IMG/VR virus record: IMGVR_UViG_3300034052_000013
Coordinates: 18,144 to 82,143 of that record
Reading direction: 5' to 3' (one strand)
DNA from: a virus
Taxonomy: Duplodnaviria > Caudoviricetes
DNA length: 64,000 nucleotides
Shown here: positions 1-64,000 of the stretch, piece by piece
Numbering within the stretch: position 1 is the first letter of the stretch
How the letters are laid out: the number at the start of each line of letters is the position of its first letter
Position numbers and translations under genes: made by a program
The notes under the pieces: model-generated
What the model was told of the DNA's origin: nothing
Database searches by the model: none
The model's input: only the letters and a program-made list of their open reading frames with translations

Positions 1-2549
1 CTACATATATAGGTACTGCAGGAGCTCCTGTAGGATCTACTTCAGGCTTTCCAGGTTTAGGTTTTGCTTTTCCAAATTACACTTGTGCAAACTCTCCAGG
101 TGGTACTTATGCAGATGGGAAAAGATTAAATACAGAAATTAAATATAATAGATGTATTTTTCACTCTCCTGAGACAGAATTGATAACTTCTAATTTTATT
201 TTGGATGATAATGAGGTTGAGAATGCAACTTTGAAGTCTGTCTTAACATTAGAAGGTAGTTATGGATATGTAACTTTAAAAAGGGAAGAGTGGGATTTTG
301 ATGTATCTTGGAAATTTTTAGATAAGTATTTGTATTGTGATATTTTTGGCACCTATAATAGGTGGACTACAGATACAGATGTAGATGTTACAATAGATGA
401 AGCTCGTTTAGTAGACCCTAATATTAATGACTACCCTCCTTTAGATTCAGGTGTAGACCCGTATACTTACACTAGGTTTAATGGTGGAGGTTTAGAATTA
501 AAAACTAATAATAATATACCTGAAAGACTTGGGTCAGAGTTTGAGTTTAAATTAGATTATGAAGTCGGTGCATCAAACGACACTCATTTTTGGAGTGCTA
601 TTTACAATCAAGGTGATAATGCTGCAGTTGATACAGTTGGTAATAATACAAAATTATACCGTAATCTTTTTAATATTGTTAAAAATAACCCTAGCCAATA
701 TGGTACAATAGGAGCAAATCAATACATCTTAATTGCAAGAAAAAGTATAAAAATTGGAGAGGTTTTTATTTCTAGTTATACAGGTGTTAGAGGTGGGGAC
801 ACTTTCATAAGTAAATTTGCCTATAATGATGGTGTTCTTATCCCTTATTATCCTTTTAATTGGCATAATACACAATTAGCAATTTCTTCAGGGTGTGATT
901 ATTATAGAGAAGTGGGTTCAAACTACAGATTGTCACAAACCTCAACTTCTAGAGCTTATTGGAATATAGATGGACTTACCCCAAATGGCTCTCCAGGAGA
1001 GTTGGGTAGAACACCTGGAACAGCTTGTGGACATGATTTAAGATGGACTACATATTTTTTTGTAGAGTCTGATATTAATACGTATTACAGACATATCCCA
1101 GAAGATGAAACTAAAAATAAATACTTCCCACTTCAACCAGATATAGCGACATTGCTAGGAGATTGGAAACCTTATCTAGGGAATTATAATCAATTGTATA
1201 ATGATACATACTCTTTTGAAAATAATACCTTAACTTTTTTTACTAGAGATAGTATTTCAACTATTTTAGACAAGTTCGAGTGTCGAACAATTTACAGTGA
1301 GAAAGCTGCTACAGATGATGTTTTAGATGCTTACAGAAATATTCTAGTAAATAATTATTATGATATACCTGCACATACAGGTCCTATTTGGGATAGTTTT
1401 GTAGTTTTTAATGAATTATTTCTACATACACCTAAATCTTTATGGAAAACTTTTGCACAACCGGCAGCAACACTTCAAGGAGGAAATCTTAGTGAAGTTG
1501 TTTTAGGTACAGGGTCTTTATTTGCAAGACCTGCTGTAGAGATGCTAACTTCTAAAGGTGGGTATGCTGGTACTATTTCTCAATGGGGAGGTGTGCATTG
1601 TCCTATAGGATACATTTTCCCAGATGTTTTACAAGGTAAGATTTTTGGAATAGTTGTAGATGAAGGAGGACCTTCTTTAAAAGATTTATCTCAAGAAGGA
1701 ATATCTACTTTTACTAATGACACTTTTAAAAAAGGGCTTATTTATGATATTAACACTCAAGTCTATGATTATACAAATGTCACTACAAATAATGCACACC
1801 TAATAGACAACCCTTTTAATGACATAGGTTTTGTTGGGGGTTATGATAATGCTTTAAAAAGATTTTGGATATCTAAATTAAATGGGGTACCTTTTACACT
1901 TTCGTATTCTTTACTATTAAATAAATGGTTTAGTTTTCACACTTATCAACCTAATGTTATTATACCTTATAATAATAGAGTGTTTTTCATTAAAAACTTT
2001 TCTGGTACAGATATAGATTCTAGAGTGTATGAAATGAATAAAGGAGCTAAAGGAGCTAACATGTTAACTGACCCTAGTGATGTAGACAGTCCTTATACAA
2101 TAGACAACTCTTTACTACAAATAGTTTCAGCTCAAGATATTCAATCTGCTAAAGTGTTTCAAAATTTAGAAATATTATCAGATTCTTATGACAGTACAAA
2201 CTCAATTAAAGTTCGTGATGATAATTTCAATACAATACAAGTATACAATAACAGAACTAATTCTGATGTATACTACCTAGTTCCTAGCAACACTTTTGGG
2301 GTTGAACCAGGTGCAGGTTCTTGTGCAATTAAATATAGAAATGATGTTTATCATGTAGCGATACCACGAGATTCTGTTGTAGATAATTCACAAAACATAT
2401 TTAATGGTGGAAATTTAAATAATTCTCAACTATTTAGAGAACGAATTAAAGGAAATTATGCTATCTTTGTATTTGGATATGATAACAGTACAAATTTAGA
2501 ATTTTACTTAAGACAAATAAAAATTATATTCAATAAAAATACACGTTAA
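1..2549 (+). CDS. Tail muzzle / stabilization protein (crAss-like), 5'-truncated by the window edge
   Basis: The frame of the 180..2549 ORF stays open back to base 3 (ACA TAT ATA GGT...), so the gene starts before the window. C-terminal WFSFHTYQP motif and position just before the cargo genes fit the crAss-like muzzle protein. Confidence 0.7.
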   Translation, partial: TYIGTAGAPVGSTSGFPGLGFAFPNYTCANSPGGTYADGKRLNTEIKYNRCIFHSPETELITSNFILDDNEVENATLKSVLTLEGSYGYVTLKREEWDFDVSWKFLDKYLYCDIFGTYNRWTTDTDVDVTIDEARLVDPNINDYPPLDSGVDPYTYTRFNGGGLELKTNNNIPERLGSEFEFKLDYEVGASNDTHFWSAIYNQGDNAAVDTVGNNTKLYRNLFNIVKNNPSQYGTIGANQYILIARKSIKIGEVFISSYTGVRGGDTFISKFAYNDGVLIPYYPFNWHNTQLAISSGCDYYREVGSNYRLSQTSTSRAYWNIDGLTPNGSPGELGRTPGTACGHDLRWTTYFFVESDINTYYRHIPEDETKNKYFPLQPDIATLLGDWKPYLGNYNQLYNDTYSFENNTLTFFTRDSISTILDKFECRTIYSEKAATDDVLDAYRNILVNNYYDIPAHTGPIWDSFVVFNELFLHTPKSLWKTFAQPAATLQGGNLSEVVLGTGSLFARPAVEMLTSKGGYAGTISQWGGVHCPIGYIFPDVLQGKIFGIVVDEGGPSLKDLSQEGISTFTNDTFKKGLIYDINTQVYDYTNVTTNNAHLIDNPFNDIGFVGGYDNALKRFWISKLNGVPFTLSYSLLLNKWFSFHTYQPNVIIPYNNRVFFIKNFSGTDIDSRVYEMNKGAKGANMLTDPSDVDSPYTIDNSLLQIVSAQDIQSAKVFQNLEILSDSYDSTNSIKVRDDNFNTIQVYNNRTNSDVYYLVPSNTFGVEPGAGSCAIKYRNDVYHVAIPRDSVVDNSQNIFNGGNLNNSQLFRERIKGNYAIFVFGYDNSTNLEFYLRQIKIIFNKNTR

Positions 2550-4459
2550 TGGATAAGGAAAATTATTTTGGTGTTCAAAAAACACCTTTAACTCAAGTTA
2601 GAACTAATAAAGATATTGCCTTAACAACAGGTGGTGCAGCTATGCAAGGTGCTCAACTTGGTGCTCAATATGGTGGAGCTTGGGGTGCTGCTGCTGGAGC
2701 TGTAATTGGTGGAGGTGCAACTTTAGTAAAAAACATTCAATCTAAAAAGACTGAAGGTTACCAACTTGCAACAGATAAATCTTGGAACAACTTTGCAGAT
2801 GATATGTCAAGACAAGTACGTCCTGGACAAGAGTTTGTAGGTGTTCAAGCAAGTCATGGTTTTAAAAGTTCTAAAGATATGTATGTTGAAGCAGAAAATA
2901 ATGAAGCTGTTCTAGATAAAAATTTAAAACTTAAATCTATTATTAAAGGTAGGACACATGAAGAAGGTGGAGAAAAAATTAAATTAAAAGCAGGAGAAAG
3001 TGTTGTTCCTGTTCAAGATGATTTACCTTCTTTCTTAAAAACCTATCAAAGACATGCTACAGGAAAAGATCTGAAAGCTACAAAATATATTAAAAACCTT
3101 GTTGACAGTGTTCCTGAGAATGAGGACTACGCTGCTGCAGGTACAAAAAATCAACCTTATAATAGGATTGTTTTAAAAGATAATTTACAAAATCAAATCC
3201 CTATGGGAGAAGATTTACAAAGCACAAATGCCTTAGCAACACCTGCACCAACATTTCAACAAGATTCTTGGAAAAATTATACAAGAGATGAAGACCCTTA
3301 TGAATATCGTTATAATAACGATTTAGGACGTGTACAAGCTCGTAAAATTGCTGAAGGTCAAAAAGGTCAACCTTGGACAGAAATTACAACAGGAAGCATG
3401 AAAACGGCTACTATGAAGAATTTGTTTGGAGATGCTTTTACAGATGATTTAAATCTTGTTTATGGTATAGACCATGACCAACAAACTTATAAACCAAATC
3501 CTAATGAAGGTGCAGAAGAGTTTATGGGAAACATTGGGAGTATTAGTGCAAACAGTTTAACTGAAAACTCTACACCCACTACACCTGTTACTCCAAGTAT
3601 AACACAAATCACAGACCCTATAACAGGACAAGTTGTAAATGTGAATCCTGGGTATTCAGTAGAGAATGACCCTATTTTAAAATCTATGGCAGCTTCTCAA
3701 CAAGGGTCTCAAAACCCAGCAGCTGTGCCAGGACAAGATGCACTTGCTAATTATAAGTTACAAGATTATAAAGTTCAATCTAATCCTTTAGAATATGCTA
3801 AGATAGCATCAGATATATATTCTTACTCTCAACCTGCAGATAAGGTTACAGGGAGATATGTACAATCTTTAGATGCTAAATATACAGATATGTCAGCACC
3901 TCAACGTCAAGCTATTTTAGATGCTCAAGCTGCAACTTTAGGTAGTGTGAGAGGTTCTGGTTTATCAGCAGCTCAACAAACAGGTATAGCATCTATGGCT
4001 CAAGCTGGTACACAAAGAGCTTTAGCAGAGCTTAATGCTCAAAATGCAGGACGTTTTGATAATATTCAAATGGCTAATGTTGCAGGTAAAAATCAAGCTA
4101 ATGCACTTAACACTCAAACAGCAATGGCTGTAGACCAACTTCAAGCTGAAAATAATGCAGCTCGTAGAGCATTTGGTAGAGAAGCTATGAAAGGTGTTGC
4201 TGAAAAAGCTCAATTAGGAACACAAGCTAAAAATGCTTATATTAAAAATAAAAATCAAGAGGTTATGGGTTTATTGCAAGCTCAAATAGTTGCAGACCCT
4301 AATAAATATATTACTACTAATGCAGATGGTAGTTTTGGGGTTAAAAAATATGATAATAGTCAATATGGTTCAACACCTACATATCAAGCTGTAGAAGGTG
4401 AAGATGGAAGTCTTAATTGGCTTTTAAACGGTAAGTTGTGGGGTATTAACAGAAAATAA
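2549..4459 (+). CDS. Virion cargo/ejection protein with glycine-zipper segment
   Basis: 636 aa. GAQLGAQYGGAWGAAAGAVIGGG glycine zipper, EAENNE...GRTHEEGG motif, Gln/Ala-rich helical C-terminus. First gene after the muzzle, as in crAss-like genomes. Confidence 0.55.
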   Translation: MDKENYFGVQKTPLTQVRTNKDIALTTGGAAMQGAQLGAQYGGAWGAAAGAVIGGGATLVKNIQSKKTEGYQLATDKSWNNFADDMSRQVRPGQEFVGVQASHGFKSSKDMYVEAENNEAVLDKNLKLKSIIKGRTHEEGGEKIKLKAGESVVPVQDDLPSFLKTYQRHATGKDLKATKYIKNLVDSVPENEDYAAAGTKNQPYNRIVLKDNLQNQIPMGEDLQSTNALATPAPTFQQDSWKNYTRDEDPYEYRYNNDLGRVQARKIAEGQKGQPWTEITTGSMKTATMKNLFGDAFTDDLNLVYGIDHDQQTYKPNPNEGAEEFMGNIGSISANSLTENSTPTTPVTPSITQITDPITGQVVNVNPGYSVENDPILKSMAASQQGSQNPAAVPGQDALANYKLQDYKVQSNPLEYAKIASDIYSYSQPADKVTGRYVQSLDAKYTDMSAPQRQAILDAQAATLGSVRGSGLSAAQQTGIASMAQAGTQRALAELNAQNAGRFDNIQMANVAGKNQANALNTQTAMAVDQLQAENNAARRAFGREAMKGVAEKAQLGTQAKNAYIKNKNQEVMGLLQAQIVADPNKYITTNADGSFGVKKYDNSQYGSTPTYQAVEGEDGSLNWLLNGKLWGINRK

Positions 4460-4465
4460 GATAAT

Positions 4466-6934
4466 ATGGGAATTAATAGATATGATAAACCAACAGATAT
4501 TAATTACATACAAACGTATGTAGATCAGTATGTACCTCTTCCATTTGAAGCGATGCGTGAGAATGCTAAATATAGAGCTGTACAAGCTGACGCTGTACAA
4601 AAAGATTTAGACGCTCTTCAAGCTGAAACAGGTAAAAGGTTAGACCCTTTAGATACAGGTTTAAACAGAGAGTATATAATAGCTGTTAATAAAGATATTA
4701 AAGAAGCGTATGATGCTGTTGGAGGCGATGTTATTAAACTTAGACAATATGCAAAAGACAAAGCTGCAGAAGTTAAAGGTTTTTATGAATATGGTCCAGG
4801 TTCTATTGGTGTGAAAACTGTAGAAGAAAAAAAAGCTTGGGAAGAGGTTGTTAAAAAAGGTGAAATGGATGCTGCTTATGTAGAACGAGCAAGTGAAGTT
4901 TCAGATGCTCTTTATCAAAAAAATAATGCAATGTTAGGTGGGGAAGCTTGGGAAGCTCCTATGGCCTATAAAAATATAGATATCTCTAAAAAAGGTACTG
5001 AAGCTAATCAACTAAAAGAGAGTTCACGAGAATCTTGGGGAGCTTTTGTTGATGGTATTTCAGGTGACCCTACAGGTAAATATATCTCAGATGTTAAGAA
5101 TGGTTATAAGAGTGTTTCAGAACAAAGGGTTTATGATTGGTTTAAAAGTTCAATTTACCAAGATGCAGATTTTGATAATAAAGTTAGAGCTCACTATACA
5201 TTAGCTACAAAAACAGCTGAAGTAATGGGTAAAGATTTTTATAAAGAGTCTGGTATTGTTCCTAAAGACCATAAGGGTAATATTATACCTAACCCAACTG
5301 ACTACGATTATTATACAGCTTACAAAGACCAGATGTTTATGGAAACTATACAAGGGTTTGTGAAAGCAATTCCTCATAGTGAGACTACACAATCGGGTTC
5401 TGTAAAAGAGACTGCAGAACAAACTGCAAAAGGTACAAAAAAAGGTACTGAATATAGTACACCTTTTAGTGTAATGAGTACAATACCTTTAAAAAATCCA
5501 GGATACGACCAAGATGTTGTTGACAATCCTGATGAAGCTTCTGCTAAAATGGGGGATAAGGCTAGTAAAACTACAACTACTTTTACAGATGGTGTAGCGA
5601 CAATAATGTCTAAAACATCTTTTTTTAAAAATGTTGGGCAAAAAGATGCTAAACAAAACTTTCAAAATGCAGTTAATGCTTATATTAAAAATAATAATTT
5701 AGAAAGTGATAAAGGTTCTGCAGAAACAAATATGAAAATCTTTATGGGTAAATTAGTAGGTGGAGGCCCTAAAGCAGAGGCTGCTGCAATTGCTATGGGA
5801 TTTACTAAAGAAGGGGTAAAAGAGTTAAAACAAACTGCAAAAAATATGTGGAATGAAGAGGTTAATGCTAACTATCAATTAATGAAAGCTTTAGTGCCAA
5901 ATCTTCCAGAAGATTATGCTGCTATACTTAAACAACAATGGCAAGCCTACACAACACAAGGTCTTTCTGTGAATGCAAACCACAATAATGTAAGTTTCTT
6001 ACCTAAAGTAAACACTCCAGAGTATAATAAACTTCAACCACAAGTTAAACTTATTACTGCTATCGCTCATGGTGATGAAGATGAGATAGAGAAGTTATTT
6101 GAAAAATACGAATCAACAGAAGCTAATGGGGCGGAAATTAACATCGGTTTTGCAAGACGAATTAGTGAAACTGTTGCAGAGAATATGGCAGCAACTAAAA
6201 ACCTTAATGTAGAACAACCTTTTACTAATTATATTCCTGTAAGTAATGACAACACATCTCATGATGCAGGACAAGCCGTTCTGAAAGATTTTAATAAATT
6301 TATTAAAAAAGAAGGGGATAAAATTTGGAATAATGAAACTGTAGATGTTTTATTAACAGATGGTACAGTTAAAACAGTTAAGGAGTACTATGAAGGTATA
6401 TACGGAACTGCGGCCAAAGCTAAAGAAACTTTTTATAAAGATCTTGAAAAAAATGATTTCACTTTTGGTGGGAAAGTTCAAGATGGTTTAGTTTTTAAAT
6501 TAGGTAGTGGTATTTCTTTTAAAATGGATGAATCTTCTAGTTTTAACTTTAACACAGGTATCATAGATCCGATAGCTAATATAGAAATGCAAGTAAAAAG
6601 TCAACTTTCAAATGTTAAAGCGAGAAATGGGATGTGGGTAGACCCTAACTATCAAATCACTACACAAATTGATAAAAGTGACAAGGGTCATACCGTTGCT
6701 AATATCACCGCTGCTTTAAAAGGTTCAGACGGTAAGTTCCACTACATACCAGCTCAAGAGGCTGAGAATTATTTATTTGAAATGGAAAAATTAAATTCAG
6801 GTCTAATGATAGTACCCCCTTCACAAGAAGGTGCAGGTGGTTATATGGTAACACAACCAAATGGAGACCACCATGTATATAGTAAATTAGAAGATGCTAA
6901 AGCAGCTTTAACACAAATTTATATTAATAAATAA
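4466..6934 (+). CDS. Virion cargo/ejection protein
   Basis: 822 aa, N-terminal NRYD...YVDQYVPLPF motif, syntenic position before the three giant RNAP-cluster genes. Confidence 0.5.
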   Translation: MGINRYDKPTDINYIQTYVDQYVPLPFEAMRENAKYRAVQADAVQKDLDALQAETGKRLDPLDTGLNREYIIAVNKDIKEAYDAVGGDVIKLRQYAKDKAAEVKGFYEYGPGSIGVKTVEEKKAWEEVVKKGEMDAAYVERASEVSDALYQKNNAMLGGEAWEAPMAYKNIDISKKGTEANQLKESSRESWGAFVDGISGDPTGKYISDVKNGYKSVSEQRVYDWFKSSIYQDADFDNKVRAHYTLATKTAEVMGKDFYKESGIVPKDHKGNIIPNPTDYDYYTAYKDQMFMETIQGFVKAIPHSETTQSGSVKETAEQTAKGTKKGTEYSTPFSVMSTIPLKNPGYDQDVVDNPDEASAKMGDKASKTTTTFTDGVATIMSKTSFFKNVGQKDAKQNFQNAVNAYIKNNNLESDKGSAETNMKIFMGKLVGGGPKAEAAAIAMGFTKEGVKELKQTAKNMWNEEVNANYQLMKALVPNLPEDYAAILKQQWQAYTTQGLSVNANHNNVSFLPKVNTPEYNKLQPQVKLITAIAHGDEDEIEKLFEKYESTEANGAEINIGFARRISETVAENMAATKNLNVEQPFTNYIPVSNDNTSHDAGQAVLKDFNKFIKKEGDKIWNNETVDVLLTDGTVKTVKEYYEGIYGTAAKAKETFYKDLEKNDFTFGGKVQDGLVFKLGSGISFKMDESSSFNFNTGIIDPIANIEMQVKSQLSNVKARNGMWVDPNYQITTQIDKSDKGHTVANITAALKGSDGKFHYIPAQEAENYLFEMEKLNSGLMIVPPSQEGAGGYMVTQPNGDHHVYSKLEDAKAALTQIYINK

Positions 6935-6941
6935 GAAAAGT

Positions 6942-9900
6942 ATGTTAGGAGAAGACCCAATTATAATCCCTAAAGAAGAGGGAGATAAAATAGCACAGCA
7001 AAATATAGATGCTATAAGAGCTGCACAACTTCAACAAGATAGAGGTTTTAGTTTCTTACATGCACCACAAAATGTAAAAGGTGCTAGTGACACTAGATTA
7101 GAAAATTTATACGAGGCTGGTATCAACCCTCAATTAGCTTTATTTGATGACAACTATGATGTCAACCAACAACTTTATGATAGACAAAGTTGGGGGGAAG
7201 CTTTAGGTACTGCTGTTGGTGGTGGTATTGTTAAAGGTGCTTTAACTTTAGGTGAAACTGTAGGGTATTTAGGTGCTGTATGGGATTATGATAATTTAGT
7301 AGGTGCAACTTCAGATTTAGATGAGGGTGTTACTAATGCTTTATCTGATACTATGACAGAGTGGAAAAAAGAATTTGATGAAGCTAATCCAATTTACTCA
7401 CAAGGAACAGGTGATGCAGGTTGGTGGATGCAAGGTATTCAATCTACAATAGATTCTGCAGTAGGTTTTGGTGTTCCTGGTGGGGCTATAGCAAAAGGTA
7501 TAGGGTTAGCTGTAAAAGCATTAGCAAATCCAATTGTCCGTGAAACCGTTAAGAATGTTGGTACATCTTTACTATTAAATAGAGTGGAGTCTCAAATGAT
7601 GGGTAAAGAATTGTATAATAACACAATGCAAAAAGCTTTAGCTGAAGGTTTAGATTATTCAGAAGCTAGTCGTATTGCCCAAGAAAAACAACAAGAGTTT
7701 ATGGTTAGAAACTACTCTAATACACTTTTTAATGCTGTGGGGTTAAGTAAAGCTTTACGTAATTCTTATATGTTAAAAGGTGGAGCTGAAAAAGCTCTTA
7801 AATATGGTTGGGTAAAAGAGCAAACTTTAAACGCTTTTTCAGAGTCTTTAGAAGAAGGTGCTTCAGGTTTTTTACAAACTGAATCTGAAAGAGATGCAGA
7901 TTTAGAATTAGGTATGAGAAAATCTGATGGGTCTAGTATGCTTGGTAGAGTTGGGGACTATGTATCTTCTGCTCAAGGTATTACTGAAATGACTTTTGGT
8001 GCTATGGGTGGACCTTTCCAACATGGTCTTACAAGAGCTATTGGTGGTATGAATGAAGCTTACAATAAGAAAGTGGGCAACACATCTTTTACAGAAGAAG
8101 CTCCTACACAGTCTTCAGCAACTGTTGCTAAACCTAAATCTACAGTTACTAACCCAGGAGATTTAAAAGAATATTTACAAAAAAAACACCCAGGTTTAGA
8201 AGATGCAAAACTAGAACAAGTTATATCAGGTCAACTTAATGATGAAGCTCTTGAGAAATCTAAAGCTGAATGGGAGAAAAAGAATACTCAATGGGAAGAC
8301 CATAAAACTAAAAATAAAGATTATTATGAAGAGCAAGAGAAACTTGCTAAAGAAAAAGAAGAATACTCACTTTGGGAAAAGCGTAAGACAGATTTTGAAA
8401 AGAAACAACGTTCAAAAGAGCAGATGGATAAGACAGGAACTATTGCTCAAACAACTGAAGAGATTTCTACTTTTTTAAAAAATGATGTTAAACTTGAGCA
8501 AGAGTATCAACAAGCTTTAAAAGAGGGAGATGATATAAAAGCTAAAGATATTGAAAATCAAAGATTTGAAACAATGTTTTTACGACATGCTCAAAAAGAG
8601 TCTGTGTTTAGAGATGGGGCTAAACCAGATGGGTCTTTACAATCAGCTTTAGAAGAACATATAGCTAAAGGTAAAGAAGCAAATGCTACAGTAGAAGATA
8701 AAGCTGCTGCTGTTAAAGCTCAAACATTCTTAGATAAATTACCTGCATACAGAGATATGTATAAAAAAATTAGAAAGAATAATCCAGGACTTGAGGATTA
8801 TGCTTTTAGATTACTTGCTCGTAAAGAAAGTGTGGACAGTGTAATAGAACAATTAAATGCAGAAGTAGAAAAAGCTAAAGTTGATATTGCTAAATCTGTA
8901 GCAAATACTATGGGAGTTACAGTATCTCCTTTAGAAACAAAAATTATAGAACTTAATCAAGAATTAGTAGCGTTAAAAGAAATGAAAGAGGACGCACTAA
9001 GAAAAGGTAATATGGAAGCTTTAAGCTTATTTGACAAACGTGTTGAAAAAGTTGAAGCTTTAAAAAAACAAACTGAAGAGTTGAGAGAGCAAGATTCAAA
9101 TAAATTATCTGCTGCTGATATACAAGAAGTTAATAAACGTGTTGCTGAACAAAAAGATTATCTTGATAAAGTTAAAGCTCGTACAGATGCTTTAGTAGCT
9201 TATGATGCTATCAGTTCTGCATATAGTAGAGTTGTTGATGGAAGTTTAGCTAAGACTGTTGAAAAAGAACGTGTAGAACATATTAAAGAGTCTATTGAAC
9301 AAATGTCAACAGGTTCTGAAGTACTTAAAGTGCAACGTCTTTTAGACAATCTAAAAGTGAACACCTCATCAAAAGTTAAATTAGAAAAACAATTTAAAGC
9401 TAAAAAAGAAACTTTAACTAAAGCAAAAGAAGTTGCTGAAAAAGCTTATGAACAAAAGCAACAACAAGTAGAAGCTTTTAAAAAGAAAAAACAATCTTTA
9501 GCAGATGATAAAAAACTAAGAGTTAAAAGAATAAAAACACTTGAAAAAGCTTTAAAAAATTATCAAGATAAACCAGGATACGAAGAAGCTGTATCTTATG
9601 CTTTAATGGAACTTCAAGAACTTCAAGAACAAGCTCCGGATTATAAAGCTGAACAACTTCTTATAGAAGCAGGGATTCTAGAATTAGAAGCAGAATTAGA
9701 AAATTTAAATTCTAAATATACATTTGATTTTAAAGCTGCTTTAGAAAAAGCTGCTAAAAAAGAACACCTGTCTCCTAGTGAAGCTGATGGTGTTGCAAAT
9801 GCTACTGGAAATACTGCAGGAAATACAATGGCTGCAGGTGTTAGATCACAAACAGATTCCCAAAATAATCAAAAAGCAGAACGTGGTACTGTTATACATG

Positions 9901-12020
9901 GTACTGCAAAAGGTGGACTTACAGAAAGTGAAGTTCCAACTGCTCCTACAAGAAGTGTTGCTTATGTTTCTCACTCAGGAGATAAAGGTAATAAAACTTT
10001 AAATGAAGATGAGGTTATTGGAGATTGGTTAGAAACTACAAAAGATCTTAATAAAGAAGGTACTGTTTTAGAAATGCAACCTATAACATCTTCAAAACCA
10101 TATCATACTGATGAAGAAGTTGCAGCTATAACTTTATTTAAAAAAGTTTCAAAAAGAAAAGTGAAAAACCCTCTTACAGAAGAAGAGGTAAAAGTTTTGA
10201 GACACTTGCCTATGACATTTGTTTTCAAAAAAGATGGTGAAGTTATTATGCATAATGGTCACCCTGTTGTAGGGAATGTACCAAGAGGTAAGACTCATTC
10301 AGATTTAGTTGAAAGAGGTATGATGGTACAGAAGCATTTAAATGAAGGTGTTTATACAACAACTGTAACTAAGGTTCATCAAGGAATATTTAAAGTTGAA
10401 GAAGACGAAACTTCACAAGCTTTTTCAGGACATATTAAAGATGTTTTTGGAGATGTTACATTAGCTATTTCAGACGGTCAAAATTTATATACAAACTTTT
10501 CAAGCAATGGTCATACAAAAGCTGAGATTAATGCTTCAAAATCTACTCCAGGTTTTACTTATGCTATAGTTCGTACTGCTAATGGTACATTATATCCAAT
10601 GAGATTAAATCTAAGAAAGTTAGATATGATTGAAAGTAAAGCTCTTGCTACAGCTGTGGCTCACATTGCATCAGGTACAGCACCAAATGCAGAGATAAAA
10701 GATGTACCAGGTTTTGCTGGGTTATCTTACTTACAACTTATAAACCTACTAGTTTATGAAGGTTCTAATACAGTAACTTCAAGTTCACATTTTCATATAG
10801 ATTTAGTTAATAAAGTATTAAAGATAAACGACAATGAAATACCTTTTACTGATGTTAAAAAGAACTTAAGTGCTATTGAAGACTATGTTTCTAATATGTA
10901 TCGTACAGTTCGTTCTGACGGATTAAACACAACATTTGAAAAAATGAATTTAGGTATTAGTGACTCTTTTACTTGGAAAGGTAAAGAAGTTAAATATAAT
11001 GCTAACTATAATGAATTCCTATATGGTGATGTTGTTCAAAATGAACATGGTGTTAAGACAGGTGTATTAAGTACGAATGCTATAAAACAACCTAATGGTG
11101 CTGTGTTTATTCAACCTTATGTAGAATATAAATCTCCTGATTTAATCAAACCCCCTAAGAAAGAAGTAGCTACACCTAAGACTGAAGCTGCTCCAGTTAG
11201 AGAAGAATCTTCTGATGTAAACCAAGAGCAAATTATTTCATCTAAGATTAAAGGTTATCAAGACACTGTTACAAACTCTTCAGATCCAATAATTATAGCT
11301 GAAGCTTTACGTGATATGTTAACTTATTTTGAAAGTTTAGACAGTCAAGCCTTGGATACAATAATAGTTGATACCGTATCTTTACCAGATATTGAAATCC
11401 CTACGCTTAAAGATTATATAGAATTCCTTTCGTCAAGAGGGGCTAAGTTAAGTTCTTTAAATGTCACTGCTGAAGAATATAACATCTCAGAAGGGACACC
11501 TCATGAAACTCTTACAGGAATGCAGATTATATCAAGAGGTGTTCATCGAGGTGGAAAATTAATCATTAAAGGTGAAGCAATCAACTATCCAAATGCTGTT
11601 AAAGAAGTTAAATCTGTAGAAGAGATAGTTGAAACCACTAGTCAAGAAACTTCACAAGAATTTGTAGGGCCTTTTACTAACCCTCTAATTAGAGAGTTTG
11701 TTAATGAAACTTTAACTACAGGTTATCCAGGTGCTTTACAATCTAAAGCTTTTGAAAACCTTTCAGAAGAGGATAAAGATATTGTTATGCAAAAACTTTC
11801 AGACCCGTTAGCTGAACCTTTTGAAAACATCACTAAACCTAAAGAAGTTGAAAAAGTTGTTGAAAATACAGTTGAAGAAGAGGTTGAAGAATTTGAAATA
11901 CCAGCTTCTGAAAATAGTGTAGGTTTACCAACTTCTCAGACTGAAGAAGATAACGCTGCGATGTGTGGAAAAGGTGTTACAAAAAAACCTACAGTTAAAA
12001 GGGGTGTTAAGAAGCTGTAA
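6942..12020 (+). CDS. Large virion cargo protein of the vRNAP cluster (phi14:2 gp65-like position)
   Basis: 1692 aa. Hydrophobic Gly/Ala-rich N-terminal helices, long coiled coil, acidic tail. Lies upstream of the virion RNAP. Confidence 0.6.
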   Translation: MLGEDPIIIPKEEGDKIAQQNIDAIRAAQLQQDRGFSFLHAPQNVKGASDTRLENLYEAGINPQLALFDDNYDVNQQLYDRQSWGEALGTAVGGGIVKGALTLGETVGYLGAVWDYDNLVGATSDLDEGVTNALSDTMTEWKKEFDEANPIYSQGTGDAGWWMQGIQSTIDSAVGFGVPGGAIAKGIGLAVKALANPIVRETVKNVGTSLLLNRVESQMMGKELYNNTMQKALAEGLDYSEASRIAQEKQQEFMVRNYSNTLFNAVGLSKALRNSYMLKGGAEKALKYGWVKEQTLNAFSESLEEGASGFLQTESERDADLELGMRKSDGSSMLGRVGDYVSSAQGITEMTFGAMGGPFQHGLTRAIGGMNEAYNKKVGNTSFTEEAPTQSSATVAKPKSTVTNPGDLKEYLQKKHPGLEDAKLEQVISGQLNDEALEKSKAEWEKKNTQWEDHKTKNKDYYEEQEKLAKEKEEYSLWEKRKTDFEKKQRSKEQMDKTGTIAQTTEEISTFLKNDVKLEQEYQQALKEGDDIKAKDIENQRFETMFLRHAQKESVFRDGAKPDGSLQSALEEHIAKGKEANATVEDKAAAVKAQTFLDKLPAYRDMYKKIRKNNPGLEDYAFRLLARKESVDSVIEQLNAEVEKAKVDIAKSVANTMGVTVSPLETKIIELNQELVALKEMKEDALRKGNMEALSLFDKRVEKVEALKKQTEELREQDSNKLSAADIQEVNKRVAEQKDYLDKVKARTDALVAYDAISSAYSRVVDGSLAKTVEKERVEHIKESIEQMSTGSEVLKVQRLLDNLKVNTSSKVKLEKQFKAKKETLTKAKEVAEKAYEQKQQQVEAFKKKKQSLADDKKLRVKRIKTLEKALKNYQDKPGYEEAVSYALMELQELQEQAPDYKAEQLLIEAGILELEAELENLNSKYTFDFKAALEKAAKKEHLSPSEADGVANATGNTAGNTMAAGVRSQTDSQNNQKAERGTVIHGTAKGGLTESEVPTAPTRSVAYVSHSGDKGNKTLNEDEVIGDWLETTKDLNKEGTVLEMQPITSSKPYHTDEEVAAITLFKKVSKRKVKNPLTEEEVKVLRHLPMTFVFKKDGEVIMHNGHPVVGNVPRGKTHSDLVERGMMVQKHLNEGVYTTTVTKVHQGIFKVEEDETSQAFSGHIKDVFGDVTLAISDGQNLYTNFSSNGHTKAEINASKSTPGFTYAIVRTANGTLYPMRLNLRKLDMIESKALATAVAHIASGTAPNAEIKDVPGFAGLSYLQLINLLVYEGSNTVTSSSHFHIDLVNKVLKINDNEIPFTDVKKNLSAIEDYVSNMYRTVRSDGLNTTFEKMNLGISDSFTWKGKEVKYNANYNEFLYGDVVQNEHGVKTGVLSTNAIKQPNGAVFIQPYVEYKSPDLIKPPKKEVATPKTEAAPVREESSDVNQEQIISSKIKGYQDTVTNSSDPIIIAEALRDMLTYFESLDSQALDTIIVDTVSLPDIEIPTLKDYIEFLSSRGAKLSSLNVTAEEYNISEGTPHETLTGMQIISRGVHRGGKLIIKGEAINYPNAVKEVKSVEEIVETTSQETSQEFVGPFTNPLIREFVNETLTTGYPGALQSKAFENLSEEDKDIVMQKLSDPLAEPFENITKPKEVEKVVENTVEEEVEEFEIPASENSVGLPTSQTEEDNAAMCGKGVTKKPTVKRGVKKL

Positions 12021-12060
12021 AAATAACTGTTTTAATTAGTTATTATTAAAATTTATTTCG

Positions 12061-12068
12061 TATATTTG
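12061..12068 (+). promoter_or_regulatory. Bacteroidota-type -7 promoter box upstream of ferritin
   Basis: TATATTTG matches TAnnTTTG, 19 nt before the ATG at 12088. Confidence 0.7.
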
Positions 12069-12087
12069 TTAAATTAAAATAATTATT

Positions 12088-12582
12088 ATGTTTATAAGTA
12101 CCAATATTGAGAAATTGCTTAACTTTCGTATAGAACAAGAAGAAGCTTCAAGTCGTTTATATTTAGCTATCAGTAAAAAATTAGATTATCTAGGTTTTTT
12201 TGGTGCAGGTGAATTGTGGAAAAAATACTCTGATGAAGAGTTAAAACATGCACAATGGGCTTATGAGTTTTTAGAAAATTTAGATATACTTCCTTGTGTA
12301 CCTTCTTTGGAAAAACCTGATATGAAAGATATTACATGTATTATAGATGCAATAGATTTAAGTTTAGCACATGAAGAGTTGATTACAAAACAGTGTAATG
12401 ATTTAGCTAAAGCTGCAAATGATGAAGGTGATTATATGACTTTAGGTTTAGCTTTAAGATTTGTGCAAGAACAAAATGAAGAGCTTGCTAAAATTATGTA
12501 TTGGAAAAACAGATATGACATTGTAGGAGAAAGTTCTGAAGGTGTTTATATGTTAGATAAAGAAATGCAATCTAAAATTTAA
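12088..12582 (+). CDS. ftnA: Non-heme ferritin (FtnA-like)
   Basis: 164 aa with ferroxidase-centre pattern EQE..SS..Y, EELKHA, HEELIT, EQNEE spaced as in bacterial ferritins. Confidence 0.88.
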   Translation: MFISTNIEKLLNFRIEQEEASSRLYLAISKKLDYLGFFGAGELWKKYSDEELKHAQWAYEFLENLDILPCVPSLEKPDMKDITCIIDAIDLSLAHEELITKQCNDLAKAANDEGDYMTLGLALRFVQEQNEELAKIMYWKNRYDIVGESSEGVYMLDKEMQSKI

Positions 12583-12587
12583 TTTTT

Positions 12588-15500
12588 ATGAGTAGACAAT
12601 TTTGCCCTGTTACAAGTTCTCCTGATTGGATTAATCATGAGAGTCTTGTTAAATACCCTTATACATCTTGGATTGCTAATAAAGGTAATCCTATGAACTT
12701 AGCTCCTAATGGGGCTAATAGTGTTTTATTTGAAGATTTAAAAAAAAGTCTGTCAGAGAAAGTTTCTAAAAATGAATTTTTAAAATTTACCGACTTACAC
12801 GACAACCCTTCAATTCAACAAACTATTTTTAATAAACAAGGCAAAGTTAAGAAATATGACTATAATGTAGCTTTAGAAATAATGGTACGTTTAAATAGTG
12901 CATATGAAGAAGAGGGTTTTAAATTTCAAGTTACAAAAGACCTAGTTACCCCTACTCATTTTAATATTATTGTTTCTAAAATAGAAGATGGAGTCACTAC
13001 AGAATTACAAAACAATTCAATAGAAAATACTGCTATAATAGCTAAAGCATCTATATTATCTAACCCTAAGAGTGAAAATTTACCTAAAGATGAAAATGGT
13101 GAAGTTATTCTTAATGAAGAGTCTAAGAAATTAATAGATTTCACACCTAAACAAAATAGTGATGAAATTCTTAAGTTAAACTTATCTGCAGCATTAAGTC
13201 AAAATTTTGACCCAGAAGTTTATTTTGCTAACCTGTATGAAAATAAGGTTGGTGCAACTCTTTCAGCTAATGCTCCTTTAATAACTTTAGGGTTTAAATC
13301 TGGTATGGTTGTAGGTGAACCTGCTTTTGATATGCAAGTTCAAAAACTTTTAACACTTACAGCAGAATTACAAAATGTTACCATAGTTCAAAGTTCTAAT
13401 ACCGGATCTACATTAACTTCTAGATATACAGAAGGTCTTACAAAAAACCCTCTTAATGTTCAAGAAGAGTTGGCAACTTTAAGAAAAATTTTACCTAATG
13501 TTCCTATTACTGTGCGTAATGGTTTACTTCATTTAGGTAATGGTGAAGTTGCTGAAGGTACATTTGCAGATGGTGTAATTACAATCTTTACTGGTGGGAG
13601 TGCTGGTGTAGGTTTACATGAAGCTTTCCATGCAGTTAGTACAGGAATTTTAACTGAGAAACAAAGAAATATTGTTTATAATGAGTTAAGAGCTTTAAAC
13701 CCTAGTTTATCAGACGAACAAATTGAAGAAGAACTTGCTGAGAAATTTAGAGAGTGGTATTTAGGAAAAGGTGATATGAAAGATATGCCAAGTTTAATTA
13801 AATACTTATACAACATTTGGAAAGATTTAGTTATGTACTTTACTAACAGTAGTGAAGTTGATAAACTATTCAATAGAATACGTAATGGAAAATATGCTAG
13901 TAGTAAATTTACAACTAATCAAAAACAATTGTTCTCTAAATTAGGTATATATAATGATATGCAAGTGGAGATTGTAGAAGCATTAACATATTTATTTGTA
14001 GAGAAAGCTGGTTTTCGTTTAACAGAAAAAGATTTAGATTTAGATTCACCTAAAGCTGCTAAGTTTTCAGAACAAGTGTTTGTTGAAGTTCATAATGCTA
14101 TTATAGATATAATTGAACAAGCTGAAGAGAATGGAGAAGATGAAGAGTTAATAGACCGTCTTTACTTTATAGTACAAAAAGGTGAAGATGGTGCAGAGGA
14201 CAATTGGACACCTTTAAAACAAATTGTCAAATATGAGTTAATGAAATACTCAATTGGTTTTGAAGATAAAAAATCTAAAGCTGCAAAAGAATCTGCTGAG
14301 AAAGCTGCTGCAACTGTTGAAGAAGATCAAAAAGTTAAAGGTGGTCTTAATATAGGTAACGCTGTTAATTTTGAAGGTAAGCAAAATGCTACAGGACAAA
14401 CTAAATTGTTAATAGCAATGTTACAAGATTCTAAAGAACCTTCTAAATACTTTGGTGAATACTTACCTAAGTTAGCTAATTATGATAAAACTTATAGAGC
14501 TCTTGAAGATGGTTTAGCTAATGTTACTGGTGGTAAGATTGTTGATGGTAAACCTCAAAGTATTCGTGAAGCTTTGTTTGAAAGACTTAAAGAAATCTCA
14601 CAAGAACACCCACAGTTGCAAGAGTTAGTCCATAATTTTGAAACAAAAAAAGTTTCTGATTTTAAACAGAGACAATTTTTTACAAATTTTCATAAAACAA
14701 AAGTTAATTATAGGAGCTCCTTATATCGTAAAGATAATGAAAGTTCTTACACTGTTAAGAAAGGGGATGCTGACCAAAATAATAAAAGTAGAATTATACG
14801 TGCTGAATGGAGTAATGATTTTATTTTAAAACATGTAAACTCAAAAGGTCAAGTTTTTAATGTAGATATTTTAGAAGCTTCTATTAAAGCTTTTGAAGAT
14901 GCTTATAAATACTATTCTAAAAAAGAAACAACTCTAGAAAATGTAGAGCAAAGTTATAACACTGCTATTGAAAGACTTACAGAATATTTAAACAATTTAG
15001 GTATTGAAGTTTCTGAAGGAGGCCTTGCTAAATTTGTCACACAACAATACGGAGAAGATTTAAAATATCAAATGAGTAGAGCTTTTGAAAAAATTTCTAA
15101 AGCTTTAAGTGGAACTAAAGTTAAAAATACTTTAGTTAATAATATTAAAAATGGTATAGACCCACATAAGAATTTTATAACTGACCAACGTGTGTTTTTA
15201 GAACTAGCAGAAGTTGAAGTTCCTTTTAGAAAACTTCCTACATCTAATGTTATTAAAGGTTCTGACAATAAAGATTACTGGACAAAATCTTTAAATAACA
15301 ATATGACAAAAACATTACAACTTTGGAAAAACAACCCTGAGTTGATAAAACAACTTAATGATAAACAATATCATAAAGGTTCTCATTGGTTACCTATGTT
15401 ATATGAAAACAATCTTTTAAGAGACCAAGTAGAAGTAACTGTTTGGTTATTTAATAAATTAGAACAATCTTCTGACGTAGGTGTAGACTATTCAGATTTA

Positions 15501-18500
15501 ATTGAAAAAGATGAGTTTATAGAAAGACTTAACGACACATTATATGGTCGTGTAGGCAAAGCTTCACACTCAACATTAACTCTTGCAGATAAATCTTTAT
15601 GGTATAATTTTGAGGGTTTCCCTACAGAAGTATTATCTAATTTTCAAAAAGAAGGTTCTAAAGGTATCAGTGAAAAGGGTGTAGATATATTTTATAAATA
15701 TGCTTTAGCTGAAGCTGAAAAAATTTCTTACAATTTAAGAAACAGTAATGATTATACAGAATACAAAGGTACAGAATCTTTTTGGTTTCCTGAATTAAAC
15801 TATGACTCTAAGTTTGCTAAAGATAATGCATTATACAATGCAGATTTTTCAATCAATATTAATGCTGAAGAAGCTATTAAAGAGATGATTGCTGACACTC
15901 TTGTTAAACGTATTGCTGAAGTTAGACAAAAGCTTACAGATAATGGAGTTCTTTTAACTAACACTGAGAAAGGTAAGAAAGTAGAGTACCTTTTAGGTGT
16001 AGATAAATCTATCCAAGCAAAATATTCACTAGGGTCTGCTGCCTCTAAACAAGCAATAGATAATATGATTGGAGATTTTGTTATGAATAATATGATAGCT
16101 AATATTGAAACTACAATGTTATTTACAGGAGACCCTGCTTTTTATAAAGATTTAGCAAAACGTACTCCAGCTATTAGTTCTACTGGTACAGATTATATAC
16201 CTGATGAAACTGCAGGTATTCCTGAAAATTATAATTTAGCAATCTCAACAGAACCAATTTCATCTACAATCTATGAAGATTCTTTAAAGAAAGCTTTTAT
16301 AAAAGATGTTAAAAAACGTAACCCTAAAATATCTAAAGAGGATTTAAATAAAAAGGTAGATAGTTTAATGAAACCTTATTTAAATATGAAAACTTCAGAT
16401 GGTGGGGGTTTAATTACACCTAAACGTTGGAGAGATATTATGAGAGCTGTAGGTGTTTTTAATGATGAGAAACACGGACCTTTATATGATAAGTTAATTG
16501 AAGATTTTAGTGCAGAAGGTTTAACTGATTTAATGAAACAAATGGGTTTTCCTTATGGTAACCCTATTAAAGGTCACCATTTTGAATTAATACAAAAAGA
16601 GGATTCAGAAATTGCTCAACCTTTATTTTTAAAATATTCTCAGTTTGTAGCTTGGGCACCTGTTGTTAAAGGTACAATATTAGAAGATATCGTTAAGAAT
16701 ATGGAAGCTAATAATATTGATGAACTAGTTCCACCTTCAGCTGTTAAAGTTGGTATGGAGTCTTTAGTAGACTTTGATATGTTATCGACTTTAGGTGTTA
16801 AATTAAAACCTATAACTTTATCTAATATGGGTTGGAAACTACAAACAGAAACACCTTCTAAATATGAGAAAAAAGGAGAGTCTTTAGTAGGTTCTCAACC
16901 ACAAAAGAACATCTTAGTAGGTATTTTAGGTAAGAGTTTTGTTATAGATGGTGAAACTGTCTCAGGAGAAGAGATGTTTAAACGTCTACAAGAAATTCAA
17001 ATAAGACTTTCTGACAAAGGTTTAGCTAACACTAGACGGTCATGGGGTATGAAACCTGTTGAGGTTACAATAAAAGGAGAGACAGTCGAGATATATGACG
17101 ATAAGATTCATAGACGTAAACACTTATATGATGAATTAATAGAGGAGTTCAGAACAGAAGGCACTCCTGAAAATATTATAGAAGCTCTTGAAATGGGGGT
17201 GCCATTTGATGCACTTTTCCAAGGGGTTACTAAAATACAAAATAAGTTAAGAGGTAAAGTTAAAAATAATGCAGTTCAAACACAAGCACATGGTGGAGCT
17301 TTTATACAAATACCTAACACAGGTTTTGCTAAAAAACAAGGTTTTACTAACCATGCTGAACTTGTAGTTGCCAGTAGAAATGAACTTATCTACTTAAAAG
17401 ATGTAGACCAGATTCATGGTCCTCATATAGATAAATCAGGTAAAGTTATTCCAGGTGATGTTTTCTTACCTTATAGTGTAATTAAAAAAATACCTAACAT
17501 AGACCAATTGATTAAAGAAGGAAAAGTTACAGGTAAATGGTTACGTGAACAATTGGGAGAAGGTGTATTAGATGTTATTGGATATCGTATACCTAACCAG
17601 GGTTTATCTTCTATTGACACTTTAGAAATTGCAGGTATACTACCACCTTTCATGGGAGATAGTATTGTTACATACACTGAAATTGTTGGTAAGACTGGAT
17701 CTGACTTTGACATTGACAAAATGTATGTGCTTATGCCAAATACTGTATATAATAAAAATACAGGAAAAGTAGAAATAGTTACTCCTAATACAAGTTCTAA
17801 AAAAGGTTTAGAAAATTTACGTATTAAACTTTGGAAAGCTGTATTAGAAAATCCAGAATCTTTTGGTGAAGTTATGACCTCTGTTGATGCAGATTGGTTA
17901 GCTGAAGATGCTTATTATGTAGAAGCTTTATCTATTCTTAAAAGTGACAAATCACTATTAAAAACTTTAGGTTTTGAGACAATTGAACAATTTACTACAG
18001 CTGAGAATAAAAAACAAATAGCTAGAAAAGCTCTTTCTAATAGAAAATATAAAGCTTTAGAATTTGCTTCTCCTTTAGAACAGGTACGTTTAAAGAAAGT
18101 AAACTTAGCTGGTAAAGCTGGTGTTGCTCAAAACGCTAACCATATCGTACATATTCCCCTTGCTCAACAAGCACATTTAGGATTTAATGGTAATATTACA
18201 AATGTTGTAAAAGGTACTAACACTTTAGATTCAATTTTAAATGCTGATAAAGAAGATATTGCACAAGTAACTTCAGCATGGGTAACAGCTTATGTTGACT
18301 GTGCTAAAGACCCTTACATTGCATTATTAAACAATAATACAAAAACAAGTAACACTGTATCTTTAATGGTACGTATGGGGATTTCTCCTGAATACGTTAA
18401 CAGATTTATGACACAACCTATAATTGTAGATTATATAAATGAACTTTACAATCAAGATAGTAGATTTAAAACTTTTGAAAAAGAAAGATTAAACTATTAC

Positions 18501-20324
18501 TCTTTTAAAGTAGATTCTACAGGGTCTTTAGTTAAAACTAAAAAAACAGGTCGTCCTGACATTGTTAACAGAGTGTTGTCAAAATATGAGGATGTGTCTA
18601 AAATTAAAACAATAATTAAAGAAATTACAACTGTTCAAGGTTTAGAAGCAGAACTTTTAAATCCTACTAAAAACCAAGTAGAGATATTTAAACAATTTTT
18701 AATATTTCAAAAATATGGTTCAGATTTAAGTAAAGTTGTAAAAGCAAGTCGTTATGATGTTACTGCAGGTGAAAAAGACTCAGCTTCAGCTTATGCTCAA
18801 CAACAAGTGTTTGCAGAGGCAATGTCTCTTGAGACTATTACTAATGTTGAAAACTTATTTGAGGATACTGCTTTAGGAACTTATAAAAGAAACTCTGCAG
18901 ATTTTCTAAACAGAGTGTTGTCAAGAGAGTTTTTAACAGATAGTAAAGGTGCAATTGTTGCTTTAGAGGAATATAAGAAAGCAAAAGGTATAGAATATCT
19001 TACAAATTATACAGAAATTAATGAGGTTCTTAAAGCTCTTAAAGCTTATTCACATTCTGCATCTTACATGACTCAAAGAAATGGTAGACAAATTCAACAA
19101 ATGTTCTTTGGTGAGAACACTATGGTACACAAACTTACAAAACTTAAAGAGATGTATCCTGAAAGTGTTTTAATTGACTCTTTAGTAAGATACATTGAAA
19201 GAGAAGACCCTAAAGCTCCTATGTTTATATATTTACCTTCATCTAAAATTACAGATGTTAATGACATTAACACTTTATTAGGAGACTTTGAAGAATTGTA
19301 TAGTGAATTTGGAGATAATGTAATTGAAGATGGTTATACTGTAAGAAACTTCTTAGATGATTTAGCAGCTATGTCTTACTACACTTCAGGGTTTAACAGG
19401 TCTTTTAATTCATTTTTTGAAATTTTACCAGCTTCTTACTTAGCAGGTAAATTAGCTGGGCAAAGTCCAAATAAAAGTTTCTATAATAATTATGATATAC
19501 ATAATAGTTCTAATGTCTACAACAGATTACGTTCTTTAGATTCTATGGAGAATTTCTCAGACCAATTTTTTAGACATAATTTTGGTAATGATGGGGTTAT
19601 GCCAGTTATAAACTTATATTCGACATATGATTATAATACTTTTACAACAAGTTTAAATACTGCTAAATTAACTACATATGGTATAAAACCTTATCTAAAT
19701 TTTACAATGGGTTTTACTATTGAAGATGAAAATTTACCTGAACTTTTAATAGCAAATACTTCTCCTGTAGATCCAAGAACAGGTGAAAAAGGGGAAGTTA
19801 AAATTCCTGTTGCATATATGTCTATTGTAAATAACTTTAATGATACTGTGCACGGATATAAATATGCTGGTAAACGTGGTAATACACATTACTTTACAGC
19901 TGTTACTCCATTAGGTTTAAATAATAAAGGTTATAAAATATTAGAGTATCAAGTTGATAAATCTGTAATAAGTGCTGTTAACCCTACTGTTCAAGGTTTA
20001 CCTCTTGAAGTGTTAGCCTCAGTACAAAAAGAAAATAGTTATGGAGACTCTGCTATAAATTTTGGAAAAAGAGTTGATATTGACGAAGAAAGTTTTACCT
20101 TTGACAATATTAAAAATAAAACCTTTAAACTTAAAGAGATTATTAAAGATAATCAAACTTACTATCAAGGTGTAGTAGAGTATGTAAAAGCTGGTCTTAC
20201 TTATACAAGAACTGTAACAGAGCTAATGTACCCAAATAAAGAAGAAGCTTTAACAGCTTTAGAAGAAAAACTGAGAAAACACTCAGTAGATATTGTAGAT
20301 GATGTAATAACTAATATGTGTTAA
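12588..20324 (+). CDS. Virion-packaged single-chain DNA-dependent RNA polymerase (phi14:2 gp66-like) with N-terminal zincin-like domain
   Basis: 2578 aa. GYRIPNQGLSS followed by GKTGSDFDIDKMY, the DFDID catalytic loop typical of crAss-like vRNAPs. HEAFH (HExxH) at 13617-13631. Confidence 0.92.
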   Translation: MSRQFCPVTSSPDWINHESLVKYPYTSWIANKGNPMNLAPNGANSVLFEDLKKSLSEKVSKNEFLKFTDLHDNPSIQQTIFNKQGKVKKYDYNVALEIMVRLNSAYEEEGFKFQVTKDLVTPTHFNIIVSKIEDGVTTELQNNSIENTAIIAKASILSNPKSENLPKDENGEVILNEESKKLIDFTPKQNSDEILKLNLSAALSQNFDPEVYFANLYENKVGATLSANAPLITLGFKSGMVVGEPAFDMQVQKLLTLTAELQNVTIVQSSNTGSTLTSRYTEGLTKNPLNVQEELATLRKILPNVPITVRNGLLHLGNGEVAEGTFADGVITIFTGGSAGVGLHEAFHAVSTGILTEKQRNIVYNELRALNPSLSDEQIEEELAEKFREWYLGKGDMKDMPSLIKYLYNIWKDLVMYFTNSSEVDKLFNRIRNGKYASSKFTTNQKQLFSKLGIYNDMQVEIVEALTYLFVEKAGFRLTEKDLDLDSPKAAKFSEQVFVEVHNAIIDIIEQAEENGEDEELIDRLYFIVQKGEDGAEDNWTPLKQIVKYELMKYSIGFEDKKSKAAKESAEKAAATVEEDQKVKGGLNIGNAVNFEGKQNATGQTKLLIAMLQDSKEPSKYFGEYLPKLANYDKTYRALEDGLANVTGGKIVDGKPQSIREALFERLKEISQEHPQLQELVHNFETKKVSDFKQRQFFTNFHKTKVNYRSSLYRKDNESSYTVKKGDADQNNKSRIIRAEWSNDFILKHVNSKGQVFNVDILEASIKAFEDAYKYYSKKETTLENVEQSYNTAIERLTEYLNNLGIEVSEGGLAKFVTQQYGEDLKYQMSRAFEKISKALSGTKVKNTLVNNIKNGIDPHKNFITDQRVFLELAEVEVPFRKLPTSNVIKGSDNKDYWTKSLNNNMTKTLQLWKNNPELIKQLNDKQYHKGSHWLPMLYENNLLRDQVEVTVWLFNKLEQSSDVGVDYSDLIEKDEFIERLNDTLYGRVGKASHSTLTLADKSLWYNFEGFPTEVLSNFQKEGSKGISEKGVDIFYKYALAEAEKISYNLRNSNDYTEYKGTESFWFPELNYDSKFAKDNALYNADFSININAEEAIKEMIADTLVKRIAEVRQKLTDNGVLLTNTEKGKKVEYLLGVDKSIQAKYSLGSAASKQAIDNMIGDFVMNNMIANIETTMLFTGDPAFYKDLAKRTPAISSTGTDYIPDETAGIPENYNLAISTEPISSTIYEDSLKKAFIKDVKKRNPKISKEDLNKKVDSLMKPYLNMKTSDGGGLITPKRWRDIMRAVGVFNDEKHGPLYDKLIEDFSAEGLTDLMKQMGFPYGNPIKGHHFELIQKEDSEIAQPLFLKYSQFVAWAPVVKGTILEDIVKNMEANNIDELVPPSAVKVGMESLVDFDMLSTLGVKLKPITLSNMGWKLQTETPSKYEKKGESLVGSQPQKNILVGILGKSFVIDGETVSGEEMFKRLQEIQIRLSDKGLANTRRSWGMKPVEVTIKGETVEIYDDKIHRRKHLYDELIEEFRTEGTPENIIEALEMGVPFDALFQGVTKIQNKLRGKVKNNAVQTQAHGGAFIQIPNTGFAKKQGFTNHAELVVASRNELIYLKDVDQIHGPHIDKSGKVIPGDVFLPYSVIKKIPNIDQLIKEGKVTGKWLREQLGEGVLDVIGYRIPNQGLSSIDTLEIAGILPPFMGDSIVTYTEIVGKTGSDFDIDKMYVLMPNTVYNKNTGKVEIVTPNTSSKKGLENLRIKLWKAVLENPESFGEVMTSVDADWLAEDAYYVEALSILKSDKSLLKTLGFETIEQFTTAENKKQIARKALSNRKYKALEFASPLEQVRLKKVNLAGKAGVAQNANHIVHIPLAQQAHLGFNGNITNVVKGTNTLDSILNADKEDIAQVTSAWVTAYVDCAKDPYIALLNNNTKTSNTVSLMVRMGISPEYVNRFMTQPIIVDYINELYNQDSRFKTFEKERLNYYSFKVDSTGSLVKTKKTGRPDIVNRVLSKYEDVSKIKTIIKEITTVQGLEAELLNPTKNQVEIFKQFLIFQKYGSDLSKVVKASRYDVTAGEKDSASAYAQQQVFAEAMSLETITNVENLFEDTALGTYKRNSADFLNRVLSREFLTDSKGAIVALEEYKKAKGIEYLTNYTEINEVLKALKAYSHSASYMTQRNGRQIQQMFFGENTMVHKLTKLKEMYPESVLIDSLVRYIEREDPKAPMFIYLPSSKITDVNDINTLLGDFEELYSEFGDNVIEDGYTVRNFLDDLAAMSYYTSGFNRSFNSFFEILPASYLAGKLAGQSPNKSFYNNYDIHNSSNVYNRLRSLDSMENFSDQFFRHNFGNDGVMPVINLYSTYDYNTFTTSLNTAKLTTYGIKPYLNFTMGFTIEDENLPELLIANTSPVDPRTGEKGEVKIPVAYMSIVNNFNDTVHGYKYAGKRGNTHYFTAVTPLGLNNKGYKILEYQVDKSVISAVNPTVQGLPLEVLASVQKENSYGDSAINFGKRVDIDEESFTFDNIKNKTFKLKEIIKDNQTYYQGVVEYVKAGLTYTRTVTELMYPNKEEALTALEEKLRKHSVDIVDDVITNMC

Positions 20325-20326
20325 TT

Positions 20327-23300
20327 ATGGCAAGTTGTCCTTATAAAAAAGATCCTGATTGGATTTCATTAGTAGCAAAACATGGTGAGCTTGAAGCTTA
20401 TTACTTATATGTACATAACGGGTATAAAATACCTACAAATGTATCTGAGGTTCCACCTCAACATACTTGGGCTAAAGAAGATGAAGAGTTAGTACAAAAT
20501 TTAAAAGATATTACTCAACTTCGAGAAGAAATACTTATAAGTTTAGTTACCAAAGCAAACATCTTTTCAAAACAAGAGGAATTTACAGGTAACCTTAAAA
20601 CTTTAATAAAAGATTTAGTTGAAGCAGATATTCAAAAAAGTATTATTATTTTCTTAGACAATACTAATAAAAAGATGGAAGCTTTAAAACAAAGAATGAG
20701 AGACAATTCTGATGACATTGAAGCTCTTAAACTTATTAAAGATTTCTCTACAACATACGAATTAGTTTATGATATGGGTAGAGTGTTGGCAAAATCTGAT
20801 AAAACCTCTTCTAAAAAATTAAAAAAGTATATTAATAAAATAAAAGGTGACCTTAGTGAACTTAATGACATGTATATCAGATACTCTAGGGATATTCTTG
20901 CAAAAAGTTTAGCTCAACACTCAACTGTTATTCGTCATGAATACAAAGTAAAGTTTGCAAAAGAGTTTAAAGATAATCATGATAAAAAATCATTTAAAGA
21001 TGAAGCTACTTATGAAGAAGCTAAATTTAAATATGTAGATGAAAACATTACACGATTACACGACCAAATACAAAAAGAGGAAGAGCAAAATATTAAAAGA
21101 TTATTAATAACAGCTCCTGAAGATATTAGTGAAATAGTTAAGTCTATATCAGACCCTAGAAATATTAAAGACCATATTTTACAATTGGCTGTTCTTACTT
21201 TAGATAATGCAGACCATAGAGCATATTCACAATTTATCGAAGATGAAAGAACTGTTTTAGAAAAGTTTAAAAACTTTCAAGGAAAACGTGGAGCTGTGAT
21301 GACTGACCAAACTAAATTGTACAATGGTATTATTGAAAAGATAGATGGTGTTGAAACACAATACTATGTGAGAAAACATTACAGCACTTATTATGAAGCT
21401 TTAAATAGATTTTTTAAAGAGCGTAAATCTCTTATAGATGAAAGAGATTATTATGAACATAAAGACCTTGAAAAATATAATGAACTTGTACAAAAAGAGC
21501 AAGAGTTGGTGACAGAATTTAGAGATAAATGGTTCGATATGCCTTCTGATGCAAAAAGTAATACAGATTTTTGGCATGCAATTAAGTATGATAAATGGGT
21601 TAAACAAGAATTTGTTAACCCTCAATTCACAAATATGTCTGCAGATACTAAACAAATGTACGATTTTTTAATTGAGTTTAACCAGGAGTCAGATAAATTA
21701 GTTCCATATCGTGCACGTCTAGGGTACAGATTACCTTCTGTAGATAAAACTAAAAGTGAAAAGATTCAAAGTTCTTTAAAGAAAGAAGGTTCTGTTTGGG
21801 GAAATATTAAACGTAGTGTACAACAAACTTTAGGTCTTGTTGAAAGTGATACAGAGTTTGGGGATTTAGAAACTTCAGTTGATAGTGAAGGTAATAAGAT
21901 AATAAAAGTTATTCGTGATGTTGGTGGTAAAGCTTATGAACACATAGCAGTACCTTTTAGACAACCAATTAGTGCACAAAACCAATCTTATGATTTAGTT
22001 GGTATGGCTTTATCTAATAGATATGTCTCACTCAACTATGCTGAGAAATCGAATATAAAGGTCGAATTAGAGGTTTTAAAAGATATTACAGCAGATAGGA
22101 CTGTAGTTAAACGAAAAGGTCTTAAAACGCAAGTTATACATGCTTTTAATTATGAAAAATTAACGGGTGAAGAGTTGTCAAATATTCCAGACACTCTTAA
22201 AGGTATAGAAAGTAAATCTCATAAACGATTAGTGTCACTTTTAGAAGACAGGTTATATGGTAAACATAATGTGCCTACAATGATTGGTAGTGTGTCTATG
22301 GATAAAGTTGCTTCATTACTTACAGGTTGGTCAGCTGATTTAATGTTGATTACAAATGTTTGGGGTGCTGTTGCAAATACATTGAATGGAAAAACTATGA
22401 ACTTTTTAGAAGGTACTAGACGTATTCACTATGATAGAAAAAACTTAAGACATGCAGAGGTTTCTTATTGGAAAGATATGGGTAATATTGCAATGGATTT
22501 TGAAGAACTTTCTCCTAATAGTATTACCAATATTTTAATGCAAGAGTTTTTAGACTCTTCTATAAATTTTGACCCCCTTTCTAATAACTTAGTTAAAGAT
22601 AATAAAGTTAAAAGGTTATTCAATAAAAAAACTTTACATGCTGCTAATACAATGGCAGAACATTATATTCAAGGCACACTTATGTACGCTGTTTTAGACA
22701 ATTATAAAATATTAAAAGACGGTAAATATATAGATGCTAAAGGTAATGTTACTACAAGAGAAAATGCTTTAACTTTACGTGAAGCTTTTAAAAATGTAAA
22801 AGGAAAAGCAACCTTACCAAATGGGTATACTGTAGAAGGTTTTTCACAAAAACAAATGGAAGAAGGTTTGTATAAAGAAATTATTCGTAGAAAAATTAAG
22901 GATGTCACAGCAGATTTACAGGGTCAATATGACAGTGTAAATAAAGCTGAATGGGAACGTATGTTCTATGCTAAATTAGTTTTATTCTTACGTAAATGGG
23001 TTATTAGAGGTTCTCAAAGAAGATTTATGGGATTAAAATATGTAACTACAGATTTTAATGAGATGAGTAGAGATGATAAATTTTATTCTGAAGCTGCTCA
23101 AGAATATAAGGAAGGTACTTACACTACAATGTTTAGATTTTTTAACTCAGCTAGAAAAAATTTAATCTCTTTAAAAGGGCAAACAGAAACTTTATCAATT
23201 GGAGATAAGTGGAAAGATTTGTCTGATTATGAACAAGCTCAAATTAGATCTGCTTTAACTGAAATATTAATTTTATCTGTCACATTTTTAACAGCAAAAC

Positions 23301-23671
23301 TTATTTATGGACTGTCTAAAGGTGATAAGGATGATGATAAAATGTTACTTACAACAGCTTATTTTTCTAGAAGGTTATTTGGAGAGCTAGTTTTTTACTT
23401 ACCAATACTAAGCCCTTCAGATGCTTTAAGAACTGTTAGAACCCCTTCAGCTACACTTTCTACAATTGAAAGTTTAACTAAATTCATTGACCAATTTGTT
23501 TTTGAAGATTTATTTGCAGATGAATGGGAGACATATCAAAGAGGTAGACATAAAGGTGAATCTAAATCTTGGGTGATGTTTAATAAGACATTTAACCCTT
23601 TATATAAAAACTATTTAGACAGAGATATAGAAGATTCTGCAAATAGATTATTTAATGTTGGTGTAAGATAA
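20327..23671 (+). CDS. Large virion cargo protein of the vRNAP cluster (phi14:2 gp67-like position)
   Basis: ATG at 20327 preferred over GTG 20318 because it follows the RNAP stop by 2 nt. Helical protein with a hydrophobic segment near the C-terminus (EILILSVTFLTAKLIYGL). Confidence 0.6.
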   Translation: MASCPYKKDPDWISLVAKHGELEAYYLYVHNGYKIPTNVSEVPPQHTWAKEDEELVQNLKDITQLREEILISLVTKANIFSKQEEFTGNLKTLIKDLVEADIQKSIIIFLDNTNKKMEALKQRMRDNSDDIEALKLIKDFSTTYELVYDMGRVLAKSDKTSSKKLKKYINKIKGDLSELNDMYIRYSRDILAKSLAQHSTVIRHEYKVKFAKEFKDNHDKKSFKDEATYEEAKFKYVDENITRLHDQIQKEEEQNIKRLLITAPEDISEIVKSISDPRNIKDHILQLAVLTLDNADHRAYSQFIEDERTVLEKFKNFQGKRGAVMTDQTKLYNGIIEKIDGVETQYYVRKHYSTYYEALNRFFKERKSLIDERDYYEHKDLEKYNELVQKEQELVTEFRDKWFDMPSDAKSNTDFWHAIKYDKWVKQEFVNPQFTNMSADTKQMYDFLIEFNQESDKLVPYRARLGYRLPSVDKTKSEKIQSSLKKEGSVWGNIKRSVQQTLGLVESDTEFGDLETSVDSEGNKIIKVIRDVGGKAYEHIAVPFRQPISAQNQSYDLVGMALSNRYVSLNYAEKSNIKVELEVLKDITADRTVVKRKGLKTQVIHAFNYEKLTGEELSNIPDTLKGIESKSHKRLVSLLEDRLYGKHNVPTMIGSVSMDKVASLLTGWSADLMLITNVWGAVANTLNGKTMNFLEGTRRIHYDRKNLRHAEVSYWKDMGNIAMDFEELSPNSITNILMQEFLDSSINFDPLSNNLVKDNKVKRLFNKKTLHAANTMAEHYIQGTLMYAVLDNYKILKDGKYIDAKGNVTTRENALTLREAFKNVKGKATLPNGYTVEGFSQKQMEEGLYKEIIRRKIKDVTADLQGQYDSVNKAEWERMFYAKLVLFLRKWVIRGSQRRFMGLKYVTTDFNEMSRDDKFYSEAAQEYKEGTYTTMFRFFNSARKNLISLKGQTETLSIGDKWKDLSDYEQAQIRSALTEILILSVTFLTAKLIYGLSKGDKDDDKMLLTTAYFSRRLFGELVFYLPILSPSDALRTVRTPSATLSTIESLTKFIDQFVFEDLFADEWETYQRGRHKGESKSWVMFNKTFNPLYKNYLDRDIEDSANRLFNVGVR

Positions 23672-23682
23672 TAAAAATGTTG

Positions 23683-23690
23683 TATATTTG
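23683..23690 (+). promoter_or_regulatory. -7 promoter box upstream of tail fibre gene
   Basis: TATATTTG within TTGTATATTTGTA in the short intergenic gap. Confidence 0.7.
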
Positions 23691-23705
23691 TAAAAAATAG
23701 TGATT

Positions 23706-25919
23706 ATGAAATTAAATAAATTGACGAATGCAGATACTATCAATTTAATTGAAAATGCTTCTGAGCTTAAGCAATTAAATAAGTATCAGTCTAAAGATTT
23801 TGTAGAGGATTTTATAGGGCTTAGTTTAGCTAGGTCTGGTTTTTATGGAATTTTAGATGGTGAATCTGCTAGACCTATAAAAAATAGCCAAACAAGTTTT
23901 AACTCTAAAAGAGATTTTACAATCCTTATCGAAGGGTATGTTGAATTGATTAAAGAACCAGTTAATACTGGAACAGGAATTATATCTTATACGGGATATG
24001 GGGTGCTTGTTGTAGGTGGAAGTGTTGTTTATGATGGACGTGTTATTCAAGTCTCAGAAGACCTTGCTTCTTTAGAAGAAGATGTTGAAACAATAGAAGA
24101 AACTTTACCTTTAAAAGCAGATTTAGTAGGGGGACTTGTTCCAGCAGAACAATTACCTTCTTATGTTGATGATATTATAGAAGTCGCAAATTATGCAGCT
24201 TTACCAGACCCAGGTGAAGCTGGTAAAATTTATATCACTTTAGATACAGGAAATTCTTACAGATGGAGTGGTAGTGTTTATGTAGATTTTTCTGCAAGTA
24301 TTAACCAAACTCAAACTAAATATGTAGATTCAATTTATGGGTCTAATGCTGGAAATGGTACGATAGCAAAACCTTACCAAACCCCAGAACATGCTATTAC
24401 ACAAATAGACCCTATTATAGAAACATTTTCAGCAAACACAACACTTAACAGTAATTCAATCTTTATACCAACAGGTTTAACAGCTAATATGACTGTAGGT
24501 AGAATGATTTGTGGTACAGGTATTCCTTATGGCACAACGATTATTGGAGCAGGTAGTCCTAATGCTTTAACAATATCACAAAATGCTACTGCAAATGGTA
24601 CAGGTGTTTCTCTTACAGTAGAAGAAGAGATTACTATTAAAACATTTGGTAATTTTGAGATAACAGCAAGTCAAATATTTAAAGATGGTGTTAATTGGGA
24701 TTTCGGGGATAGTGTGATTACTTGGGGTGACCTTACATTGTTTGATATAACTACAGTATTGAAACATGACTTTAAAGTAATAGGGGGAAGATTTGTAGGT
24801 ATTCATGCAAATAGCTACATGTATCGTAACTCATCAGCACAAAACATTGAAAATATAATCGAATTTAATAATATGCAAGGTTATTCAATAACCACTAGTT
24901 ATTTGTTTTACGATTGGGTTAGTTTTGATTCAACATTTAAAATACGTAATTGTAAATTTTCTGCACCTTTTGGAAGATTAGGGAAAATAGCCAAACTAAA
25001 TAACTATATTGATATTCAAGGATATGCACTATTAAGTGGATTTGAACTAGGTGGTAATAATAAAATAGACGGAATTATAACAACACCATCATCTATATTA
25101 GCTTTTTATCAATCTGAAAATGCTAATAGAAATGTAAAAATAGATGCAAATATATTTGGTTCATTATTCCTTACAACAAGAGGAGTGTCACAAATAAATG
25201 GAGACATTACAGGAGATTCTGTATCATTAGGAATGATTGGAAGTACATCTGAAAATATTTTAATAAATGGTGCGGTTGTGTCTAATATGGTAACAAAAAC
25301 AGGTTATGGTACAATAACAATTAATGGGAAGTGGAGTGGTAATATTTCATTATCGGAAGGGACGATAATAAATAATTCAAATACAAATTATTTTAATATT
25401 GCAATAACAGGAAATGGTCGGTTTATAAACAATGCTGACTTTAAAAATAATGGTGGTATTATGTTTGTTTCAATTAATGGAGCCAATGCATATTTTGAAA
25501 ATAATGGATTTTGGTATTCTAATTCAAATGGACAAATGGTTTTATTAACATCGGGAAAGGTTGTTAATAAAGGGACAATAGAAGAAGGATTTTTTTATGC
25601 TCCTATTGTTCAAAATGGTGGAACATTTATAAATGATGGAACTTTAATACAATCAGATACGGGAAATCCAAATGCGTGTCTTATAAAATCAGCAGGAACA
25701 TTTGTAAATGACGGTGGTCAGTTAAAAACTGTTGGGAGTAAATCTCCTATTAAATGTACAGCAGACACATCAGCATCAAAAGATATATATGTATTAGGTT
25801 GTACTACTAACTGTGATGGCACTACTTATGGGTTACTTTTTGCTTTTGATGGTGGAAGTTTTGCACCAAACCCAATAATACTTAATAATTTAAACGAAGC
25901 AACAACTTATATTTGGTAA
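23706..25919 (+). CDS. Tail fibre/spike (receptor-binding) protein
   Basis: KADLVGGLVPAEQLPSYVDDIIE...GKIYITLDTGNSYRWSGSVY is a widespread phage fibre motif. It is followed by an Asn/Gly/Ile-rich beta-helix-like region. Confidence 0.65.
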   Translation: MKLNKLTNADTINLIENASELKQLNKYQSKDFVEDFIGLSLARSGFYGILDGESARPIKNSQTSFNSKRDFTILIEGYVELIKEPVNTGTGIISYTGYGVLVVGGSVVYDGRVIQVSEDLASLEEDVETIEETLPLKADLVGGLVPAEQLPSYVDDIIEVANYAALPDPGEAGKIYITLDTGNSYRWSGSVYVDFSASINQTQTKYVDSIYGSNAGNGTIAKPYQTPEHAITQIDPIIETFSANTTLNSNSIFIPTGLTANMTVGRMICGTGIPYGTTIIGAGSPNALTISQNATANGTGVSLTVEEEITIKTFGNFEITASQIFKDGVNWDFGDSVITWGDLTLFDITTVLKHDFKVIGGRFVGIHANSYMYRNSSAQNIENIIEFNNMQGYSITTSYLFYDWVSFDSTFKIRNCKFSAPFGRLGKIAKLNNYIDIQGYALLSGFELGGNNKIDGIITTPSSILAFYQSENANRNVKIDANIFGSLFLTTRGVSQINGDITGDSVSLGMIGSTSENILINGAVVSNMVTKTGYGTITINGKWSGNISLSEGTIINNSNTNYFNIAITGNGRFINNADFKNNGGIMFVSINGANAYFENNGFWYSNSNGQMVLLTSGKVVNKGTIEEGFFYAPIVQNGGTFINDGTLIQSDTGNPNACLIKSAGTFVNDGGQLKTVGSKSPIKCTADTSASKDIYVLGCTTNCDGTTYGLLFAFDGGSFAPNPIILNNLNEATTYIW

Positions 25920-25921
25920 TT

Positions 25922-26323
25922 ATGGAATTAAAACAAATAATATTAAACAATGAATATAGACGTTTTGTTATAGTAACAGATGTCAATAATGTAGGAATTA
26001 AACTAGATGATGACAATGTAGACGATGGTTTTGTTGTGTTAAATGATGAAGAAGATTTAATAACAAATAAGGCATTTGATGCAGTGTTGTTTATCCTAGA
26101 AAATGGTACACAAGAAACAAGTTTACAATATGCTATATATAGTGGAGATGGAGATAGTCTTAATGTACAGTCTTTAAATAATAAAGTGTTTGACACTGGT
26201 TCGGCACAAGTATATGCACAAGGACTTCCTACTGATACTCCAGAGGTTAAATCTAAAAAACTACAATCAATATTAGATTTAACAGATTTTAAGAGAATGT
26301 GTGTTGAAATAATAAATAGATAG
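25922..26323 (+). CDS. Hypothetical protein (probable virion accessory)
   Basis: ORF starts 2 nt after the fibre stop and is tightly packed with its neighbours. Confidence 0.55.
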   Translation: MELKQIILNNEYRRFVIVTDVNNVGIKLDDDNVDDGFVVLNDEEDLITNKAFDAVLFILENGTQETSLQYAIYSGDGDSLNVQSLNNKVFDTGSAQVYAQGLPTDTPEVKSKKLQSILDLTDFKRMCVEIINR

Positions 26324-26325
26324 TT

Positions 26326-26937
26326 ATGGCAAAGACAATATTTGGAAACCTATATTTAAAAGTAGTTGATGCTGCAACAAGAATATTTCAGTTGGAGCAA
26401 GGTAACTATGATGATATGTTAGGTCAGTTGAGGACTGCTTTAACAGGTGCAGCACAATGGAATCTAAAACAAATATCTAATACAGGTTTTATTGCTGGGT
26501 TTTTACGTAATAATAGTGGTGATTTTTATCAATGTACTATTCAAGTCCCTCATAGACGACAATTAGGAAGTGTTCTAGGAGATATTCATGCACATTATGT
26601 ATTAGATACGGCAGCAACTGCTGGTCAAGAGATTATATTTACAGGTAAATATACTTGGCTTAAAGTTGGTGATACAATACCTGCTGATGCTTCATGGACA
26701 GATTTTGGAACAATGACATTAACAGTACCAGTTGGAGGCTATCCTCAATGGTATTATGGTTTATTTGGTTTTGCAACTGAGATTAATCCCCCTGCTGATG
26801 AAGGATATGGTGGTATGCTATTAATAAAGATTACAAGAGGTAATGGTAGTTATGGTGGAGAGATAGGTATATTAGATACTGATGCTCACAGTAGAATGGA
26901 TAAATTTGGCAGTATTAATCGCTTTACAGATATATAA
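26326..26937 (+). CDS. Probable small beta-rich virion/fibre protein
   Basis: 203 aa, Gly/aromatic-rich, begins MAKTIFGN. Stop overlaps the next start (TAATG). Confidence 0.55.
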   Translation: MAKTIFGNLYLKVVDAATRIFQLEQGNYDDMLGQLRTALTGAAQWNLKQISNTGFIAGFLRNNSGDFYQCTIQVPHRRQLGSVLGDIHAHYVLDTAATAGQEIIFTGKYTWLKVGDTIPADASWTDFGTMTLTVPVGGYPQWYYGLFGFATEINPPADEGYGGMLLIKITRGNGSYGGEIGILDTDAHSRMDKFGSINRFTDI

Positions 26938-27452
26938 TGGCTAAAACTAGATTTGGAGATATATTGAGAATTAAAAGTAATGGGTTTATAGACTATAATG
27001 ATTTAGCAACTCAAAGTGTCCCTATTGCTTATACTTCTGGTACTATTAAAATAACAAATGATGGGTTAGGAGCCTATACTCAAGATACATATAAACCAAA
27101 AGGTAGTTCACCTTTATGGAAAACAGATGTAAATCAGTTTGATTTTTCAAGTTTAGATATTGGAAATGAAGCAATGGTTCGTATAGATGTTGAAGTAGAG
27201 ACGACTGTAAGTAATCAAGAGGTTTGTTTTGATATGGTATTTGGAATTGGAGAGTCAGAATATTCTTTAAATGTAGAAACGGTATCATATAAAACTGCCG
27301 GTTGGCATAAAATTGTAAGAGCTTGTCATTTTTACATTGGCAATACCATAACAAAGAATAACCCGGCAGAACTTAGATTTCATTCTGATGGTGATGATAA
27401 TGCAAATATTAAAGTAAATGGATTTTATATAAGTGTATTAAGAAGATTGTAA
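26937..27452 (+). CDS. Probable small beta-rich virion/fibre protein
   Basis: 171 aa, alternating hydrophobic beta-strand pattern, begins MAKTRFGD. Confidence 0.55.
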   Translation: MAKTRFGDILRIKSNGFIDYNDLATQSVPIAYTSGTIKITNDGLGAYTQDTYKPKGSSPLWKTDVNQFDFSSLDIGNEAMVRIDVEVETTVSNQEVCFDMVFGIGESEYSLNVETVSYKTAGWHKIVRACHFYIGNTITKNNPAELRFHSDGDDNANIKVNGFYISVLRRL

Positions 27453-27463
27453 TAAATATTTTG

Positions 27464-27471
27464 TATATTTG
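27464..27471 (+). promoter_or_regulatory. -7 promoter box upstream of the lysis block
   Basis: TATATTTG within TTGTATATTTGTATA. The ORF-track TTG start at 27461 is just this motif translated. Confidence 0.7.
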
Positions 27472-27487
27472 TATAAATATAATTGCT

Positions 27488-27676
27488 ATGGAAATAATCT
27501 TAGAAGAAGTAGAAAAACAAGCTTCAATAAACTTAAAAAAAGAGGAAATAAAACTTCGTAGAAAAAATGAAGATTTAATTTTCATATCATTTTCAGAACT
27601 TTCTGAAGAAGATCAAAAACTAGTCAGTCAAATATTTAATTTAATTAATAAACTTAATAAGAGTAAGGGGGTTTAA
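27488..27676 (+). CDS. Small hypothetical protein
   Basis: 62 aa from ATG 27488, just downstream of the promoter box. Confidence 0.55.
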   Translation: MEIILEEVEKQASINLKKEEIKLRRKNEDLIFISFSELSEEDQKLVSQIFNLINKLNKSKGV

Positions 27677-27677
27677 A

Positions 27678-28124
27678 ATGGTGAATTTGGTCATATCTTT
27701 AGTAACAGTAATTGTTGGAATTGTTGGTGTTTATTGGAAACTTGTATTAAAAATACAAGCTTTACGTATACAATTTAATACATTAAAAGAAGAATTTGAT
27801 GAACATAAAAAACAAACTCCAATATGTTTAAAAAATTTTGAAGATATGAATAAAAGCATAGCTCTTCTTCAAACTGAAGAGCGTATTAAAGAGCAGTATC
27901 AGACACAAATAATAAAAGATTTACTAGCTCCTATGATAAAAGATATTACAGCTACACTTTCAGAATATGTAGATATTAAAACAGGTGTTATTACTAGAGA
28001 GGTAGAATATTTGAAGACTGAAAATGTAGAATTTAAAAAAGATATAAAAGAACTTTTTATTGATTTTAAAGAACATACAGAAAAAATGATTGACAGATTA
28101 GTTGATAAAAAATCTAAATCGTAA
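27678..28124 (+). CDS. Putative holin-like membrane protein
   Basis: One N-terminal hydrophobic helix (LVISLVTVIVGIVGVYW), coiled coil, basic C-terminus, close to the endolysin. Confidence 0.45.
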   Translation: MVNLVISLVTVIVGIVGVYWKLVLKIQALRIQFNTLKEEFDEHKKQTPICLKNFEDMNKSIALLQTEERIKEQYQTQIIKDLLAPMIKDITATLSEYVDIKTGVITREVEYLKTENVEFKKDIKELFIDFKEHTEKMIDRLVDKKSKS

Positions 28125-28127
28125 ATT

Positions 28128-29246
28128 ATGAAAAATTCACAATTAATATTATCTACTTTTACGGATAATCATACACATGTCTTTGATGAGAAGTGTGTTG
28201 CTGATGGGTATATAGGACATCCATTATTACAAAAACTTGTGAATACTTATCCTAAAACAGTCACTTGGATTTTAGATAAAATTATACCTTCTAAAAAAGA
28301 TACTTTAAGTAAGTATGCTTCTTTTACAAGGAGTGTCAATCGTACTATGTTACAAAACTTAAATGAGTTAAAGAAACTTTATCCTAAAAACACAAGTTTT
28401 GCTGTTCTTGCTATTAATATGCATTACATGAAAGCAGGTAAAGTTGAAAAACCTTTTGCTAAGCAGATGCAAGAATTAATAGGTTTAAAACAAGCAGGGG
28501 AACCTATTTTAATTTATTACCATGCTGTACCAGATGATCCAGAATGCATGTCTTTATTAGACAAATATAAAGATAAGATTGAAGGTATTAAAATTTACCC
28601 TTTAATGGGATATTTCCCTTATGATAAGTGTATGTTTGAGGTTTATCAAATTTGTTCGGATTTAAACCTTCCTGTAATATCTCATACAGCACCTGTAAAC
28701 CCTACACATTATAGAGATGAAAATGATATCCACCAACGTTTAGAAAATTCTGTAATAACTTTAATGCCAGATACAAAAACTCAAGCAGAATTGTGTGCTA
28801 ATTTTTCACACCCTTTGAATTTACGATATACAGCAAAACAATTTCTAAAAGTTAATTTTTGTGCTGCCCATTTAGGTGGTAAGGATGAAATACAAAAGTT
28901 TATAGATAATAATGAAATAGATTATATCATAGGTAAACGTAGATTAGGTACTAAAAAATTACATGATTTATCTTGGACTTACCACATCTTACAAGCTTGT
29001 ATAGATTTACCTAATTTTTATACTGACACTAGTTTTTCTATTTCTAATCCAGAATATTATAATTTAATATCTAAATTATTAGATATACCAATCTTACAAA
29101 ATAAGATTCTTTTTGGTTCAGATTATTACATGAATAAAACTGTAGCAACTCAAGACGCTTATTATAGAAATTTTAAAAGTGCAATTGGTATTTTTAAATT
29201 TAGTAAAATTTCAAGAGAAAACCTACTTAAATTCTACAAAATATGA
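28128..29246 (+). CDS. Amidohydrolase-superfamily metallo-hydrolase (Amidohydro_2-like TIM barrel)
   Basis: DNHTH (HxH), GIKIYP, SHT, AAHLGG, YTDTS and LFGSDY appear in canonical order. Confidence 0.85.
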   Translation: MKNSQLILSTFTDNHTHVFDEKCVADGYIGHPLLQKLVNTYPKTVTWILDKIIPSKKDTLSKYASFTRSVNRTMLQNLNELKKLYPKNTSFAVLAINMHYMKAGKVEKPFAKQMQELIGLKQAGEPILIYYHAVPDDPECMSLLDKYKDKIEGIKIYPLMGYFPYDKCMFEVYQICSDLNLPVISHTAPVNPTHYRDENDIHQRLENSVITLMPDTKTQAELCANFSHPLNLRYTAKQFLKVNFCAAHLGGKDEIQKFIDNNEIDYIIGKRRLGTKKLHDLSWTYHILQACIDLPNFYTDTSFSISNPEYYNLISKLLDIPILQNKILFGSDYYMNKTVATQDAYYRNFKSAIGIFKFSKISRENLLKFYKI

Positions 29247-29683
29247 AAAGAGTACAAGTTTCAAAAAACTTTTATTTAGATGAGTATTTTGATAAAGACA
29301 CTTATAAAAAATACGAAGCTTCTGGAGAACTTTGGAAATTATGTTTAAAATTAGATACAAACATAGTTGAAGGTGTTCAACTGTTACGTGATAAATTGGG
29401 TGTTTCTTTAACAATTAACAATTGGCATTCTGGTGGGGTAAGAGAATGGTCTGGTTACAGACCTAAAGGTACACCTTATTATTCAGAAAATTCAATGCAT
29501 TCTATTTGTAGAGCTGTAGATATTGTCTGTTCAATACCTGCAGAAGATGTTAGAACTTTTATCAGAACAAATTGGAATGATTTTAAAAAATACTTTAAAA
29601 GAACAGAAGCTAATACTTCTTGGGTACATTTAGATAGTGGTTTTGTATTAGATTATTCTAAATTAACTTACGTTAACCCTTGA
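29243..29683 (+). CDS. Peptidase M15-family endolysin
   Basis: SKNFYLDEY, SGYR, SMHSICRAVD (H-x6-D) and WVHLD zinc motifs. ATGA overlap with the amidohydrolase stop. Confidence 0.82.
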   Translation: MKRVQVSKNFYLDEYFDKDTYKKYEASGELWKLCLKLDTNIVEGVQLLRDKLGVSLTINNWHSGGVREWSGYRPKGTPYYSENSMHSICRAVDIVCSIPAEDVRTFIRTNWNDFKKYFKRTEANTSWVHLDSGFVLDYSKLTYVNP

Positions 29684-29709
29684 TTTTAAGAAAAAATCTA
29701 GTATCTTTA
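29680..29709 (+). promoter_or_regulatory. Probable Bacteroidota-type promoter (variant -7 box)
   Basis: TTG (29680-82), 19-nt spacer, TATCTTTA (29702-09), 19 nt before ATG 29729. Confidence 0.5.
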
Positions 29710-29728
29710 CATTAAAATAATAATAAAT

Positions 29729-30631
29729 ATGAATAGTTTACAAATGGTTTTAGAAGTTACGTATGTAACAAATGGTTTAACACCCACTGCAGTAGAGGGT
29801 GTTGATTTCTTTTTTAGAAATTATACTTTAAAAGGTTTAATAACTTATACATTGCCTTTAGGAGCAGTTCCTGCAGAATGGAATGTTCATTATACAGTTA
29901 TAAACCCTTCTAATCAATATATTACATATCCTGTAACAACTTGTGATGTTGCTCCAAATGCAATACAATTCACTCCAACAGAATTAGGTAATTATACAGT
30001 TCAATGTACAATTGAAGATACAAATACAGGTAATATGTATGAAGAGTCTCTTACAGTTGGGTGTTGGAATTTTTTGACATCAGAGTTAACAGCATGTGGT
30101 AGTTTCATTATTACTAATAATTCTCCAGTAGATGTTTCTATTTCTGTAGATGGTATTGATGATAGTGTTGTTATAACTGACCAAAATATCCCTACCACAG
30201 AATCTTATACTTTAGAAGTTACTGACCCTTTAATTTATTTTTTAACAGCTACTTATATACCTGTAGGGGAAATTGATGAGGTAGAAGAAGTATATGTATT
30301 AAATAACTATTGTGCTGTTAATGATTGTATCAGTTCTTATATCCTTGATGTAGTTTGTGAAGATACTAGAGAATGTAAAGAGTGCCCTTCAGAAACAGAT
30401 TTAAATCAGTTGTTGTTATTAGTGTATACTTATACTATGAAGTTAAATGAAGAGTACGGTATCAGTAATTTTTACACAACTTTAAATCAATCTCAATTGC
30501 AAGATTTTACAACTATACAATCTGTAATGGATAGGTTAGTTAAATTTTGTAATCGCCGCAATTGTGCGGGGGTTAGTAATAATAATCCAGGGTATAGTTG
30601 GTCAAATTCAGGTTGTACATCATGCAATTAA
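29729..30631 (+). CDS. Probable virion protein, Ig/PKD-like N-terminus and Cys-rich C-terminus
   Basis: Thr/Val-rich beta strands (GNYTVQCTIEDT). C-terminal CEDTRECKEC and CNRRNC...CTSC clusters. Confidence 0.5.
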   Translation: MNSLQMVLEVTYVTNGLTPTAVEGVDFFFRNYTLKGLITYTLPLGAVPAEWNVHYTVINPSNQYITYPVTTCDVAPNAIQFTPTELGNYTVQCTIEDTNTGNMYEESLTVGCWNFLTSELTACGSFIITNNSPVDVSISVDGIDDSVVITDQNIPTTESYTLEVTDPLIYFLTATYIPVGEIDEVEEVYVLNNYCAVNDCISSYILDVVCEDTRECKECPSETDLNQLLLLVYTYTMKLNEEYGISNFYTTLNQSQLQDFTTIQSVMDRLVKFCNRRNCAGVSNNNPGYSWSNSGCTSCN

Positions 30632-31530
30632 CAGGTTTAAGAGCACCTTCAAAGTACAAGGCTACTTTAGTTGGGAAAGATAAGTTATTTTATAAAGGTT
30701 GGGGTGTTATTGAAAATAAAGTCACCACACTATCTGATTTAGCTAAAACTTACACATCAAATGGTGTAGCTGATAAAGCTTTATATTATTTTAAAGCAGC
30801 TAATATGTATTTTTATTATCTTCACTTATTAATTTGTATTAAAGAAGAGTGTGATACGTATGGTTATACAATAGATAGTGAAGAAATTATAGAGAAGTAT
30901 AAATTAACATGTGTTGAAGAAAATCTTGTTTGTCTTAGTAAATATTACGGAACAGATTACACAACAACTTATAACAACCTTGTAACAGCTATTTTTTCTA
31001 CAGATTTAGTAGTAACTCCTACATATTTTACAATTTTTGATGATTGGTATGTACCTACAATTGGAGATATGGCTGAAATTTATACAAATTTAATGTTAAT
31101 TGGTAACCCTGGACAATATGATTTACAAGGTGTTTATGGTACTTGTACAGCTGTCCAAAGTATTGGAGACCATAATGTAGTAGCTTTAGATGCAGCTATT
31201 GGTGTTGCAGGACAAAACCGTGCACGTACTTTACCCTTACTTACAATTCCTGTTAGACAATTTAAATCTCCTGATTATTCAATAGGAGATGTTGGTCCAG
31301 CAGGTGGTTATATTTATTCTGTCAGTAATGCAGATGTTTGTTATGAAGCTTTAGATGTTACTCATGTAGTTGAATTACCTTTTGGTTTAGATGGTGTTTT
31401 TGTAAACCCAATTTATCAAAGTGTAGGTGAAGGTCTCCAAGCTCAAGCTGATTTATTGTTATTAATGGAACCTTTAGAGGATTATCACAACTCTACAGTT
31501 AATATTTCTAGAAAAGAATATTTAGTTTAA
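30622..31530 (+). CDS. Probable virion protein with DUF1566/Lcl-like motifs
   Basis: DDWYVPT, IPVRQF and YSIGDVGPAGG motifs. ATG 30622 overlaps the previous gene end. Confidence 0.45.
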   Translation: MQLTGLRAPSKYKATLVGKDKLFYKGWGVIENKVTTLSDLAKTYTSNGVADKALYYFKAANMYFYYLHLLICIKEECDTYGYTIDSEEIIEKYKLTCVEENLVCLSKYYGTDYTTTYNNLVTAIFSTDLVVTPTYFTIFDDWYVPTIGDMAEIYTNLMLIGNPGQYDLQGVYGTCTAVQSIGDHNVVALDAAIGVAGQNRARTLPLLTIPVRQFKSPDYSIGDVGPAGGYIYSVSNADVCYEALDVTHVVELPFGLDGVFVNPIYQSVGEGLQAQADLLLLMEPLEDYHNSTVNISRKEYLV

Positions 31531-31542
31531 TTATACGTTAAA

Positions 31543-31578
31543 ACATATAAAATAGGAGTTTAACCCTATTTTATATGT
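31543..31578. terminator. Hairpin at the convergence of the late (+) and replication (-) blocks, probable bidirectional terminator
   Basis: Perfect 14-bp stem ACATATAAAATAGG / CCTATTTTATATGT with an 8-nt loop, between convergent stop codons. Confidence 0.75.
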
Positions 31579-31592
31579 GATAGCATATAATA

Positions 31593-31796
31593 TTAATCAT
31601 TATCTAAACTTTGCCAATTTTTATTAAGATTAATATATTCAATACACTTTAGTACAATTTCTTTAGCTTCTTCTTTTGTTCTGTATTGTAAGATTTTTGC
31701 AATGTGCTGAGCAAAATTATCTGATGAGATGTTTTTATACTCCCAACCACATTGGCAAGGAGTGTCCCAACATTTAGGACAGTCTGACAAGCTCAT
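31593..31796 (-). CDS. Small Cys-rich hypothetical protein
   Basis: MSLSDCPKCWDTPCQCG, starts 2 nt after the exonuclease stop. Confidence 0.6.
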   Translation of the reverse strand: MSLSDCPKCWDTPCQCGWEYKNISSDNFAQHIAKILQYRTKEEAKEIVLKCIEYINLNKNWQSLDND

Positions 31797-31798
31797 AA

Positions 31799-32779
31799 TC
31801 ACAACTTAATAAAACCGTTATTAATCATCTCATAAGGTATAGAAAAGTCTCCTGTTAACCTTTGTTTTTTAAAATCGTCATAGATTTCTCCAATACTTTT
31901 AAGAAGTCTTGTTGATGTTCTATGTTTCTTTCTCCAAGAGTAATAATCTAATTCATAAACAAAAGGTTGTTCAACATTCTGAAAAGAGCTTACTATAAAT
32001 TTAAAAGGTAAGATAGTATAAGTTGGATAAAATTGTTTTGCCCAATACACCATACCTATAGTATAAAGTTCACCTTGTAAATCGTATCTATATTTCATAA
32101 CATTGTTATTAAAATAGATTGCTTTTTCTTCCATAGTTTTATAATCTGCAGGTTGAATAGTTCTAGTTACATGGTCCACTTGTACTTGATCCAACATCAC
32201 TTTAAATAAATCTTCTTCATGTTTAAATGAAAAAGCTAATTGATAATGATTTACTAATTGATTAGGGACTTCTGTAAAATATTTAGCTGTATAACAATTA
32301 CTCTTGACAAATGCAATCATATTCTTAATAGCAGCATCATCTTCTTGACTTAAACAAATCTTATCTTTTTGAGCTACACTTTCTATAATATACGCATTTA
32401 AATCAGGTGTAAGTTTAGCTAATCGTTTAACAGGGTCTTTTATATTACTCCATAAATTTAAAGTCTCAGATGCTTGTAAAAATATCTCCTCTGTTATAGG
32501 TTCTTGTGTTCGTTTAGCAAAATCAATTAAATAATTTGCTAAAGTTAAAGCAGATTCAGTTGGTACAGCAACTCTTGAAATGTAAAACTGTTGGTTATAA
32601 GCTTCTATACCATCATAAAGTAGAACATCAGCTGCACTCCCTTTTGAGAGTGCATTAGATGTTGTTGTATCATCTTTAAGCATATTTGCAGGGTCTGCAT
32701 CAAATGCTTTTAAACGACTTGTATTTAAAGCGGGAGAGTTAAAATATTCTTCCCGATTTTTAAAAATCTTTTCTATCAT
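31799..32779 (-). CDS. PD-(D/E)XK exonuclease (RecE/exonuclease VIII-like)
   Basis: LNTSRLK, KVMLD...ADYKT and YDLQGELY nuclease motifs. Confidence 0.75.
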   Translation of the reverse strand: MIEKIFKNREEYFNSPALNTSRLKAFDADPANMLKDDTTTSNALSKGSAADVLLYDGIEAYNQQFYISRVAVPTESALTLANYLIDFAKRTQEPITEEIFLQASETLNLWSNIKDPVKRLAKLTPDLNAYIIESVAQKDKICLSQEDDAAIKNMIAFVKSNCYTAKYFTEVPNQLVNHYQLAFSFKHEEDLFKVMLDQVQVDHVTRTIQPADYKTMEEKAIYFNNNVMKYRYDLQGELYTIGMVYWAKQFYPTYTILPFKFIVSSFQNVEQPFVYELDYYSWRKKHRTSTRLLKSIGEIYDDFKKQRLTGDFSIPYEMINNGFIKL

Positions 32780-33440
32780 ATATATATTTTAATTCGTTTT
32801 GGTACTCTTTGTTTTTTAAAATTCGAGGGTCTTTTTCCTCGGTTATTATGAAAACAAGTTTTCTTTCTTCTGAACTGCTGACAGGAATAAATTTAGGAAC
32901 AGGTGGTTGAGTAATAAATAAAATATTATCATCAGGTATCAACTGTTTACTTTTTCCTCTATCTCCTGTAAGACAATCTTGAAAAGCTTTTATGTAAGGG
33001 TAACTTCTATTATCACAATCCCATAAATTGTGACTAGAACTTTCTCTGATTGTATCATGTATCTCACAAAAAATACAAATTGGAAATTTTGTAATAGGTT
33101 GAAGTTGTTCTACATAAGGTTTTAAATTTTCTTTTATTGCAGATAATAATTTACCTCTTTGATGTTTTCCTATTTCTTGATTATATATTTTTTGACCATT
33201 GATAGTAACATTTTTAGGTGTACCTGCAGATTTAGGATTAGCTACAACACGTTCTCCTGTTTCTAAATTGGTTAAGAATTTTTTATTATGTAACATAGGA
33301 TACAATCTGTAGTCGTATTTAGTCCTATCTAAATATTTTTTTGCCTTAGGTGGTTTTTTCCCATATTCATAATATCTTATTCTTCTTGCTTTAGAGATAT
33401 TAACTTCTCTAATGTATTGTGGTATTTCTATAGTTTGCAT
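32760..33440 (-). CDS. RusA-like Holliday junction resolvase
   Basis: WDCDN...KAFQDCL...IPDDN acidic pattern of RusA-like resolvases, in the replication block. Confidence 0.55.
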   Translation of the reverse strand: MQTIEIPQYIREVNISKARRIRYYEYGKKPPKAKKYLDRTKYDYRLYPMLHNKKFLTNLETGERVVANPKSAGTPKNVTINGQKIYNQEIGKHQRGKLLSAIKENLKPYVEQLQPITKFPICIFCEIHDTIRESSSHNLWDCDNRSYPYIKAFQDCLTGDRGKSKQLIPDDNILFITQPPVPKFIPVSSSEERKLVFIITEEKDPRILKNKEYQNELKYIYDRKDF

Positions 33441-33462
33441 ATTATATTTTTATAATACACAG

Positions 33463-34434
33463 TTAATGAAGAAGCGTCTTAATAGCTTCGAGCATTTTGA
33501 CAGGTCCTTTAAGTGCTAGATAATCAGCAGGGTCTTTAGCTCCAAAGTTTTTTGTTTTAAAACGTCCATTAGTTAGAAATAAAGGTTTAATTTTATATAA
33601 TTTTTTCATCTTATTAGATGTTCGTATTCCTGTTAAGTCAAAATCATATAACGTATGTATAGTTTCAAATCGAGAACTTAATTCTTCATATAATTTGACA
33701 TCTATAATTTGTGTTTCTGATTGAGGAGCTATAGCAGGGATATTAAAATTATACAATACCATAATATCTTTTAATGCTTTTGTTATTATTAATGTTTTTC
33801 CTGTTTGAGGTAATTGTTTTAGCCCTTGCACTACATTTGTATTGCATAAAAATCTTGCATTTTTTCTCTTTGGAAAATAAATTTTAAATTTATCTTCTTC
33901 AAATATATAAATATATGCAGGATCGTTTTTACTGTTTGTATAATGTAATTTACTATTTAACCAAATAAGGTTAATAGGGTATACATTGTAGTATTGTAAA
34001 AGCTCTTGGCTAATGTAAAATTTATTCCAATATTCTAAATCTTGTTTATCCCATTTCCGTGTTTGGTAATTAATAACTGATTTAGTTTGTATTAACTTTG
34101 TTATTGCTACTTTTTTGAAAGCTTTTTCATTTTCGTAATCAAGTAGTTCAAAGTCGTTTGCGATAATTAGTAAAGCTTCTTTAAAAGAAACGCTGTACAT
34201 AAATTGAACTAATGCAAAACAGTTTCCTGAAAAGTGCCCAGAGAAATCTTTCATATGTAAATTTCCTGCATTAGTAATAAAGAATTTACATGTGGGATTT
34301 TTATCTATTCGTAAAGGTGAGCAAAAAGGTTTATTTAAGTCTACCTCTATACCAAGGTAAAAAGAGAAGATTTCCTCTTCGGAAACCCTCTCTTGTATCC
34401 ACTTGTAAGTTATATCAGGTATAAACTTAAACAT
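33463..34434 (-). CDS. dnaG: DNA primase (Zn finger + TOPRIM)
   Basis: FCSPLRIDKNPTC zinc-binding region, TKALKD, YDFDLTG, KDPAD. Confidence 0.88.
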   Translation of the reverse strand: MFKFIPDITYKWIQERVSEEEIFSFYLGIEVDLNKPFCSPLRIDKNPTCKFFITNAGNLHMKDFSGHFSGNCFALVQFMYSVSFKEALLIIANDFELLDYENEKAFKKVAITKLIQTKSVINYQTRKWDKQDLEYWNKFYISQELLQYYNVYPINLIWLNSKLHYTNSKNDPAYIYIFEEDKFKIYFPKRKNARFLCNTNVVQGLKQLPQTGKTLIITKALKDIMVLYNFNIPAIAPQSETQIIDVKLYEELSSRFETIHTLYDFDLTGIRTSNKMKKLYKIKPLFLTNGRFKTKNFGAKDPADYLALKGPVKMLEAIKTLLH

Positions 34435-34436
34435 CT

Positions 34437-35084
34437 CTAAAATGGTAAATCGTCCATTGCAGGTTGAGGTGGTATTCCAGCTAAATTAAACGCTTGCTCA
34501 GGTGCTGAGTTTGTGCTTAAATTAACTGCTGGTGTTTGTGATACAGGCATTGGAATAGTTCTCTCATAGAAAAGCCCTGTTTTAGGATTTACTTTTAGAT
34601 TCAACCGTAATACCCTATTTGGAGTTTTATCTGTTACAATAAAATCAGGGAATAGTGGGAATGTGTTCATATCCTTATTATTCAATACGATTTTTAATTT
34701 GCACGGATAATTTAATGCAAATTTTGTAAGAGCTTTCATAATATTAGTTCCAAACTCTACCCAATTTTTACCTTGTACTTTTAACACAACATCTTCATCC
34801 ATATAAGCTGCTAAAATGTGTTTTATTTGTGCAATTGTTCTTTTAACAGTGTCTACTGAATAATATTGGTCAGTATCATTAAAAGTATTTTCCCAAATAA
34901 TAAAAGTAAAATCTCCTTGATTAGAAGGGTCTGTACCTTTAAATATTAGACTTAAATCTTTTGTAGGATTACCATCTTTATCTTTTCTAAATTCTACATT
35001 TGATAACACAGCTGCGATATTCACACCTGCAGTTAAAGGTTTGTAACCTGAACTTTCTGCATCTACGTCTTGTAAATTAAACAT
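34437..35084 (-). CDS. Putative ssDNA-binding/annealing accessory protein (DUF669-like)
   Basis: Beta-rich N-terminus, flexible tail ending DDLPF, adjacent to the AAA ATPase. Confidence 0.55.
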   Translation of the reverse strand: MFNLQDVDAESSGYKPLTAGVNIAAVLSNVEFRKDKDGNPTKDLSLIFKGTDPSNQGDFTFIIWENTFNDTDQYYSVDTVKRTIAQIKHILAAYMDEDVVLKVQGKNWVEFGTNIMKALTKFALNYPCKLKIVLNNKDMNTFPLFPDFIVTDKTPNRVLRLNLKVNPKTGLFYERTIPMPVSQTPAVNLSTNSAPEQAFNLAGIPPQPAMDDLPF

Positions 35085-35107
35085 AATTTTAAATTTTTAA
35101 ATTGTTA

Positions 35108-35866
35108 CTATTTTAAATATATTTGACTCCAATCAATGGTTAAATTTTCATTTTCATCAGATTCAATTATGCAAAACTCTTTGTTTTTTAAATGTAAACA
35201 ACGAGAACCACATACAACATCTTCTGAGGTTGTGAAATTTAATATTGTTTTGTTGTCTTTTCTGTACAGATATGCGATTGCATCTACATCTGCACAAAGT
35301 ATGTTGGAGATTTTACCTGTTAAATCTAACTCTTTAGATGAAACTTCTTCTCCTTTTTTATCAATTAATTTGTCAGCTAAATGCCCAACAAAAATGATAT
35401 TGTCTGCTAGACTTTTGATGTAGGTAATTAAATTGAAAAATGCTTGTCTTAAATATAAGTAACCTGCTCCTTTAGGCAACTCTCTAACATCTGTACCTAC
35501 CCAATTAACTCCCATAGGAGATTGTTTGTAAAGGTCAGCTGCATAAGGTAAACAATATTCTTCTAATTTAGTTACAGTGTCTACAATAATCCCTTTATAA
35601 GGTTTATTGGCTTTAAGAATAGCTGTACCAATTTCTGCTATGCAAACTTGTACACTTTTCTTTTCTTGTGACATCATTTTAACGACATCAATTCTAACAG
35701 CTTCAACAAAATCTGTACCTCCTGGTTCAAGTGATAATAAAAGCCAACCATGTTTTGTTGTAAGTTCAGCTACAGCTGTTGTTTTACCTGTTTTAGGTTT
35801 GGCAAATATTATTAAACTTTGAGGATTTTGTCTTTGTACTGGTGTTACTTTAGTTGGTAATTCCAT
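35108..35866 (-). CDS. AAA_24/Sak4-like ATPase
   Basis: IIFAKPKTGKTT Walker A, IIVDTVT Walker B, FVGH. Confidence 0.8.
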   Translation of the reverse strand: MELPTKVTPVQRQNPQSLIIFAKPKTGKTTAVAELTTKHGWLLLSLEPGGTDFVEAVRIDVVKMMSQEKKSVQVCIAEIGTAILKANKPYKGIIVDTVTKLEEYCLPYAADLYKQSPMGVNWVGTDVRELPKGAGYLYLRQAFFNLITYIKSLADNIIFVGHLADKLIDKKGEEVSSKELDLTGKISNILCADVDAIAYLYRKDNKTILNFTTSEDVVCGSRCLHLKNKEFCIIESDENENLTIDWSQIYLK

Positions 35867-35869
35867 AAT

Positions 35870-37240
35870 TTATTTTTTAAGGTTAAAACTACATTCTCCT
35901 CGTAATCGAAATTCGGTTACAAGTTCATAGAATATTTCTTTGGACATCTCTTCAAAATCAAAACGATGAAGATTATTCCACATTGGTATTGTTAAATCAG
36001 ACTCTCCTGATCGTTGTTTTAATAATTCAAAATAAGCCATTTGCATATAGTTATCAGGCCCCATTTTAACCTTTACAGGGTAATTTTGAGATGTGTAAGA
36101 TGTGATACCTAATTTTGCAGGGATATGATTTATTATTATGTAGTCACAACAGTGTTCTCAGTTTTGTTATCTCTAAGGCTCTTTATCCCTAGATTCTGCA
36201 ATTTCATTTCATTATAGTTGCAGCTCAGACTATATCATCATCTTACGGACTGTAAGATGTCGGATGTTCGTGGATATGTTATATTCTAATAAGAGGACTC
36301 TCTCCGGTGAGTAATTTAAGCTTGAGTACGTGAATACAGAGCTCCTATTTAGTAGTTTCAATATCTAGTCGTTGAACCCGCCAAGAGCATTTAACTCTTG
36401 GATAGGCTGCTGATTATCTATCTCTAGGTTTTCCAGCAATTTATCCGATTTAACGAGTACTTAATTTGTACAAATACTCGAGGCTCCAAACAAGTCTGAA
36501 CAAGATGGACGATGTAAATCTGAAACTTTAATTCTTTCTTTATCTCTAATATCTCTATTCATTTGAGATAAAACAATTCCGATAGAATTTCCACCATCAG
36601 CTACAATCTTTTTCTTAAATTGTATTAAACTGTACATCAATTCATCTATTCTTTCTTTTTCTGAAGAACCTTGTCTACCTTTAGTTAAAAGAGCATGGTC
36701 AATTTCATATACAAGAACTTTATTGTAAGGTTTACATTCTGTTTCATAGTAATGCCACAAACTATCAACAATAGTTTGAGCTGTACCTGGAACTTCAATA
36801 AACCATACATTATCTTTTTCTGACATTTTCTTATAATGTTTTTTTAACTCCTCATAATCTTGTTCACTTAAAGGTTCATCAACAGAGTAAAGTTTTTTTA
36901 AACTTATATTTGCTTCAGTTACAATTGCTCTTGCCACCTCTTGATGAGATAACATTTCAAAATTGAAAATGTACTGGTTAAAATCTACATCTTTGTTTAA
37001 TTCACATAAAGATTCTCTTATGCATTTTGCAATAGTAGATTTACCTGCACCAGAAAGTGCTGATATACAAGTTATCGTATTAAGCTCTACTCCACCCATA
37101 AGGTAGCTGTTTAATCTTGTAAACTTTGTTTCAAGTGATTTAATTAAACCTAATTTTCTATCTGTAACATATTTAAAATTTTGTACAGTTGCATCTCTTA
37201 TAGAGACTTTAGGTGAAATTATATTAACCGAGCTTGACAT
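35870..37240 (-). CDS. dnaB: DnaB-like replicative helicase, spliced (exon 1 37240-36474, exon 2 36158-35870; 351 aa)
   Basis: SALSGAGKST, LSQMNR and LLKQRSG motifs. Splicing gives ...TCG AGT AT|A GAA CAC TGT TGT GAC = SSIEHCCD, matching the DnaB SIEQDAD motif, and keeps the frame (767+289 nt). Confidence 0.88.
36159..36473 (-). mobile_element. ORF-less group I intron (315 nt) in dnaB
   Basis: On the - strand: P AATTGCTGGAAA, Q AATCAGCAG, R GTTCAACGACTAG, S GATATAGTCTG. P1 CGAGTAT/GTACTCG with U.G at the 5' splice site, terminal G at 36159. Confidence 0.92.
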
Positions 37241-37817
37241 CTGAAATACTTTTAGGATTAAATTTTGAACGTTGGTCTCTGATAAATAGCCAATACCTAG
37301 AAGCTACAAATTGCTTTAAACCAACTGGTAACATATTGTTTTTTACAGCCCATTGTAAATCATCAAGAACCTTTTCATGTTCTTCAGATTTTTTACCGAT
37401 AGCTTTTAAATAATCTTTTGCAATTTCTTCAGCAGAAGCTGTTTTTGCAAAGAATTCAAAATTATCTTTTACAATTCTGTAGGGATATGCTTCCCACAAT
37501 TGGGATGGCAAACCTGTCACTTGAAGTACAAACTTTTTCAAGTATTTAGGATTGATTTCAAAAGAGTCATAATACAACTGCCCTTTTACATTATAATCAA
37601 TAATAATTTCTCTTTTAAGTAAATCTTCAAGCTCTTCATGCGAAAGTGGACAAAGTGTTTGATATTCAAGTGCCATCGCAGCACTATATCGTGTCCATTC
37701 CGAATCTGTTAGAGAATAATCTCTTGCTAACATTTTTATAAACATTAATTGTTTAGGTGTTAGTTTCAATTCTCTTAACAGTGTTAAATCTTCTTTTACA
37801 GTAAATAACATAGTCAA
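37224..37817 (-). CDS. Hypothetical replication protein upstream of dnaB (possible loader/initiator)
   Basis: 197 aa ORF overlapping the dnaB start. Function inferred from position only. Confidence 0.5.
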   Translation of the reverse strand: MTMLFTVKEDLTLLRELKLTPKQLMFIKMLARDYSLTDSEWTRYSAAMALEYQTLCPLSHEELEDLLKREIIIDYNVKGQLYYDSFEINPKYLKKFVLQVTGLPSQLWEAYPYRIVKDNFEFFAKTASAEEIAKDYLKAIGKKSEEHEKVLDDLQWAVKNNMLPVGLKQFVASRYWLFIRDQRSKFNPKSISDVKLG

Positions 37818-37874
37818 TATGTGTTAAATGAATAATAAATACTATAAAAGAGTTTTGTTCGTACAAAGTTGACA

Positions 37875-40591
37875 TTACATTTCTGTATTCCTGTCTTTCA
37901 AGATAGTTTGTAACATATCTTTAAGTTCTTGAAAATCGTCAACCCAATAAACATCAGCTTCACAGTCTTTCTGACATTTTCTTAATTTTTGTTCATCTCT
38001 AGAATTTGGTACACTCCAATCTGGCACATACAAGTTTATATAAACTTTAGGGATAGGTTTACCATCTCTTAAAGAGATTCTTCCTATTCTTCCTCTTTTT
38101 TGTGTGTGTGTTGCAGGGTTTTCTGAACGTGACCCGTCAATACCTAGTTGAACATCAGGTACATCTACACCCTGGTCTAATGCTTTTGCAGATAAAAGTA
38201 CTCTTACTTTTCCTTCAACAAAATCTTTTAAATTTTGTTTTGCTAAAGTTGAACCAGATGTTGATTTAAACTCTGACCATGTTATTATAATTGTAGGTGA
38301 TTTCTTTAATTTATACGGGATGTTTTTACTATTTAATTTTCGCTTAAATTTTTCAGCAGCAAGTATAGTTTTAAAAACTTTAGATTTTTCAATCGGTATA
38401 AGTTTTGATTCCATATTTGAGTGGTAAGCGACAGCTGTATCCCCTAATTGTTTTTGTAATTCATCTACAAATTGTGTGGATTGAGAAAAAGTGATTGTAC
38501 GTACATTAAACTCTTTTATAAGTTCAATAGCGACTCCAATCTTATGCTGAGTATTATCAAGAAAGTCTTTCCTTTTTCTTATTAAACGCAACCCATTTGT
38601 TGCCCATTTAATAACTTCAGGTGGCTCTATTCCTAATATTAAAGCATATCTTGCAGCGTTTCTCCTATCCATACAAGATAACATATTGTTAAAATCCCCA
38701 AATCTAGACATATAATATCTAATTTGTTTTCCTAAATTAACTTGTTCATTAGCCTCTTTTGGGGTTATTGGTACGGCTAAGTTAAACTGAATAAAATCAG
38801 AGACCCAACCATTTAATATTGCTTCTTTTTGTGTGACTGTATCACAAATAGGAGCATAGTGTTCTAATAAAGCATGTTTACCATCTAATCTCTCTAGAGT
38901 AGCTGTTAAACATAATAACCAAGAATATGTAACTTTTCTGAACACTTGAGAAAAGACAGGGGCAGCGTATAAATGAACTTCCGTATACCTAATATCTTTC
39001 AATATTAGCCCGACTATATCTTAATTTTATTTTGTTATATAATATACTTTTAAAACAGGAGTTTTGTTTTGCAAACAATTTTTTAATTGTTTAGCATTTA
39101 AATTCAAAAACTCTTTTGCTTCTTTATAATTTTTTAATATTTTACACGTCTTATTTGTTCTTAAAGATTTTAATAAAATAGTATTAGAACTATTTTTAGC
39201 TTCTTTTAAATCAGTCAGGCACATGCTCCAGTAGTAGTTATGCCACAAAGTTTTATTTTTAACAGCATTATCAAGACCATCACCATTAGACCTAGCATTT
39301 TTTAACATTTTGTTTAAAACACTGGCTTTTGTGGGAAAAATTTGAATAAGTTTTTTTGTTTTATTATAACAATAGTACTTATTAGAATAACACCTTTCAA
39401 AAGTTTTTTTATTTGTATAATTTTTATAATTTTCACTATTATAATAATCTAAAGTAACCCAAGAATAACCATAAGCAGTTCTTCTTTTTTTATTTAAAAT
39501 ATTACTGATAGAGGTGTGATGTTTTATTGACAAGCTCTCTGCAGCTTCTGTTATAGAATTGTATATCTTAATTAAATTAAGTTTTTTATCTAATTGTACA
39601 ACAGATATTTTGTGAGCATCTATACTAGCTTGTAGTCCTGTAACATTTCTTCTGTTCTTTAACATCACTCCTTCTCCACCTTCTTGTATATTTAATAGTG
39701 AAAAACCCCAAGTCTTAAACTGAGAAATCCAATATTTTTCAGTTAGACTCCATACATCTTCTTCTACAGTTTCTAATAATCTGATAAGTATTTGATTATT
39801 ATTTTTAAGATTTTTATACATCCATTTTGAAACTTTTGTAGACTTATTATGCAAAGCATTATACTTATGTTGTGCAAACCTTATTTGTAAATTATTAACA
39901 GTAACTCCTACATAACGAATGTTATTAGGTTCTACATTTGAACTTAGTGTGTAAATATTATATAACATATTTTTGTATTAAACAACACAAAGATACATAA
40001 AATTTCTACCATTTCCATTAAAAAGCGTCGGCTTTTTATGTACTTCCTTTCGGAATAGTCTGTGAACCTTACTCTAAAAAGAGTCTTGGCTGCGGATTGT
40101 CTAATCTTTTTATTTTTTACTATACTGAGGTAATTATTCTCACCATATTTATATCACTATAAATACTTAGTATAAAAAGCTCTAAAGAGTTTCCCGTCAA
40201 TTAGATAGATTTAGACTCGACAAAATTTTCACCTATCGAGTATGAGTAAATCAACTTGGTATAATTTACTCTTTAGTGCAACAGTATTAATAACTAATAC
40301 ACTAACATTTTTAAAACCTCCTTTTTTTATATTATTTTCCCACTGCTCTTTTAATGAAGTAGTTGGTACTACAATTAGAACAGTTCCCTTAAAATTCATT
40401 TTAGTAAGATCCTTTTTAAAGAATTTTGCTAATACTAGTAAAGCACAAGCACTTTTACCAAAGCCAGTAGCCATTTGTAAAGTACCTCTACCTCTTGTTT
40501 TAACCCATCGTACAACAGCTCTTAATTGTCTTCTATATCTTAGAATATCAAAATTAGGATGGGTTGTGTCAAAACCAATCATAGTCTTCAT
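37875..40591 (-). CDS. Superfamily 2 helicase, spliced (exon 1 40591-40235, exon 2 38981-37875; 487 aa)
   Basis: MATGFGKS Walker A, LTAT motif III, LDQGVDVP motif V, QKRGRIGR motif VI. Splicing CTC GAT|GAA GTT CAT restores LILDEVH. Confidence 0.9.
39027..39968 (-). CDS. Intron-encoded GIY-YIG homing endonuclease with NUMOD-like repeats
   Basis: NIY...YVGVT, RFAQH, EKYWI, LLNIQEGG, and repeated IKIYNSITEAA / IQIFPTKAS segments. Confidence 0.85.
   Translation of the reverse strand: MLYNIYTLSSNVEPNNIRYVGVTVNNLQIRFAQHKYNALHNKSTKVSKWMYKNLKNNNQILIRLLETVEEDVWSLTEKYWISQFKTWGFSLLNIQEGGEGVMLKNRRNVTGLQASIDAHKISVVQLDKKLNLIKIYNSITEAAESLSIKHHTSISNILNKKRRTAYGYSWVTLDYYNSENYKNYTNKKTFERCYSNKYYCYNKTKKLIQIFPTKASVLNKMLKNARSNGDGLDNAVKNKTLWHNYYWSMCLTDLKEAKNSSNTILLKSLRTNKTCKILKNYKEAKEFLNLNAKQLKNCLQNKTPVLKVYYITK
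39988..39995 (-). promoter_or_regulatory. Intron-internal -7 promoter box for the GIY-YIG gene
   Basis: TATCTTTG on the - strand, 19 nt before ATG 39968. Confidence 0.6.
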
Positions 40592-41016
40592 CAGACTAAT
40601 TTTTTAAATTTTGAAACTAATCTAAAAGTCAATTTTAATAATCTGTTTTGCTCTTCTGATTTTTCATCATAAGTTTGTAACATTTCTTCTGTTGATTTAT
40701 TAGGTTTAGGTATTTCATCTATACTGTAATAGACAGGAATACCTGCTTCATTAGCTTTTTTAACTTCTAAATCAGCACCTTTAGACTTTCCTGGTAATCT
40801 TAGAAGACCATCACAACAAATTAACCATTGTAAATCCCATTCCATCCACTGTTCCCAAGACATTGGGTGGACTAAGTGTTGAAAACCACTCCAAAGAGGG
40901 GCAAATGGGGTATAGCCTTTGTCAATTAATAATTTAAAAGTGTCTAATTGTATACGGATATTTTCTAAATTGTCTCCGTTTGTATAGGGAGAGGCGATGT
41001 ATATTCGTTTCTTCAT
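40591..41016 (-). CDS. DUF4406/nucleoside 2-deoxyribosyltransferase-like protein
   Basis: RIYIASPYT...LRLPGKSKGADLEV. ATG 41016 overlaps the upstream stop (ATGA). Confidence 0.65.
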   Translation of the reverse strand: MKKRIYIASPYTNGDNLENIRIQLDTFKLLIDKGYTPFAPLWSGFQHLVHPMSWEQWMEWDLQWLICCDGLLRLPGKSKGADLEVKKANEAGIPVYYSIDEIPKPNKSTEEMLQTYDEKSEEQNRLLKLTFRLVSKFKKLV

Positions 41017-41291
41017 ACATATAAAGTTTTTGGAGAGCAACCTAAGTAATAATTTATTCTTAATTTACGTCTCATAGGTTTACTTAATTTATATTCTTTA
41101 GAAATATTTTCTAAAATTTCATCAGCAAGTGCATCTGTTATCTCATATTTCATAAAATCTATAACTTTTTCGCCCCTTTCATTTATAGTAGCATTTTCTA
41201 CTAATTCATCAAAGTCTGCTGAAGGTGTTGCTTTTGCATAAGCTTCTTTATAAGCAGCTAATAAAGCGTCTTCAAATGTTGGTTTTTTCAT
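41013..41291 (-). CDS. Hypothetical protein
   Basis: 92 aa ORF with A-rich leader. Confidence 0.6.
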   Translation of the reverse strand: MKKPTFEDALLAAYKEAYAKATPSADFDELVENATINERGEKVIDFMKYEITDALADEILENISKEYKLSKPMRRKLRINYYLGCSPKTLYV

Positions 41292-41316
41292 AAGTTTTTG
41301 ATTAAGGTAAAAATTA

Positions 41317-41340
41317 CCTTGAGTATTTTACTACTCAAGG
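41317..41340 (-). terminator. Probable intrinsic terminator
   Basis: 9-bp stem CCTTGAGTA/TACTCAAGG followed on the - strand by TAATTTTT, just after the 41350 stop. Confidence 0.55.
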
Positions 41341-41349
41341 TAAGATTGA

Positions 41350-42189
41350 TTAAAAAACAATAAAATTTACACGGGTACATCTTAACTCATGGTCGCATAG
41401 AGATGTTTGATACTCTAATTCAACAAAGCCTGAAGCTCTGTTTCCTTTATTAGTTTCATGATGAAATCCGTTTCTTTTCTTTTGTGTTTCTTGTTTTGCA
41501 GCGATATTTTGTACATACCATTTTGCGTGTTGTTTTATTTGTCCTGTTCTTGTTAAGAATTCATGTCTCACAGGGTGTATAAAACCATCATGGATATGTT
41601 CAGTAATCCACACATCTGCAGAAGGGTAACTAGCTTTAGCTAAGTCAATAGATAAACTACCTTTTGACCTTGTACCTCCTGCAAAAGGGCTGTGCGAGAA
41701 ATGGACGGCAGAAGTTGCAACAAACTTTTTACCTACACCATGTTCTGCTGATAAGATGATGTAACCAGAATATTCATGAACAGGGACATCAACACCACAA
41801 ATTAAACCTAAAAGGTCTAAATTATGTCTTCTGATAATTGAATTATCATGATTTCCTCTATTCCAAGAAATTATTCTATCTTTAAAAGGTAAAACAACTT
41901 CTTCTCGTACATCTCTAATAACTCTGTTAGCATAATCTGTATGATTATAAATGTCTAATGTAGAAGATTTAGTTCCTCTTTTATCATTTACAAACTGCAT
42001 TACATCTAAAGAGTCTCCTCCAATAACAATGTACACATCAGGGTTTTCTTTTAAGTATTTTTTGACTTTACTCCACTCAGAGTATTCTGAGTCTTTATGC
42101 AAATCGGATATCCAAACTATTTTAAAATTAGGTGTAGGAATTTTGCAGTGTAAGACTTCATGAGATAATCGTGTTATTTCCATAAGCAT
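41350..42189 (-). CDS. Calcineurin-like metallophosphoesterase
   Basis: SDLH, GGDSLD, RGNHD, HFSH and EHIH motifs. Confidence 0.75.
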   Translation of the reverse strand: MLMEITRLSHEVLHCKIPTPNFKIVWISDLHKDSEYSEWSKVKKYLKENPDVYIVIGGDSLDVMQFVNDKRGTKSSTLDIYNHTDYANRVIRDVREEVVLPFKDRIISWNRGNHDNSIIRRHNLDLLGLICGVDVPVHEYSGYIILSAEHGVGKKFVATSAVHFSHSPFAGGTRSKGSLSIDLAKASYPSADVWITEHIHDGFIHPVRHEFLTRTGQIKQHAKWYVQNIAAKQETQKKRNGFHHETNKGNRASGFVELEYQTSLCDHELRCTRVNFIVF

Positions 42190-42208
42190 TAGTTTTGATT
42201 AAAGTCTA

Positions 42209-42238
42209 CAAATATAAGACTTTTTTATTGAATATCAA
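42209..42238 (-). promoter_or_regulatory. Bacteroidota-type promoter
   Basis: TTG, 19-nt spacer, TATATTTG on the - strand upstream of 42189. Confidence 0.7.
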
Positions 42239-42276
42239 CACTTTTGATATTTTTTATATGTGTAATACATACAAAG

Positions 42277-42681
42277 TTATTCTAATACTTTTTCAATTAA
42301 GGATTGTAAATCTAAAATTTCCCGTTTGTAATTAGGGATACTTGAAAGTGTATTTTTTACTGCTTTTTTTGCATAATAAACGGAAGATCTATCTTGATGA
42401 CAAACTTCATAAGCAACTTTTACAGGTGGTAGACCAGTATACTTATCACAAAAGTATACAATTATCATACGTCTATCAGAAAAAGGTTGTTTTCTAGTTT
42501 TTAAAAATAAATCTTTTCGTTGTATATTCCAATAATCACAACAAATTTTAACAATTTGTTCTATTTTAGAATAATTTTTTTCAATTTTTAAAAAGTTAAT
42601 ACTGTTCTGATTAAGAAAATTTTCAATATAATGTTGATTATTTTCATCAGATATTGTTATATTGTAGATAATATTCCTCAT
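42277..42681 (-). CDS. DnaA domain IV-like helix-turn-helix protein
   Basis: KTRKQPFSDRRMIIVYFCDKYTGL...QDRSSVYYA resembles the DnaA C-terminal R..R.IAMYL....T..S....RDHTTV.HA pattern. Confidence 0.55.
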   Translation of the reverse strand: MRNIIYNITISDENNQHYIENFLNQNSINFLKIEKNYSKIEQIVKICCDYWNIQRKDLFLKTRKQPFSDRRMIIVYFCDKYTGLPPVKVAYEVCHQDRSSVYYAKKAVKNTLSSIPNYKREILDLQSLIEKVLE

Positions 42682-42699
42682 TATATTGTTTTTAAAGTT

Positions 42700-42972
42700 T
42701 TAAACTGTTTCAGCTTTTTCGTCATTAAATCTGTCAATAATCTTATACCATTCATTTTTATCACATTCATCTCCTAAAGAGTCAAATAATCTTTCATGTT
42801 CTAATATTTCATCCACTAACTTTTGTTTACTGTGTAAATCTAAAATTTCCCAATTATTAAATATCTCAGTTACAGTGTGCGACACCATATAAGTTCTTCG
42901 CCCAAGTGAATATCTAAACATACACATTAAAGCTAACCAAGGGTCGTTGAGTGTTATTTTACTTCTATCCAT
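42700..42972 (-). CDS. Hypothetical protein
   Basis: 90 aa, MFRYSLGRRTYMV motif, tightly packed operon. Confidence 0.6.
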   Translation of the reverse strand: MDRSKITLNDPWLALMCMFRYSLGRRTYMVSHTVTEIFNNWEILDLHSKQKLVDEILEHERLFDSLGDECDKNEWYKIIDRFNDEKAETV

Positions 42973-42975
42973 AGT

Positions 42976-43260
42976 CTATTCTTTTTCATTATAAGCATCT
43001 TTATACCATATAGCCATACTTATAACTTTAGTTATAAGTTCTTTCTTAGAATTTTTAGCTATTTCTATTATATAATCTTCAGAAACTTCATCAGAAGCCA
43101 GTTCTAAAATTGCATCTATTAATACACTTCTTGTAGAAATATTTACTATTTTTCCACTACCATCACATTTTTCACAAATATAAGGGTTTGGTGGTACACT
43201 TCTATCTGTACCATCTGTACCTGTTCCTAAACAATTTGGACAGTTTATCATTTCAATCAT
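42976..43260 (-). CDS. Small protein with DnaJ-type CxxCxGxG zinc finger
   Basis: CPNCLGTG and CEKCDGSG. Confidence 0.6.
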   Translation of the reverse strand: MIEMINCPNCLGTGTDGTDRSVPPNPYICEKCDGSGKIVNISTRSVLIDAILELASDEVSEDYIIEIAKNSKKELITKVISMAIWYKDAYNEKE

Positions 43261-43264
43261 AATT

Positions 43265-43627
43265 TTAATCTTTTTCTAAATATTTGCGTGCTTGTTTATA
43301 AACTGTGAAAAAGTTATCTTTTTCTTTTTCAGTTAAATCTAATAACCTATCACCTACTGTAACTAAATCGTAGTTATCATCTTTATCTATTTCTAGATAA
43401 GCTACTACTAAACAGTTTTCTTTATTTTCAAAACAAGAATAATGAATAATATGTGAATCAGAAGATAACCCTCCATTTTCCAGTAGTGTGTACTTACCAC
43501 CAGATAATATCTCTTCTCTTTTACCATAATAAGTATTAGGGTACCAAACTATAAATTCATAGTAATAGTTGTTATGTCGAAAAGATATAGAACCTTCTCT
43601 TATCTCTTTGTGGATTATAGTTTTCAT
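43265..43627 (-). CDS. Hypothetical protein
   Basis: ATG 43627 with A-rich leader, preferred over the longer overlapping start. Confidence 0.55.
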   Translation of the reverse strand: MKTIIHKEIREGSISFRHNNYYYEFIVWYPNTYYGKREEILSGGKYTLLENGGLSSDSHIIHYSCFENKENCLVVAYLEIDKDDNYDLVTVGDRLLDLTEKEKDNFFTVYKQARKYLEKD

Positions 43628-43631
43628 AATT

Positions 43632-43922
43632 TTATCTTTTAAAATTCCATGTGTATATATCACTACATTTTTCTTCACAAGTGTGTTTAGGTAAGTGCAT
43701 GTCAACATACTCACCCTCCCACTGCTCATTTAATATTGACATAGCTTCAGAACAAAGACTCATACCATCTAGTTGATTTCCACCAAAAGTGGATTCATGT
43801 TTGAATGGTACTTTATCTGTGTATCTTTGTTCAAATTTTGCTGCAACCCATCTCCAAGAACCTTCACACTTTTCTCTTAAATATTTTATATAAAGAGCTT
43901 GAAATTTAGTTAAGTTTCTCAT
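43632..43922 (-). CDS. Hypothetical protein
   Basis: 96 aa, ATGA-coupled to the upstream gene. Confidence 0.55.
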   Translation of the reverse strand: MRNLTKFQALYIKYLREKCEGSWRWVAAKFEQRYTDKVPFKHESTFGGNQLDGMSLCSEAMSILNEQWEGEYVDMHLPKHTCEEKCSDIYTWNFKR

Positions 43923-44281
43923 AGTTTTATCTTTTTAAGTAAATATTCTGTTGATTTAGATTTTCCTAAAAGGTTTGTCCCTTTAAAAAGGAAATACTTT
44001 CTATCTTTTACATATAATTTATAAAGCCCATGTTTTTCAAAAATATTTATTTGGTAACGATAAGAACCTCTTTTTACAGGTATTGGATGGGACAGCTTTA
44101 AATTTAATTTTAAACCTAACATTGCAAAATCAAAACATATCATACCATAAACACCTGTAAATAATGTTATAGTTCTGTTAAGCTTTTTAAAAGATTCTTT
44201 TAGAATTATATCGGATAATATTTTATCTAGAGTACTGTGAGAGAGTTTCTTATATTTTATAATATCACTTTTCAATTCCAT
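43919..44281 (-). CDS. Hypothetical basic protein
   Basis: 120 aa, tightly packed. Confidence 0.55.
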   Translation of the reverse strand: MELKSDIIKYKKLSHSTLDKILSDIILKESFKKLNRTITLFTGVYGMICFDFAMLGLKLNLKLSHPIPVKRGSYRYQINIFEKHGLYKLYVKDRKYFLFKGTNLLGKSKSTEYLLKKIKL

Positions 44282-44285
44282 AATT

Positions 44286-44507
44286 TTAATCTTGTATTGT
44301 TAATACTTCTATTAAAGAATCTAATCTTTCAATAGTGTTAAATGTTCCTAAATAAATCGTTACCTCTCCTTGCGTAAGCCAGACAGATTCATTAGAATAA
44401 ACCTCTAATGTAATTTCTTCAGATAAGTTTTTTGTGTAGATGTTGCAATAATCTAATTCTATTTCCGTAAAACCTCTGTCTATTAATTGTTTGTAGCTCA
44501 TTTCCAT
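44286..44507 (-). CDS. Hypothetical protein
   Basis: 73 aa, tightly packed. Confidence 0.5.
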   Translation of the reverse strand: MEMSYKQLIDRGFTEIELDYCNIYTKNLSEEITLEVYSNESVWLTQGEVTIYLGTFNTIERLDSLIEVLTIQD

Positions 44508-44508
44508 A

Positions 44509-44763
44509 TTAATCTATTATTAGGTAGTCATATTGCATAAATAAAACCCTATTTAAGAACTCTTCTATATAAAGACCTTCCTTTGTATGTGGGATGTTTA
44601 AAACTTTCTTAAAATCAATTATAATAAGCCCTAAAGCATTCCTTTTAAAAGAACTTTCAAAAGCTTTTAACATATTAATCCCATCAGCTTCTTTATCTAA
44701 TTGTTGTTTAGATAAATAAAGGAGAGTTTTGTTCTCTCCTTTATTAATTATTGTTGTAAACAT
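44509..44763 (-). CDS. Hypothetical protein
   Basis: 84 aa, tightly packed. Confidence 0.5.
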   Translation of the reverse strand: MFTTIINKGENKTLLYLSKQQLDKEADGINMLKAFESSFKRNALGLIIIDFKKVLNIPHTKEGLYIEEFLNRVLFMQYDYLIID

Positions 44764-44767
44764 AAGT

Positions 44768-44920
44768 TTAATTTTCTAATTTAAAATAAATTCCACACTC
44801 ATTACATAAAATATCAATTATAGGTAAGTTTAATTTACTATAATCATAATTGAAATGAAAATTTTCTTTGTTTCCACATTCAGGACAAACAGTTTCTTCT
44901 TCTTCTATAAAATTTCCCAT
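44768..44920 (-). CDS. 50-aa zinc-ribbon protein (below the ORF-track cut-off)
   Basis: MGNFIEEEETVCPECGNKENF...ILCNECGIYFKLEN. Two CxxC motifs, fills the gap between its neighbours. Confidence 0.7.
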   Translation of the reverse strand: MGNFIEEEETVCPECGNKENFHFNYDYSKLNLPIIDILCNECGIYFKLEN

Positions 44921-45132
44921 TGATAAATAGAATTTAATGTCTTAAATGTATTTTCAGACAATATTTCTGTTACTACAGAAGTGCCAAAAGAACCTATCCA
45001 AAAACTTTCTCCTATTACAGGTTCTCTAAAGTATTCTGAGAAAGTTTCTTTTATTATAGTATAACCTTCTTCAATATTATTAGGATGGTAGGCATCTTCT
45101 AACTCTTTTAATTTTGTTATTTTTACTTTCAT
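44905..45132 (-). CDS. Hypothetical protein
   Basis: 75 aa ending FKTLNSIYQWEIL. Confidence 0.6.
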   Translation of the reverse strand: MKVKITKLKELEDAYHPNNIEEGYTIIKETFSEYFREPVIGESFWIGSFGTSVVTEILSENTFKTLNSIYQWEIL

Positions 45133-45192
45133 AATTTAAATTTTAAGGTTATAACTTGAATTACCGTAAATAATATAAGGTTAAAACCTTAT

Positions 45193-45465
45193 TTAATCCC
45201 ATTCACTTATAGTTAAGTCTCTATTTTCTAATCCACACGCTACAGCTAATTCTATATCATGAGGATAAGTTATAAATTCTCCTTCAATCAGCAAACCTGT
45301 ATTACACATCAAAGCATCATAAAACTTTTCTTCACTGAAACCTTCAACTCTTTTACAAGTTTTTAAAATGGCTGTAATTTCTGTATGGACAAAACCTTGT
45401 TCATGTTTTCTTGGATACGTTGTTACGAAATCGTCAGCAAGAGTATATTTATTCTTTTTTGTCAT
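45193..45465 (-). CDS. Hypothetical protein
   Basis: 90 aa, ATGA overlap with the phosphoesterase. Confidence 0.6.
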   Translation of the reverse strand: MTKKNKYTLADDFVTTYPRKHEQGFVHTEITAILKTCKRVEGFSEEKFYDALMCNTGLLIEGEFITYPHDIELAVACGLENRDLTISEWD

Positions 45466-46043
45466 GAGTTTAAAAATTTTTGTGTGATTAATATTTCAAT
45501 TGTATTATACGACAAAGGTCTGTAAGAATCTGCATATAAAGTGTCTACACCAACATCTAAAGCAGCATAATGAGGGTGTTTAAAACTCCCATGACAATGC
45601 CCAAATAAATGCCAAGAACCTTTTTCTTTTTTATACCAAGTGCTTAAAGGATAGTGACATAATATTATTTTCTGTTCAACCTCATCTTCATTATCATTTT
45701 GCACATTAATTTCTAAAATGTCGTAAAGAGTTTTTTCTTGAAGTTGCTTATCAGGTGTTATTTGATATTTGTCATGATTACCTCTTACATGGTAAATTGT
45801 CCCATTAAGTTGAGAAACATATTTTTCCCAAGCAGATTTTCTAGAATGAAAACAAAAATCTCCAAGCATGAAGACTTTTCCATGCTCAGGGACTTTTTGA
45901 TTCCATCTTTCTATTAAAACTCTGTCCATATCTTCTTTATTTAAAAAATCACGCTCACAAAAAGCTATGATGTTTTCATGATTGAAGTGTAAATCTGAAA
46001 TAAAGAAAATGTCATTTTTATTAAAAGTGGTTGTTAATTTCAT
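45462..46043 (-). CDS. Calcineurin-like metallophosphoesterase
   Basis: FISDLHFNH, LGDF, RGNHD, CHYP and GHCH motifs. Confidence 0.85.
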   Translation of the reverse strand: MKLTTTFNKNDIFFISDLHFNHENIIAFCERDFLNKEDMDRVLIERWNQKVPEHGKVFMLGDFCFHSRKSAWEKYVSQLNGTIYHVRGNHDKYQITPDKQLQEKTLYDILEINVQNDNEDEVEQKIILCHYPLSTWYKKEKGSWHLFGHCHGSFKHPHYAALDVGVDTLYADSYRPLSYNTIEILITQKFLNS

Positions 46044-46048
46044 AATTG

Positions 46049-46303
46049 TTAATTTATTTCTTCTATTAAAATAAACTTAGTCTCACTGTAAACACAATCA
46101 AAATACTTACAATCTTTCATTAACATCATTCTGTAAAGATTTCTAGAAATTTTCTCTGTTGCTAAAATGCAATAAGCATCTTGGTCTACATATAAAACTC
46201 TTTCTTTTTTTGCAAAATAAATATTATCTGTATTTAATTTTAATGTTTGACTGTAGCTGTAAGTAGTTATAAATAATAAAAAGATTAAAGTTAATTTTTT
46301 CAT
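46049..46303 (-). CDS. Small secreted/periplasmic protein
   Basis: Signal-peptide-like MKKLTLIFLLFITTYSYS. Confidence 0.55.
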   Translation of the reverse strand: MKKLTLIFLLFITTYSYSQTLKLNTDNIYFAKKERVLYVDQDAYCILATEKISRNLYRMMLMKDCKYFDCVYSETKFILIEEIN

Positions 46304-46306
46304 AGC

Positions 46307-46627
46307 TTATTGTTTATATTTTACTCTATCATCAAATTCTGGCTTGTTTTGTATCATCCAAGATAAAAACATAGCATTACACTGTATGTGTCCTATATGA
46401 GACTCTCCAGATTCAGGGTCAGTATCTTCACCTTCCATATAAGCATCTAAATGTCTTTTTAAAGACTCACAAATTTCTGTTACACTTAACCCTTTAGTCC
46501 AATTGTATGGAGCATATTTTTTAGCTCCATACTCTAAAACTTTTACCATAGGAGTTAAGGATGATTGAGGTACTAAGCTCCATTTAGCTTTTCCCTCATT
46601 AAATCTTAAACCTTTATTATTTTCCAT
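46307..46627 (-). CDS. dATP/dGTP diphosphohydrolase N-terminal domain (DUF5664-like) protein
   Basis: KGLRFNEGKAKWSL, YGAKKY..YNW.KG, RHL, DPESGESHIGH..CNAMFL. Confidence 0.8.
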   Translation of the reverse strand: MENNKGLRFNEGKAKWSLVPQSSLTPMVKVLEYGAKKYAPYNWTKGLSVTEICESLKRHLDAYMEGEDTDPESGESHIGHIQCNAMFLSWMIQNKPEFDDRVKYKQ

Positions 46628-48823
46628 GTTTTCCAAATTCGTTTTCAAACTCTAATTGCTTTTCAATTTCTAATAACAATTCGCTATACTCTAGCTCAGT
46701 TATATAACCTTTATTTACCATATAATCTAAAGCATCTAATTGTTCCCAATCATCCATATAGTCTTTGTATCTTTCAAAACTTTCTTTAGAAGTCAACCAA
46801 CTGTACGTTTCTTCATAATAAGATTCTATATCATCTTCTTCTTCACTTATTATAACTTCCTCTGAAGTCTCTAAAGAAATGTGTTTTGATGTTGGTATGT
46901 CTTTTGAACTTTTACTATTATCAGGGGTATAATCATAAATGTCCCAATCAGCATTTACATGCCAATCATAACGACTTGCATAATAATCTTCATAACTACT
47001 TTTACTTTTGTAATAAGAATTATAAGCGTCACTAATACCTGTACCATATTTTTTATATGAATACACTGCAGGAGCAGGTTTAGTAAAAGGATACACTTTA
47101 CACATTGTTTTAGCAATAGCTAAACAAAATTTTAAAGTTGCTTCTACTTCTTCAATTACTACATGTTCAAGGTCTGTATGAGGCTCATAATATCCACAAC
47201 TCATATTAAAACATGATATGTTTAAATTTACATAAAAAGCATCTGTACCTCCACCAACAACTTCTTTTCTATTATATGTTGTTAGTAATGGTTGTACGTC
47301 ATGTAAAAATTCATTAGACACTCGATATTGTCCTGAATATTGGCTTGCAAAATCTTCAATACCTTTTCTATCAATACCACCTAAAAAACGGCTGTTATCG
47401 AAGAATTTTGTATCAATGTTTTTAGAACCTATACCACCACACTCTTCTTGAGAAAAGAATACTATTTTAACATTCTTTAATTCTTCTAAAAGTCTAAGGC
47501 ATATATAGACGCCTGCTGTGTCCTTTTGTTATCGTAGAAGCTTTTTATCTCCTACTTCTTATAGTTTCCTATAAGTTCAGCATACATCTTCACCCTTACG
47601 GACTGTAAGGGGCTCCTCACTCGTGGGGATATTTTATTCTCTTACGAGGTTCAATCCCTATGCGTTACGGGGTTCATAATTTTTTAAAATTCTGAATTCC
47701 CTCGGTGTTAACATAGCTATTTCAAATGATTCTTTTTTTCTATGTAAATAGAAATCTGAATCTTTATAAAAAAAGTTATATAAACTTTTGATGTAAACAT
47801 TACTTGAAGTTTTTAGATTATAAACATCTTTTGGTGCTTCATAGTATAATTTAACATCTATGTTTAAATTAATTTGTAAATATTTTTGAATTTCAAATAA
47901 AAGATTTTTTGTCTTACTTGTTATACAAAAAGTAGATTTAACCCTTGGTAAATTATGTGCAGGTCTGTCATTTCTTTTACAAAGACTTGTACTTATAACT
48001 CCATCAGCATCAAAATAACCTCTTATAAAATGTCTCATTAACTCTTTACTTGTAATATTTTTAGGTAAACTTAAATTTTTATAAGTTTTATTCTGTTCAT
48101 AACCTAGGTTATGTAAAGAACGTACTAAATTTTTATTATCTATACACAAACAACTTTGGGGTTTAGTAATAAATTTTTTATTTCTAATAATCCTTTCACC
48201 ACCTTGTGTAATATATATTTTTGAATTACATGCAATATTTTTAATAAACCATTCTAAAATGTAATCATCTTCTTTTTTAACAGATACCTTCAAAGAATAT
48301 CTTATTCTACCTTTATTCTTATCACTATTAAGAGTAATACTTCCATCACCTACAAAAAATCCTAACAGGTATGCTTGTACTTCTGTATTAATATTTTCAA
48401 AAAATGTTTCACAAACTTTTTTCATATTTGTATATTTATATTTTATACAAATATACAAATTTTATTTTACTTTAGCGTTAGTCTCCTCCGATTTTGAGAA
48501 GTTTTTTACTATAAATTACTTTATAGGGAGACAACACGTCTATCTCCGCCTACACCTACCTGTTTATCTTTATCATCAACAGCAAATAAGCAACCATCTT
48601 GTTCAACTAAGTTAAAACCATTTGAATAAGCATGTACTGTATCCATATGACAGCAAAAAGTAGGGTATTGTTTAGCTTTTCCTTTTGTTACCATTATATT
48701 TCCATATAAATCTACTTCAGGAGATAAGCCCATATTTTTAAGAGTTTCTATTATATAAAATGCTCTTTTTGTTTCACTTTTGTTATTTGCTGGGTTAGCA
48801 AACACATCTTTAATTTCTATCAT
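46617..48823 (-). CDS. M20/M28-family zinc peptidase, spliced (exon 1 48823-48542, exon 2 47522-46617; 395 aa)
   Basis: CHMDTVH. Splicing GGA GAT|GAC ACA GCA GGC gives GGDDTAGV. QEECGGIGS, IDRK and GYYEPHT complete the M28 motif set, and 47522-47321 is open in frame. Confidence 0.88.
47658..48425 (-). CDS. Intron-encoded two-motif LAGLIDADG homing endonuclease
   Basis: AYLLGFFVGDGSI and FIRGYFDADGVI. ATG 48425 lies downstream of the promoter box. Confidence 0.85.
   Translation of the reverse strand: MKKVCETFFENINTEVQAYLLGFFVGDGSITLNSDKNKGRIRYSLKVSVKKEDDYILEWFIKNIACNSKIYITQGGERIIRNKKFITKPQSCLCIDNKNLVRSLHNLGYEQNKTYKNLSLPKNITSKELMRHFIRGYFDADGVISTSLCKRNDRPAHNLPRVKSTFCITSKTKNLLFEIQKYLQINLNIDVKLYYEAPKDVYNLKTSSNVYIKSLYNFFYKDSDFYLHRKKESFEIAMLTPREFRILKNYEPRNA
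48448..48455 (-). promoter_or_regulatory. Intron-internal -7 promoter box for the LAGLIDADG gene
   Basis: TATATTTG within TTGTATATTTGTATA, identical to the motif at 27461-27475. Confidence 0.65.
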
Positions 48824-48832
48824 ATTTTTTAT

Positions 48833-50605
48833 TTAAACTGTTAAATTGAATAAGGGTTGGGCTGTTATTTGGTATGAAGGTTCTGGTATTTGCACGGAAT
48901 ATGTTGTGTCAAGTGGTTCCCAAACACTTTCAAGTACTTCTTCTTCATCTTGTTTAACACTAAGAATTTCACAAGGATTACATAATTCACACAAATCTCT
49001 TTCACTAATTTCATGTAATGTTCCACAATTAGTACATTCTTGATATAATTCCTTACAATGAGGGCATACATCAATTTGTCCACAATCTGTTTCAAGTTGT
49101 ATTACATCCTCTTTTGCTACAATTAAGTCACAATGTTCACAATAAATGAAGTTTTCTAAAAAACAGTATTTACACATGCTTATATTTGTTTGATCATACA
49201 TTGTGTAATTATCTGCATCTTCATTTAAATAATATGTTTCACATTTTTCACAATAAATTGCTGCATCAGAAGTACAATCATCACACATAAAACCATAATT
49301 AGACACTCTATGACCATCATTACGATCATAATATTCATCACAGTGATTACAATAATAAATATCCTCTGCCTCAATACAGTTAGAACTACAATAACATCTA
49401 TCATCCCAAACGTATATAGCATCATCTGCACATATCGAATCTCCACAATGTTCGCAATCCACATAATCCCCATTTTCTCGACAACTACTACAAAAACACT
49501 CATCTGTATCTACATGAGACACTCTAATTCTAATAGTGTCTCCACATTCTTTACAAGGAACTTTGATATGTAAACACCCTCCAGTATCTCTTAAAATTTG
49601 GTCAGCAGCACTCCCATTACATTTTTCATGTGTTAAAGTCCCATTTTCTATATTGTAAAGATTTACTGAATCTAAATAAGGAGTCCCTTGTTGACCTAAG
49701 GAAACTTGTTCTGGAGTTAAAAAGACATAGTAAGGACCTATTTTAGGTGTATTTTGTAATGTTACAGGGTCTATCATGGCAATATAATGTGATGTATCTT
49801 GTAATCTGTGATACCAACCATTTTTAACAGCTAAGCTATGTAGTTTTTTCTGTACTGTTAAAGACCCGTAAACTCTATCAAGAAATTTTATCTCTTTATA
49901 ATCTTCTGCAGTTTTATCTGGAGAATTTTGAAGTGTCCAAAGTAAAGCTCTGTATAAGAGGCATCCTGACTCATCTGTTTGATAAACAACTTCACAAACA
50001 CCATCAAAAAATGGAGACCGCCTCTTACAAGAGTAGTCACTTTCAGGCCTCATACAAGAATTTTTTAAAATTCCTGCTAAAGCACTTGAAGAGGTTGGTG
50101 TATTATAAATTTTATGAACTTCTTTTGTTATTTGTGGTTTAATTACTGTGGTTTTATAAGATTTCAGTAAACTTGTTATTTGGTCAATTAATTCTGTCCT
50201 ACATTGTTCATACTGTTCAACATACCTTACAAGCTTACTTGAACGTTGATGTTGCATTACGTGATTTATAAAAGTGTTAACCTTAATAACTTGAGCTGTT
50301 GTTTTTTTAATTTTTCCTTTATGAGTTATTGATTTTTTATAGTTTAAGCTATAACCTAAAATATCTCCTTGTTTATCTATAGTAAAAAAGTTATGTGTAA
50401 ATTTAAAACGGTTTGAATTGTGACCTTGATGTTCTAAGCTCCAAATAGTGTCGTTATTATAAGAAGTATACAGACTGAGGCTCATTATAAAATCTTCTTT
50501 AGCCTGAAAACTGAAGTATTTTAGACTTTGTATCACCTGTAATAAATCATAAGATACGTAACAACGACTATCATAATTAGAAAATTGTTCAATATAATTT
50601 TTCAT
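48833..50605 (-). CDS. Multi-zinc-ribbon protein with SCM...RALLW...DRVY domain
   Basis: 590 aa, about twelve CxxC-type motifs in the C-terminal half (CKEC, CSSC, CEHC, CNHC, CDDC, CEKC, CKYC, CEHC, CPHC, CTNC, CELC). Confidence 0.7.
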   Translation of the reverse strand: MKNYIEQFSNYDSRCYVSYDLLQVIQSLKYFSFQAKEDFIMSLSLYTSYNNDTIWSLEHQGHNSNRFKFTHNFFTIDKQGDILGYSLNYKKSITHKGKIKKTTAQVIKVNTFINHVMQHQRSSKLVRYVEQYEQCRTELIDQITSLLKSYKTTVIKPQITKEVHKIYNTPTSSSALAGILKNSCMRPESDYSCKRRSPFFDGVCEVVYQTDESGCLLYRALLWTLQNSPDKTAEDYKEIKFLDRVYGSLTVQKKLHSLAVKNGWYHRLQDTSHYIAMIDPVTLQNTPKIGPYYVFLTPEQVSLGQQGTPYLDSVNLYNIENGTLTHEKCNGSAADQILRDTGGCLHIKVPCKECGDTIRIRVSHVDTDECFCSSCRENGDYVDCEHCGDSICADDAIYVWDDRCYCSSNCIEAEDIYYCNHCDEYYDRNDGHRVSNYGFMCDDCTSDAAIYCEKCETYYLNEDADNYTMYDQTNISMCKYCFLENFIYCEHCDLIVAKEDVIQLETDCGQIDVCPHCKELYQECTNCGTLHEISERDLCELCNPCEILSVKQDEEEVLESVWEPLDTTYSVQIPEPSYQITAQPLFNLTV

Positions 50606-50635
50606 TTTATTTAGTTTTTAATGTTATTTATTATT

Positions 50636-52510
50636 TTAATGTATTGAACCATAAGAAGTTCCTGTTTGAATTGAAATTTTAATTGGTACATTTAACTTTA
50701 AAAGATTATTTGTATCATTTATTGCTTCTTGTAGTAATTTATAAACTTCTTCTTTTTTTGTTTGAAGTGTATAAAGAAATATTTCATCATGGTATTCTAA
50801 AGGTATAATTAAACCCCTCTTAACACAATAAAATATGAACATGTCAAAAACAAAAACACCTGAACTCTGATTTAAAGTTGAAAAAATATCTTTCTTATTT
50901 TTTACATATAACCAAAGTTTAGAAATTGGATTAAATAACCATAATTGGTTATTAACTGTCTTTGTAATTACGTTATTCACTGTAAGCTTTACTGCTTTAT
51001 TTCGTTGCCAGTATATTTTATGCAAATTCTTAGCTTCTTGTAAAGGTATTCGAGCTGTTTCAGCAATTTTTGGAGCCCCTGCACCATAAACACATGCAAA
51101 ATTAACTTGTTTAGAAGTGCCACGTATTTTTTTAACTTTTTTAAAACGTGTTGTTTCTTCCTCTGTAAACTTATAAGAATTATCTTCTTCATAAGTTTTC
51201 TCATACCATTTATAATAGTCTGAATCTACTTCTTGTAAGAGGTTTGCTAATGTTGCAATATCTAAGTGAGCATCAAAACCTGGGACACGCATATCATTCA
51301 CATAATCTGGGTCAAAAAAATAAATGTAATGTTGTTTTGTAGAGTCTTCTAAAGCAGAAATATCTACACCAAACATTATATAATCTTTATTAGGTATTGT
51401 AAGACAATTTCTAATATCTTTTCCATAAGGTTTATCTGCCCCTGGCATATTAGCTATTGGTTTACAGTGTTGCCACCTAAGAGTGTTTGTTAATCCTTGA
51501 GCTCTACAATAAATTTTTAAATTGTTATCAGCAGTTTCTAAGAAACCTTCTAAAAATTTCTTTCGATGCTTTAACATGTAATAACTGTCTAACTCCTGTA
51601 CTACAGGATGTTGTTCAAATAAATCTTGAATAGATGGACAAAGACCTTGTCCAAAAGGTAATGATATTTGAGGAACTTTTTCACCTTTATCATTAATTTT
51701 AAAAGTTTGAGGTTCCCAACCTAATGAAAATAACCATGCTTTAAGTTGAGGTACACTATTAGGATTACCGTTTTCATAGATTATTGTTGTACCTTCAGGG
51801 AGATTAAGTATTTGGAGTTTTTTCATCCAATTCTCTCCTGCTAAAGATAAATTACCATCTTTCTTATACATTACTTTAGGAGCTTGATAAGAATTTTGCT
51901 TTGGTAAAATCTCAGCTAAAGCATTAAATTTAGAATCTATTAAAGGCTCTAGTTTTGAAATACTTTTAATGCATAAATTTAAGTCTAAATGTATACCATT
52001 TTCTTCTCTTACTAATAAATTTTGTAATTTAAAACTTAAGTAGTTTAGTATATAATCTGTATTACCTTCATATAATTCACTTAAGTAGGTTGTTAGATGT
52101 TCAAATAAGGTCGTATTAATCACAACATCTTGTTCACACCTTTTAACATACTCTTCTACAGATAAGTTTTCCCAATCGGTAACTTTAACTTTCTGAGTGT
52201 CAAACTCTAAACCCCAATCTTCAAGACTGTGTTTATCCCTTTCAGGATACATATACCATGAGATTATTAAGGTATCTATTGTTCTTTTTGGATATTCTAT
52301 TTGTAATATTTTTTTTAGTACTGGTAAATCATAAAGAATAATATTATGACCTACGAATATAACATCTTGTTTAAAGAAGTTTACAATATCTTTGTAATCT
52401 GTTAAACTGTTTTTCTCACCTGTTTCTATAACACGGTAGGAAAGACAGTGTATTTTAGACACTTCTTCTAAAAGACTATCTGTTTCTATGTCAAATATAA
52501 TTCTATTCAT
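50636..52510 (-). CDS. polA: Family A DNA polymerase (3'-5' exonuclease + polymerase)
   Basis: FDIETD ExoI, DISALE motif A, RGTSKQVNFACVYG motif B, YHDEI motif C. Confidence 0.95.
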   Translation of the reverse strand: MNRIIFDIETDSLLEEVSKIHCLSYRVIETGEKNSLTDYKDIVNFFKQDVIFVGHNIILYDLPVLKKILQIEYPKRTIDTLIISWYMYPERDKHSLEDWGLEFDTQKVKVTDWENLSVEEYVKRCEQDVVINTTLFEHLTTYLSELYEGNTDYILNYLSFKLQNLLVREENGIHLDLNLCIKSISKLEPLIDSKFNALAEILPKQNSYQAPKVMYKKDGNLSLAGENWMKKLQILNLPEGTTIIYENGNPNSVPQLKAWLFSLGWEPQTFKINDKGEKVPQISLPFGQGLCPSIQDLFEQHPVVQELDSYYMLKHRKKFLEGFLETADNNLKIYCRAQGLTNTLRWQHCKPIANMPGADKPYGKDIRNCLTIPNKDYIMFGVDISALEDSTKQHYIYFFDPDYVNDMRVPGFDAHLDIATLANLLQEVDSDYYKWYEKTYEEDNSYKFTEEETTRFKKVKKIRGTSKQVNFACVYGAGAPKIAETARIPLQEAKNLHKIYWQRNKAVKLTVNNVITKTVNNQLWLFNPISKLWLYVKNKKDIFSTLNQSSGVFVFDMFIFYCVKRGLIIPLEYHDEIFLYTLQTKKEEVYKLLQEAINDTNNLLKLNVPIKISIQTGTSYGSIH

Positions 52511-52522
52511 AATTTAAAAATT

Positions 52523-52552
52523 AAAAAAGAGGGGTGAAATACCCCTCTTTTT
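52523..52552 (-). terminator. Intrinsic terminator between SSB-like gene and polA
   Basis: AAAAAAGAGGGGT-GAAAT-ACCCCTCTTTTT. Confidence 0.8.
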
Positions 52553-52561
52553 ATTGTTAAT

Positions 52562-53038
52562 CTACACTTTTGCAAACTCTACAGCAGCCCTTTGTTCAAC
52601 TGCTACCTCATCTAATATCGTATCTCTATTAAGTTTACGACCACTAGACACAGGCATTGGGTTGTAACCCACTACTGCTAAAGCTTGTTCACCCTCTTTA
52701 GTTTCAATGTAATTTACATTTACTTCAACCATTTCGTTTTTTTGTGGTATATAGTCTCCGTCTCGTACTGAAGCTGTTAACATAGTCTTTTTTAAAGACT
52801 CGTCAATTGCACCTTCTTTCATGTGTGAACGAAACTTTGACAAATGGTATGGTGTACAACCTGCAAAATTTACTATACTAATTTGATGTTTACCTCCTGC
52901 AAGTTCTTTATGAACTTTACCAGTTGTTGCTAAATGTAAAACATCATTTGTTACTTTTAAGTGGTATTTTCCTGGAGTAGCCACTAATACTCTCGAAGCC
53001 ATAATTCTTTTAGCTCCATCAAAATCTACATTTTCCAT
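52562..53038 (-). CDS. Putative single-stranded DNA-binding protein
   Basis: 158 aa, beta-rich, immediately upstream of polA and followed by a strong terminator. Assignment rests mainly on position. Confidence 0.45.
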   Translation of the reverse strand: MENVDFDGAKRIMASRVLVATPGKYHLKVTNDVLHLATTGKVHKELAGGKHQISIVNFAGCTPYHLSKFRSHMKEGAIDESLKKTMLTASVRDGDYIPQKNEMVEVNVNYIETKEGEQALAVVGYNPMPVSSGRKLNRDTILDEVAVEQRAAVEFAKV

Positions 53039-53061
53039 AATTTTCTTTGTTAATTTCTCTT

Positions 53062-53343
53062 TTATTCGTAATATTCAAGTGTGTGTGTGTCATGATTTTC
53101 ATGATTTGTTCGTCTGTGATAAACAGATACCATTTTACTTTGTCTAGCCTCTGCCACTTCAATTTTATGGTTTAGTATACTAAGTTGTCTGTTTAAATTT
53201 TCTTCAAAACCTCCTGATTTTTCTATTTGAAAAAGTAAGGATGTTTGTTTAGCTTTCAACTCTCTTAATTGGTCTGCAACTAAGTTAAGAGTTTTCCTAC
53301 TTCTATAAGTTATACCTACAGATTTAAGACTGTCCAATTGCAT
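53062..53343 (-). CDS. Hypothetical coiled-coil protein
   Basis: 93 aa ORF. Confidence 0.5.
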   Translation of the reverse strand: MQLDSLKSVGITYRSRKTLNLVADQLRELKAKQTSLLFQIEKSGGFEENLNRQLSILNHKIEVAEARQSKMVSVYHRRTNHENHDTHTLEYYE

Positions 53344-53608
53344 CTAATTGGGTATTTAAGTTTTTACGACTTTCTTTTTGATATTTTTTCTTTAGGTTAG
53401 CGACTTTATCACTAGCCTGATCTCTATAAATTCTTTCTGGTTCATAAACTCTAGTGTAACCTTTATGATTTACTAGAAAATCTAATTTACCATTAGAACT
53501 GTTCCCTAATTGTGTACCAAATGGAATTTTTATATGTCCATTTTCGATATGTAAACCTTTACGTTGCAATTGTCCAATGACAGCAACTTCATCGTGTCTT
53601 CTTCCCAT
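53324..53608 (-). CDS. Hypothetical protein
   Basis: 94 aa, GKLDFLVNHKGY motif. Confidence 0.6.
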   Translation of the reverse strand: MGRRHDEVAVIGQLQRKGLHIENGHIKIPFGTQLGNSSNGKLDFLVNHKGYTRVYEPERIYRDQASDKVANLKKKYQKESRKNLNTQLDAIGQS

Positions 53609-53620
53609 GTTTTAAGTTTT

Positions 53621-53652
53621 AAAAAAAGTGGGTAGTCCTGCTACCCACTTTA
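53621..53652 (-). terminator. Intrinsic terminator
   Basis: AAAAGTGGGTAG-TCCTG-CTACCCACTTTT with a T-tract on the - strand. Confidence 0.8.
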
Positions 53653-53675
53653 TTATTTGTTTTTCTTTATAAAAA

Positions 53676-54083
53676 TTAGTCTTCTTTCTCTACTGGAATC
53701 TCTAATTTATCTAAAATTCCTTGAATAGTTTCTAACTTTTTAATTTGTTCTTTAAGATCTTTAATTTCAGCTTTTAAAGAATCTTCTTTGTCTACGATGT
53801 CTTGAAAATCTCCAAGAGCATCTATAATGTAGTTTTCAGCATACGCTTTTCTTTCTGTTGAACTTTTAATGGCTGAATCATTAATTTGAACTAAACTATC
53901 TTGGAAGTCAAAAAGAGCCTCATCTTTAGTCTCTTTTAACTCAGCTTCTAAATCAGCTATTTCGCCTTTTTTTAATCTGATTTGTTCTGCGATAGTTTTG
54001 TCAACTGCTTCTGCAAATAAGCTTACGTTTCTTTCAGTTGCATTTTTACGTACGTTTTTGATTTGTTTTGCTAAATTTTTCAT
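53676..54083 (-). CDS. Acidic coiled-coil protein
   Basis: ATG 54083 with A-rich leader and heptad pattern. Confidence 0.6.
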   Translation of the reverse strand: MKNLAKQIKNVRKNATERNVSLFAEAVDKTIAEQIRLKKGEIADLEAELKETKDEALFDFQDSLVQINDSAIKSSTERKAYAENYIIDALGDFQDIVDKEDSLKAEIKDLKEQIKKLETIQGILDKLEIPVEKED

Positions 54084-54118
54084 ATGAATAAAATTTAAAG
54101 TTAATAAATACATTTTAA

Positions 54119-56914
54119 TTAAATTACCCAACTTTTTTTCTTTTCAGAAAAAATTGAAGAGCGTTTTGGTTTTGAAATTGGTTTTGAAATTGGTTTTGGA
54201 GTCCCATACACTGCTTCCTGTACAGTACAAGGGTAAGCTTTTGTTATAGGACAAGGTGCCCCATTGGCATTATACAAACAAGACTCATCATAATTTGCAA
54301 GCCTAAAGTTTGTATAATTCGTACCTGTTACACCATCACTAAAACCACATTTTTTACCATTGTTATTTGTTACAAACCCTCCTTTTGAAGGGTCTCCGTG
54401 TAAAGTTCTATACACATAGTCTTTTAAAATAGTTTGCCCTCCTCGAGTACAAACAAGATAATCTCCACCCCTTGGGTCAAGATATTCCCACCAGTTTTCT
54501 TCTTTCATATCATTAGCGAAAAGTTTGTTTATTATTTTTGAAGTTTTTTCTTTTAAAGTGGAAGTTATAAAGCCTAAATTAGAAGTTTTTGTCCCATCAT
54601 AAGGTAAATCTTCATGTAGACTACCTAAAACTATTTTACCACCCAACTTAGCTACAACAGGTTGCAAGGTGTCAAAAGTGTGTATAGGTGTTGATGAGGT
54701 TATAACTAGTTCATGAATCCCCTCTTCATCTAATTGTTCTGCCTCTACACTCCAACTATAGGGGTAACTTTCTGTATAATCTTTGTCCTCATAGAAGTAT
54801 CCATCTGCAGCACCGTTATTATGAATAAGATAAGTCTTTGAACCCCCTTTTCTATAAATAATACCTTCTACTTCATGACCGTCAATATCAGCTTCAAAAG
54901 AGTGTCCTATATACTTATTTAACTCTGTTAGAGTTGAAATAAATTCAGGGTTTTTAACTTCTTTTTCAGGAGGGGTAATTTTAAAATCTTTTGAATGCTG
55001 TTGTATCCATAAGACATGCCCTTCTTCTGTAAGAGCAATAATAGTTTTACAGCTTCCATAAGTAAAAGTTTCAAAACTTTTAATAGTACAGTTATCGCCT
55101 TTATAAAGAGTTTTCTTATGAGCTCGGTGTGTTGAAACATTAACACCATTTCCAGTGCACAAAAGTCTATCTCCTATTTTAAACTTTCCACAAGAAGTTA
55201 TAATTTCCTTTTTCTCTTCTTTAAAAGTTATTTCAGTTTTACCCCCTATTGTTAGATTAGAAATACTTAGCCCTATATTATTAGGAGATACTACCCAACC
55301 ATATGCATATCCAACTGGCATTTTTGAAGGTCTGGATCCATCGGCTGAGGGATTGTTATGCAGAAGGTAGATATCACCTTTAGGACATTGATAAACAACA
55401 CCTTCAGTAAAATTATTTGGTATATCTAGCACTGCTGTAAATGTATGTCCCACATATTTTTTAAGGTCTTCAAGAGATTCTATACACAAAGCTTCATCTT
55501 CAGATTTTTCATCAGTTAACACAGGTGCATTACTTGTTATTTTAAAGTCCTTTATAAGCTGTGCACTTAAATCACTGCCATTAACACCCCAAGAATAAGT
55601 ATACCCTTTAGGAAATTTTGAAGGTTTATCACCATTACGATTTGAATTATTATGTAATAAATAAACACCTCCATCAGGTCTTTTTAACACTATTCCTGAA
55701 ATAAAATCAGAATTTATTTTCGCTTCATAACTATACCCCATAAATTTTTCAACTTCACTTAATAAAGTTAAATAACATTCTTTAGGTGTAACAGGGGTAG
55801 GTGAAACAGGACAAGGTTTATTACATATTTCATAAGAATGCACTTCACTCCCATCTGCTTTTCTAATTTTAAGCTTGTCTAAATCAGGGGTTTTGCTATC
55901 AGTACTCCATCTATCAAAGTTTCCATTTATGGTCTTTTCCACAGAAAAACAATATTTAGTACAATTTTCAGCTAATTTATAGACATGGTGAACAGGTAAA
56001 ACATCTTTCCAAATATCATCTTTACCAGTGCAAGTACTTAATAAAACTACATATTCACCTTTTTTAGCAAGAATTTCAAGTTTTTCTTCTTTAGATTCTT
56101 CTTCTACCTCTTTCTTAGATTTTAAATCTTTAAGTGGTCTAAATCTATTCTTTTTAATACAAGCATCCATCCAATCTATTTCCTCTTGTGTAGCTTCTCT
56201 TTTAATCCAAGGATAATCACCAGGTGTTGCATTATCTCCAGCATAATTCGAGAAAGTATTGTCTCGAAGAGAAATACAAGCTTCTATAAAAGAAGTTTTT
56301 AAATCAGAGAACTTATTTAGATTTCTGTATGTATCAGTCTCCCACACTTGATATAAAGAAGTAATTTCTTTAGGTTTCACATCCTCTAATGGTATAAATT
56401 TATTTGCTTTTTCACAAGCTAAAAACCATTCTTCTTCTTCTTCTGTAGCTAGTCTATGGGAGTGAGCACCATTTTTAAAAGGGTTTCTATACACATCTTT
56501 CCTAAAATTTTGTGAGGCTTGTATTGTAAGAACATTATCTCCAATAAGCCTACCGTCACTTTCTATTTCTACAAACCTAGTTACCCATTGAAAATGGTCA
56601 ATGCCTTCAGTGTACTGTCCAAATATAATATCACCTGGTTTAAATTCAGAAGATGTTTCAACAGCAGACGTTTGTGCTAAATCATTTACAGCTTTACAAA
56701 ATGTTTTCAAATCTTCTAAAGTTTTTGCCTCAGGGAAATCTCCTCCTAAGTCGTAACCTAAAGTTTTTTCAAAGAATTTTCTTGAGGTTGTACCTCTTGC
56801 TTTTAAAAACATATCTAAATCGTAGGCAGCTTTCATAAGATAGAAATTCTTACAACTAGGGTATTTACATTTACTTACTTCATACTCCTCATCAAGTAAT
56901 TTAATTTTTTCCAT
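54119..56914 (-). CDS. 931-aa modular repeat protein of unknown function
   Basis: Three (Y/T)YL(L/I)HNN...G/S-Y-x-Y-(S/G)-W modules and four R(L/E/K)A(T/D/N)..E modules. Confidence 0.7.
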   Translation of the reverse strand: MEKIKLLDEEYEVSKCKYPSCKNFYLMKAAYDLDMFLKARGTTSRKFFEKTLGYDLGGDFPEAKTLEDLKTFCKAVNDLAQTSAVETSSEFKPGDIIFGQYTEGIDHFQWVTRFVEIESDGRLIGDNVLTIQASQNFRKDVYRNPFKNGAHSHRLATEEEEEWFLACEKANKFIPLEDVKPKEITSLYQVWETDTYRNLNKFSDLKTSFIEACISLRDNTFSNYAGDNATPGDYPWIKREATQEEIDWMDACIKKNRFRPLKDLKSKKEVEEESKEEKLEILAKKGEYVVLLSTCTGKDDIWKDVLPVHHVYKLAENCTKYCFSVEKTINGNFDRWSTDSKTPDLDKLKIRKADGSEVHSYEICNKPCPVSPTPVTPKECYLTLLSEVEKFMGYSYEAKINSDFISGIVLKRPDGGVYLLHNNSNRNGDKPSKFPKGYTYSWGVNGSDLSAQLIKDFKITSNAPVLTDEKSEDEALCIESLEDLKKYVGHTFTAVLDIPNNFTEGVVYQCPKGDIYLLHNNPSADGSRPSKMPVGYAYGWVVSPNNIGLSISNLTIGGKTEITFKEEKKEIITSCGKFKIGDRLLCTGNGVNVSTHRAHKKTLYKGDNCTIKSFETFTYGSCKTIIALTEEGHVLWIQQHSKDFKITPPEKEVKNPEFISTLTELNKYIGHSFEADIDGHEVEGIIYRKGGSKTYLIHNNGAADGYFYEDKDYTESYPYSWSVEAEQLDEEGIHELVITSSTPIHTFDTLQPVVAKLGGKIVLGSLHEDLPYDGTKTSNLGFITSTLKEKTSKIINKLFANDMKEENWWEYLDPRGGDYLVCTRGGQTILKDYVYRTLHGDPSKGGFVTNNNGKKCGFSDGVTGTNYTNFRLANYDESCLYNANGAPCPITKAYPCTVQEAVYGTPKPISKPISKPKRSSIFSEKKKSWVI

Positions 56915-57419
56915 ATTTTTTAATTTTTAGTGGTAATGGTTCTGTAAGATTAAATGTGTCTTTTACAGGAAATAGAAAGTCTATTTTCTTTTCCCATTTA
57001 GCATTCATTAAATCTCTAATAACCCATATACCTGTTAAACTTTTATTATTACATTGTATATATACAGTATCCCCTAATCTAAACTCTTTTTGTAAATCTC
57101 TAGATATAGATATGTACCGTAATTCATGATTGTTTAATTTTCCAATGTCTATAATTGTACCATCAGCTGTTTCTAAAGGTCTGTTATCACACTGTTCTGT
57201 AACAGGGTTATAATATGTGCCAATAGCAAAAGTACAAGGTTCATTTTCTAATGAATCTATTGTATACATTTGGTTAAAAATAGTTTTATGAAGAGAGTTC
57301 ATCTCTTTCTTTTGGTTTTGATACTCCTGGAGCACTAAAACATTTGCATAACAGCTTGCTAAAAAACAAGCTGTTACACAATATGTCCAAAACCTATTAT
57401 TCTCTCTCTTCTGGTTCAT
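56901..57419 (-). CDS. Membrane-anchored 3D/DPBB-domain cell-wall protein
   Basis: N-terminal hydrophobic helix, GTYYNP..EQCD.RPLETADG, ISISRDL, RDLMN...KIDFL. Confidence 0.7.
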   Translation of the reverse strand: MNQKRENNRFWTYCVTACFLASCYANVLVLQEYQNQKKEMNSLHKTIFNQMYTIDSLENEPCTFAIGTYYNPVTEQCDNRPLETADGTIIDIGKLNNHELRYISISRDLQKEFRLGDTVYIQCNNKSLTGIWVIRDLMNAKWEKKIDFLFPVKDTFNLTEPLPLKIKKYGKN

Positions 57420-57546
57420 CTTTTAAAATCAAAGGTTCAATACTTTGTGACAGTACACTTTTAACTATAAAAAGTACAATCACAGACAGTACCAATGCAA
57501 TTAATGCTATGCAAACTGCAATTAAAGCGATAATTTCTGCATTCAT
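57397..57546 (-). CDS. 49-aa single-pass membrane protein (below the ORF-track cut-off)
   Basis: MNAEIIALIAVCIALIALVLSVIVLFIVKSVLSQSIEPLILKDEPEERE, starts immediately after the 57547 stop. Confidence 0.65.
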   Translation of the reverse strand: MNAEIIALIAVCIALIALVLSVIVLFIVKSVLSQSIEPLILKDEPEERE

Positions 57547-57714
57547 TTAAATAAATTTAATGTTTATACTTACAAAAATTGTAAAAGATATAATTGCTAC
57601 AGCTGCGATAGCTAGTACAGCTATTGCAAGAACTGTTTCTACTTTATCCAATGGCTCTTCATTTTCAGGAGGAGTTGTTGATAAGTAGTTTTTCCTAAAC
57701 GCTTGCTTTTTCAT
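57547..57714 (-). CDS. Small single-pass membrane protein
   Basis: C-terminal hydrophobic VLAIAVLAIAAVAIISFTIFV. Confidence 0.55.
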   Translation of the reverse strand: MKKQAFRKNYLSTTPPENEEPLDKVETVLAIAVLAIAAVAIISFTIFVSINIKFI

Positions 57715-58021
57715 CACTTTCATTTTTAAGTTCGTCAAGTAGAGCGTTTATTTCTTCTTCAGATGTAGCTTTTCTTAACTTATCTAATAAATAATCAGAT
57801 TTTTCAGGAGTTTTTTCTACTTCTGTTGACTTCTGTTGTCCTTTTTTAAAATCTGAAAATTTCTCTAATAATTCAACAACAGTGTCTGCTGCAGCTTTGT
57901 TAATTTCTTCTATAGTAACAGAACCTGAAAGGTCTATTTTACCTTCTGTGTTTTTTACAAGATTTCTCAATAAAAGACTTTGGTATACTGTTGAAAACAG
58001 TACGATTGACATTTCATCCAT
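57695..58021 (-). CDS. Hypothetical protein
   Basis: 108 aa preceded by a (TAAAAT)4 A-rich leader. Confidence 0.6.
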   Translation of the reverse strand: MDEMSIVLFSTVYQSLLLRNLVKNTEGKIDLSGSVTIEEINKAAADTVVELLEKFSDFKKGQQKSTEVEKTPEKSDYLLDKLRKATSEEEINALLDELKNESDEKASV

Positions 58022-58074
58022 AATTTTAATTTTAATTTTAATTTTAATTTAATATTAGTTTCATTTGTTATTTG

Positions 58075-58124
58075 TGATATGTCAGGAATCGAACCTGAAA
58101 TTAAGCCTTAACCACTTACATATC
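58075..58124 (-). ncRNA. tRNA-like element lacking the anticodon arm
   Basis: GATATG/CATATC acceptor-like stem stacked on TCAGG-TTCGATT-CCTGA T-arm, D-loop-like AGTGGTTAAGGC, no anticodon stem. Confidence 0.6.
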
Positions 58125-58181
58125 TTAAGTAAACACCCGTTGTATTTTCCCCTCTTAAAGAAAGAGACTACTTTCCTTTAA

Positions 58182-58595
58182 TTAAGAACGGATATTTAAA
58201 TCTTTTAAAATTGTTGTAAACCAAACATACCGATTGACGTTGTTTGTTTTATCATAAAAAAATGTACCTTCGTTTGAAGGAGGTGCAAATTTATGTTTTT
58301 TTGAAGCTTTAAGACAAGATTTGTAACTTAATTCTGGGAATAACTTACCCTGTCTAATAGCTAAGGAAATAGACAATTCAAGATTATCTACCCAAGATTT
58401 TTTACGATGTTTTTCTGCAATAATGTTACGAACACAAATACATAAGCCTGTGTTTTTTATTTGTTCCACATTATAATCAGAAATAAAAGCTTTAAATACC
58501 CTTTTTCTCATAAATTTAAATTTGTAAGAAAAGAGAATTAATTGAATTTGTAATTTTTCTTTAAAAGAAAGTGTTTGAATTTTTAGGATTTTCAT
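58182..58595 (-). CDS. Hypothetical basic protein
   Basis: 137 aa ORF with A-rich leader. Confidence 0.55.
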   Translation of the reverse strand: MKILKIQTLSFKEKLQIQLILFSYKFKFMRKRVFKAFISDYNVEQIKNTGLCICVRNIIAEKHRKKSWVDNLELSISLAIRQGKLFPELSYKSCLKASKKHKFAPPSNEGTFFYDKTNNVNRYVWFTTILKDLNIRS

Positions 58596-58699
58596 AAGTT
58601 TAGTTATTAAGTTATTTTATATAAATTTTCAGTTTAAACCCCCATACTTCCGTAGAAGATATGAGGGCAACTAAACTAAAATTAAAACTTTAATAGTAA

Positions 58700-58799
58700 A
58701 CACCCTAAGTGGATATGGACCACTGTTTCCTTATAATTATTCAACTTCTTAGGTCTTCTCAGTTAATTATAATTTGTCTTTCCATTAGACGATAGGGTG
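58700..58799 (-). ncRNA. tRNA-Glu-related cloverleaf with enlarged anticodon arm and degenerate T-loop
   Basis: CACCCTA/TAGGGTG acceptor stem. D-arm TCGTCTAATGGAAAGACA is 17/18 identical to tRNA-Glu. TTATAATTA/TAATTATAA stem encloses about 26 nt. T-arm AGTGG-TCCATAT-CCACT. Confidence 0.65.
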
Positions 58800-58895
58800 T
58801 GTAAGAAATGGAATAGTTTGTCTAAATATTAATTAGCAATAATGTAAAACAAAAATCAACGATATGAGCAGGACTGCTCGAAAAAGGTGACAAAA

Positions 58896-59126
58896 CTATT
58901 CCATATTTTTTATGAAGAATTTCAATTCTCCGTTAAATTTTCCATTATTTTTTTCTATCCATTCATGACAGAATAGATTAGTTTTATTGTCTAACACATG
59001 AATTTCTTCACTAGTTAGATTATCATAAGCAACAAGTTTTTTAGTTTCACTATGAGTACAGAGGATACAATAACCATTTAAGTCTGTATCTTCACAAAAC
59101 TCTCCACATAATTTACATATCATCAC
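58896..59126 (-). CDS. Small zinc-finger protein
   Basis: CKLC...CILC. Confidence 0.55.
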   Translation of the reverse strand: MMICKLCGEFCEDTDLNGYCILCTHSETKKLVAYDNLTSEEIHVLDNKTNLFCHEWIEKNNGKFNGELKFFIKNME

Positions 59127-59325
59127 AACAAAGTTTATTAAGTTTAAGAAACTGATCTAAATTATTATAAGTTCGGTCACATTCTTCTTTTGTAGAATAT
59201 GTGAACCGAAACTCATTTTTATAAAGAGAATAGACGACTAACGTCCATTGGTTAGTTATTTCTTTCTCTTTTTTATATCCAGCAATATATTGCTCTGCTA
59301 TTCGTGTGCCTTGAATACTTATCAT
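59113..59325 (-). CDS. Hypothetical protein
   Basis: 70 aa, ATGA-coupled to the upstream 43-aa ORF. Confidence 0.55.
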   Translation of the reverse strand: MISIQGTRIAEQYIAGYKKEKEITNQWTLVVYSLYKNEFRFTYSTKEECDRTYNNLDQFLKLNKLCCDDM

Positions 59326-59453
59326 GGTTTACGACATTTAAGTGTTACTTGTGTGAGATGCATACATACACAGTCTGCAACTAAAGAAGCGTATTGACGT
59401 TCTTTAGCTAATCTACCTCCACTGTAGATTTTAATTGTTGATTGTTTAGCCAT
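59322..59453 (-). CDS. 43-aa hypothetical protein (below the ORF-track cut-off)
   Basis: MAKQSTIKIYSGGRLAKERQYASLVADCVCMHLTQVTLKCRKP, with TAAAATTATG leader and ATGA overlap with the next gene. Confidence 0.6.
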   Translation of the reverse strand: MAKQSTIKIYSGGRLAKERQYASLVADCVCMHLTQVTLKCRKP

Positions 59454-59486
59454 AATTTTAAGTTTTAATTGTTAATTTTAATTTTG

Positions 59487-59557
59487 TAGCTCATGCAGGA
59501 ATCGAACCTACGTTACCACCATGAAAAGGTGATGTCCTTCCATTAGACGAATGAGCC
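59487..59557 (-). tRNA. tRNA-Glu (UUC), CCA not encoded
   Basis: GGCTCAT/ATGAGCT acceptor, GTCT-AATGGA-AGGAC D-arm, TCACC-TTTTCAT-GGTGG anticodon arm (TTC), GTAGG-TTCGATT-CCTGC T-arm. Confidence 0.9.
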
Positions 59558-59559
59558 AG

Positions 59560-60700
59560 ATGTTGCTTAATAAAAAATAAAAAGCTTTGTTTATAATAGC
59601 TCACTTGTCTGGTGCACTAGGTGCCCGTGAAGTTTTACTGGTAATATCTAAGTATTACATTTGCTAAACAGGTATCAATTTAATGGCTTACCTCTTAATT
59701 GCCAACTTTTTATTAACCATGTCAAGATTTTAGCACCTTAATCTTACCCGAAGTCGTGTAAACACTAACTATTTGTGTAAGAATGAAGGTCACGATGATT
59801 AAAGACTCCTATCTGCCGAAGTATGCTTACACTTAATCATCTTGCCGAGAACTTCCATTGCAACTATATTTATAGTACTTCAGTAGTTATTTAGCTTTCT
59901 CAAGGCTAAGTTGCATTCCATATTTCTATGAACATCTATTTATACTCTCAGGATTTAGCGAGTACTATTCAATTCTACATTCAGTCACTATTCTTTTTAT
60001 AACAGATATTCGTTTCCTCATCTGTAACTGTAACATTAGAATAACCATAGTTGGTTCCTATACATTTCTGTATAAGAGTCAATTTTAAAAATTGTGATGA
60101 CAGGGTTGTTTCATACCTGTAAAAGGGGATTAGTATTATTATCTATGTAAATTACTAATATTGTTGAGCAATGTTTTCATTTCTATAATAGACCAGCTAC
60201 TTTATTGATATTATACATATTTCTCAGGTATGTTTTTACTATGTTTCACTACTTACGAATAATATTTATTTCCTGTCCTCGCCTTACTCCACGTAAGGTG
60301 TGTTTTATTCCACCACATCACAATTATTACATTTTAAAAAGAAAGATTCATAATAGACATTAAGTGTCGACTGAAGGCTAATTGTTACTAGCTAACTTTC
60401 CTATTACTTTTATAATTAATACGTCATGTATAACACTAAGTGTTAGAGGCAATAAACAACTTTATATTAATTATATATCTTTCTTTATGTTTTAAAAATA
60501 AGTTACTGTTGATAGATGAGCTTAATTTTCAAAGCACTAGGCTCTGTTGTTTTTCAACCTTTCTCATCAACCAATATTCTCTTCCCTCAATCAATTGGAT
60601 TATATCACTAAACTTTCAACATCAGTTGCAGATGTTACATGCAATCCTACTCTAGGTTACAGTCTATCAGATATTTAAGAACTTGGTTCAGTAACTTATT
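59560..60700 (-). ncRNA. Candidate large structured non-coding RNA
   Basis: No credible ORF. Many hairpins, several long-range helices and crossing pairings. G.U pairs work only on the - strand. Boundaries uncertain. Confidence 0.5.
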
Positions 60701-60703
60701 AGT

Positions 60704-61276
60704 TTATTTTAATAAAGCTTTAATATTTTCTCCACCATAAGAATTTTTAGTTAATTCTATAAATTCTAATATAGTGAAAGTGTCAGTTTCAAGATTAATG
60801 CTTTTATCTCTACAAAAAGATTCCCTACCCATTTTACAACTGCCTGTTAAGACGTTATGCCAAATGAATAAATCTGAAGCTTTGTATTTAGATTTAAAGT
60901 TAGGGAATTGTTCTTTAAATTTAGAGATACGTTCTTCTAATGGACAATTTTCATATAACTTCTCTTGTAGAGAATTAAATGCTTCTTTTAGAGTTGTCCC
61001 ATGTGAGAAATAATTATCTTGCTTTACAATATAACAAGGTGTTAGCGTTAAATCTAAATTTACGATAAAACCTTTAGCAATGTTATTTCTGAGAGATGTG
61101 ATAATAGTTTGGACTGAATCTATTAAATAAATAGGTTGGTTATTTAGGGATTTTAATCCATTTCCATCTCCATCTCCATCTCCATCTCCATATCCATTTC
61201 CATATCCATCTCCATTTCCATATCCATATCTCTGGAGGGGTTTTTCTATAGATAGAAAAACTGCTAGATTGTCCAT
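60704..61276 (-). CDS. Gly-Asp/Tyr/Asn repeat protein
   Basis: YGYGNGDGYGNGYGDGDGDGDGNG tract, then FSHGTTLKEA and WHNVLTGSCKMGR motifs. Confidence 0.7.
   Translation of the reverse strand: MDNLAVFLSIEKPLQRYGYGNGDGYGNGYGDGDGDGDGNGLKSLNNQPIYLIDSVQTIITSLRNNIAKGFIVNLDLTLTPCYIVKQDNYFSHGTTLKEAFNSLQEKLYENCPLEERISKFKEQFPNFKSKYKASDLFIWHNVLTGSCKMGRESFCRDKSINLETDTFTILEFIELTKNSYGGENIKALLK
61157..61228 (-). repeat. 12 tandem hexamers (D)ATGGA encoding (X-G)12
   Basis: + strand TCCAT[T/C/A] x12. Units differ only at one position. Confidence 0.9.
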
Positions 61277-61545
61277 ATAGGTTGGTTTTTTAAATTTTCA
61301 ACAGCTGTTTCAGTACAAACATTTATTTGACAAACGTCTAAAACTATTATTTCATCTATTTCACAAGTAATTCTATCTCCTGTAACACCTTTGTCAGCAA
61401 TGTCTTCTATTGTTCTAGCACCTGACCAACTATAAATTCTTCTTACTTTTTGTAAAGTAGCTTCATTACCAGTTCTTTCTTTTAAAATACCAAAAAATAC
61501 TCCAGCCATATTAGACCGAACTATTACATAATTTTCTTTGTTCAT
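61264..61545 (-). CDS. Small conserved phage protein (DUF6948-like)
   Basis: YVIVRSNMAGVFFG...RRIYSWSGA...IA..GV, directly upstream of the G-D repeat gene. Confidence 0.65.
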   Translation of the reverse strand: MNKENYVIVRSNMAGVFFGILKERTGNEATLQKVRRIYSWSGARTIEDIADKGVTGDRITCEIDEIIVLDVCQINVCTETAVENLKNQPIWTI

Positions 61546-61780
61546 AATTTTAAATATTTAGTTAGTTTATTTTAATAGTAAAGTATCCACGACTTTAGCT
61601 TAGGATACTGTATATAAGCATATACTGGAGATATATCTTATACAGCTACTTAGAGTTAGTCTAGAACATATCTAAGGCACTCATCTTACTTGAACTTGAG
61701 TCAGAGGTTTGATGGTACAATTTTGTACTCATCTGCAATCGAATGCCACAGCTATATCTCTATACTGATGAGTAATGTTT

Positions 61781-62059
61781 TTAGAACATAGCTTCAAGTT
61801 CTTTCAAATCTTTTATACCTGCTTCTAAAGCTGCTATTTCATTTTTAGCTTCTATAATAGCACTAGGGTTGAAAGGTTTAGCACGTAATGCAGCATTGTA
61901 TTTTCTGTTAGCTCCTAATAATGCTTGCTGTGTTGCTAATAGGTCTGCTGACAGTTGTTGCTTGCCTTGCTCTACTTGGAATTCTTGTTCCTGTTGGTCT
62001 TGTTCCTGTGAAGACTCTTGGTATAAGTCTTTCAACTTTGGTAATAATACTTTTGCCAT
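61781..62059 (-). CDS. Gln-rich coiled-coil protein
   Basis: 92 aa with A-rich leader (AATAAAACAGATG), PFNPSAIIEAKNEIAALEAG motif. Confidence 0.65.
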   Translation of the reverse strand: MAKVLLPKLKDLYQESSQEQDQQEQEFQVEQGKQQLSADLLATQQALLGANRKYNAALRAKPFNPSAIIEAKNEIAALEAGIKDLKELEAMF

Positions 62060-62774
62060 CTGTTTTATTATTTAAATTATTATTAATTGATTGTTTACTT
62101 TCTGTAAATAAAGGTCGTGAAGAATACCAATATTCTAACTCATTCCAAGCTAAAATTTTAGTTTTACCTGTTTTAGTAGTGTTAGAGTTTGGTTTTCTAT
62201 TTTGTAAAATATAATTTTCTAACTCTTTAGATTCATTTTCTAAAACTATATAACCTCTTTCAGGTATTCTCGTAGGAATAGGTGTTCCATTAGATAATAG
62301 CTTAATAGCTTGTTCTTCTGTAAGCTCTGTTGCTTTAGGATACATATTTTGAAGATTACATAAGGCACAATACATATTAGCTGTTTTATATAAACCATTA
62401 GCTTCTCTTTTTAATACTACATAATTCCAAGTACCATAACTTACAGGTGTTGTACCATTATCTCTACAATATTTCTCGTAAACTTTATGAAAATTTTTAG
62501 TAAGTTTAGTGTACCATAATTCAGGTTCTTGTTGTTTATTTAAACCTAATTTATCTTTAACATAGTCTATGTTATCTTGAACTGACTTACTAGGGTCATT
62601 ACAAAATGTACAAGATTCACACGGGAAACCTCGACAACAATCTATTTTCTCATAGATATTATGAATTAAACATGTTGAGGGTTCTTTAATCTTTATTTCA
62701 TCTACGCTAAAGTCAGGATGGTTAACTATTTCTGAATAGTCTCCATCTTTCATCATTTCTTTTATATGTCTCAT
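61908..62774 (-). CDS. Hypothetical protein (3' end overlaps the next gene by 152 nt)
   Basis: 288 aa ORF, Cys cluster near the N-terminus. Confidence 0.55.
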   Translation of the reverse strand: MRHIKEMMKDGDYSEIVNHPDFSVDEIKIKEPSTCLIHNIYEKIDCCRGFPCESCTFCNDPSKSVQDNIDYVKDKLGLNKQQEPELWYTKLTKNFHKVYEKYCRDNGTTPVSYGTWNYVVLKREANGLYKTANMYCALCNLQNMYPKATELTEEQAIKLLSNGTPIPTRIPERGYIVLENESKELENYILQNRKPNSNTTKTGKTKILAWNELEYWYSSRPLFTESKQSINNNLNNKTDGKSIITKVERLIPRVFTGTRPTGTRIPSRARQATTVSRPISNTASIIRS

Positions 62775-62776
62775 GG

Positions 62777-63475
62777 TTATAAGTTTTCTTTGATTGTACG
62801 AATATCATTCTTTGGAATAGCATACACTGCTCTACTGTTTTTATTGTGTTCTACATAGGATAGTGTGATAGCTTTATTCATAATATTGTCTAAAATAGCT
62901 TCAACTTCTTCTCTGGACCAACTATCTTTGATTCTTGTGATTGTTATGTAGTTGTGAGAATCTATTTTAGGTTTTGGAAATACAGGACTTGCACCATTTT
63001 CCATCCAATCATCGTAAGTTGGATTGGTATATTCAACCATAACTTCTTTTATCATATTACCTTTATTGTATTCTTGACAATATTTTTCAATGAATTGTGG
63101 TGAGGGTTGAGGTAAGTTTAATAATTTGTCTGTTGTTGCTATAATTTTGTTGTTTTCACTTATAGGGTAACTACCCCCATTACTGTTCATAACGTGAACA
63201 GTTCCATTGTGTTCCGAATAATCATATTTACTCACTTCATAATCAAATAAAGTAGATTTTCTTGCTAAGCAATAATCACCTTCTTTTATTGTTTCATCTG
63301 AAGTGATGTAAAAGTGTTTTGATGTACCGTCTAGATAGTTTTTTACATACTCTTGGGTTAGGTATTTGGTTACGAAATAACATTTTCTAAATACACCACT
63401 GTGTAATATTAATATGCAGTTTTCTGCCTTGTTTGTTTCTATCAAGTGTACTTGACATTTTCTTTTACTTTCCAT
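62777..63475 (-). CDS. Hypothetical protein
   Basis: 232 aa, HFYITSDETIKEGD and KIIATTD motifs. Confidence 0.65.
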   Translation of the reverse strand: MESKRKCQVHLIETNKAENCILILHSGVFRKCYFVTKYLTQEYVKNYLDGTSKHFYITSDETIKEGDYCLARKSTLFDYEVSKYDYSEHNGTVHVMNSNGGSYPISENNKIIATTDKLLNLPQPSPQFIEKYCQEYNKGNMIKEVMVEYTNPTYDDWMENGASPVFPKPKIDSHNYITITRIKDSWSREEVEAILDNIMNKAITLSYVEHNKNSRAVYAIPKNDIRTIKENL

Positions 63476-63730
63476 ACGTTTAAGTTTAAGATTTGTTAAT
63501 AATTAGTTGTTCTCTACCTACACATCAAAGGTCACAGTTAAACTGAGATAGAAAAATGGGGTTATCTTTGATAGTTAATGAATAAAGATTTAAATGAATT
63601 TTGAGTTTTAAGTTTTACTTTTCTGAACTGATGAAATTTGAATATTGTAATTCAATATCTTTATCAACCATCGTTTCATTAATGTAAGTACCATATTCTT
63701 TAAAAATCTCCAATAACCCCTAAAGAAAGT

Positions 63731-64000
63731 CTAAAGACTCTCTAAAATTGTGTGATTAAAAGTATCTAATTTATCTTGGATACTTTCAATTTCTGTTTCT
63801 AATGTAGTGACTAAAGCATCAATATCATTATCTTTAAAATAAGATTCAAATTCTATAGTAGTTTCACTAGAGAATCTAGAAGGTACTTGTATACCATTTC
63901 TACAAGGTATTCCTTTTAAGAATTTAATACGGTCTTTCAATTCACTTTGTTGAAAGATTAACTTTCTAACAGGAGCTGAAGCTTCATGTATTTGAGTCTT
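63731..64000 (-). CDS. Septicolysin/DUF6847-like coiled-coil protein, 5'-truncated by the window edge
   Basis: Frame is open to base 64000 (KTQIHEASAPVRKLIFQQSELKDRIKFLKGI...IQDKLDTFNH). Confidence 0.5.
   Translation of the reverse strand, partial: KTQIHEASAPVRKLIFQQSELKDRIKFLKGIPCRNGIQVPSRFSSETTIEFESYFKDNDIDALVTTLETEIESIQDKLDTFNHTILESL

What the first reader, a model, noticed from the sequence alone, without database searches (positions are those of the whole stretch)
11964..20338. Head-to-tail cysteines in the three giant ejected proteins suggest a disulfide-linked cargo chain
Counted by eye from the supplied translations, the five cargo proteins have 0, 0, 1, 3 and 1 Cys. Four of these five Cys lie at termini: the 1692-aa protein has its only Cys 18 residues from the C-end (AAMC), the RNAP has one at residue 6 (FCPVTSSPDW) and one as its last residue (TNMC*), and the next protein has one at residue 4 (SCPYKKDPDW). 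The two N-termini share C-P-x4-P-D-W and the two C-termini share M-C. Inference: C-terminal MC pairs with the next protein's CP..PDW peptide, linking the proteins in gene order for packaging or ordered ejection, with release on reduction in the cytoplasm. A shared metal site or docking peptide is an alternative.
Basis: partly seen in the sequence, partly recalled or inferred. Interest (0 to 1): 0.78.

Follow-up and report, generated by a model that had tools for sequence, protein, structure and literature searches.

The report
Terminal cysteine pairs chain crAss cargo proteins
Three giant proteins that this crAss-like phage most likely packs and injects (its RNA polymerase in the middle) carry almost no cysteine except one at each end that faces the next protein; relatives keep such a pair wherever the genes are separate and lack it wherever they are fused, which suggests the proteins are tied end to end into one thread, probably by disulfide bonds that nobody has yet tested.

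Summary
The 636-, 822-, 1692-, 2578- and 1114-aa proteins have 0, 0, 1, 3 and 1 Cys. Four of the five lie at facing termini: A Cys1675, B (vRNAP) Cys6 and Cys2578, C Cys4.

The pattern is a rule, not chance.
- All 28 unfused vRNAPs examined have an N-terminal Cys at residues 3-6.
- All 26 upstream A proteins have a single Cys 1-32 residues from their C-end.
- Every complete B-C border has a pair.
- None of 31 A+B fusions keeps the border pair.
- B+C fusions keep only the N-terminal Cys.
- Six N-extension+B+C fusions of 4,612-5,860 aa have no Cys at all.
- Extra gene splits gain extra pairs.
- The cultured phages phi14:2 and crAss001 obey the rule.

Interior Cys is 0.028%, against 0.49% in neighbouring genes.

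A zincin-like domain lies on opposite sides of the A|B border in crAss001 and here, so the Cys follow the break, not a domain.

Cryo-EM of cyanopodophage A4 shows exactly such a bond (gp27 Cys1715 to gp26 Cys5). I found no paper describing it for Crassvirales. The bond is untested here.

This scan has found the same rule on at least 48 other genomes. Two features are specific to this window: a ferritin-like gene inserted between A and B, and a 17-residue tail after A's Cys.

The parts
180..2549 (+). Crassvirus muzzle (tail tip) protein; the frame is open from base 3, so its 5' end probably lies outside the window. It marks the start of the cargo block.
   Evidence: Pfam crAss_MUZ 4.3e-18 and crAss_MUZ_C 1.8e-09
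2549..4459 (+). Cys-free 636-aa protein in the position of crAss001 cargo protein gp45/gp46. Not part of the cysteine chain.
   Evidence: 0 Cys; no family match; the proteins upstream of A or AB in relatives also have 0 Cys
4466..6934 (+). Cys-free 822-aa protein, second cargo-like protein. Not part of the chain.
   Evidence: 0 Cys
6942..12020 (+). Protein A (1692 aa), counterpart of phi14:2 gp67 and crAss001 gp47. First link of the chain.
   Evidence: phmmer matches to the N-terminal parts of A+B fusions L003, L005 and L069; single Cys
11964..11966 (+). Codon of A Cys1675, A's only Cys, 18th residue from the C-end. Proposed donor to B Cys6.
   Evidence: 26 of 26 A proteins in relatives have one Cys 1-32 residues from the end
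12088..12582 (+). Ferritin-like gene (164 aa, 3 Cys) inserted between A and B. Not a chain member.
   Evidence: Pfam Ferritin 2.5e-19; absent at this place in the nearest relatives L088-L090 and L092, the loci that include the A-B border; only 4 weak hits in 50,697 phage records
12588..20324 (+). Protein B (2578 aa), a crAss-type virion RNA polymerase. Middle link, with a Cys at each end.
   Evidence: DFDID at residues 1706-1710; 87 homologues; alignment A1
12603..12605 (+). Codon of B Cys6, inside the N-terminal module F-C-P-V-T-S-S-P-D-W-I.
   Evidence: invariant column in A1; 28 of 28 unfused B have Cys at residues 3-6
13617..13631 (+). HEAFH motif (B residues 344-348) of a zincin-like domain. 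The same domain lies at the C-terminal end of A (gp47) in crAss001.
   Evidence: BLASTP of gp47 residues about 2087-2206 against B 279-393: 33% identity, E 2e-17
17703..17717 (+). Catalytic DFDID motif of the RNA polymerase.
   Evidence: D1706, D1708 and D1710 are invariant
18300..18302 (+). Codon of B Cys1905, the only interior Cys of the three proteins. Not conserved.
   Evidence: not among the invariant or nearly invariant columns of A1 or A4
20319..20321 (+). Codon of B Cys2578, the last residue. Proposed donor to C Cys4.
   Evidence: invariant column in A1 and A4
20327..23671 (+). Protein C (1114 aa), counterpart of phi14:2 gp65 and crAss001 gp49. Last link, with a single Cys at residue 4.
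   Evidence: tblastn 26.6% identity to phi14:2 g065, E 1e-76; 1,068 relatives; all-helical model with pLDDT 82.9
20336..20338 (+). Codon of C Cys4, in the module S-C-P-Y-K-K-D-P-D-W-I.
   Evidence: invariant in A2 and A3; P5 and W12 nearly invariant; most of the 150 representatives of the family have a single Cys, which lies at residues 2-7 (124 of the 150 have a Cys in the first 10 residues)

Best explanation
A (1692 aa), the virion RNA polymerase B (2578 aa) and C (1114 aa) are packed in the capsid and joined head to tail by two inter-protein disulfide bonds: A Cys1675 to B Cys6, and B Cys2578 to C Cys4. This would make one unbranched thread of about 5,400 residues with uniform N-to-C polarity. 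That thread is the chemical equivalent of the single 4,600-5,900-residue fusion proteins that some relatives encode.

A and C have one reactive end each and B has two, so the product is a defined 1:1:1 chain. The ends would first dock non-covalently; in this clade the docking would use the N-terminal C-P-x4-[DE]-W module shared by B and C. The thiols would oxidise once the particle leaves the reducing cytoplasm.

At infection the partly unfolded thread would pass through portal and tail as one string, each protein pulling in the next. Host reductants would then cut it into its parts.

Shown here: the cysteine rule and its behaviour on gene fusion and fission. Inferred: the S-S chemistry, its timing, the role in ejection and the release by reduction.
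For: 1. Window anatomy: four of the five Cys sit at facing termini.

2. The cultured relatives obey the same pattern. In phi14:2, gp67 has its only Cys as the last residue, gp66 has Cys 3 and 2179 of 2180, and gp65 has Cys 3. In crAss001, gp47 has Cys 2339 of 2341, gp50 has Cys 5 and 2404 of 2412, and gp49 has Cys 5. This holds although gp47 lies on the other strand and is not next to gp50.

3. In 80 IMG/VR loci plus the window:
- 28 of 28 unfused B have Cys at residues 3-6.
- 26 of 26 upstream A proteins have one Cys 1-32 residues from the end.
- All complete B-C borders have a pair.
- 0 of 31 A+B fusions have an N-terminal Cys, and 0 of 29 of their upstream neighbours have a C-terminal Cys.

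4. Fusions remove exactly the pair at the fused border.
- A+B forms keep only the C-terminal Cys.
- B+C forms (P0009, P0204, P0074, L052, L036) keep only the N-terminal Cys.
- Six fusions of an N-terminal extension in A's position (no detectable similarity to A), B and C (4,612-5,860 aa) have 0 Cys.

5. Extra splits gain extra pairs: L004 (AB | X | C), L036 (A1 | A2 | BC) and L069.

6. A split of B that has group-I-intron matches in the gap (L056), and the like split in L025, have no pair at the split.

7. The Cys follows the true polypeptide end, not a domain. vRNAPs with helicase or AlkB domains appended at the C-terminus carry the Cys at the new C-end. The zincin-like domain lies on the A side of the border in crAss001 and on the B side here.

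8. Interior Cys is 0.028% against 0.49% in neighbouring ORFs. The rule holds in at least 27 clusters at 50% identity of the catalytic core. It also holds in 17 loci read with TAG as Q.

9. Precedent: cryo-EM of cyanopodophage A4 shows a disulfide between gp27 Cys1715 and gp26 Cys5 (PMC12002296). In the A-4L genome these are the only Cys of a 1717-aa and an 1114-aa protein encoded by adjacent genes.

10. crAss001 virions do contain inter-subunit disulfides, in the tail and at the portal vertex (PMC10172136).
Against: - No direct evidence for an S-S bond in any crassvirus.
- Neither the crAss001 atlas nor the phi14:2 vRNAP preprint mentions these cysteines.
- The cargo is assembled in a reducing cytoplasm, and many of these phages live in the anoxic gut, so when and how oxidation happens is unexplained.
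- No thiol oxidase or thioredoxin-like gene was found among 28 window ORFs scanned.
- In this window A's Cys lies 18 residues from the end, not 1-9. The A and B genes are separated by an inserted gene.
- Locus L045 has a B fragment without a C-terminal Cys next to a fragment with an N-terminal Cys, which the rule does not explain.
- The loci share ancestry, so the counts overstate the number of independent events.
Confidence: 0.68

Rival explanations
1. The facing terminal thiols are bridged by a metal ion (Zn, Fe or Cu) rather than by an S-S bond. This would be a two-protein clasp in the manner of the Rad50 zinc hook, still joining the proteins head to tail.
For: It fits the same fusion and fission pattern, because it too needs one thiol from each facing end. 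It would form in a reducing cytoplasm.
Against: Each end offers a single Cys. No second conserved Cys or His lies near either terminus in alignments A1, A2 or A4: the invariant and nearly invariant terminal columns are C, P and W only. Two thiolates alone make a poor Zn site. In the one solved case (A4) the density was built as a disulfide.
Confidence: 0.1
2. The terminal cysteines do not bond to each other. Each reacts with, or is recognised by, something else, such as a capsid, portal or inner-body protein, a modification, or a cysteine-switch contact with the zincin-like domain. They vanish in fusions simply because the free end vanishes.
For: A zincin-like HExxH motif lies within about 180-340 residues of one terminal Cys in the window's B, in phi14:2 gp65 and in crAss001 gp47. 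Loss in fusions alone does not prove pairing.
Against: The first protein's N-end and the last protein's C-end never carry a Cys, so only ends that face another chain member do. Cysteines appear and disappear in pairs. Single-Cys A and C and two-Cys B give exact valence for a linear chain. One zincin-like domain cannot account for four cysteines, and it sits at different borders in different phages.
Confidence: 0.12
3. The Cys codons are a by-product of a nucleotide signal at gene junctions (translational coupling, a promoter or an RNA structure), not of selection on the protein.
For: Most pairs lie within about 30 nt of a stop-start junction.
Against: - crAss001 gp47 is on the opposite strand, not next to gp50, and still ends in Cys.
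- In the window a 0.5-kb gene separates A from B.
- Several B-C borders are about 500 nt apart (L039, L019, L025).
- Both TGT and TGC occur at these sites in the window, and the Cys positions vary among relatives (N-terminal residue 2-7; 1-32 residues from a C-end).
- Interior Cys depletion over more than 300,000 residues is a protein-level signal.
Confidence: 0.03

Closest known systems
Cyanopodophage A4 (Anabaena phage A-4L) pre-ejectosome: disulfide between gp27 Cys1715 and gp26 Cys5 (PNAS 2025, PMC12002296)
   Same: Two consecutive giant ejection proteins, each with one Cys: 1715 of 1717 in the upstream protein and residue 5 of 1114 in the downstream one. Cryo-EM shows them bonded C-end to N-end inside the capsid. 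The sequence signature is the same as at each border here.
   Different: There is one bond between two proteins, no RNA polymerase in the chain, and a different virus family (Saffermanviridae). phmmer found no similarity to crass A, B or C even at E 10. The paper reports a single contact, not a rule that tracks gene fusion and fission.
RNA-polymerase cargo block of cultured Crassvirales: phi14:2 gp67-gp66-gp65 and crAss001 gp47-gp50-gp49
   Same: These are homologous proteins, detected in virions by mass spectrometry (PMC10172136; record notes). The terminal-Cys pattern is identical.
   Different: Identity is only about 24-27%. Here a ferritin-like gene is inserted between A and B, A has a 17-residue tail after its Cys, and the zincin-like domain sits in B rather than in A or C. 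None of the papers I could read mentions the cysteines.
Single-polypeptide forms: fused proteins of some crAss-like phages (an N-terminal extension in A's position, then B and C), and the 3,500-aa N4 vRNAP with NTD, core and CTD (PMC13434306)
   Same: The same parts as one continuous thread, with the same N-to-C order. This is what the proposed disulfide chain would imitate.
   Different: They are joined by peptide bonds, contain no Cys at all (six of seven such fusions), and cannot be separated by reduction. The phi14:2 preprint assumed proteolytic cleavage for these forms.
Structural disulfides of the crAss001 virion (tail hub, ring proteins, portal-vertex gp57 dimer; PMC10172136)
   Same: They show that crassvirus particles use inter-subunit disulfides.
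   Different: Those bonds brace fixed symmetric assemblies that stay outside the cell. The bonds proposed here would join injected cargo end to end and would have to be reversible.

Membership tests
Crassvirales RNA-polymerase-associated cargo block (phi14:2 gp67/66/65 type) | Middle protein is a giant two-barrel-type RNA polymerase with the DxDxD catalytic motif | tested here: met
   DFDID at B 1706-1710; these Asp are invariant in 32 diverse homologues
Crassvirales RNA-polymerase-associated cargo block (phi14:2 gp67/66/65 type) | Sequence homology of the flanking giants to gp67/gp47 and gp65/gp49 | tested here: met
   C: tblastn E 1e-76 to phi14:2 g065. A: phmmer matches to the A parts of fused relatives. 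crAss001 gp47 C-terminal domain matches B 279-393, E 2e-17.
Crassvirales RNA-polymerase-associated cargo block (phi14:2 gp67/66/65 type) | Lies downstream of the muzzle protein and two smaller cargo proteins | tested here: met
   Pfam crAss_MUZ at 180-2549, followed by two Cys-free ORFs
Crassvirales RNA-polymerase-associated cargo block (phi14:2 gp67/66/65 type) | The proteins are present in the virion and are ejected | not testable with these tools
   Known by mass spectrometry only for phi14:2 and crAss001. Inferred here by homology.
Head-to-tail disulfide between consecutive ejection proteins (phage A4 gp27-gp26 type) | Lone Cys within a few residues of the upstream protein's C-end and lone Cys at residues 2-7 of the downstream protein | tested here: met
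   B Cys2578 with C Cys4, and A Cys1675 (18 from the end) with B Cys6. A-4L: Cys1715 of 1717 and Cys5.
Head-to-tail disulfide between consecutive ejection proteins (phage A4 gp27-gp26 type) | A physical S-S bond in the mature particle | not testable with these tools
   Needs non-reducing gels, cross-link mass spectrometry or cryo-EM
Head-to-tail disulfide between consecutive ejection proteins (phage A4 gp27-gp26 type) | Homology to A4 gp26/gp27 | tested here: inconclusive
   No phmmer hit at E 10. Fold searches with the C model gave only generic helical bundles, and a 1114-residue query is a weak test.
Metal clasp of the zinc-hook type | At least two ligands per partner (such as CxxC), or other conserved Cys or His next to the terminal Cys | tested here: not met
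   One Cys per terminus. No conserved His or Cys in the terminal columns of A1, A2 or A4.
Cysteine-switch latency of a zincin protease (MMP type) | The Cys and the HExxH lie in the same chain, for every conserved Cys | tested here: not met
   C and A of the window have no HExxH; only B has one (HEAFH at 344). One domain cannot explain four Cys.

The most novel reading that the evidence does not exclude
Crassvirales, a crass-like cyanophage and, independently, phage A4 may build their injected cargo as a split polyprotein. On this reading, wherever evolution cuts the giant thread into separate genes, a Cys pair at the cut stitches the pieces back together in the particle. A thread of more than 5,000 residues then travels through the tail in the N-to-C direction as one molecule. 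The host's reducing cytoplasm unstitches it, which would make release, and possibly activation, of the virion RNA polymerase depend on redox state.
Probability: 0.5. Interest if true: 0.85.

Novelty: new variant of a known kind. Interest (0 to 1): 0.77.

Why it matters
How crassviruses, the most abundant phages of the human gut, store about 0.7 MDa of cargo and push it through a narrow tail in the right order is an open question. It is raised in the crAss001 structural atlas and again in the 2026 N4 paper.

A covalent, reversible end-to-end tether would explain three things:
- the fixed 1:1:1 stoichiometry;
- the ordered ejection;
- why three genes in one lineage and one giant gene in another can do the same job.

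The idea can be tested directly on phages already in culture (phi14:2, crAss001, Lbo-JY46, A4) with gels and mass spectrometry.

The sequence rule is also a practical annotation aid. It marks true protein ends, true start codons and the members of the chain, and it separates chain members from inserted passenger genes such as the ferritin-like gene here.

Tried and rejected
- **Co-fold of the proposed contact.** I co-folded C residues 1-420 with B residues 2400-2578, each with its own alignment. The result was no verdict (score 0.02, mark 0.32), and the partner's own fold was uncertain. It counts neither for nor against binding.
- **Fold searches with the C model** (pLDDT 82.9). Foldseek against the PDB gave nothing at E 0.001 or better. 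VIA-align wide gave only generic helical bundles with Z up to 9.9. No link to A4 gp26 or any other solved ejection protein could be shown or excluded.
- **Profile search of C against PDB sequences.** Only weak matches to cytochrome b562-like four-helix bundles.
- **Word-based search for A homologues.** It found only one weak relative, so A proteins were collected by gene position instead.
- **First search of viral contigs with C alone.** It found nothing.
- **Metagenome search with the 23-sequence alignment.** A 7-sequence alignment worked.
- **Aligning the A-end and B-start of the window to fused relatives.** This was meant to show what replaces the Cys, but the region is too diverged.
- **Phage-encoded thiol oxidase or thioredoxin.** None was found among the 28 window ORFs scanned.
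- **Rejected readings.** Chance. A nucleotide-level junction motif. B circularisation, or A(C)-C(N) pairing. The last two fail because A+B fusions lose A's C-terminal Cys and B's N-terminal Cys together, while B's C-terminal Cys and C's N-terminal Cys stay.
Full report
**What is in the window.** The + strand from 180 to 23671 carries a crassvirus tail and cargo block. In order it holds:
- the muzzle protein (Pfam crAss_MUZ);
- two Cys-free proteins of 636 and 822 aa;
- a 1692-aa protein, here called A;
- a 164-aa ferritin-like protein;
- a 2578-aa protein with a DFDID motif, here called B, the virion RNA polymerase;
- an 1114-aa protein, here called C.

The nearest cultured relative is Cellulophaga phage phi14:2, with 26.6% identity to g065.

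A has one Cys, at 1675, which is 18 residues from the end. B has Cys 6, 1905 and 2578, the last residue. C has one Cys, at residue 4 from the ATG at 20327. One search verified the codons. Other ORFs in the window have 1.7% Cys.

**The cultured relatives show the same pattern.**
- In phi14:2, gp67 (1797 aa) has its only Cys as the last residue. gp66 (2180 aa) has exactly two, at 3 and 2179. gp65 (1421 aa) has one, at 3.
- In crAss001, gp47 (2341 aa) has one, at 2339. gp50 (2412 aa) has Cys 5, 1334 and 2404. gp49 (1349 aa) has one, at 5. Here gp47 lies on the opposite strand, away from gp50. That argues against a nucleotide signal at gene junctions.

**The pattern is general.**
- Among 87 vRNAP homologues, most proteins of about 2,000-2,600 aa have exactly two Cys, at residues 3-7 and 1-6 from the end.
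- In an alignment of 32 diverse members, Cys6 and Cys2578 are invariant columns alongside the catalytic aspartates.
- Among 150 representatives of the C family (clustered at 50% identity; 1,068 relatives in all), most have a single Cys, which lies at residues 2-7; 124 of the 150 have a Cys within the first 10 residues.

**Fusions and splits give the pairing.** I fetched 80 viral loci with 10-kb flanks and tabulated every ORF.
- All 28 unfused B have an N-terminal Cys.
- All 26 proteins just upstream of them (1,281-2,199 aa) have a Cys 1-32 residues from the C-end. In 25 of them it is the only Cys.
- In 31 loci A and B are one protein. None has an N-terminal Cys, and none of their upstream neighbours has a C-terminal Cys.
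- Every complete B-C border has a pair.
- B+C fusions (P0009, P0204, P0074, L052, L036) keep only the N-terminal Cys.
- Six fusions of an N-terminal extension in A's position (no detectable similarity to A), B and C, 4,612-5,860 aa long, have no Cys at all. One (P0134) has ten interior Cys.
- Extra splits create extra pairs: L004 (AB | 1167-aa X with Cys 4 and Cys at the second-last residue | C), L036 (A1 | A2 | BC) and L069.
- Where B is interrupted by about 0.9 kb, no pair is present at the interruption (L025, L056). In L056 the gap has group-I-intron matches below the Rfam threshold, E 3e-7. The mature protein is presumably continuous there.
- Seventeen loci that are fragmented under table 11 become AB | C with a proper pair when TAG is read as Q. 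They hold 17-72 in-frame TAG per gene, and the residue assigned to TAG is my assumption.
- Ten metagenome loci nearest the window follow the rule too.
- So does the cultured Leptolyngbya phage Lbo-JY46: a 1552-aa protein ending in Cys is followed by a 2748-aa protein with Cys 4, whose C-terminal part matches the C family.

The loss of A's C-terminal Cys and B's N-terminal Cys together, with the other two retained, excludes two other pairings: B circularisation with A-C pairing, and A(C)-B(C) with B(N)-C(N).

**The cysteines follow the chain break, not a domain.**
- vRNAPs that have acquired helicase or AlkB domains at their C-terminus carry the Cys at the new end.
- The zincin-like domain with HEAFH lies at B 279-393 here. 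In crAss001 it lies near the C-end of gp47, with 33% identity over 120 residues and E 2e-17. In phi14:2 an HExxH motif is in gp65.
- So the gene borders move along a conserved virtual polyprotein, and the Cys pair moves with them.
- Interior Cys is 86 in 302,879 residues (0.028%), against 0.49% in other ORFs of the same loci.
- The loci fall into at least 27 clusters at 50% identity of the catalytic core. The events are not all independent, but the rule is old and widespread.

**Mechanism.** The simplest chemistry for one thiol on each of two facing ends is a disulfide.

A direct precedent exists. Cryo-EM of cyanopodophage A4 shows gp27's C-terminal helix docked in gp26 and bonded Cys1715 to Cys5 (PMC12002296). 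I checked the A-4L genome. These are the only Cys of a 1717-aa and an 1114-aa protein encoded by adjacent genes, and the proteins have no detectable sequence similarity to the crass proteins.

crAss001 virions contain other inter-subunit disulfides. The atlas proposes that cargo leaves partly unfolded, with gp45 going N-end first.

A C-end to N-end link keeps one polarity along the whole thread, as in the fusion proteins and in the single-chain N4 vRNAP. The role in ejection, the time of oxidation and the reduction in the host are inference.

**Features specific to this window.**
- The shared C-P-x4-P-D-W-I is the start of a module of about 35 residues that is conserved at the N-end of C in this clade and is also seen at the N-end of B in some members: C-P-N-x4-E-W-K-x-L-V-x-x-V-G-E. 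In the C model it is a short coil followed by two short helices.
- 'M-C' is not conserved. Close relatives of B end in N-x-C.
- The ferritin-like gene between A and B is absent at that place in the nearest relatives and rare in phages. A's 17-residue Lys-rich tail after the Cys is also particular to this phage.

**Literature and earlier findings.** I found no mention of these cysteines in the crAss001 atlas, the phi14:2 vRNAP preprint or the 2026 N4 paper. No paper combines Crassvirales, cysteine and cargo proteins. The published Nature version of the phi14:2 paper was not held.

This scan has reported the same rule on at least 48 other genomes. I reached the rule before reading those notes. 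I took from them only the lead to the A4 paper, which I then checked.

**Verdict.** The pairing in gene order is strongly supported by comparative evidence and by one structural precedent. The disulfide itself and its function remain to be shown.

Noticed in passing
window 12088-12582 (+): A ferritin-like gene (Pfam Ferritin 2.5e-19, 164 aa, 3 Cys) sits inside the cargo block between A and B. It is absent at this place in the nearest relatives, and only 4 weak tblastn hits exist in 50,697 phage records. Whether it is packaged, or has anything to do with iron or redox chemistry in the particle, is unknown.
   Followed up: partly
window 13617-13631 (B residues 344-348); L002 crAss001 gp47 residues about 2087-2206; L001 phi14:2 gp65 residue 245: The zincin-like HExxH domain sits in a different protein of the trio in each phage. 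BLASTP of the gp47 C-end against the window's B N-part gives E 2e-17. Gene borders therefore shift along a conserved thread.
   Followed up: partly
L056 11960-12870; L025 11654-12597: The vRNAP gene is interrupted by about 0.9 kb. In L056 the gap has two group-I-intron matches (36 and 28 bits, below the gathering score of 50; E 3e-7 and 7e-5).
   Followed up: partly
L041, L046, L048, L061, L066, L067, L071-L081: The cargo genes are broken by 17-72 in-frame TAG codons each and become whole when TAG is read through. This is probably the TAG recoding known in some crAss lineages. These lineages have more interior Cys than the others.
   Followed up: partly
L094 (Leptolyngbya phage Lbo-JY46, PP438436.1) 6567-19473: A cultured, unclassified 125-kb cyanophage has a crass-like cargo pair. 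A 1552-aa protein ends in its only Cys, and a 2748-aa protein has its only Cys at residue 4 and a C-terminal part that matches the C family. It could serve as a laboratory model outside Bacteroidota hosts.
   Followed up: partly
L045 13386-16871; L021 17658-19379: Related ORFs of 1161 and 573 aa (starting M-N-K-H-I-E-A-E-G and M-S-K-N-I-E-V-E-G, each with two Cys seven residues apart) are inserted inside or beside the chain and have no terminal Cys. In L045 the flanking B pieces break the simple rule.
   Followed up: no
P0044, P0045, P0048, P0054, P0053 (vRNAP homologues): Some vRNAPs carry about 1,000 extra C-terminal residues with helicase (PF13604, PF13245) or AlkB-like (PF13532) domains, according to precomputed Pfam labels.
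   Followed up: no
window 48833-50605 (-): A 590-aa ORF with 37 Cys and no Pfam match lies next to the family A DNA polymerase gene (50636-52510).
   Followed up: no
window 39027-39968 (-): A protein with a NUMOD1 domain, probably a homing endonuclease, lies in the replication module.
   Followed up: no

What the first reader, a model, noticed from the sequence alone, without database searches (positions are those of the whole stretch)
59560..60700. About 1.1 kb ORF-free, densely paired region upstream of tRNA-Glu: candidate large ornate ncRNA
Seen in the sequence (- strand transcript): a perfect 10-bp helix 60316-60325/60090-60099, extended by TTTTAAAA, closes a ~250-nt multi-hairpin domain. 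A 9-bp helix GACTCTTAT/ATAGGAGTC (60072-80/59804-12) spans ~270 nt. GATGATTAAG/TTTAATCATC (59832-41/59794-803) is crossed by GTGTAAG/CTTACAC (59826-32/59775-81), giving pseudoknots. TGCAAC/GTTGCA (59910-15/59859-64) closes a junction. Three hairpins share a C(C/T)TGAGA loop (59891-909, 59943-64, 60216-32), two have GAAA loops, and there are two CUUCGG motifs with short stems. G.U pairs are valid only on the - strand. Established: large ornate RNAs such as GOLLD occur in phages next to tRNA genes. Inference: this is one or more large structured RNAs, possibly a new class in crAss-like phages, and the UGAGA loops may be T-loop tertiary motifs.
Basis: partly seen in the sequence, partly recalled or inferred. 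Interest (0 to 1): 0.82.

Follow-up and report, generated by a model that had tools for sequence, protein, structure and literature searches.

The report
Non-coding RNA locus, sediment crAss-like phage
A 1.1-kb gene-free stretch next to a tRNA gene in a lone sediment crAss-like phage gives at least one discrete RNA in an environmental RNA data set and resembles the unexplained abundant early non-coding RNAs of its nearest cultured relative, but it is not shown to be one large ornately folded RNA.

Summary
The gap at 59558-60703 is truly non-coding on both strands and under recoded stops. It matches no Rfam family, although the same search mode finds a group I intron elsewhere in the window.

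The listed helices exist, but "densely paired" fails. Folding energies are no better than shuffles or the flanking genes, and one long-range helix has an arm that a near relative lacks.

Three signals do exceed chance:
- Perfect 10-12 bp inverted repeats that close successive domains are in excess (5 against 0.8, P about 0.002).
- Two GAAA hairpins lie on the - strand (P about 0.013).
- Two hairpins have unrelated stems but the same 9-nt loop CYUGAGAAA.

A sediment metatranscriptome holds one 254-nt contig, identical to 59793-60046, and nothing else within 4 kb.

The phage is crAss-like and a singleton, so covariation cannot be tested. Its nearest cultured relative, phi14:2, makes abundant, stable early long non-coding RNAs just downstream of g004. 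The window has a g004 homologue upstream of this gap, in the same orientation. The phi14:2 RNA region carries the same hairpin loop (P about 0.02).

Verdict: probably a crAss-like early non-coding RNA locus of unknown job. The strand and the RNA ends are open.

This scan flagged large RNA loci in other crAss-like phages before, none alike in sequence.

The parts
59558..60703 (-). ORF-free, non-coding stretch between the 190-aa gene and tRNA-Glu. This is the candidate non-coding RNA locus. The sense strand is assumed to be '-', like all genes of this arm.
   Evidence: no coding potential; no Rfam family; no decayed-gene remnant against PHROGs, stops read as X
59793..60046 (.). Part present as RNA: one 254-nt contig of a sediment metatranscriptome, 100% identical, k-mer depth 8.4. 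It is the only cover in 58000-62000. The strand is not given by contigs.
59891..59909 (-). Hairpin A: 5-bp stem UUAGC/GCUAA with 9-nt loop CUUGAGAAA. It follows directly the 5' strand of the helix UGCAAC/GUUGCA (59910-15/59859-64).
60215..60233 (-). Hairpin B: 5-bp stem ACAUA/UAUGU with 9-nt loop CCUGAGAAA. The loop matches hairpin A and the stem is unrelated.
60056..60077 (-). GAAA-tetraloop hairpin with a 9-bp stem that includes one U.G pair valid only on the - strand.
59917..59932 (-). GAAA-tetraloop hairpin with a 6-bp stem that includes one U.G pair valid only on the - strand.
60497..60700 (-). Domain D1, closed by a perfect 12-bp inverted repeat (60689-60700 / 60497-60508). It starts 4 nt after the stop codon of the 190-aa gene. 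z = -3.6 on the - strand and -1.6 on the +, but its interior alone gives z = -1.7.
60338..60486 (-). Domain D2, closed by a perfect 10-bp repeat (60477-86 / 60338-47), with a nested 11-bp AT palindrome pair (60465-75 / 60411-21). z = -3.3 on the - strand and -1.4 on the +; the interior is ordinary.
60090..60325 (.). It folds better on the + strand (z = -3.1) than on the - strand (z = -1.8).
59964..60089 (.). 126-nt block replaced by 14 nt in a related phage of a freshwater sediment.
   Evidence: tables 5, 5c, 8
59794..59841 (-). Hairpin H6, with a 9-bp perfect stem plus one G.U pair. On the - strand the RNA contig ends 1 nt past its base, so it may be a protective 3' hairpin.
59567..59716 (.). 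Domain closed by a 10-bp inverted repeat made only of A and T (59707-16 / 59567-76), just upstream of the tRNA. Its fold is ordinary.
60280..60300 (+). The only terminator-like hairpin with a T-run in 59300-60900, and it lies on the + strand. It keeps a + strand transcript possible.
59486..59557 (-). tRNA-Glu(UUC), directly downstream of the non-coding stretch.
62777..63475 (-). Homologue of phi14:2 g004, the gene that directly precedes the phi14:2 early long non-coding RNAs. It serves as a positional anchor.
   Evidence: 35.8% identity over 165 aa; E 1e-17 locally, 3e-12 against all phages
60704..61545 (-). Two-gene cassette: DUF6948 (61264-61545) and a 190-aa protein with Gly/Tyr repeats (60704-61276). 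It is widely shared with unrelated gut Bacteroides phages and lies between the g004 homologue and the non-coding stretch.

Best explanation
The stretch is the non-coding RNA locus of the early/replication arm of a deep-branching crAss-like phage from sediment. It is the counterpart of the abundant, stable early 'long non-coding RNAs' that Cellulophaga phage phi14:2 makes just downstream of its g004 gene.

Proposed working, all of it inferred:
- The locus is transcribed with the arm on the - strand. Odds for that strand are about 2:1.
- The transcript is cut or trimmed into one or more stable RNAs of a few hundred nt. One of them covers at least 59793-60046, and its 3' end would be protected by the 59794-59841 hairpin.
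- These RNAs are strings of short AU-rich hairpins rather than one compact ornate fold.
- They would act in trans through exposed, conserved loops: two CYUGAGAAA loops and two GAAA tetraloops. The partner would be a protein or an RNA.

Shown: the stretch is non-coding, non-random and present as RNA; a g004 homologue lies upstream; the hairpin loop is shared with phi14:2.
Inferred: the strand, the processing, action in trans, and homology with the phi14:2 RNAs.
For: - No coding potential.
- A 254-nt RNA contig from a separate sediment metatranscriptome is 100% identical to the window. The flanking 3.7 kb, genes included, has no cover, which argues against DNA carry-over.
- The 2578-aa protein matches the phi14:2 virion RNA polymerase, PDB 6VR4, at E 2.7e-89. 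phi14:2 is the best hit among GenBank phages.
- The phi14:2 paper reports two long intergenic regions after g004 that are transcribed in sense, early, above most genes, and that persist through infection. phi14:2 has no current CDS between g004 and g006, at 2905-4601.
- The window's 232-aa protein is a g004 homologue in the same orientation upstream of the gap.
- A hairpin with the identical 9-nt loop CUUGAGAAA on a different stem lies in the phi14:2 non-coding region on the transcribed strand, at L129 3138-3154. In an unbiased test of shared hairpin loops this gives P = 0.02.
- In the window and phi14:2 the loop sequence occurs nine times. The three copies that lie in these non-coding regions on the genes' strand are hairpin loops with stems of 4-5 bp. 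The other six have no such stem in that register.
- Within the region there is an excess of long inverted repeats, GAAA hairpins only on the - strand, and paired shared-loop hairpins at P = 0.004.
Against: - No homologue of the stretch was found anywhere, so there is no conservation or covariation evidence.
- There is no alignable similarity to the phi14:2 RNAs beyond an 11-nt match.
- About 2.1 kb of other genes separates the g004 homologue from the gap. g004-like proteins also occur in phages that are not crAss-like.
- The RNA evidence is one short contig from one run.
- Folding energies are ordinary.
- Some features favour the + strand: the hairpin A module has z = -2.0 on the + strand against -0.1 on the -, D3 folds better on the +, and the only terminator-like site is on the +.
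- Five other Crassvirales genomes that carry the 9-mer have it only in coding DNA or inside a tRNA gene, with no non-coding hairpin copy. Two further genomes lack the 9-mer.
Confidence: 0.5

Rival explanations
1. It is one giant ornate structured RNA of about 1.1 kb, in the manner of GOLLD or ROOL, with long-range helices, pseudoknots and tertiary loops.
For: - Successive domains are closed by perfect 10-12 bp helices, in excess over chance.
- GNRA loops are present.
- The stretch sits next to a tRNA gene, as for many GOLLD loci (own knowledge).
- Earlier notes of this scan report 0.6-2 kb RNA loci in other crAss-like phages (unchecked).
Against: - No Rfam match at E up to 10.
- Fold energies are no better than shuffles once the closing repeats are removed.
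- RNA cover is 254 nt, not 1.1 kb.
- A 126-nt block that holds one arm of a proposed long-range helix is missing in a near relative.
- G+C content is at the genome mean, with no enrichment.
Confidence: 0.1
2. It is a spacer with no function of its own. It would be decayed or filler DNA between a mobile two-gene cassette and a tRNA gene, read through by the arm's transcription. The RNA contig would be a stable decay intermediate, and the motifs would be chance or local AT-rich composition.
For: - Fold energies are ordinary.
- Three of the six long repeats are made only or almost only of A and T.
- The stretch tolerates a 126-nt indel.
- Pieces of tRNA-Glu lie nearby (58775-92 and 58083-96), so this neighbourhood accumulates debris.
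- The upstream cassette is mobile.
Against: - 1.1 kb of filler is unusual in a phage that is otherwise tightly packed. It is the longest ORF-free gap in the window.
- There is no trace of a decayed gene.
- RNA is enriched in one part only.
- Hairpins with the same loop on different stems occur here and in phi14:2.
- GAAA hairpins are in excess.
Confidence: 0.25
3. The functional strand is the + strand, antisense to the arm. Small RNAs or tRNA-derived relics would be made there. On that strand the two shared-loop hairpins are anticodon-arm look-alikes of tRNA-Glu(CUC): a 5-6 bp stem closed by U.G, with a 7-nt loop UUCUCAA or UUCUCAG.
For: - The hairpin A module and D3 fold better on the + strand.
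- The only terminator-like site is on the + strand.
- The reverse complement of the loop is exactly the anticodon loop of a real tRNA-Glu(CUC) in crAss-like phage cr111_1.
- ARAGORN in its loose mitochondrial mode calls a Glu(CUC) at 59869-59933 on the + strand.
Against: - No T-arm or D-arm lies around either hairpin, and no T-loop motif occurs in the region.
- The Rfam tRNA model finds nothing at E up to 10.
- ARAGORN's loose modes give many false calls here.
- phi14:2 transcribes its region in the sense direction.
- The GAAA hairpins and domains D1 and D2 favour the - strand.
Confidence: 0.1
4. It is a DNA-level element, such as a replication origin, a recombination or packaging site, or small inverted-repeat mobile elements.
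For: The excess of perfect inverted repeats is the same on both strands, so it could act in DNA.
Against: - There are no iterons or tandem repeats.
- There is no GC-skew turn and no AT enrichment over the genome mean.
- No second copy exists in the genome.
- No target-site duplications are seen around the repeats (sequence).
- An RNA product exists.
Confidence: 0.05

Closest known systems
Early long non-coding RNAs of crAss-like Cellulophaga phage phi14:2 (g004-g005 and g005-g006 intergenic regions; Drobysheva et al., bioRxiv 10.1101/2020.03.07.982082)
   Same: - The host phage is the nearest cultured relative by virion RNA polymerase.
- Both are ORF-free stretches of about 0.7-1.7 kb in the arm of small early genes, downstream of a g004-family gene and in its orientation.
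- Both have an RNA product more abundant than the neighbouring genes.
- Neither matches an Rfam family, apart from the tmRNA part of the phi14:2 region.
- Both carry a hairpin with the loop CUUGAGAAA on the genes' strand.
   Different: - There is no alignable sequence similarity.
- In the window, 2.1 kb of genes lies between the g004 homologue and the gap.
- The second phi14:2 region holds a tmRNA, which the window lacks.
- The window has a tRNA-Glu instead.
- Timing, strand and ends are unknown for the window's RNA.
GOLLD (RF01998) and ROOL (RF03087), large ornate RNAs of bacteria, phages and prophages
   Same: All are long non-coding stretches in a phage, next to tRNA genes and seen in environmental RNA. 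The tRNA link of GOLLD is from my own knowledge.
   Different: - No match to either model at E up to 10.
- No G+C enrichment and no unusual fold stability.
- The RNA seen is only 254 nt.
Stable RNAs C and D (species 1 and 2) in the tRNA gene cluster of phage T4 (own knowledge, not checked here)
   Same: They are small stable phage RNAs of unknown job, encoded beside tRNA genes and made from the same precursors.
   Different: They are 120-140 nt long, come from an unrelated phage, and no sequence comparison was made.
tmRNA, as encoded by phi14:2 at the matching place
   Same: It is an abundant, stable, pseudoknotted RNA of 350-470 nt in the early arm of the nearest relative.
   Different: The window has no tRNA-like domain, no T-loop, and no call from ARAGORN or Rfam.

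Membership tests
GOLLD (RF01998) / ROOL (RF03087) / OLE / raiA / HEARO | A match to the family covariance model | tested here: not met
   cmscan in gathering mode on the whole window and in E-value mode (up to 10) on 59300-61000, 59700-60110 and 60080-60710 gave only snoRNA-type noise. The same E-value mode finds a group I intron at 36207-36526 with 56 bits, which serves as a positive control.
GOLLD / ROOL | Location beside tRNA genes in a phage or prophage | tested here: met
   tRNA-Glu lies directly downstream. This is a resemblance only.
tmRNA | A tRNA-like domain (T-arm, acceptor) and a tag reading frame | tested here: not met
   ARAGORN finds no tmRNA. Rfam's tmRNA models give no match. 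No T-loop motif occurs in the region.
Group I intron | A match to RF00028 and a split host gene | tested here: not met
   There is no match at E up to 10. The upstream gene is complete against its homologues, and a tRNA gene lies downstream.
Y RNA / YrlA with Ro60 (TROVE) | A TROVE protein gene nearby and a tRNA-like module | tested here: not met
   No TROVE match in the 82-kb record at E up to 1, and no Rfam match.
Retron or DGR template RNA | A reverse transcriptase gene | tested here: not met
   No RVT_1 match in the record.
phi14:2-type early long non-coding RNA of crAss-like phages | A long ORF-free stretch in the early arm downstream of g004, in the same orientation | tested here: met
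   A g004 homologue lies at 62777-63475 on the - strand (E 1e-17), and the gap is downstream on the same strand. However, 2.1 kb of other genes intervene.
phi14:2-type early long non-coding RNA of crAss-like phages | Transcribed in sense, early, above most genes, and stable | tested here: inconclusive
   One 254-nt metatranscriptome contig is enriched over the flanking genes. Strand and timing are unknown.
phi14:2-type early long non-coding RNA of crAss-like phages | Sequence or structure homology to the phi14:2 RNAs | tested here: inconclusive
   No alignment by blastn or nhmmer. One shared 9-nt hairpin loop on a different stem gives P = 0.02.

The most novel reading that the evidence does not exclude
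The locus and phi14:2 lncRNA-1 belong to one new family of abundant early crAss-like phage RNAs. Its kept hairpin loops (CYUGAGAAA) display a GAG codon in a context that can pair with the whole anticodon loop of tRNA-Glu. The match is 7 of 7 with UUCUCAA of tRNA-Glu(CUC), as seen in cr111_1, and 6 of 7 (including one wobble) with UUUUCAU of the phage's own adjacent tRNA-Glu(UUC). The RNA would then bind, sequester or shield tRNA-Glu by loop-loop kissing, for example against a host anticodon nuclease or to tune translation.
Probability: 0.07. Interest if true: 0.85.

Novelty: new variant of a known kind. Interest (0 to 1): 0.5.

Why it matters
crAss-like phages are among the most abundant viruses known. 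The only transcriptome study of a marine member found two early non-coding RNAs that outnumber most mRNAs, and their function is still unknown.

A second case in a very distant sediment relative would suggest that such RNAs are a general part of the crAss-like early programme rather than an oddity of one phage. It sits at the matching place, has its own RNA evidence, and shares a hairpin loop.

The shared loop gives a concrete handle for experiments in the culturable phi14:2 system: mutate the loop, or pull down its partners.

Tried and rejected
- Homologue hunts all came back empty.
  - blastn 'distant' against 50,697 GenBank phages hit only the tRNA.
  - blastn and nhmmer against 80 IMG/VR loci that carry the neighbouring 190-aa gene, and a search of 50 of their whole records, found nothing.
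  - Pattern scans of viral contigs found nothing.
  - The metagenome contig scan gave 39 hits, all chance.
  - The scan of GTDB genomes found nothing.
  - The scan's own index held no look-alike.
- Anchor proteins gave no close relatives: the 931-aa protein (and no homologue among 5.8 billion proteins), the 288-aa protein and PolA (best GenBank hit 41%).
The contexts of the 70-77% homologues of the 190-aa protein could therefore not be read.
- Recoded stops open no frame.
- Decayed gene: six frames with stops read as X against PHROGs gave nothing.
- No sigma-70-type promoter excess, and no Bacteroidota-type -33/-7 promoter in the region.
- Relaxed ARAGORN runs gave noise.
- A 16-nt exact match to gut phages (window 60624-60639) lies in an unrelated 5' leader there and is best read as chance.
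- A small share of words in run X2, a freshwater sediment, was laid. It is a 93-99% relative in short pieces, too fragmentary for covariation.
- I considered building a covariance model of the hairpin A module from two sequences and dropped the idea. It would only have repeated the 9-mer pattern search.
Full report
**What the window is.** The window is the last 64 kb of an 82,143-bp IMG/VR virus record, estimated 87% complete. The only run that holds it in full is a sediment metagenome. The 2578-aa protein at 12588-20324 matches the virion RNA polymerase of Cellulophaga phage phi14:2 (PDB 6VR4, E 2.7e-89). phi14:2 is also the best GenBank phage hit for that protein (27.6% identity, E 4e-82). 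The phage is therefore crAss-like but very isolated:
- The 931-aa protein has no homologue among 5.8 billion proteins.
- PolA, the 288-aa protein and the 931-aa protein have no close relatives in IMG/VR.
- The best GenBank PolA hit is 41% identical.

**Checking the observation: coding.** The region 59558-60703 has no ORF of 60 aa or more on either strand. On the - strand the longest ORF wholly inside it is 33 aa. This also holds under TAG=Q or TGA=W. A codon-usage log-odds score trained on the phage's long genes is negative in every frame throughout the region and positive in the flanking genes. Six-frame translations with stops read as X hit no PHROG family. It is the longest ORF-free gap in the window. 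tRNA-Glu(UUC) lies at 59486-59557 on the - strand.

**Checking the observation: helices and motifs.** A 10-bp perfect repeat taken singly is expected by chance. As a set, however, there are five perfect inverted repeats of 10 bp or more within 400 nt, against 0.8 +/- 0.9 in 1000 dinucleotide shuffles (P = 0.002). No 1146-nt tile of the window has more than the tile that lies mostly in this region. These repeats cut the stretch into successive domains:
- 60497-60700
- 60338-60486
- 60090-60325
- 59794-59841
- 59567-59716

Two GAAA-tetraloop hairpins with stems of 6 and 9 bp, each with a U.G pair valid only on the - strand, compare with 0.17 expected (P = 0.013). The + strand has none. CYTGAGAAA occurs twice against 0.02 expected. 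These are the only two copies on that strand in 64 kb, and both form the 9-nt loop of a 5-bp hairpin with unrelated stems. Such a pair is rare in shuffles (P = 0.004).

**Checking the observation: "densely paired".** This claim is not borne out.
- Sliding 200-nt windows give z from -2.5 to +1.35, no better than the coding DNA on either side.
- The domains look stable only because they were cut at their closing repeats (z down to -3.6). Their interiors are ordinary.
- The third "shared loop" hairpin has the motif inside a stem.
- The CUUCGG motifs have almost no stem.

**Known RNA families.** Rfam gives nothing in gathering mode. It also gives nothing in the laxer E-value mode (E up to 10) on three overlapping sub-stretches. 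This is informative, because the same E-value mode finds a group I intron at 36207-36526 (56 bits against a gathering score of 50), which the whole-window gathering run had missed. Further negatives:
- ARAGORN finds no tmRNA, and the region has no T-loop motif.
- The record has no TROVE protein and no reverse transcriptase.

The stretch is therefore not GOLLD, ROOL, OLE, RNase P, tmRNA, a group I intron, a Y RNA or a retron/DGR RNA.

**RNA evidence.** Three public runs hold parts of 58000-62000. When they were laid, a sediment metatranscriptome from another study gave a single 254-nt contig. It is identical to 59793-60046, has k-mer depth 8.4, and is the only cover in the 4 kb. DNA carry-over would cover the flanking genes as well, so this is a discrete, enriched RNA. 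Contigs give no strand. On the - strand its 3' end falls one base past the foot of the 59794-59841 hairpin, as expected for an end protected from exonucleases. By my rough estimate, such a coincidence has about a 1-in-7 chance.

**A near relative.** A freshwater sediment DNA run holds short pieces of a 93-99% relative. In it, 59964-60089 is replaced by 14 nt.

**Homologues.** The gene just upstream (190 aa, Gly/Tyr repeats) and its DUF6948 partner form a cassette shared with more than 1500 proteins of gut Bacteroides phages. Those phages share nothing else with this one and have no such gap. Covariation therefore cannot be tested at present.

**The link to phi14:2.** Earlier notes of this scan on other crAss-like phages pointed to the phi14:2 transcriptome paper, which I read. 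It reports that two long intergenic regions (the g004-g005 and g005-g006 junctions) are transcribed rightward and are already present at the first time point. They are more abundant than most genes and, unlike other early transcripts, do not decline. Their function is stated to be unknown.

In the phi14:2 record, g004 ends at 2904 and the next current CDS starts at 4602. I then found three things:
1. The window's 232-aa protein (62777-63475, - strand) is a g004 homologue, with 35.8% identity over 165 aa (E 1e-17 locally, 3e-12 against all phages). The gap thus lies downstream of a g004 homologue in the same orientation. However, a 288-aa gene and the mobile cassette lie in between.
2. The second phi14:2 region contains a 470-nt tmRNA (ARAGORN, tag GSSVQKLAMVA; Rfam 46 bits, E 1.4e-16). 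This probably accounts for that "lncRNA".
3. The first phi14:2 region carries a hairpin on the transcribed strand at L129 3138-3154, UCAC-CUUGAGAAA-GUGG. Its 9-nt loop, together with the C and G that flank it (11 nt in all), is identical to the window's hairpin A, while the rest of the stem differs.

In an unbiased count of shared hairpin loops between the two non-coding regions, this gives P = 0.02. The three other copies of the 9-mer in phi14:2, and the three copies on the window's + strand, lie outside the two non-coding regions and have no such stem.

Of seven other Crassvirales genomes, five carry the 9-mer, and only in coding DNA with one exception. The exception is the reverse complement of the anticodon arm of a genuine tRNA-Glu(CUC) in cr111_1. 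No other alignable similarity links the window to phi14:2.

**Strand.**

| Favours the - strand | Favours the + strand |
|---|---|
| All genes of the arm and the tRNA lie on it | The hairpin A module (z = -2.0 against -0.1) |
| phi14:2 transcribes its region in sense | Domain 60090-60325 folds better there |
| GAAA hairpins occur only there | The only terminator-like site lies there |
| Domains D1 and D2 fold better there | On it the two shared-loop hairpins take the geometry of a tRNA-Glu(CUC) anticodon arm |
| The RNA contig ends at a hairpin foot | |

No other tRNA feature surrounds those hairpins. I put the - strand at about 2:1.

**Reading.** The best-supported account is a non-coding RNA locus of the crAss-like early arm, the counterpart of phi14:2 lncRNA-1. 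It would yield one or more stable RNAs of a few hundred nt, built of short AU-rich hairpins with a few kept loops (confidence 0.5). The rivals are:
- a functionless spacer whose RNA is a decay intermediate (0.25);
- a + strand product or tRNA-Glu(CUC) relics (0.1);
- a DNA-level element (0.05).

**The most novel reading not excluded.** The loop contains a GAG codon and is complementary to the complete 7-nt anticodon loop of tRNA-Glu(CUC). It is complementary to 6 of 7 positions in the phage's own adjacent tRNA-Glu(UUC). A role in binding tRNA-Glu is therefore possible but untested (probability about 0.07).

**Novelty and score.** Abundant early non-coding RNAs of crAss-like phages are on record for phi14:2. 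This scan has also noted large RNA loci in other crAss-like families on unrelated DNA (no look-alike of this stretch). This is a new variant of that kind, in a lineage with no known relatives. It has RNA evidence of its own, but no conservation data and no known function. Interest 0.5.

Noticed in passing
window 36207-36526 (-): Rfam in E-value mode finds a group I intron here (RF00028, 56 bits against a gathering score of 50, E 1.1e-12). The whole-window gathering run missed it, so the default filters lose real hits in this AT-rich genome. It agrees with the first-stage note of an ORF-less intron in dnaB.
   Followed up: partly
L129 (phi14:2, NC_021806) 4031-4500 (+): The g005-g006 'long non-coding RNA' region of phi14:2 contains a 470-nt tmRNA gene (ARAGORN, tag GSSVQKLAMVA; Rfam tmRNA 46 bits, one bit under gathering). 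The paper's text, as searched, does not say this.
   Followed up: partly
window 60704-61545 (-): The DUF6948 gene and the 190-aa Gly/Tyr-repeat gene form a two-gene cassette. It is shared at 47-77% identity with more than 1500 proteins of gut Bacteroides phages and prophages that share nothing else with this phage. It looks like a mobile module of unknown job.
   Followed up: partly
window 58775-58792 and 58083-58096; 58074-58137 (-): There are partial copies of tRNA-Glu: its D-arm (17 of 18 identical) and its T-arm (14 of 14 identical). With the threshold lowered to 80%, ARAGORN calls a 64-nt tRNA with anticodon UUA at 58074-58137. The Rfam tRNA model finds neither copy at E up to 10.
   Followed up: partly
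window 54119-56914 (-): This 931-aa protein has no Pfam family and no homologue among 5.8 billion proteins by word search.
   Followed up: partly
window 61546-61780: A second non-coding gap of 235 nt has strongly negative coding scores. The relative in run X2 differs at only 2 of 146 positions on 61578-61723, which lies within this gap.
   Followed up: no
window 60624-60639; L001 554-569: A 16-nt exact match (TGTAACATCTGCAACT) occurs in many related gut phage records. There it lies 8 nt upstream of a start codon and forms part of a different hairpin. It is probably chance (E about 0.06 per genome).
   Followed up: partly
window 39027-39968 (-): A NUMOD1-domain homing endonuclease ORF lies directly upstream of the ORF that carries a helicase C-terminal domain (37875-39002). 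This fits the first-stage note of an intron in an SF2 helicase. Rfam in E-value mode found no intron core there at E up to 1.
   Followed up: partly
window 59964-60089: The 126-nt block missing in the freshwater relative is bounded by GAGTAC and GAGTC followed by a T/A-rich run. The indel looks like a deletion or insertion between short direct repeats.
   Followed up: no
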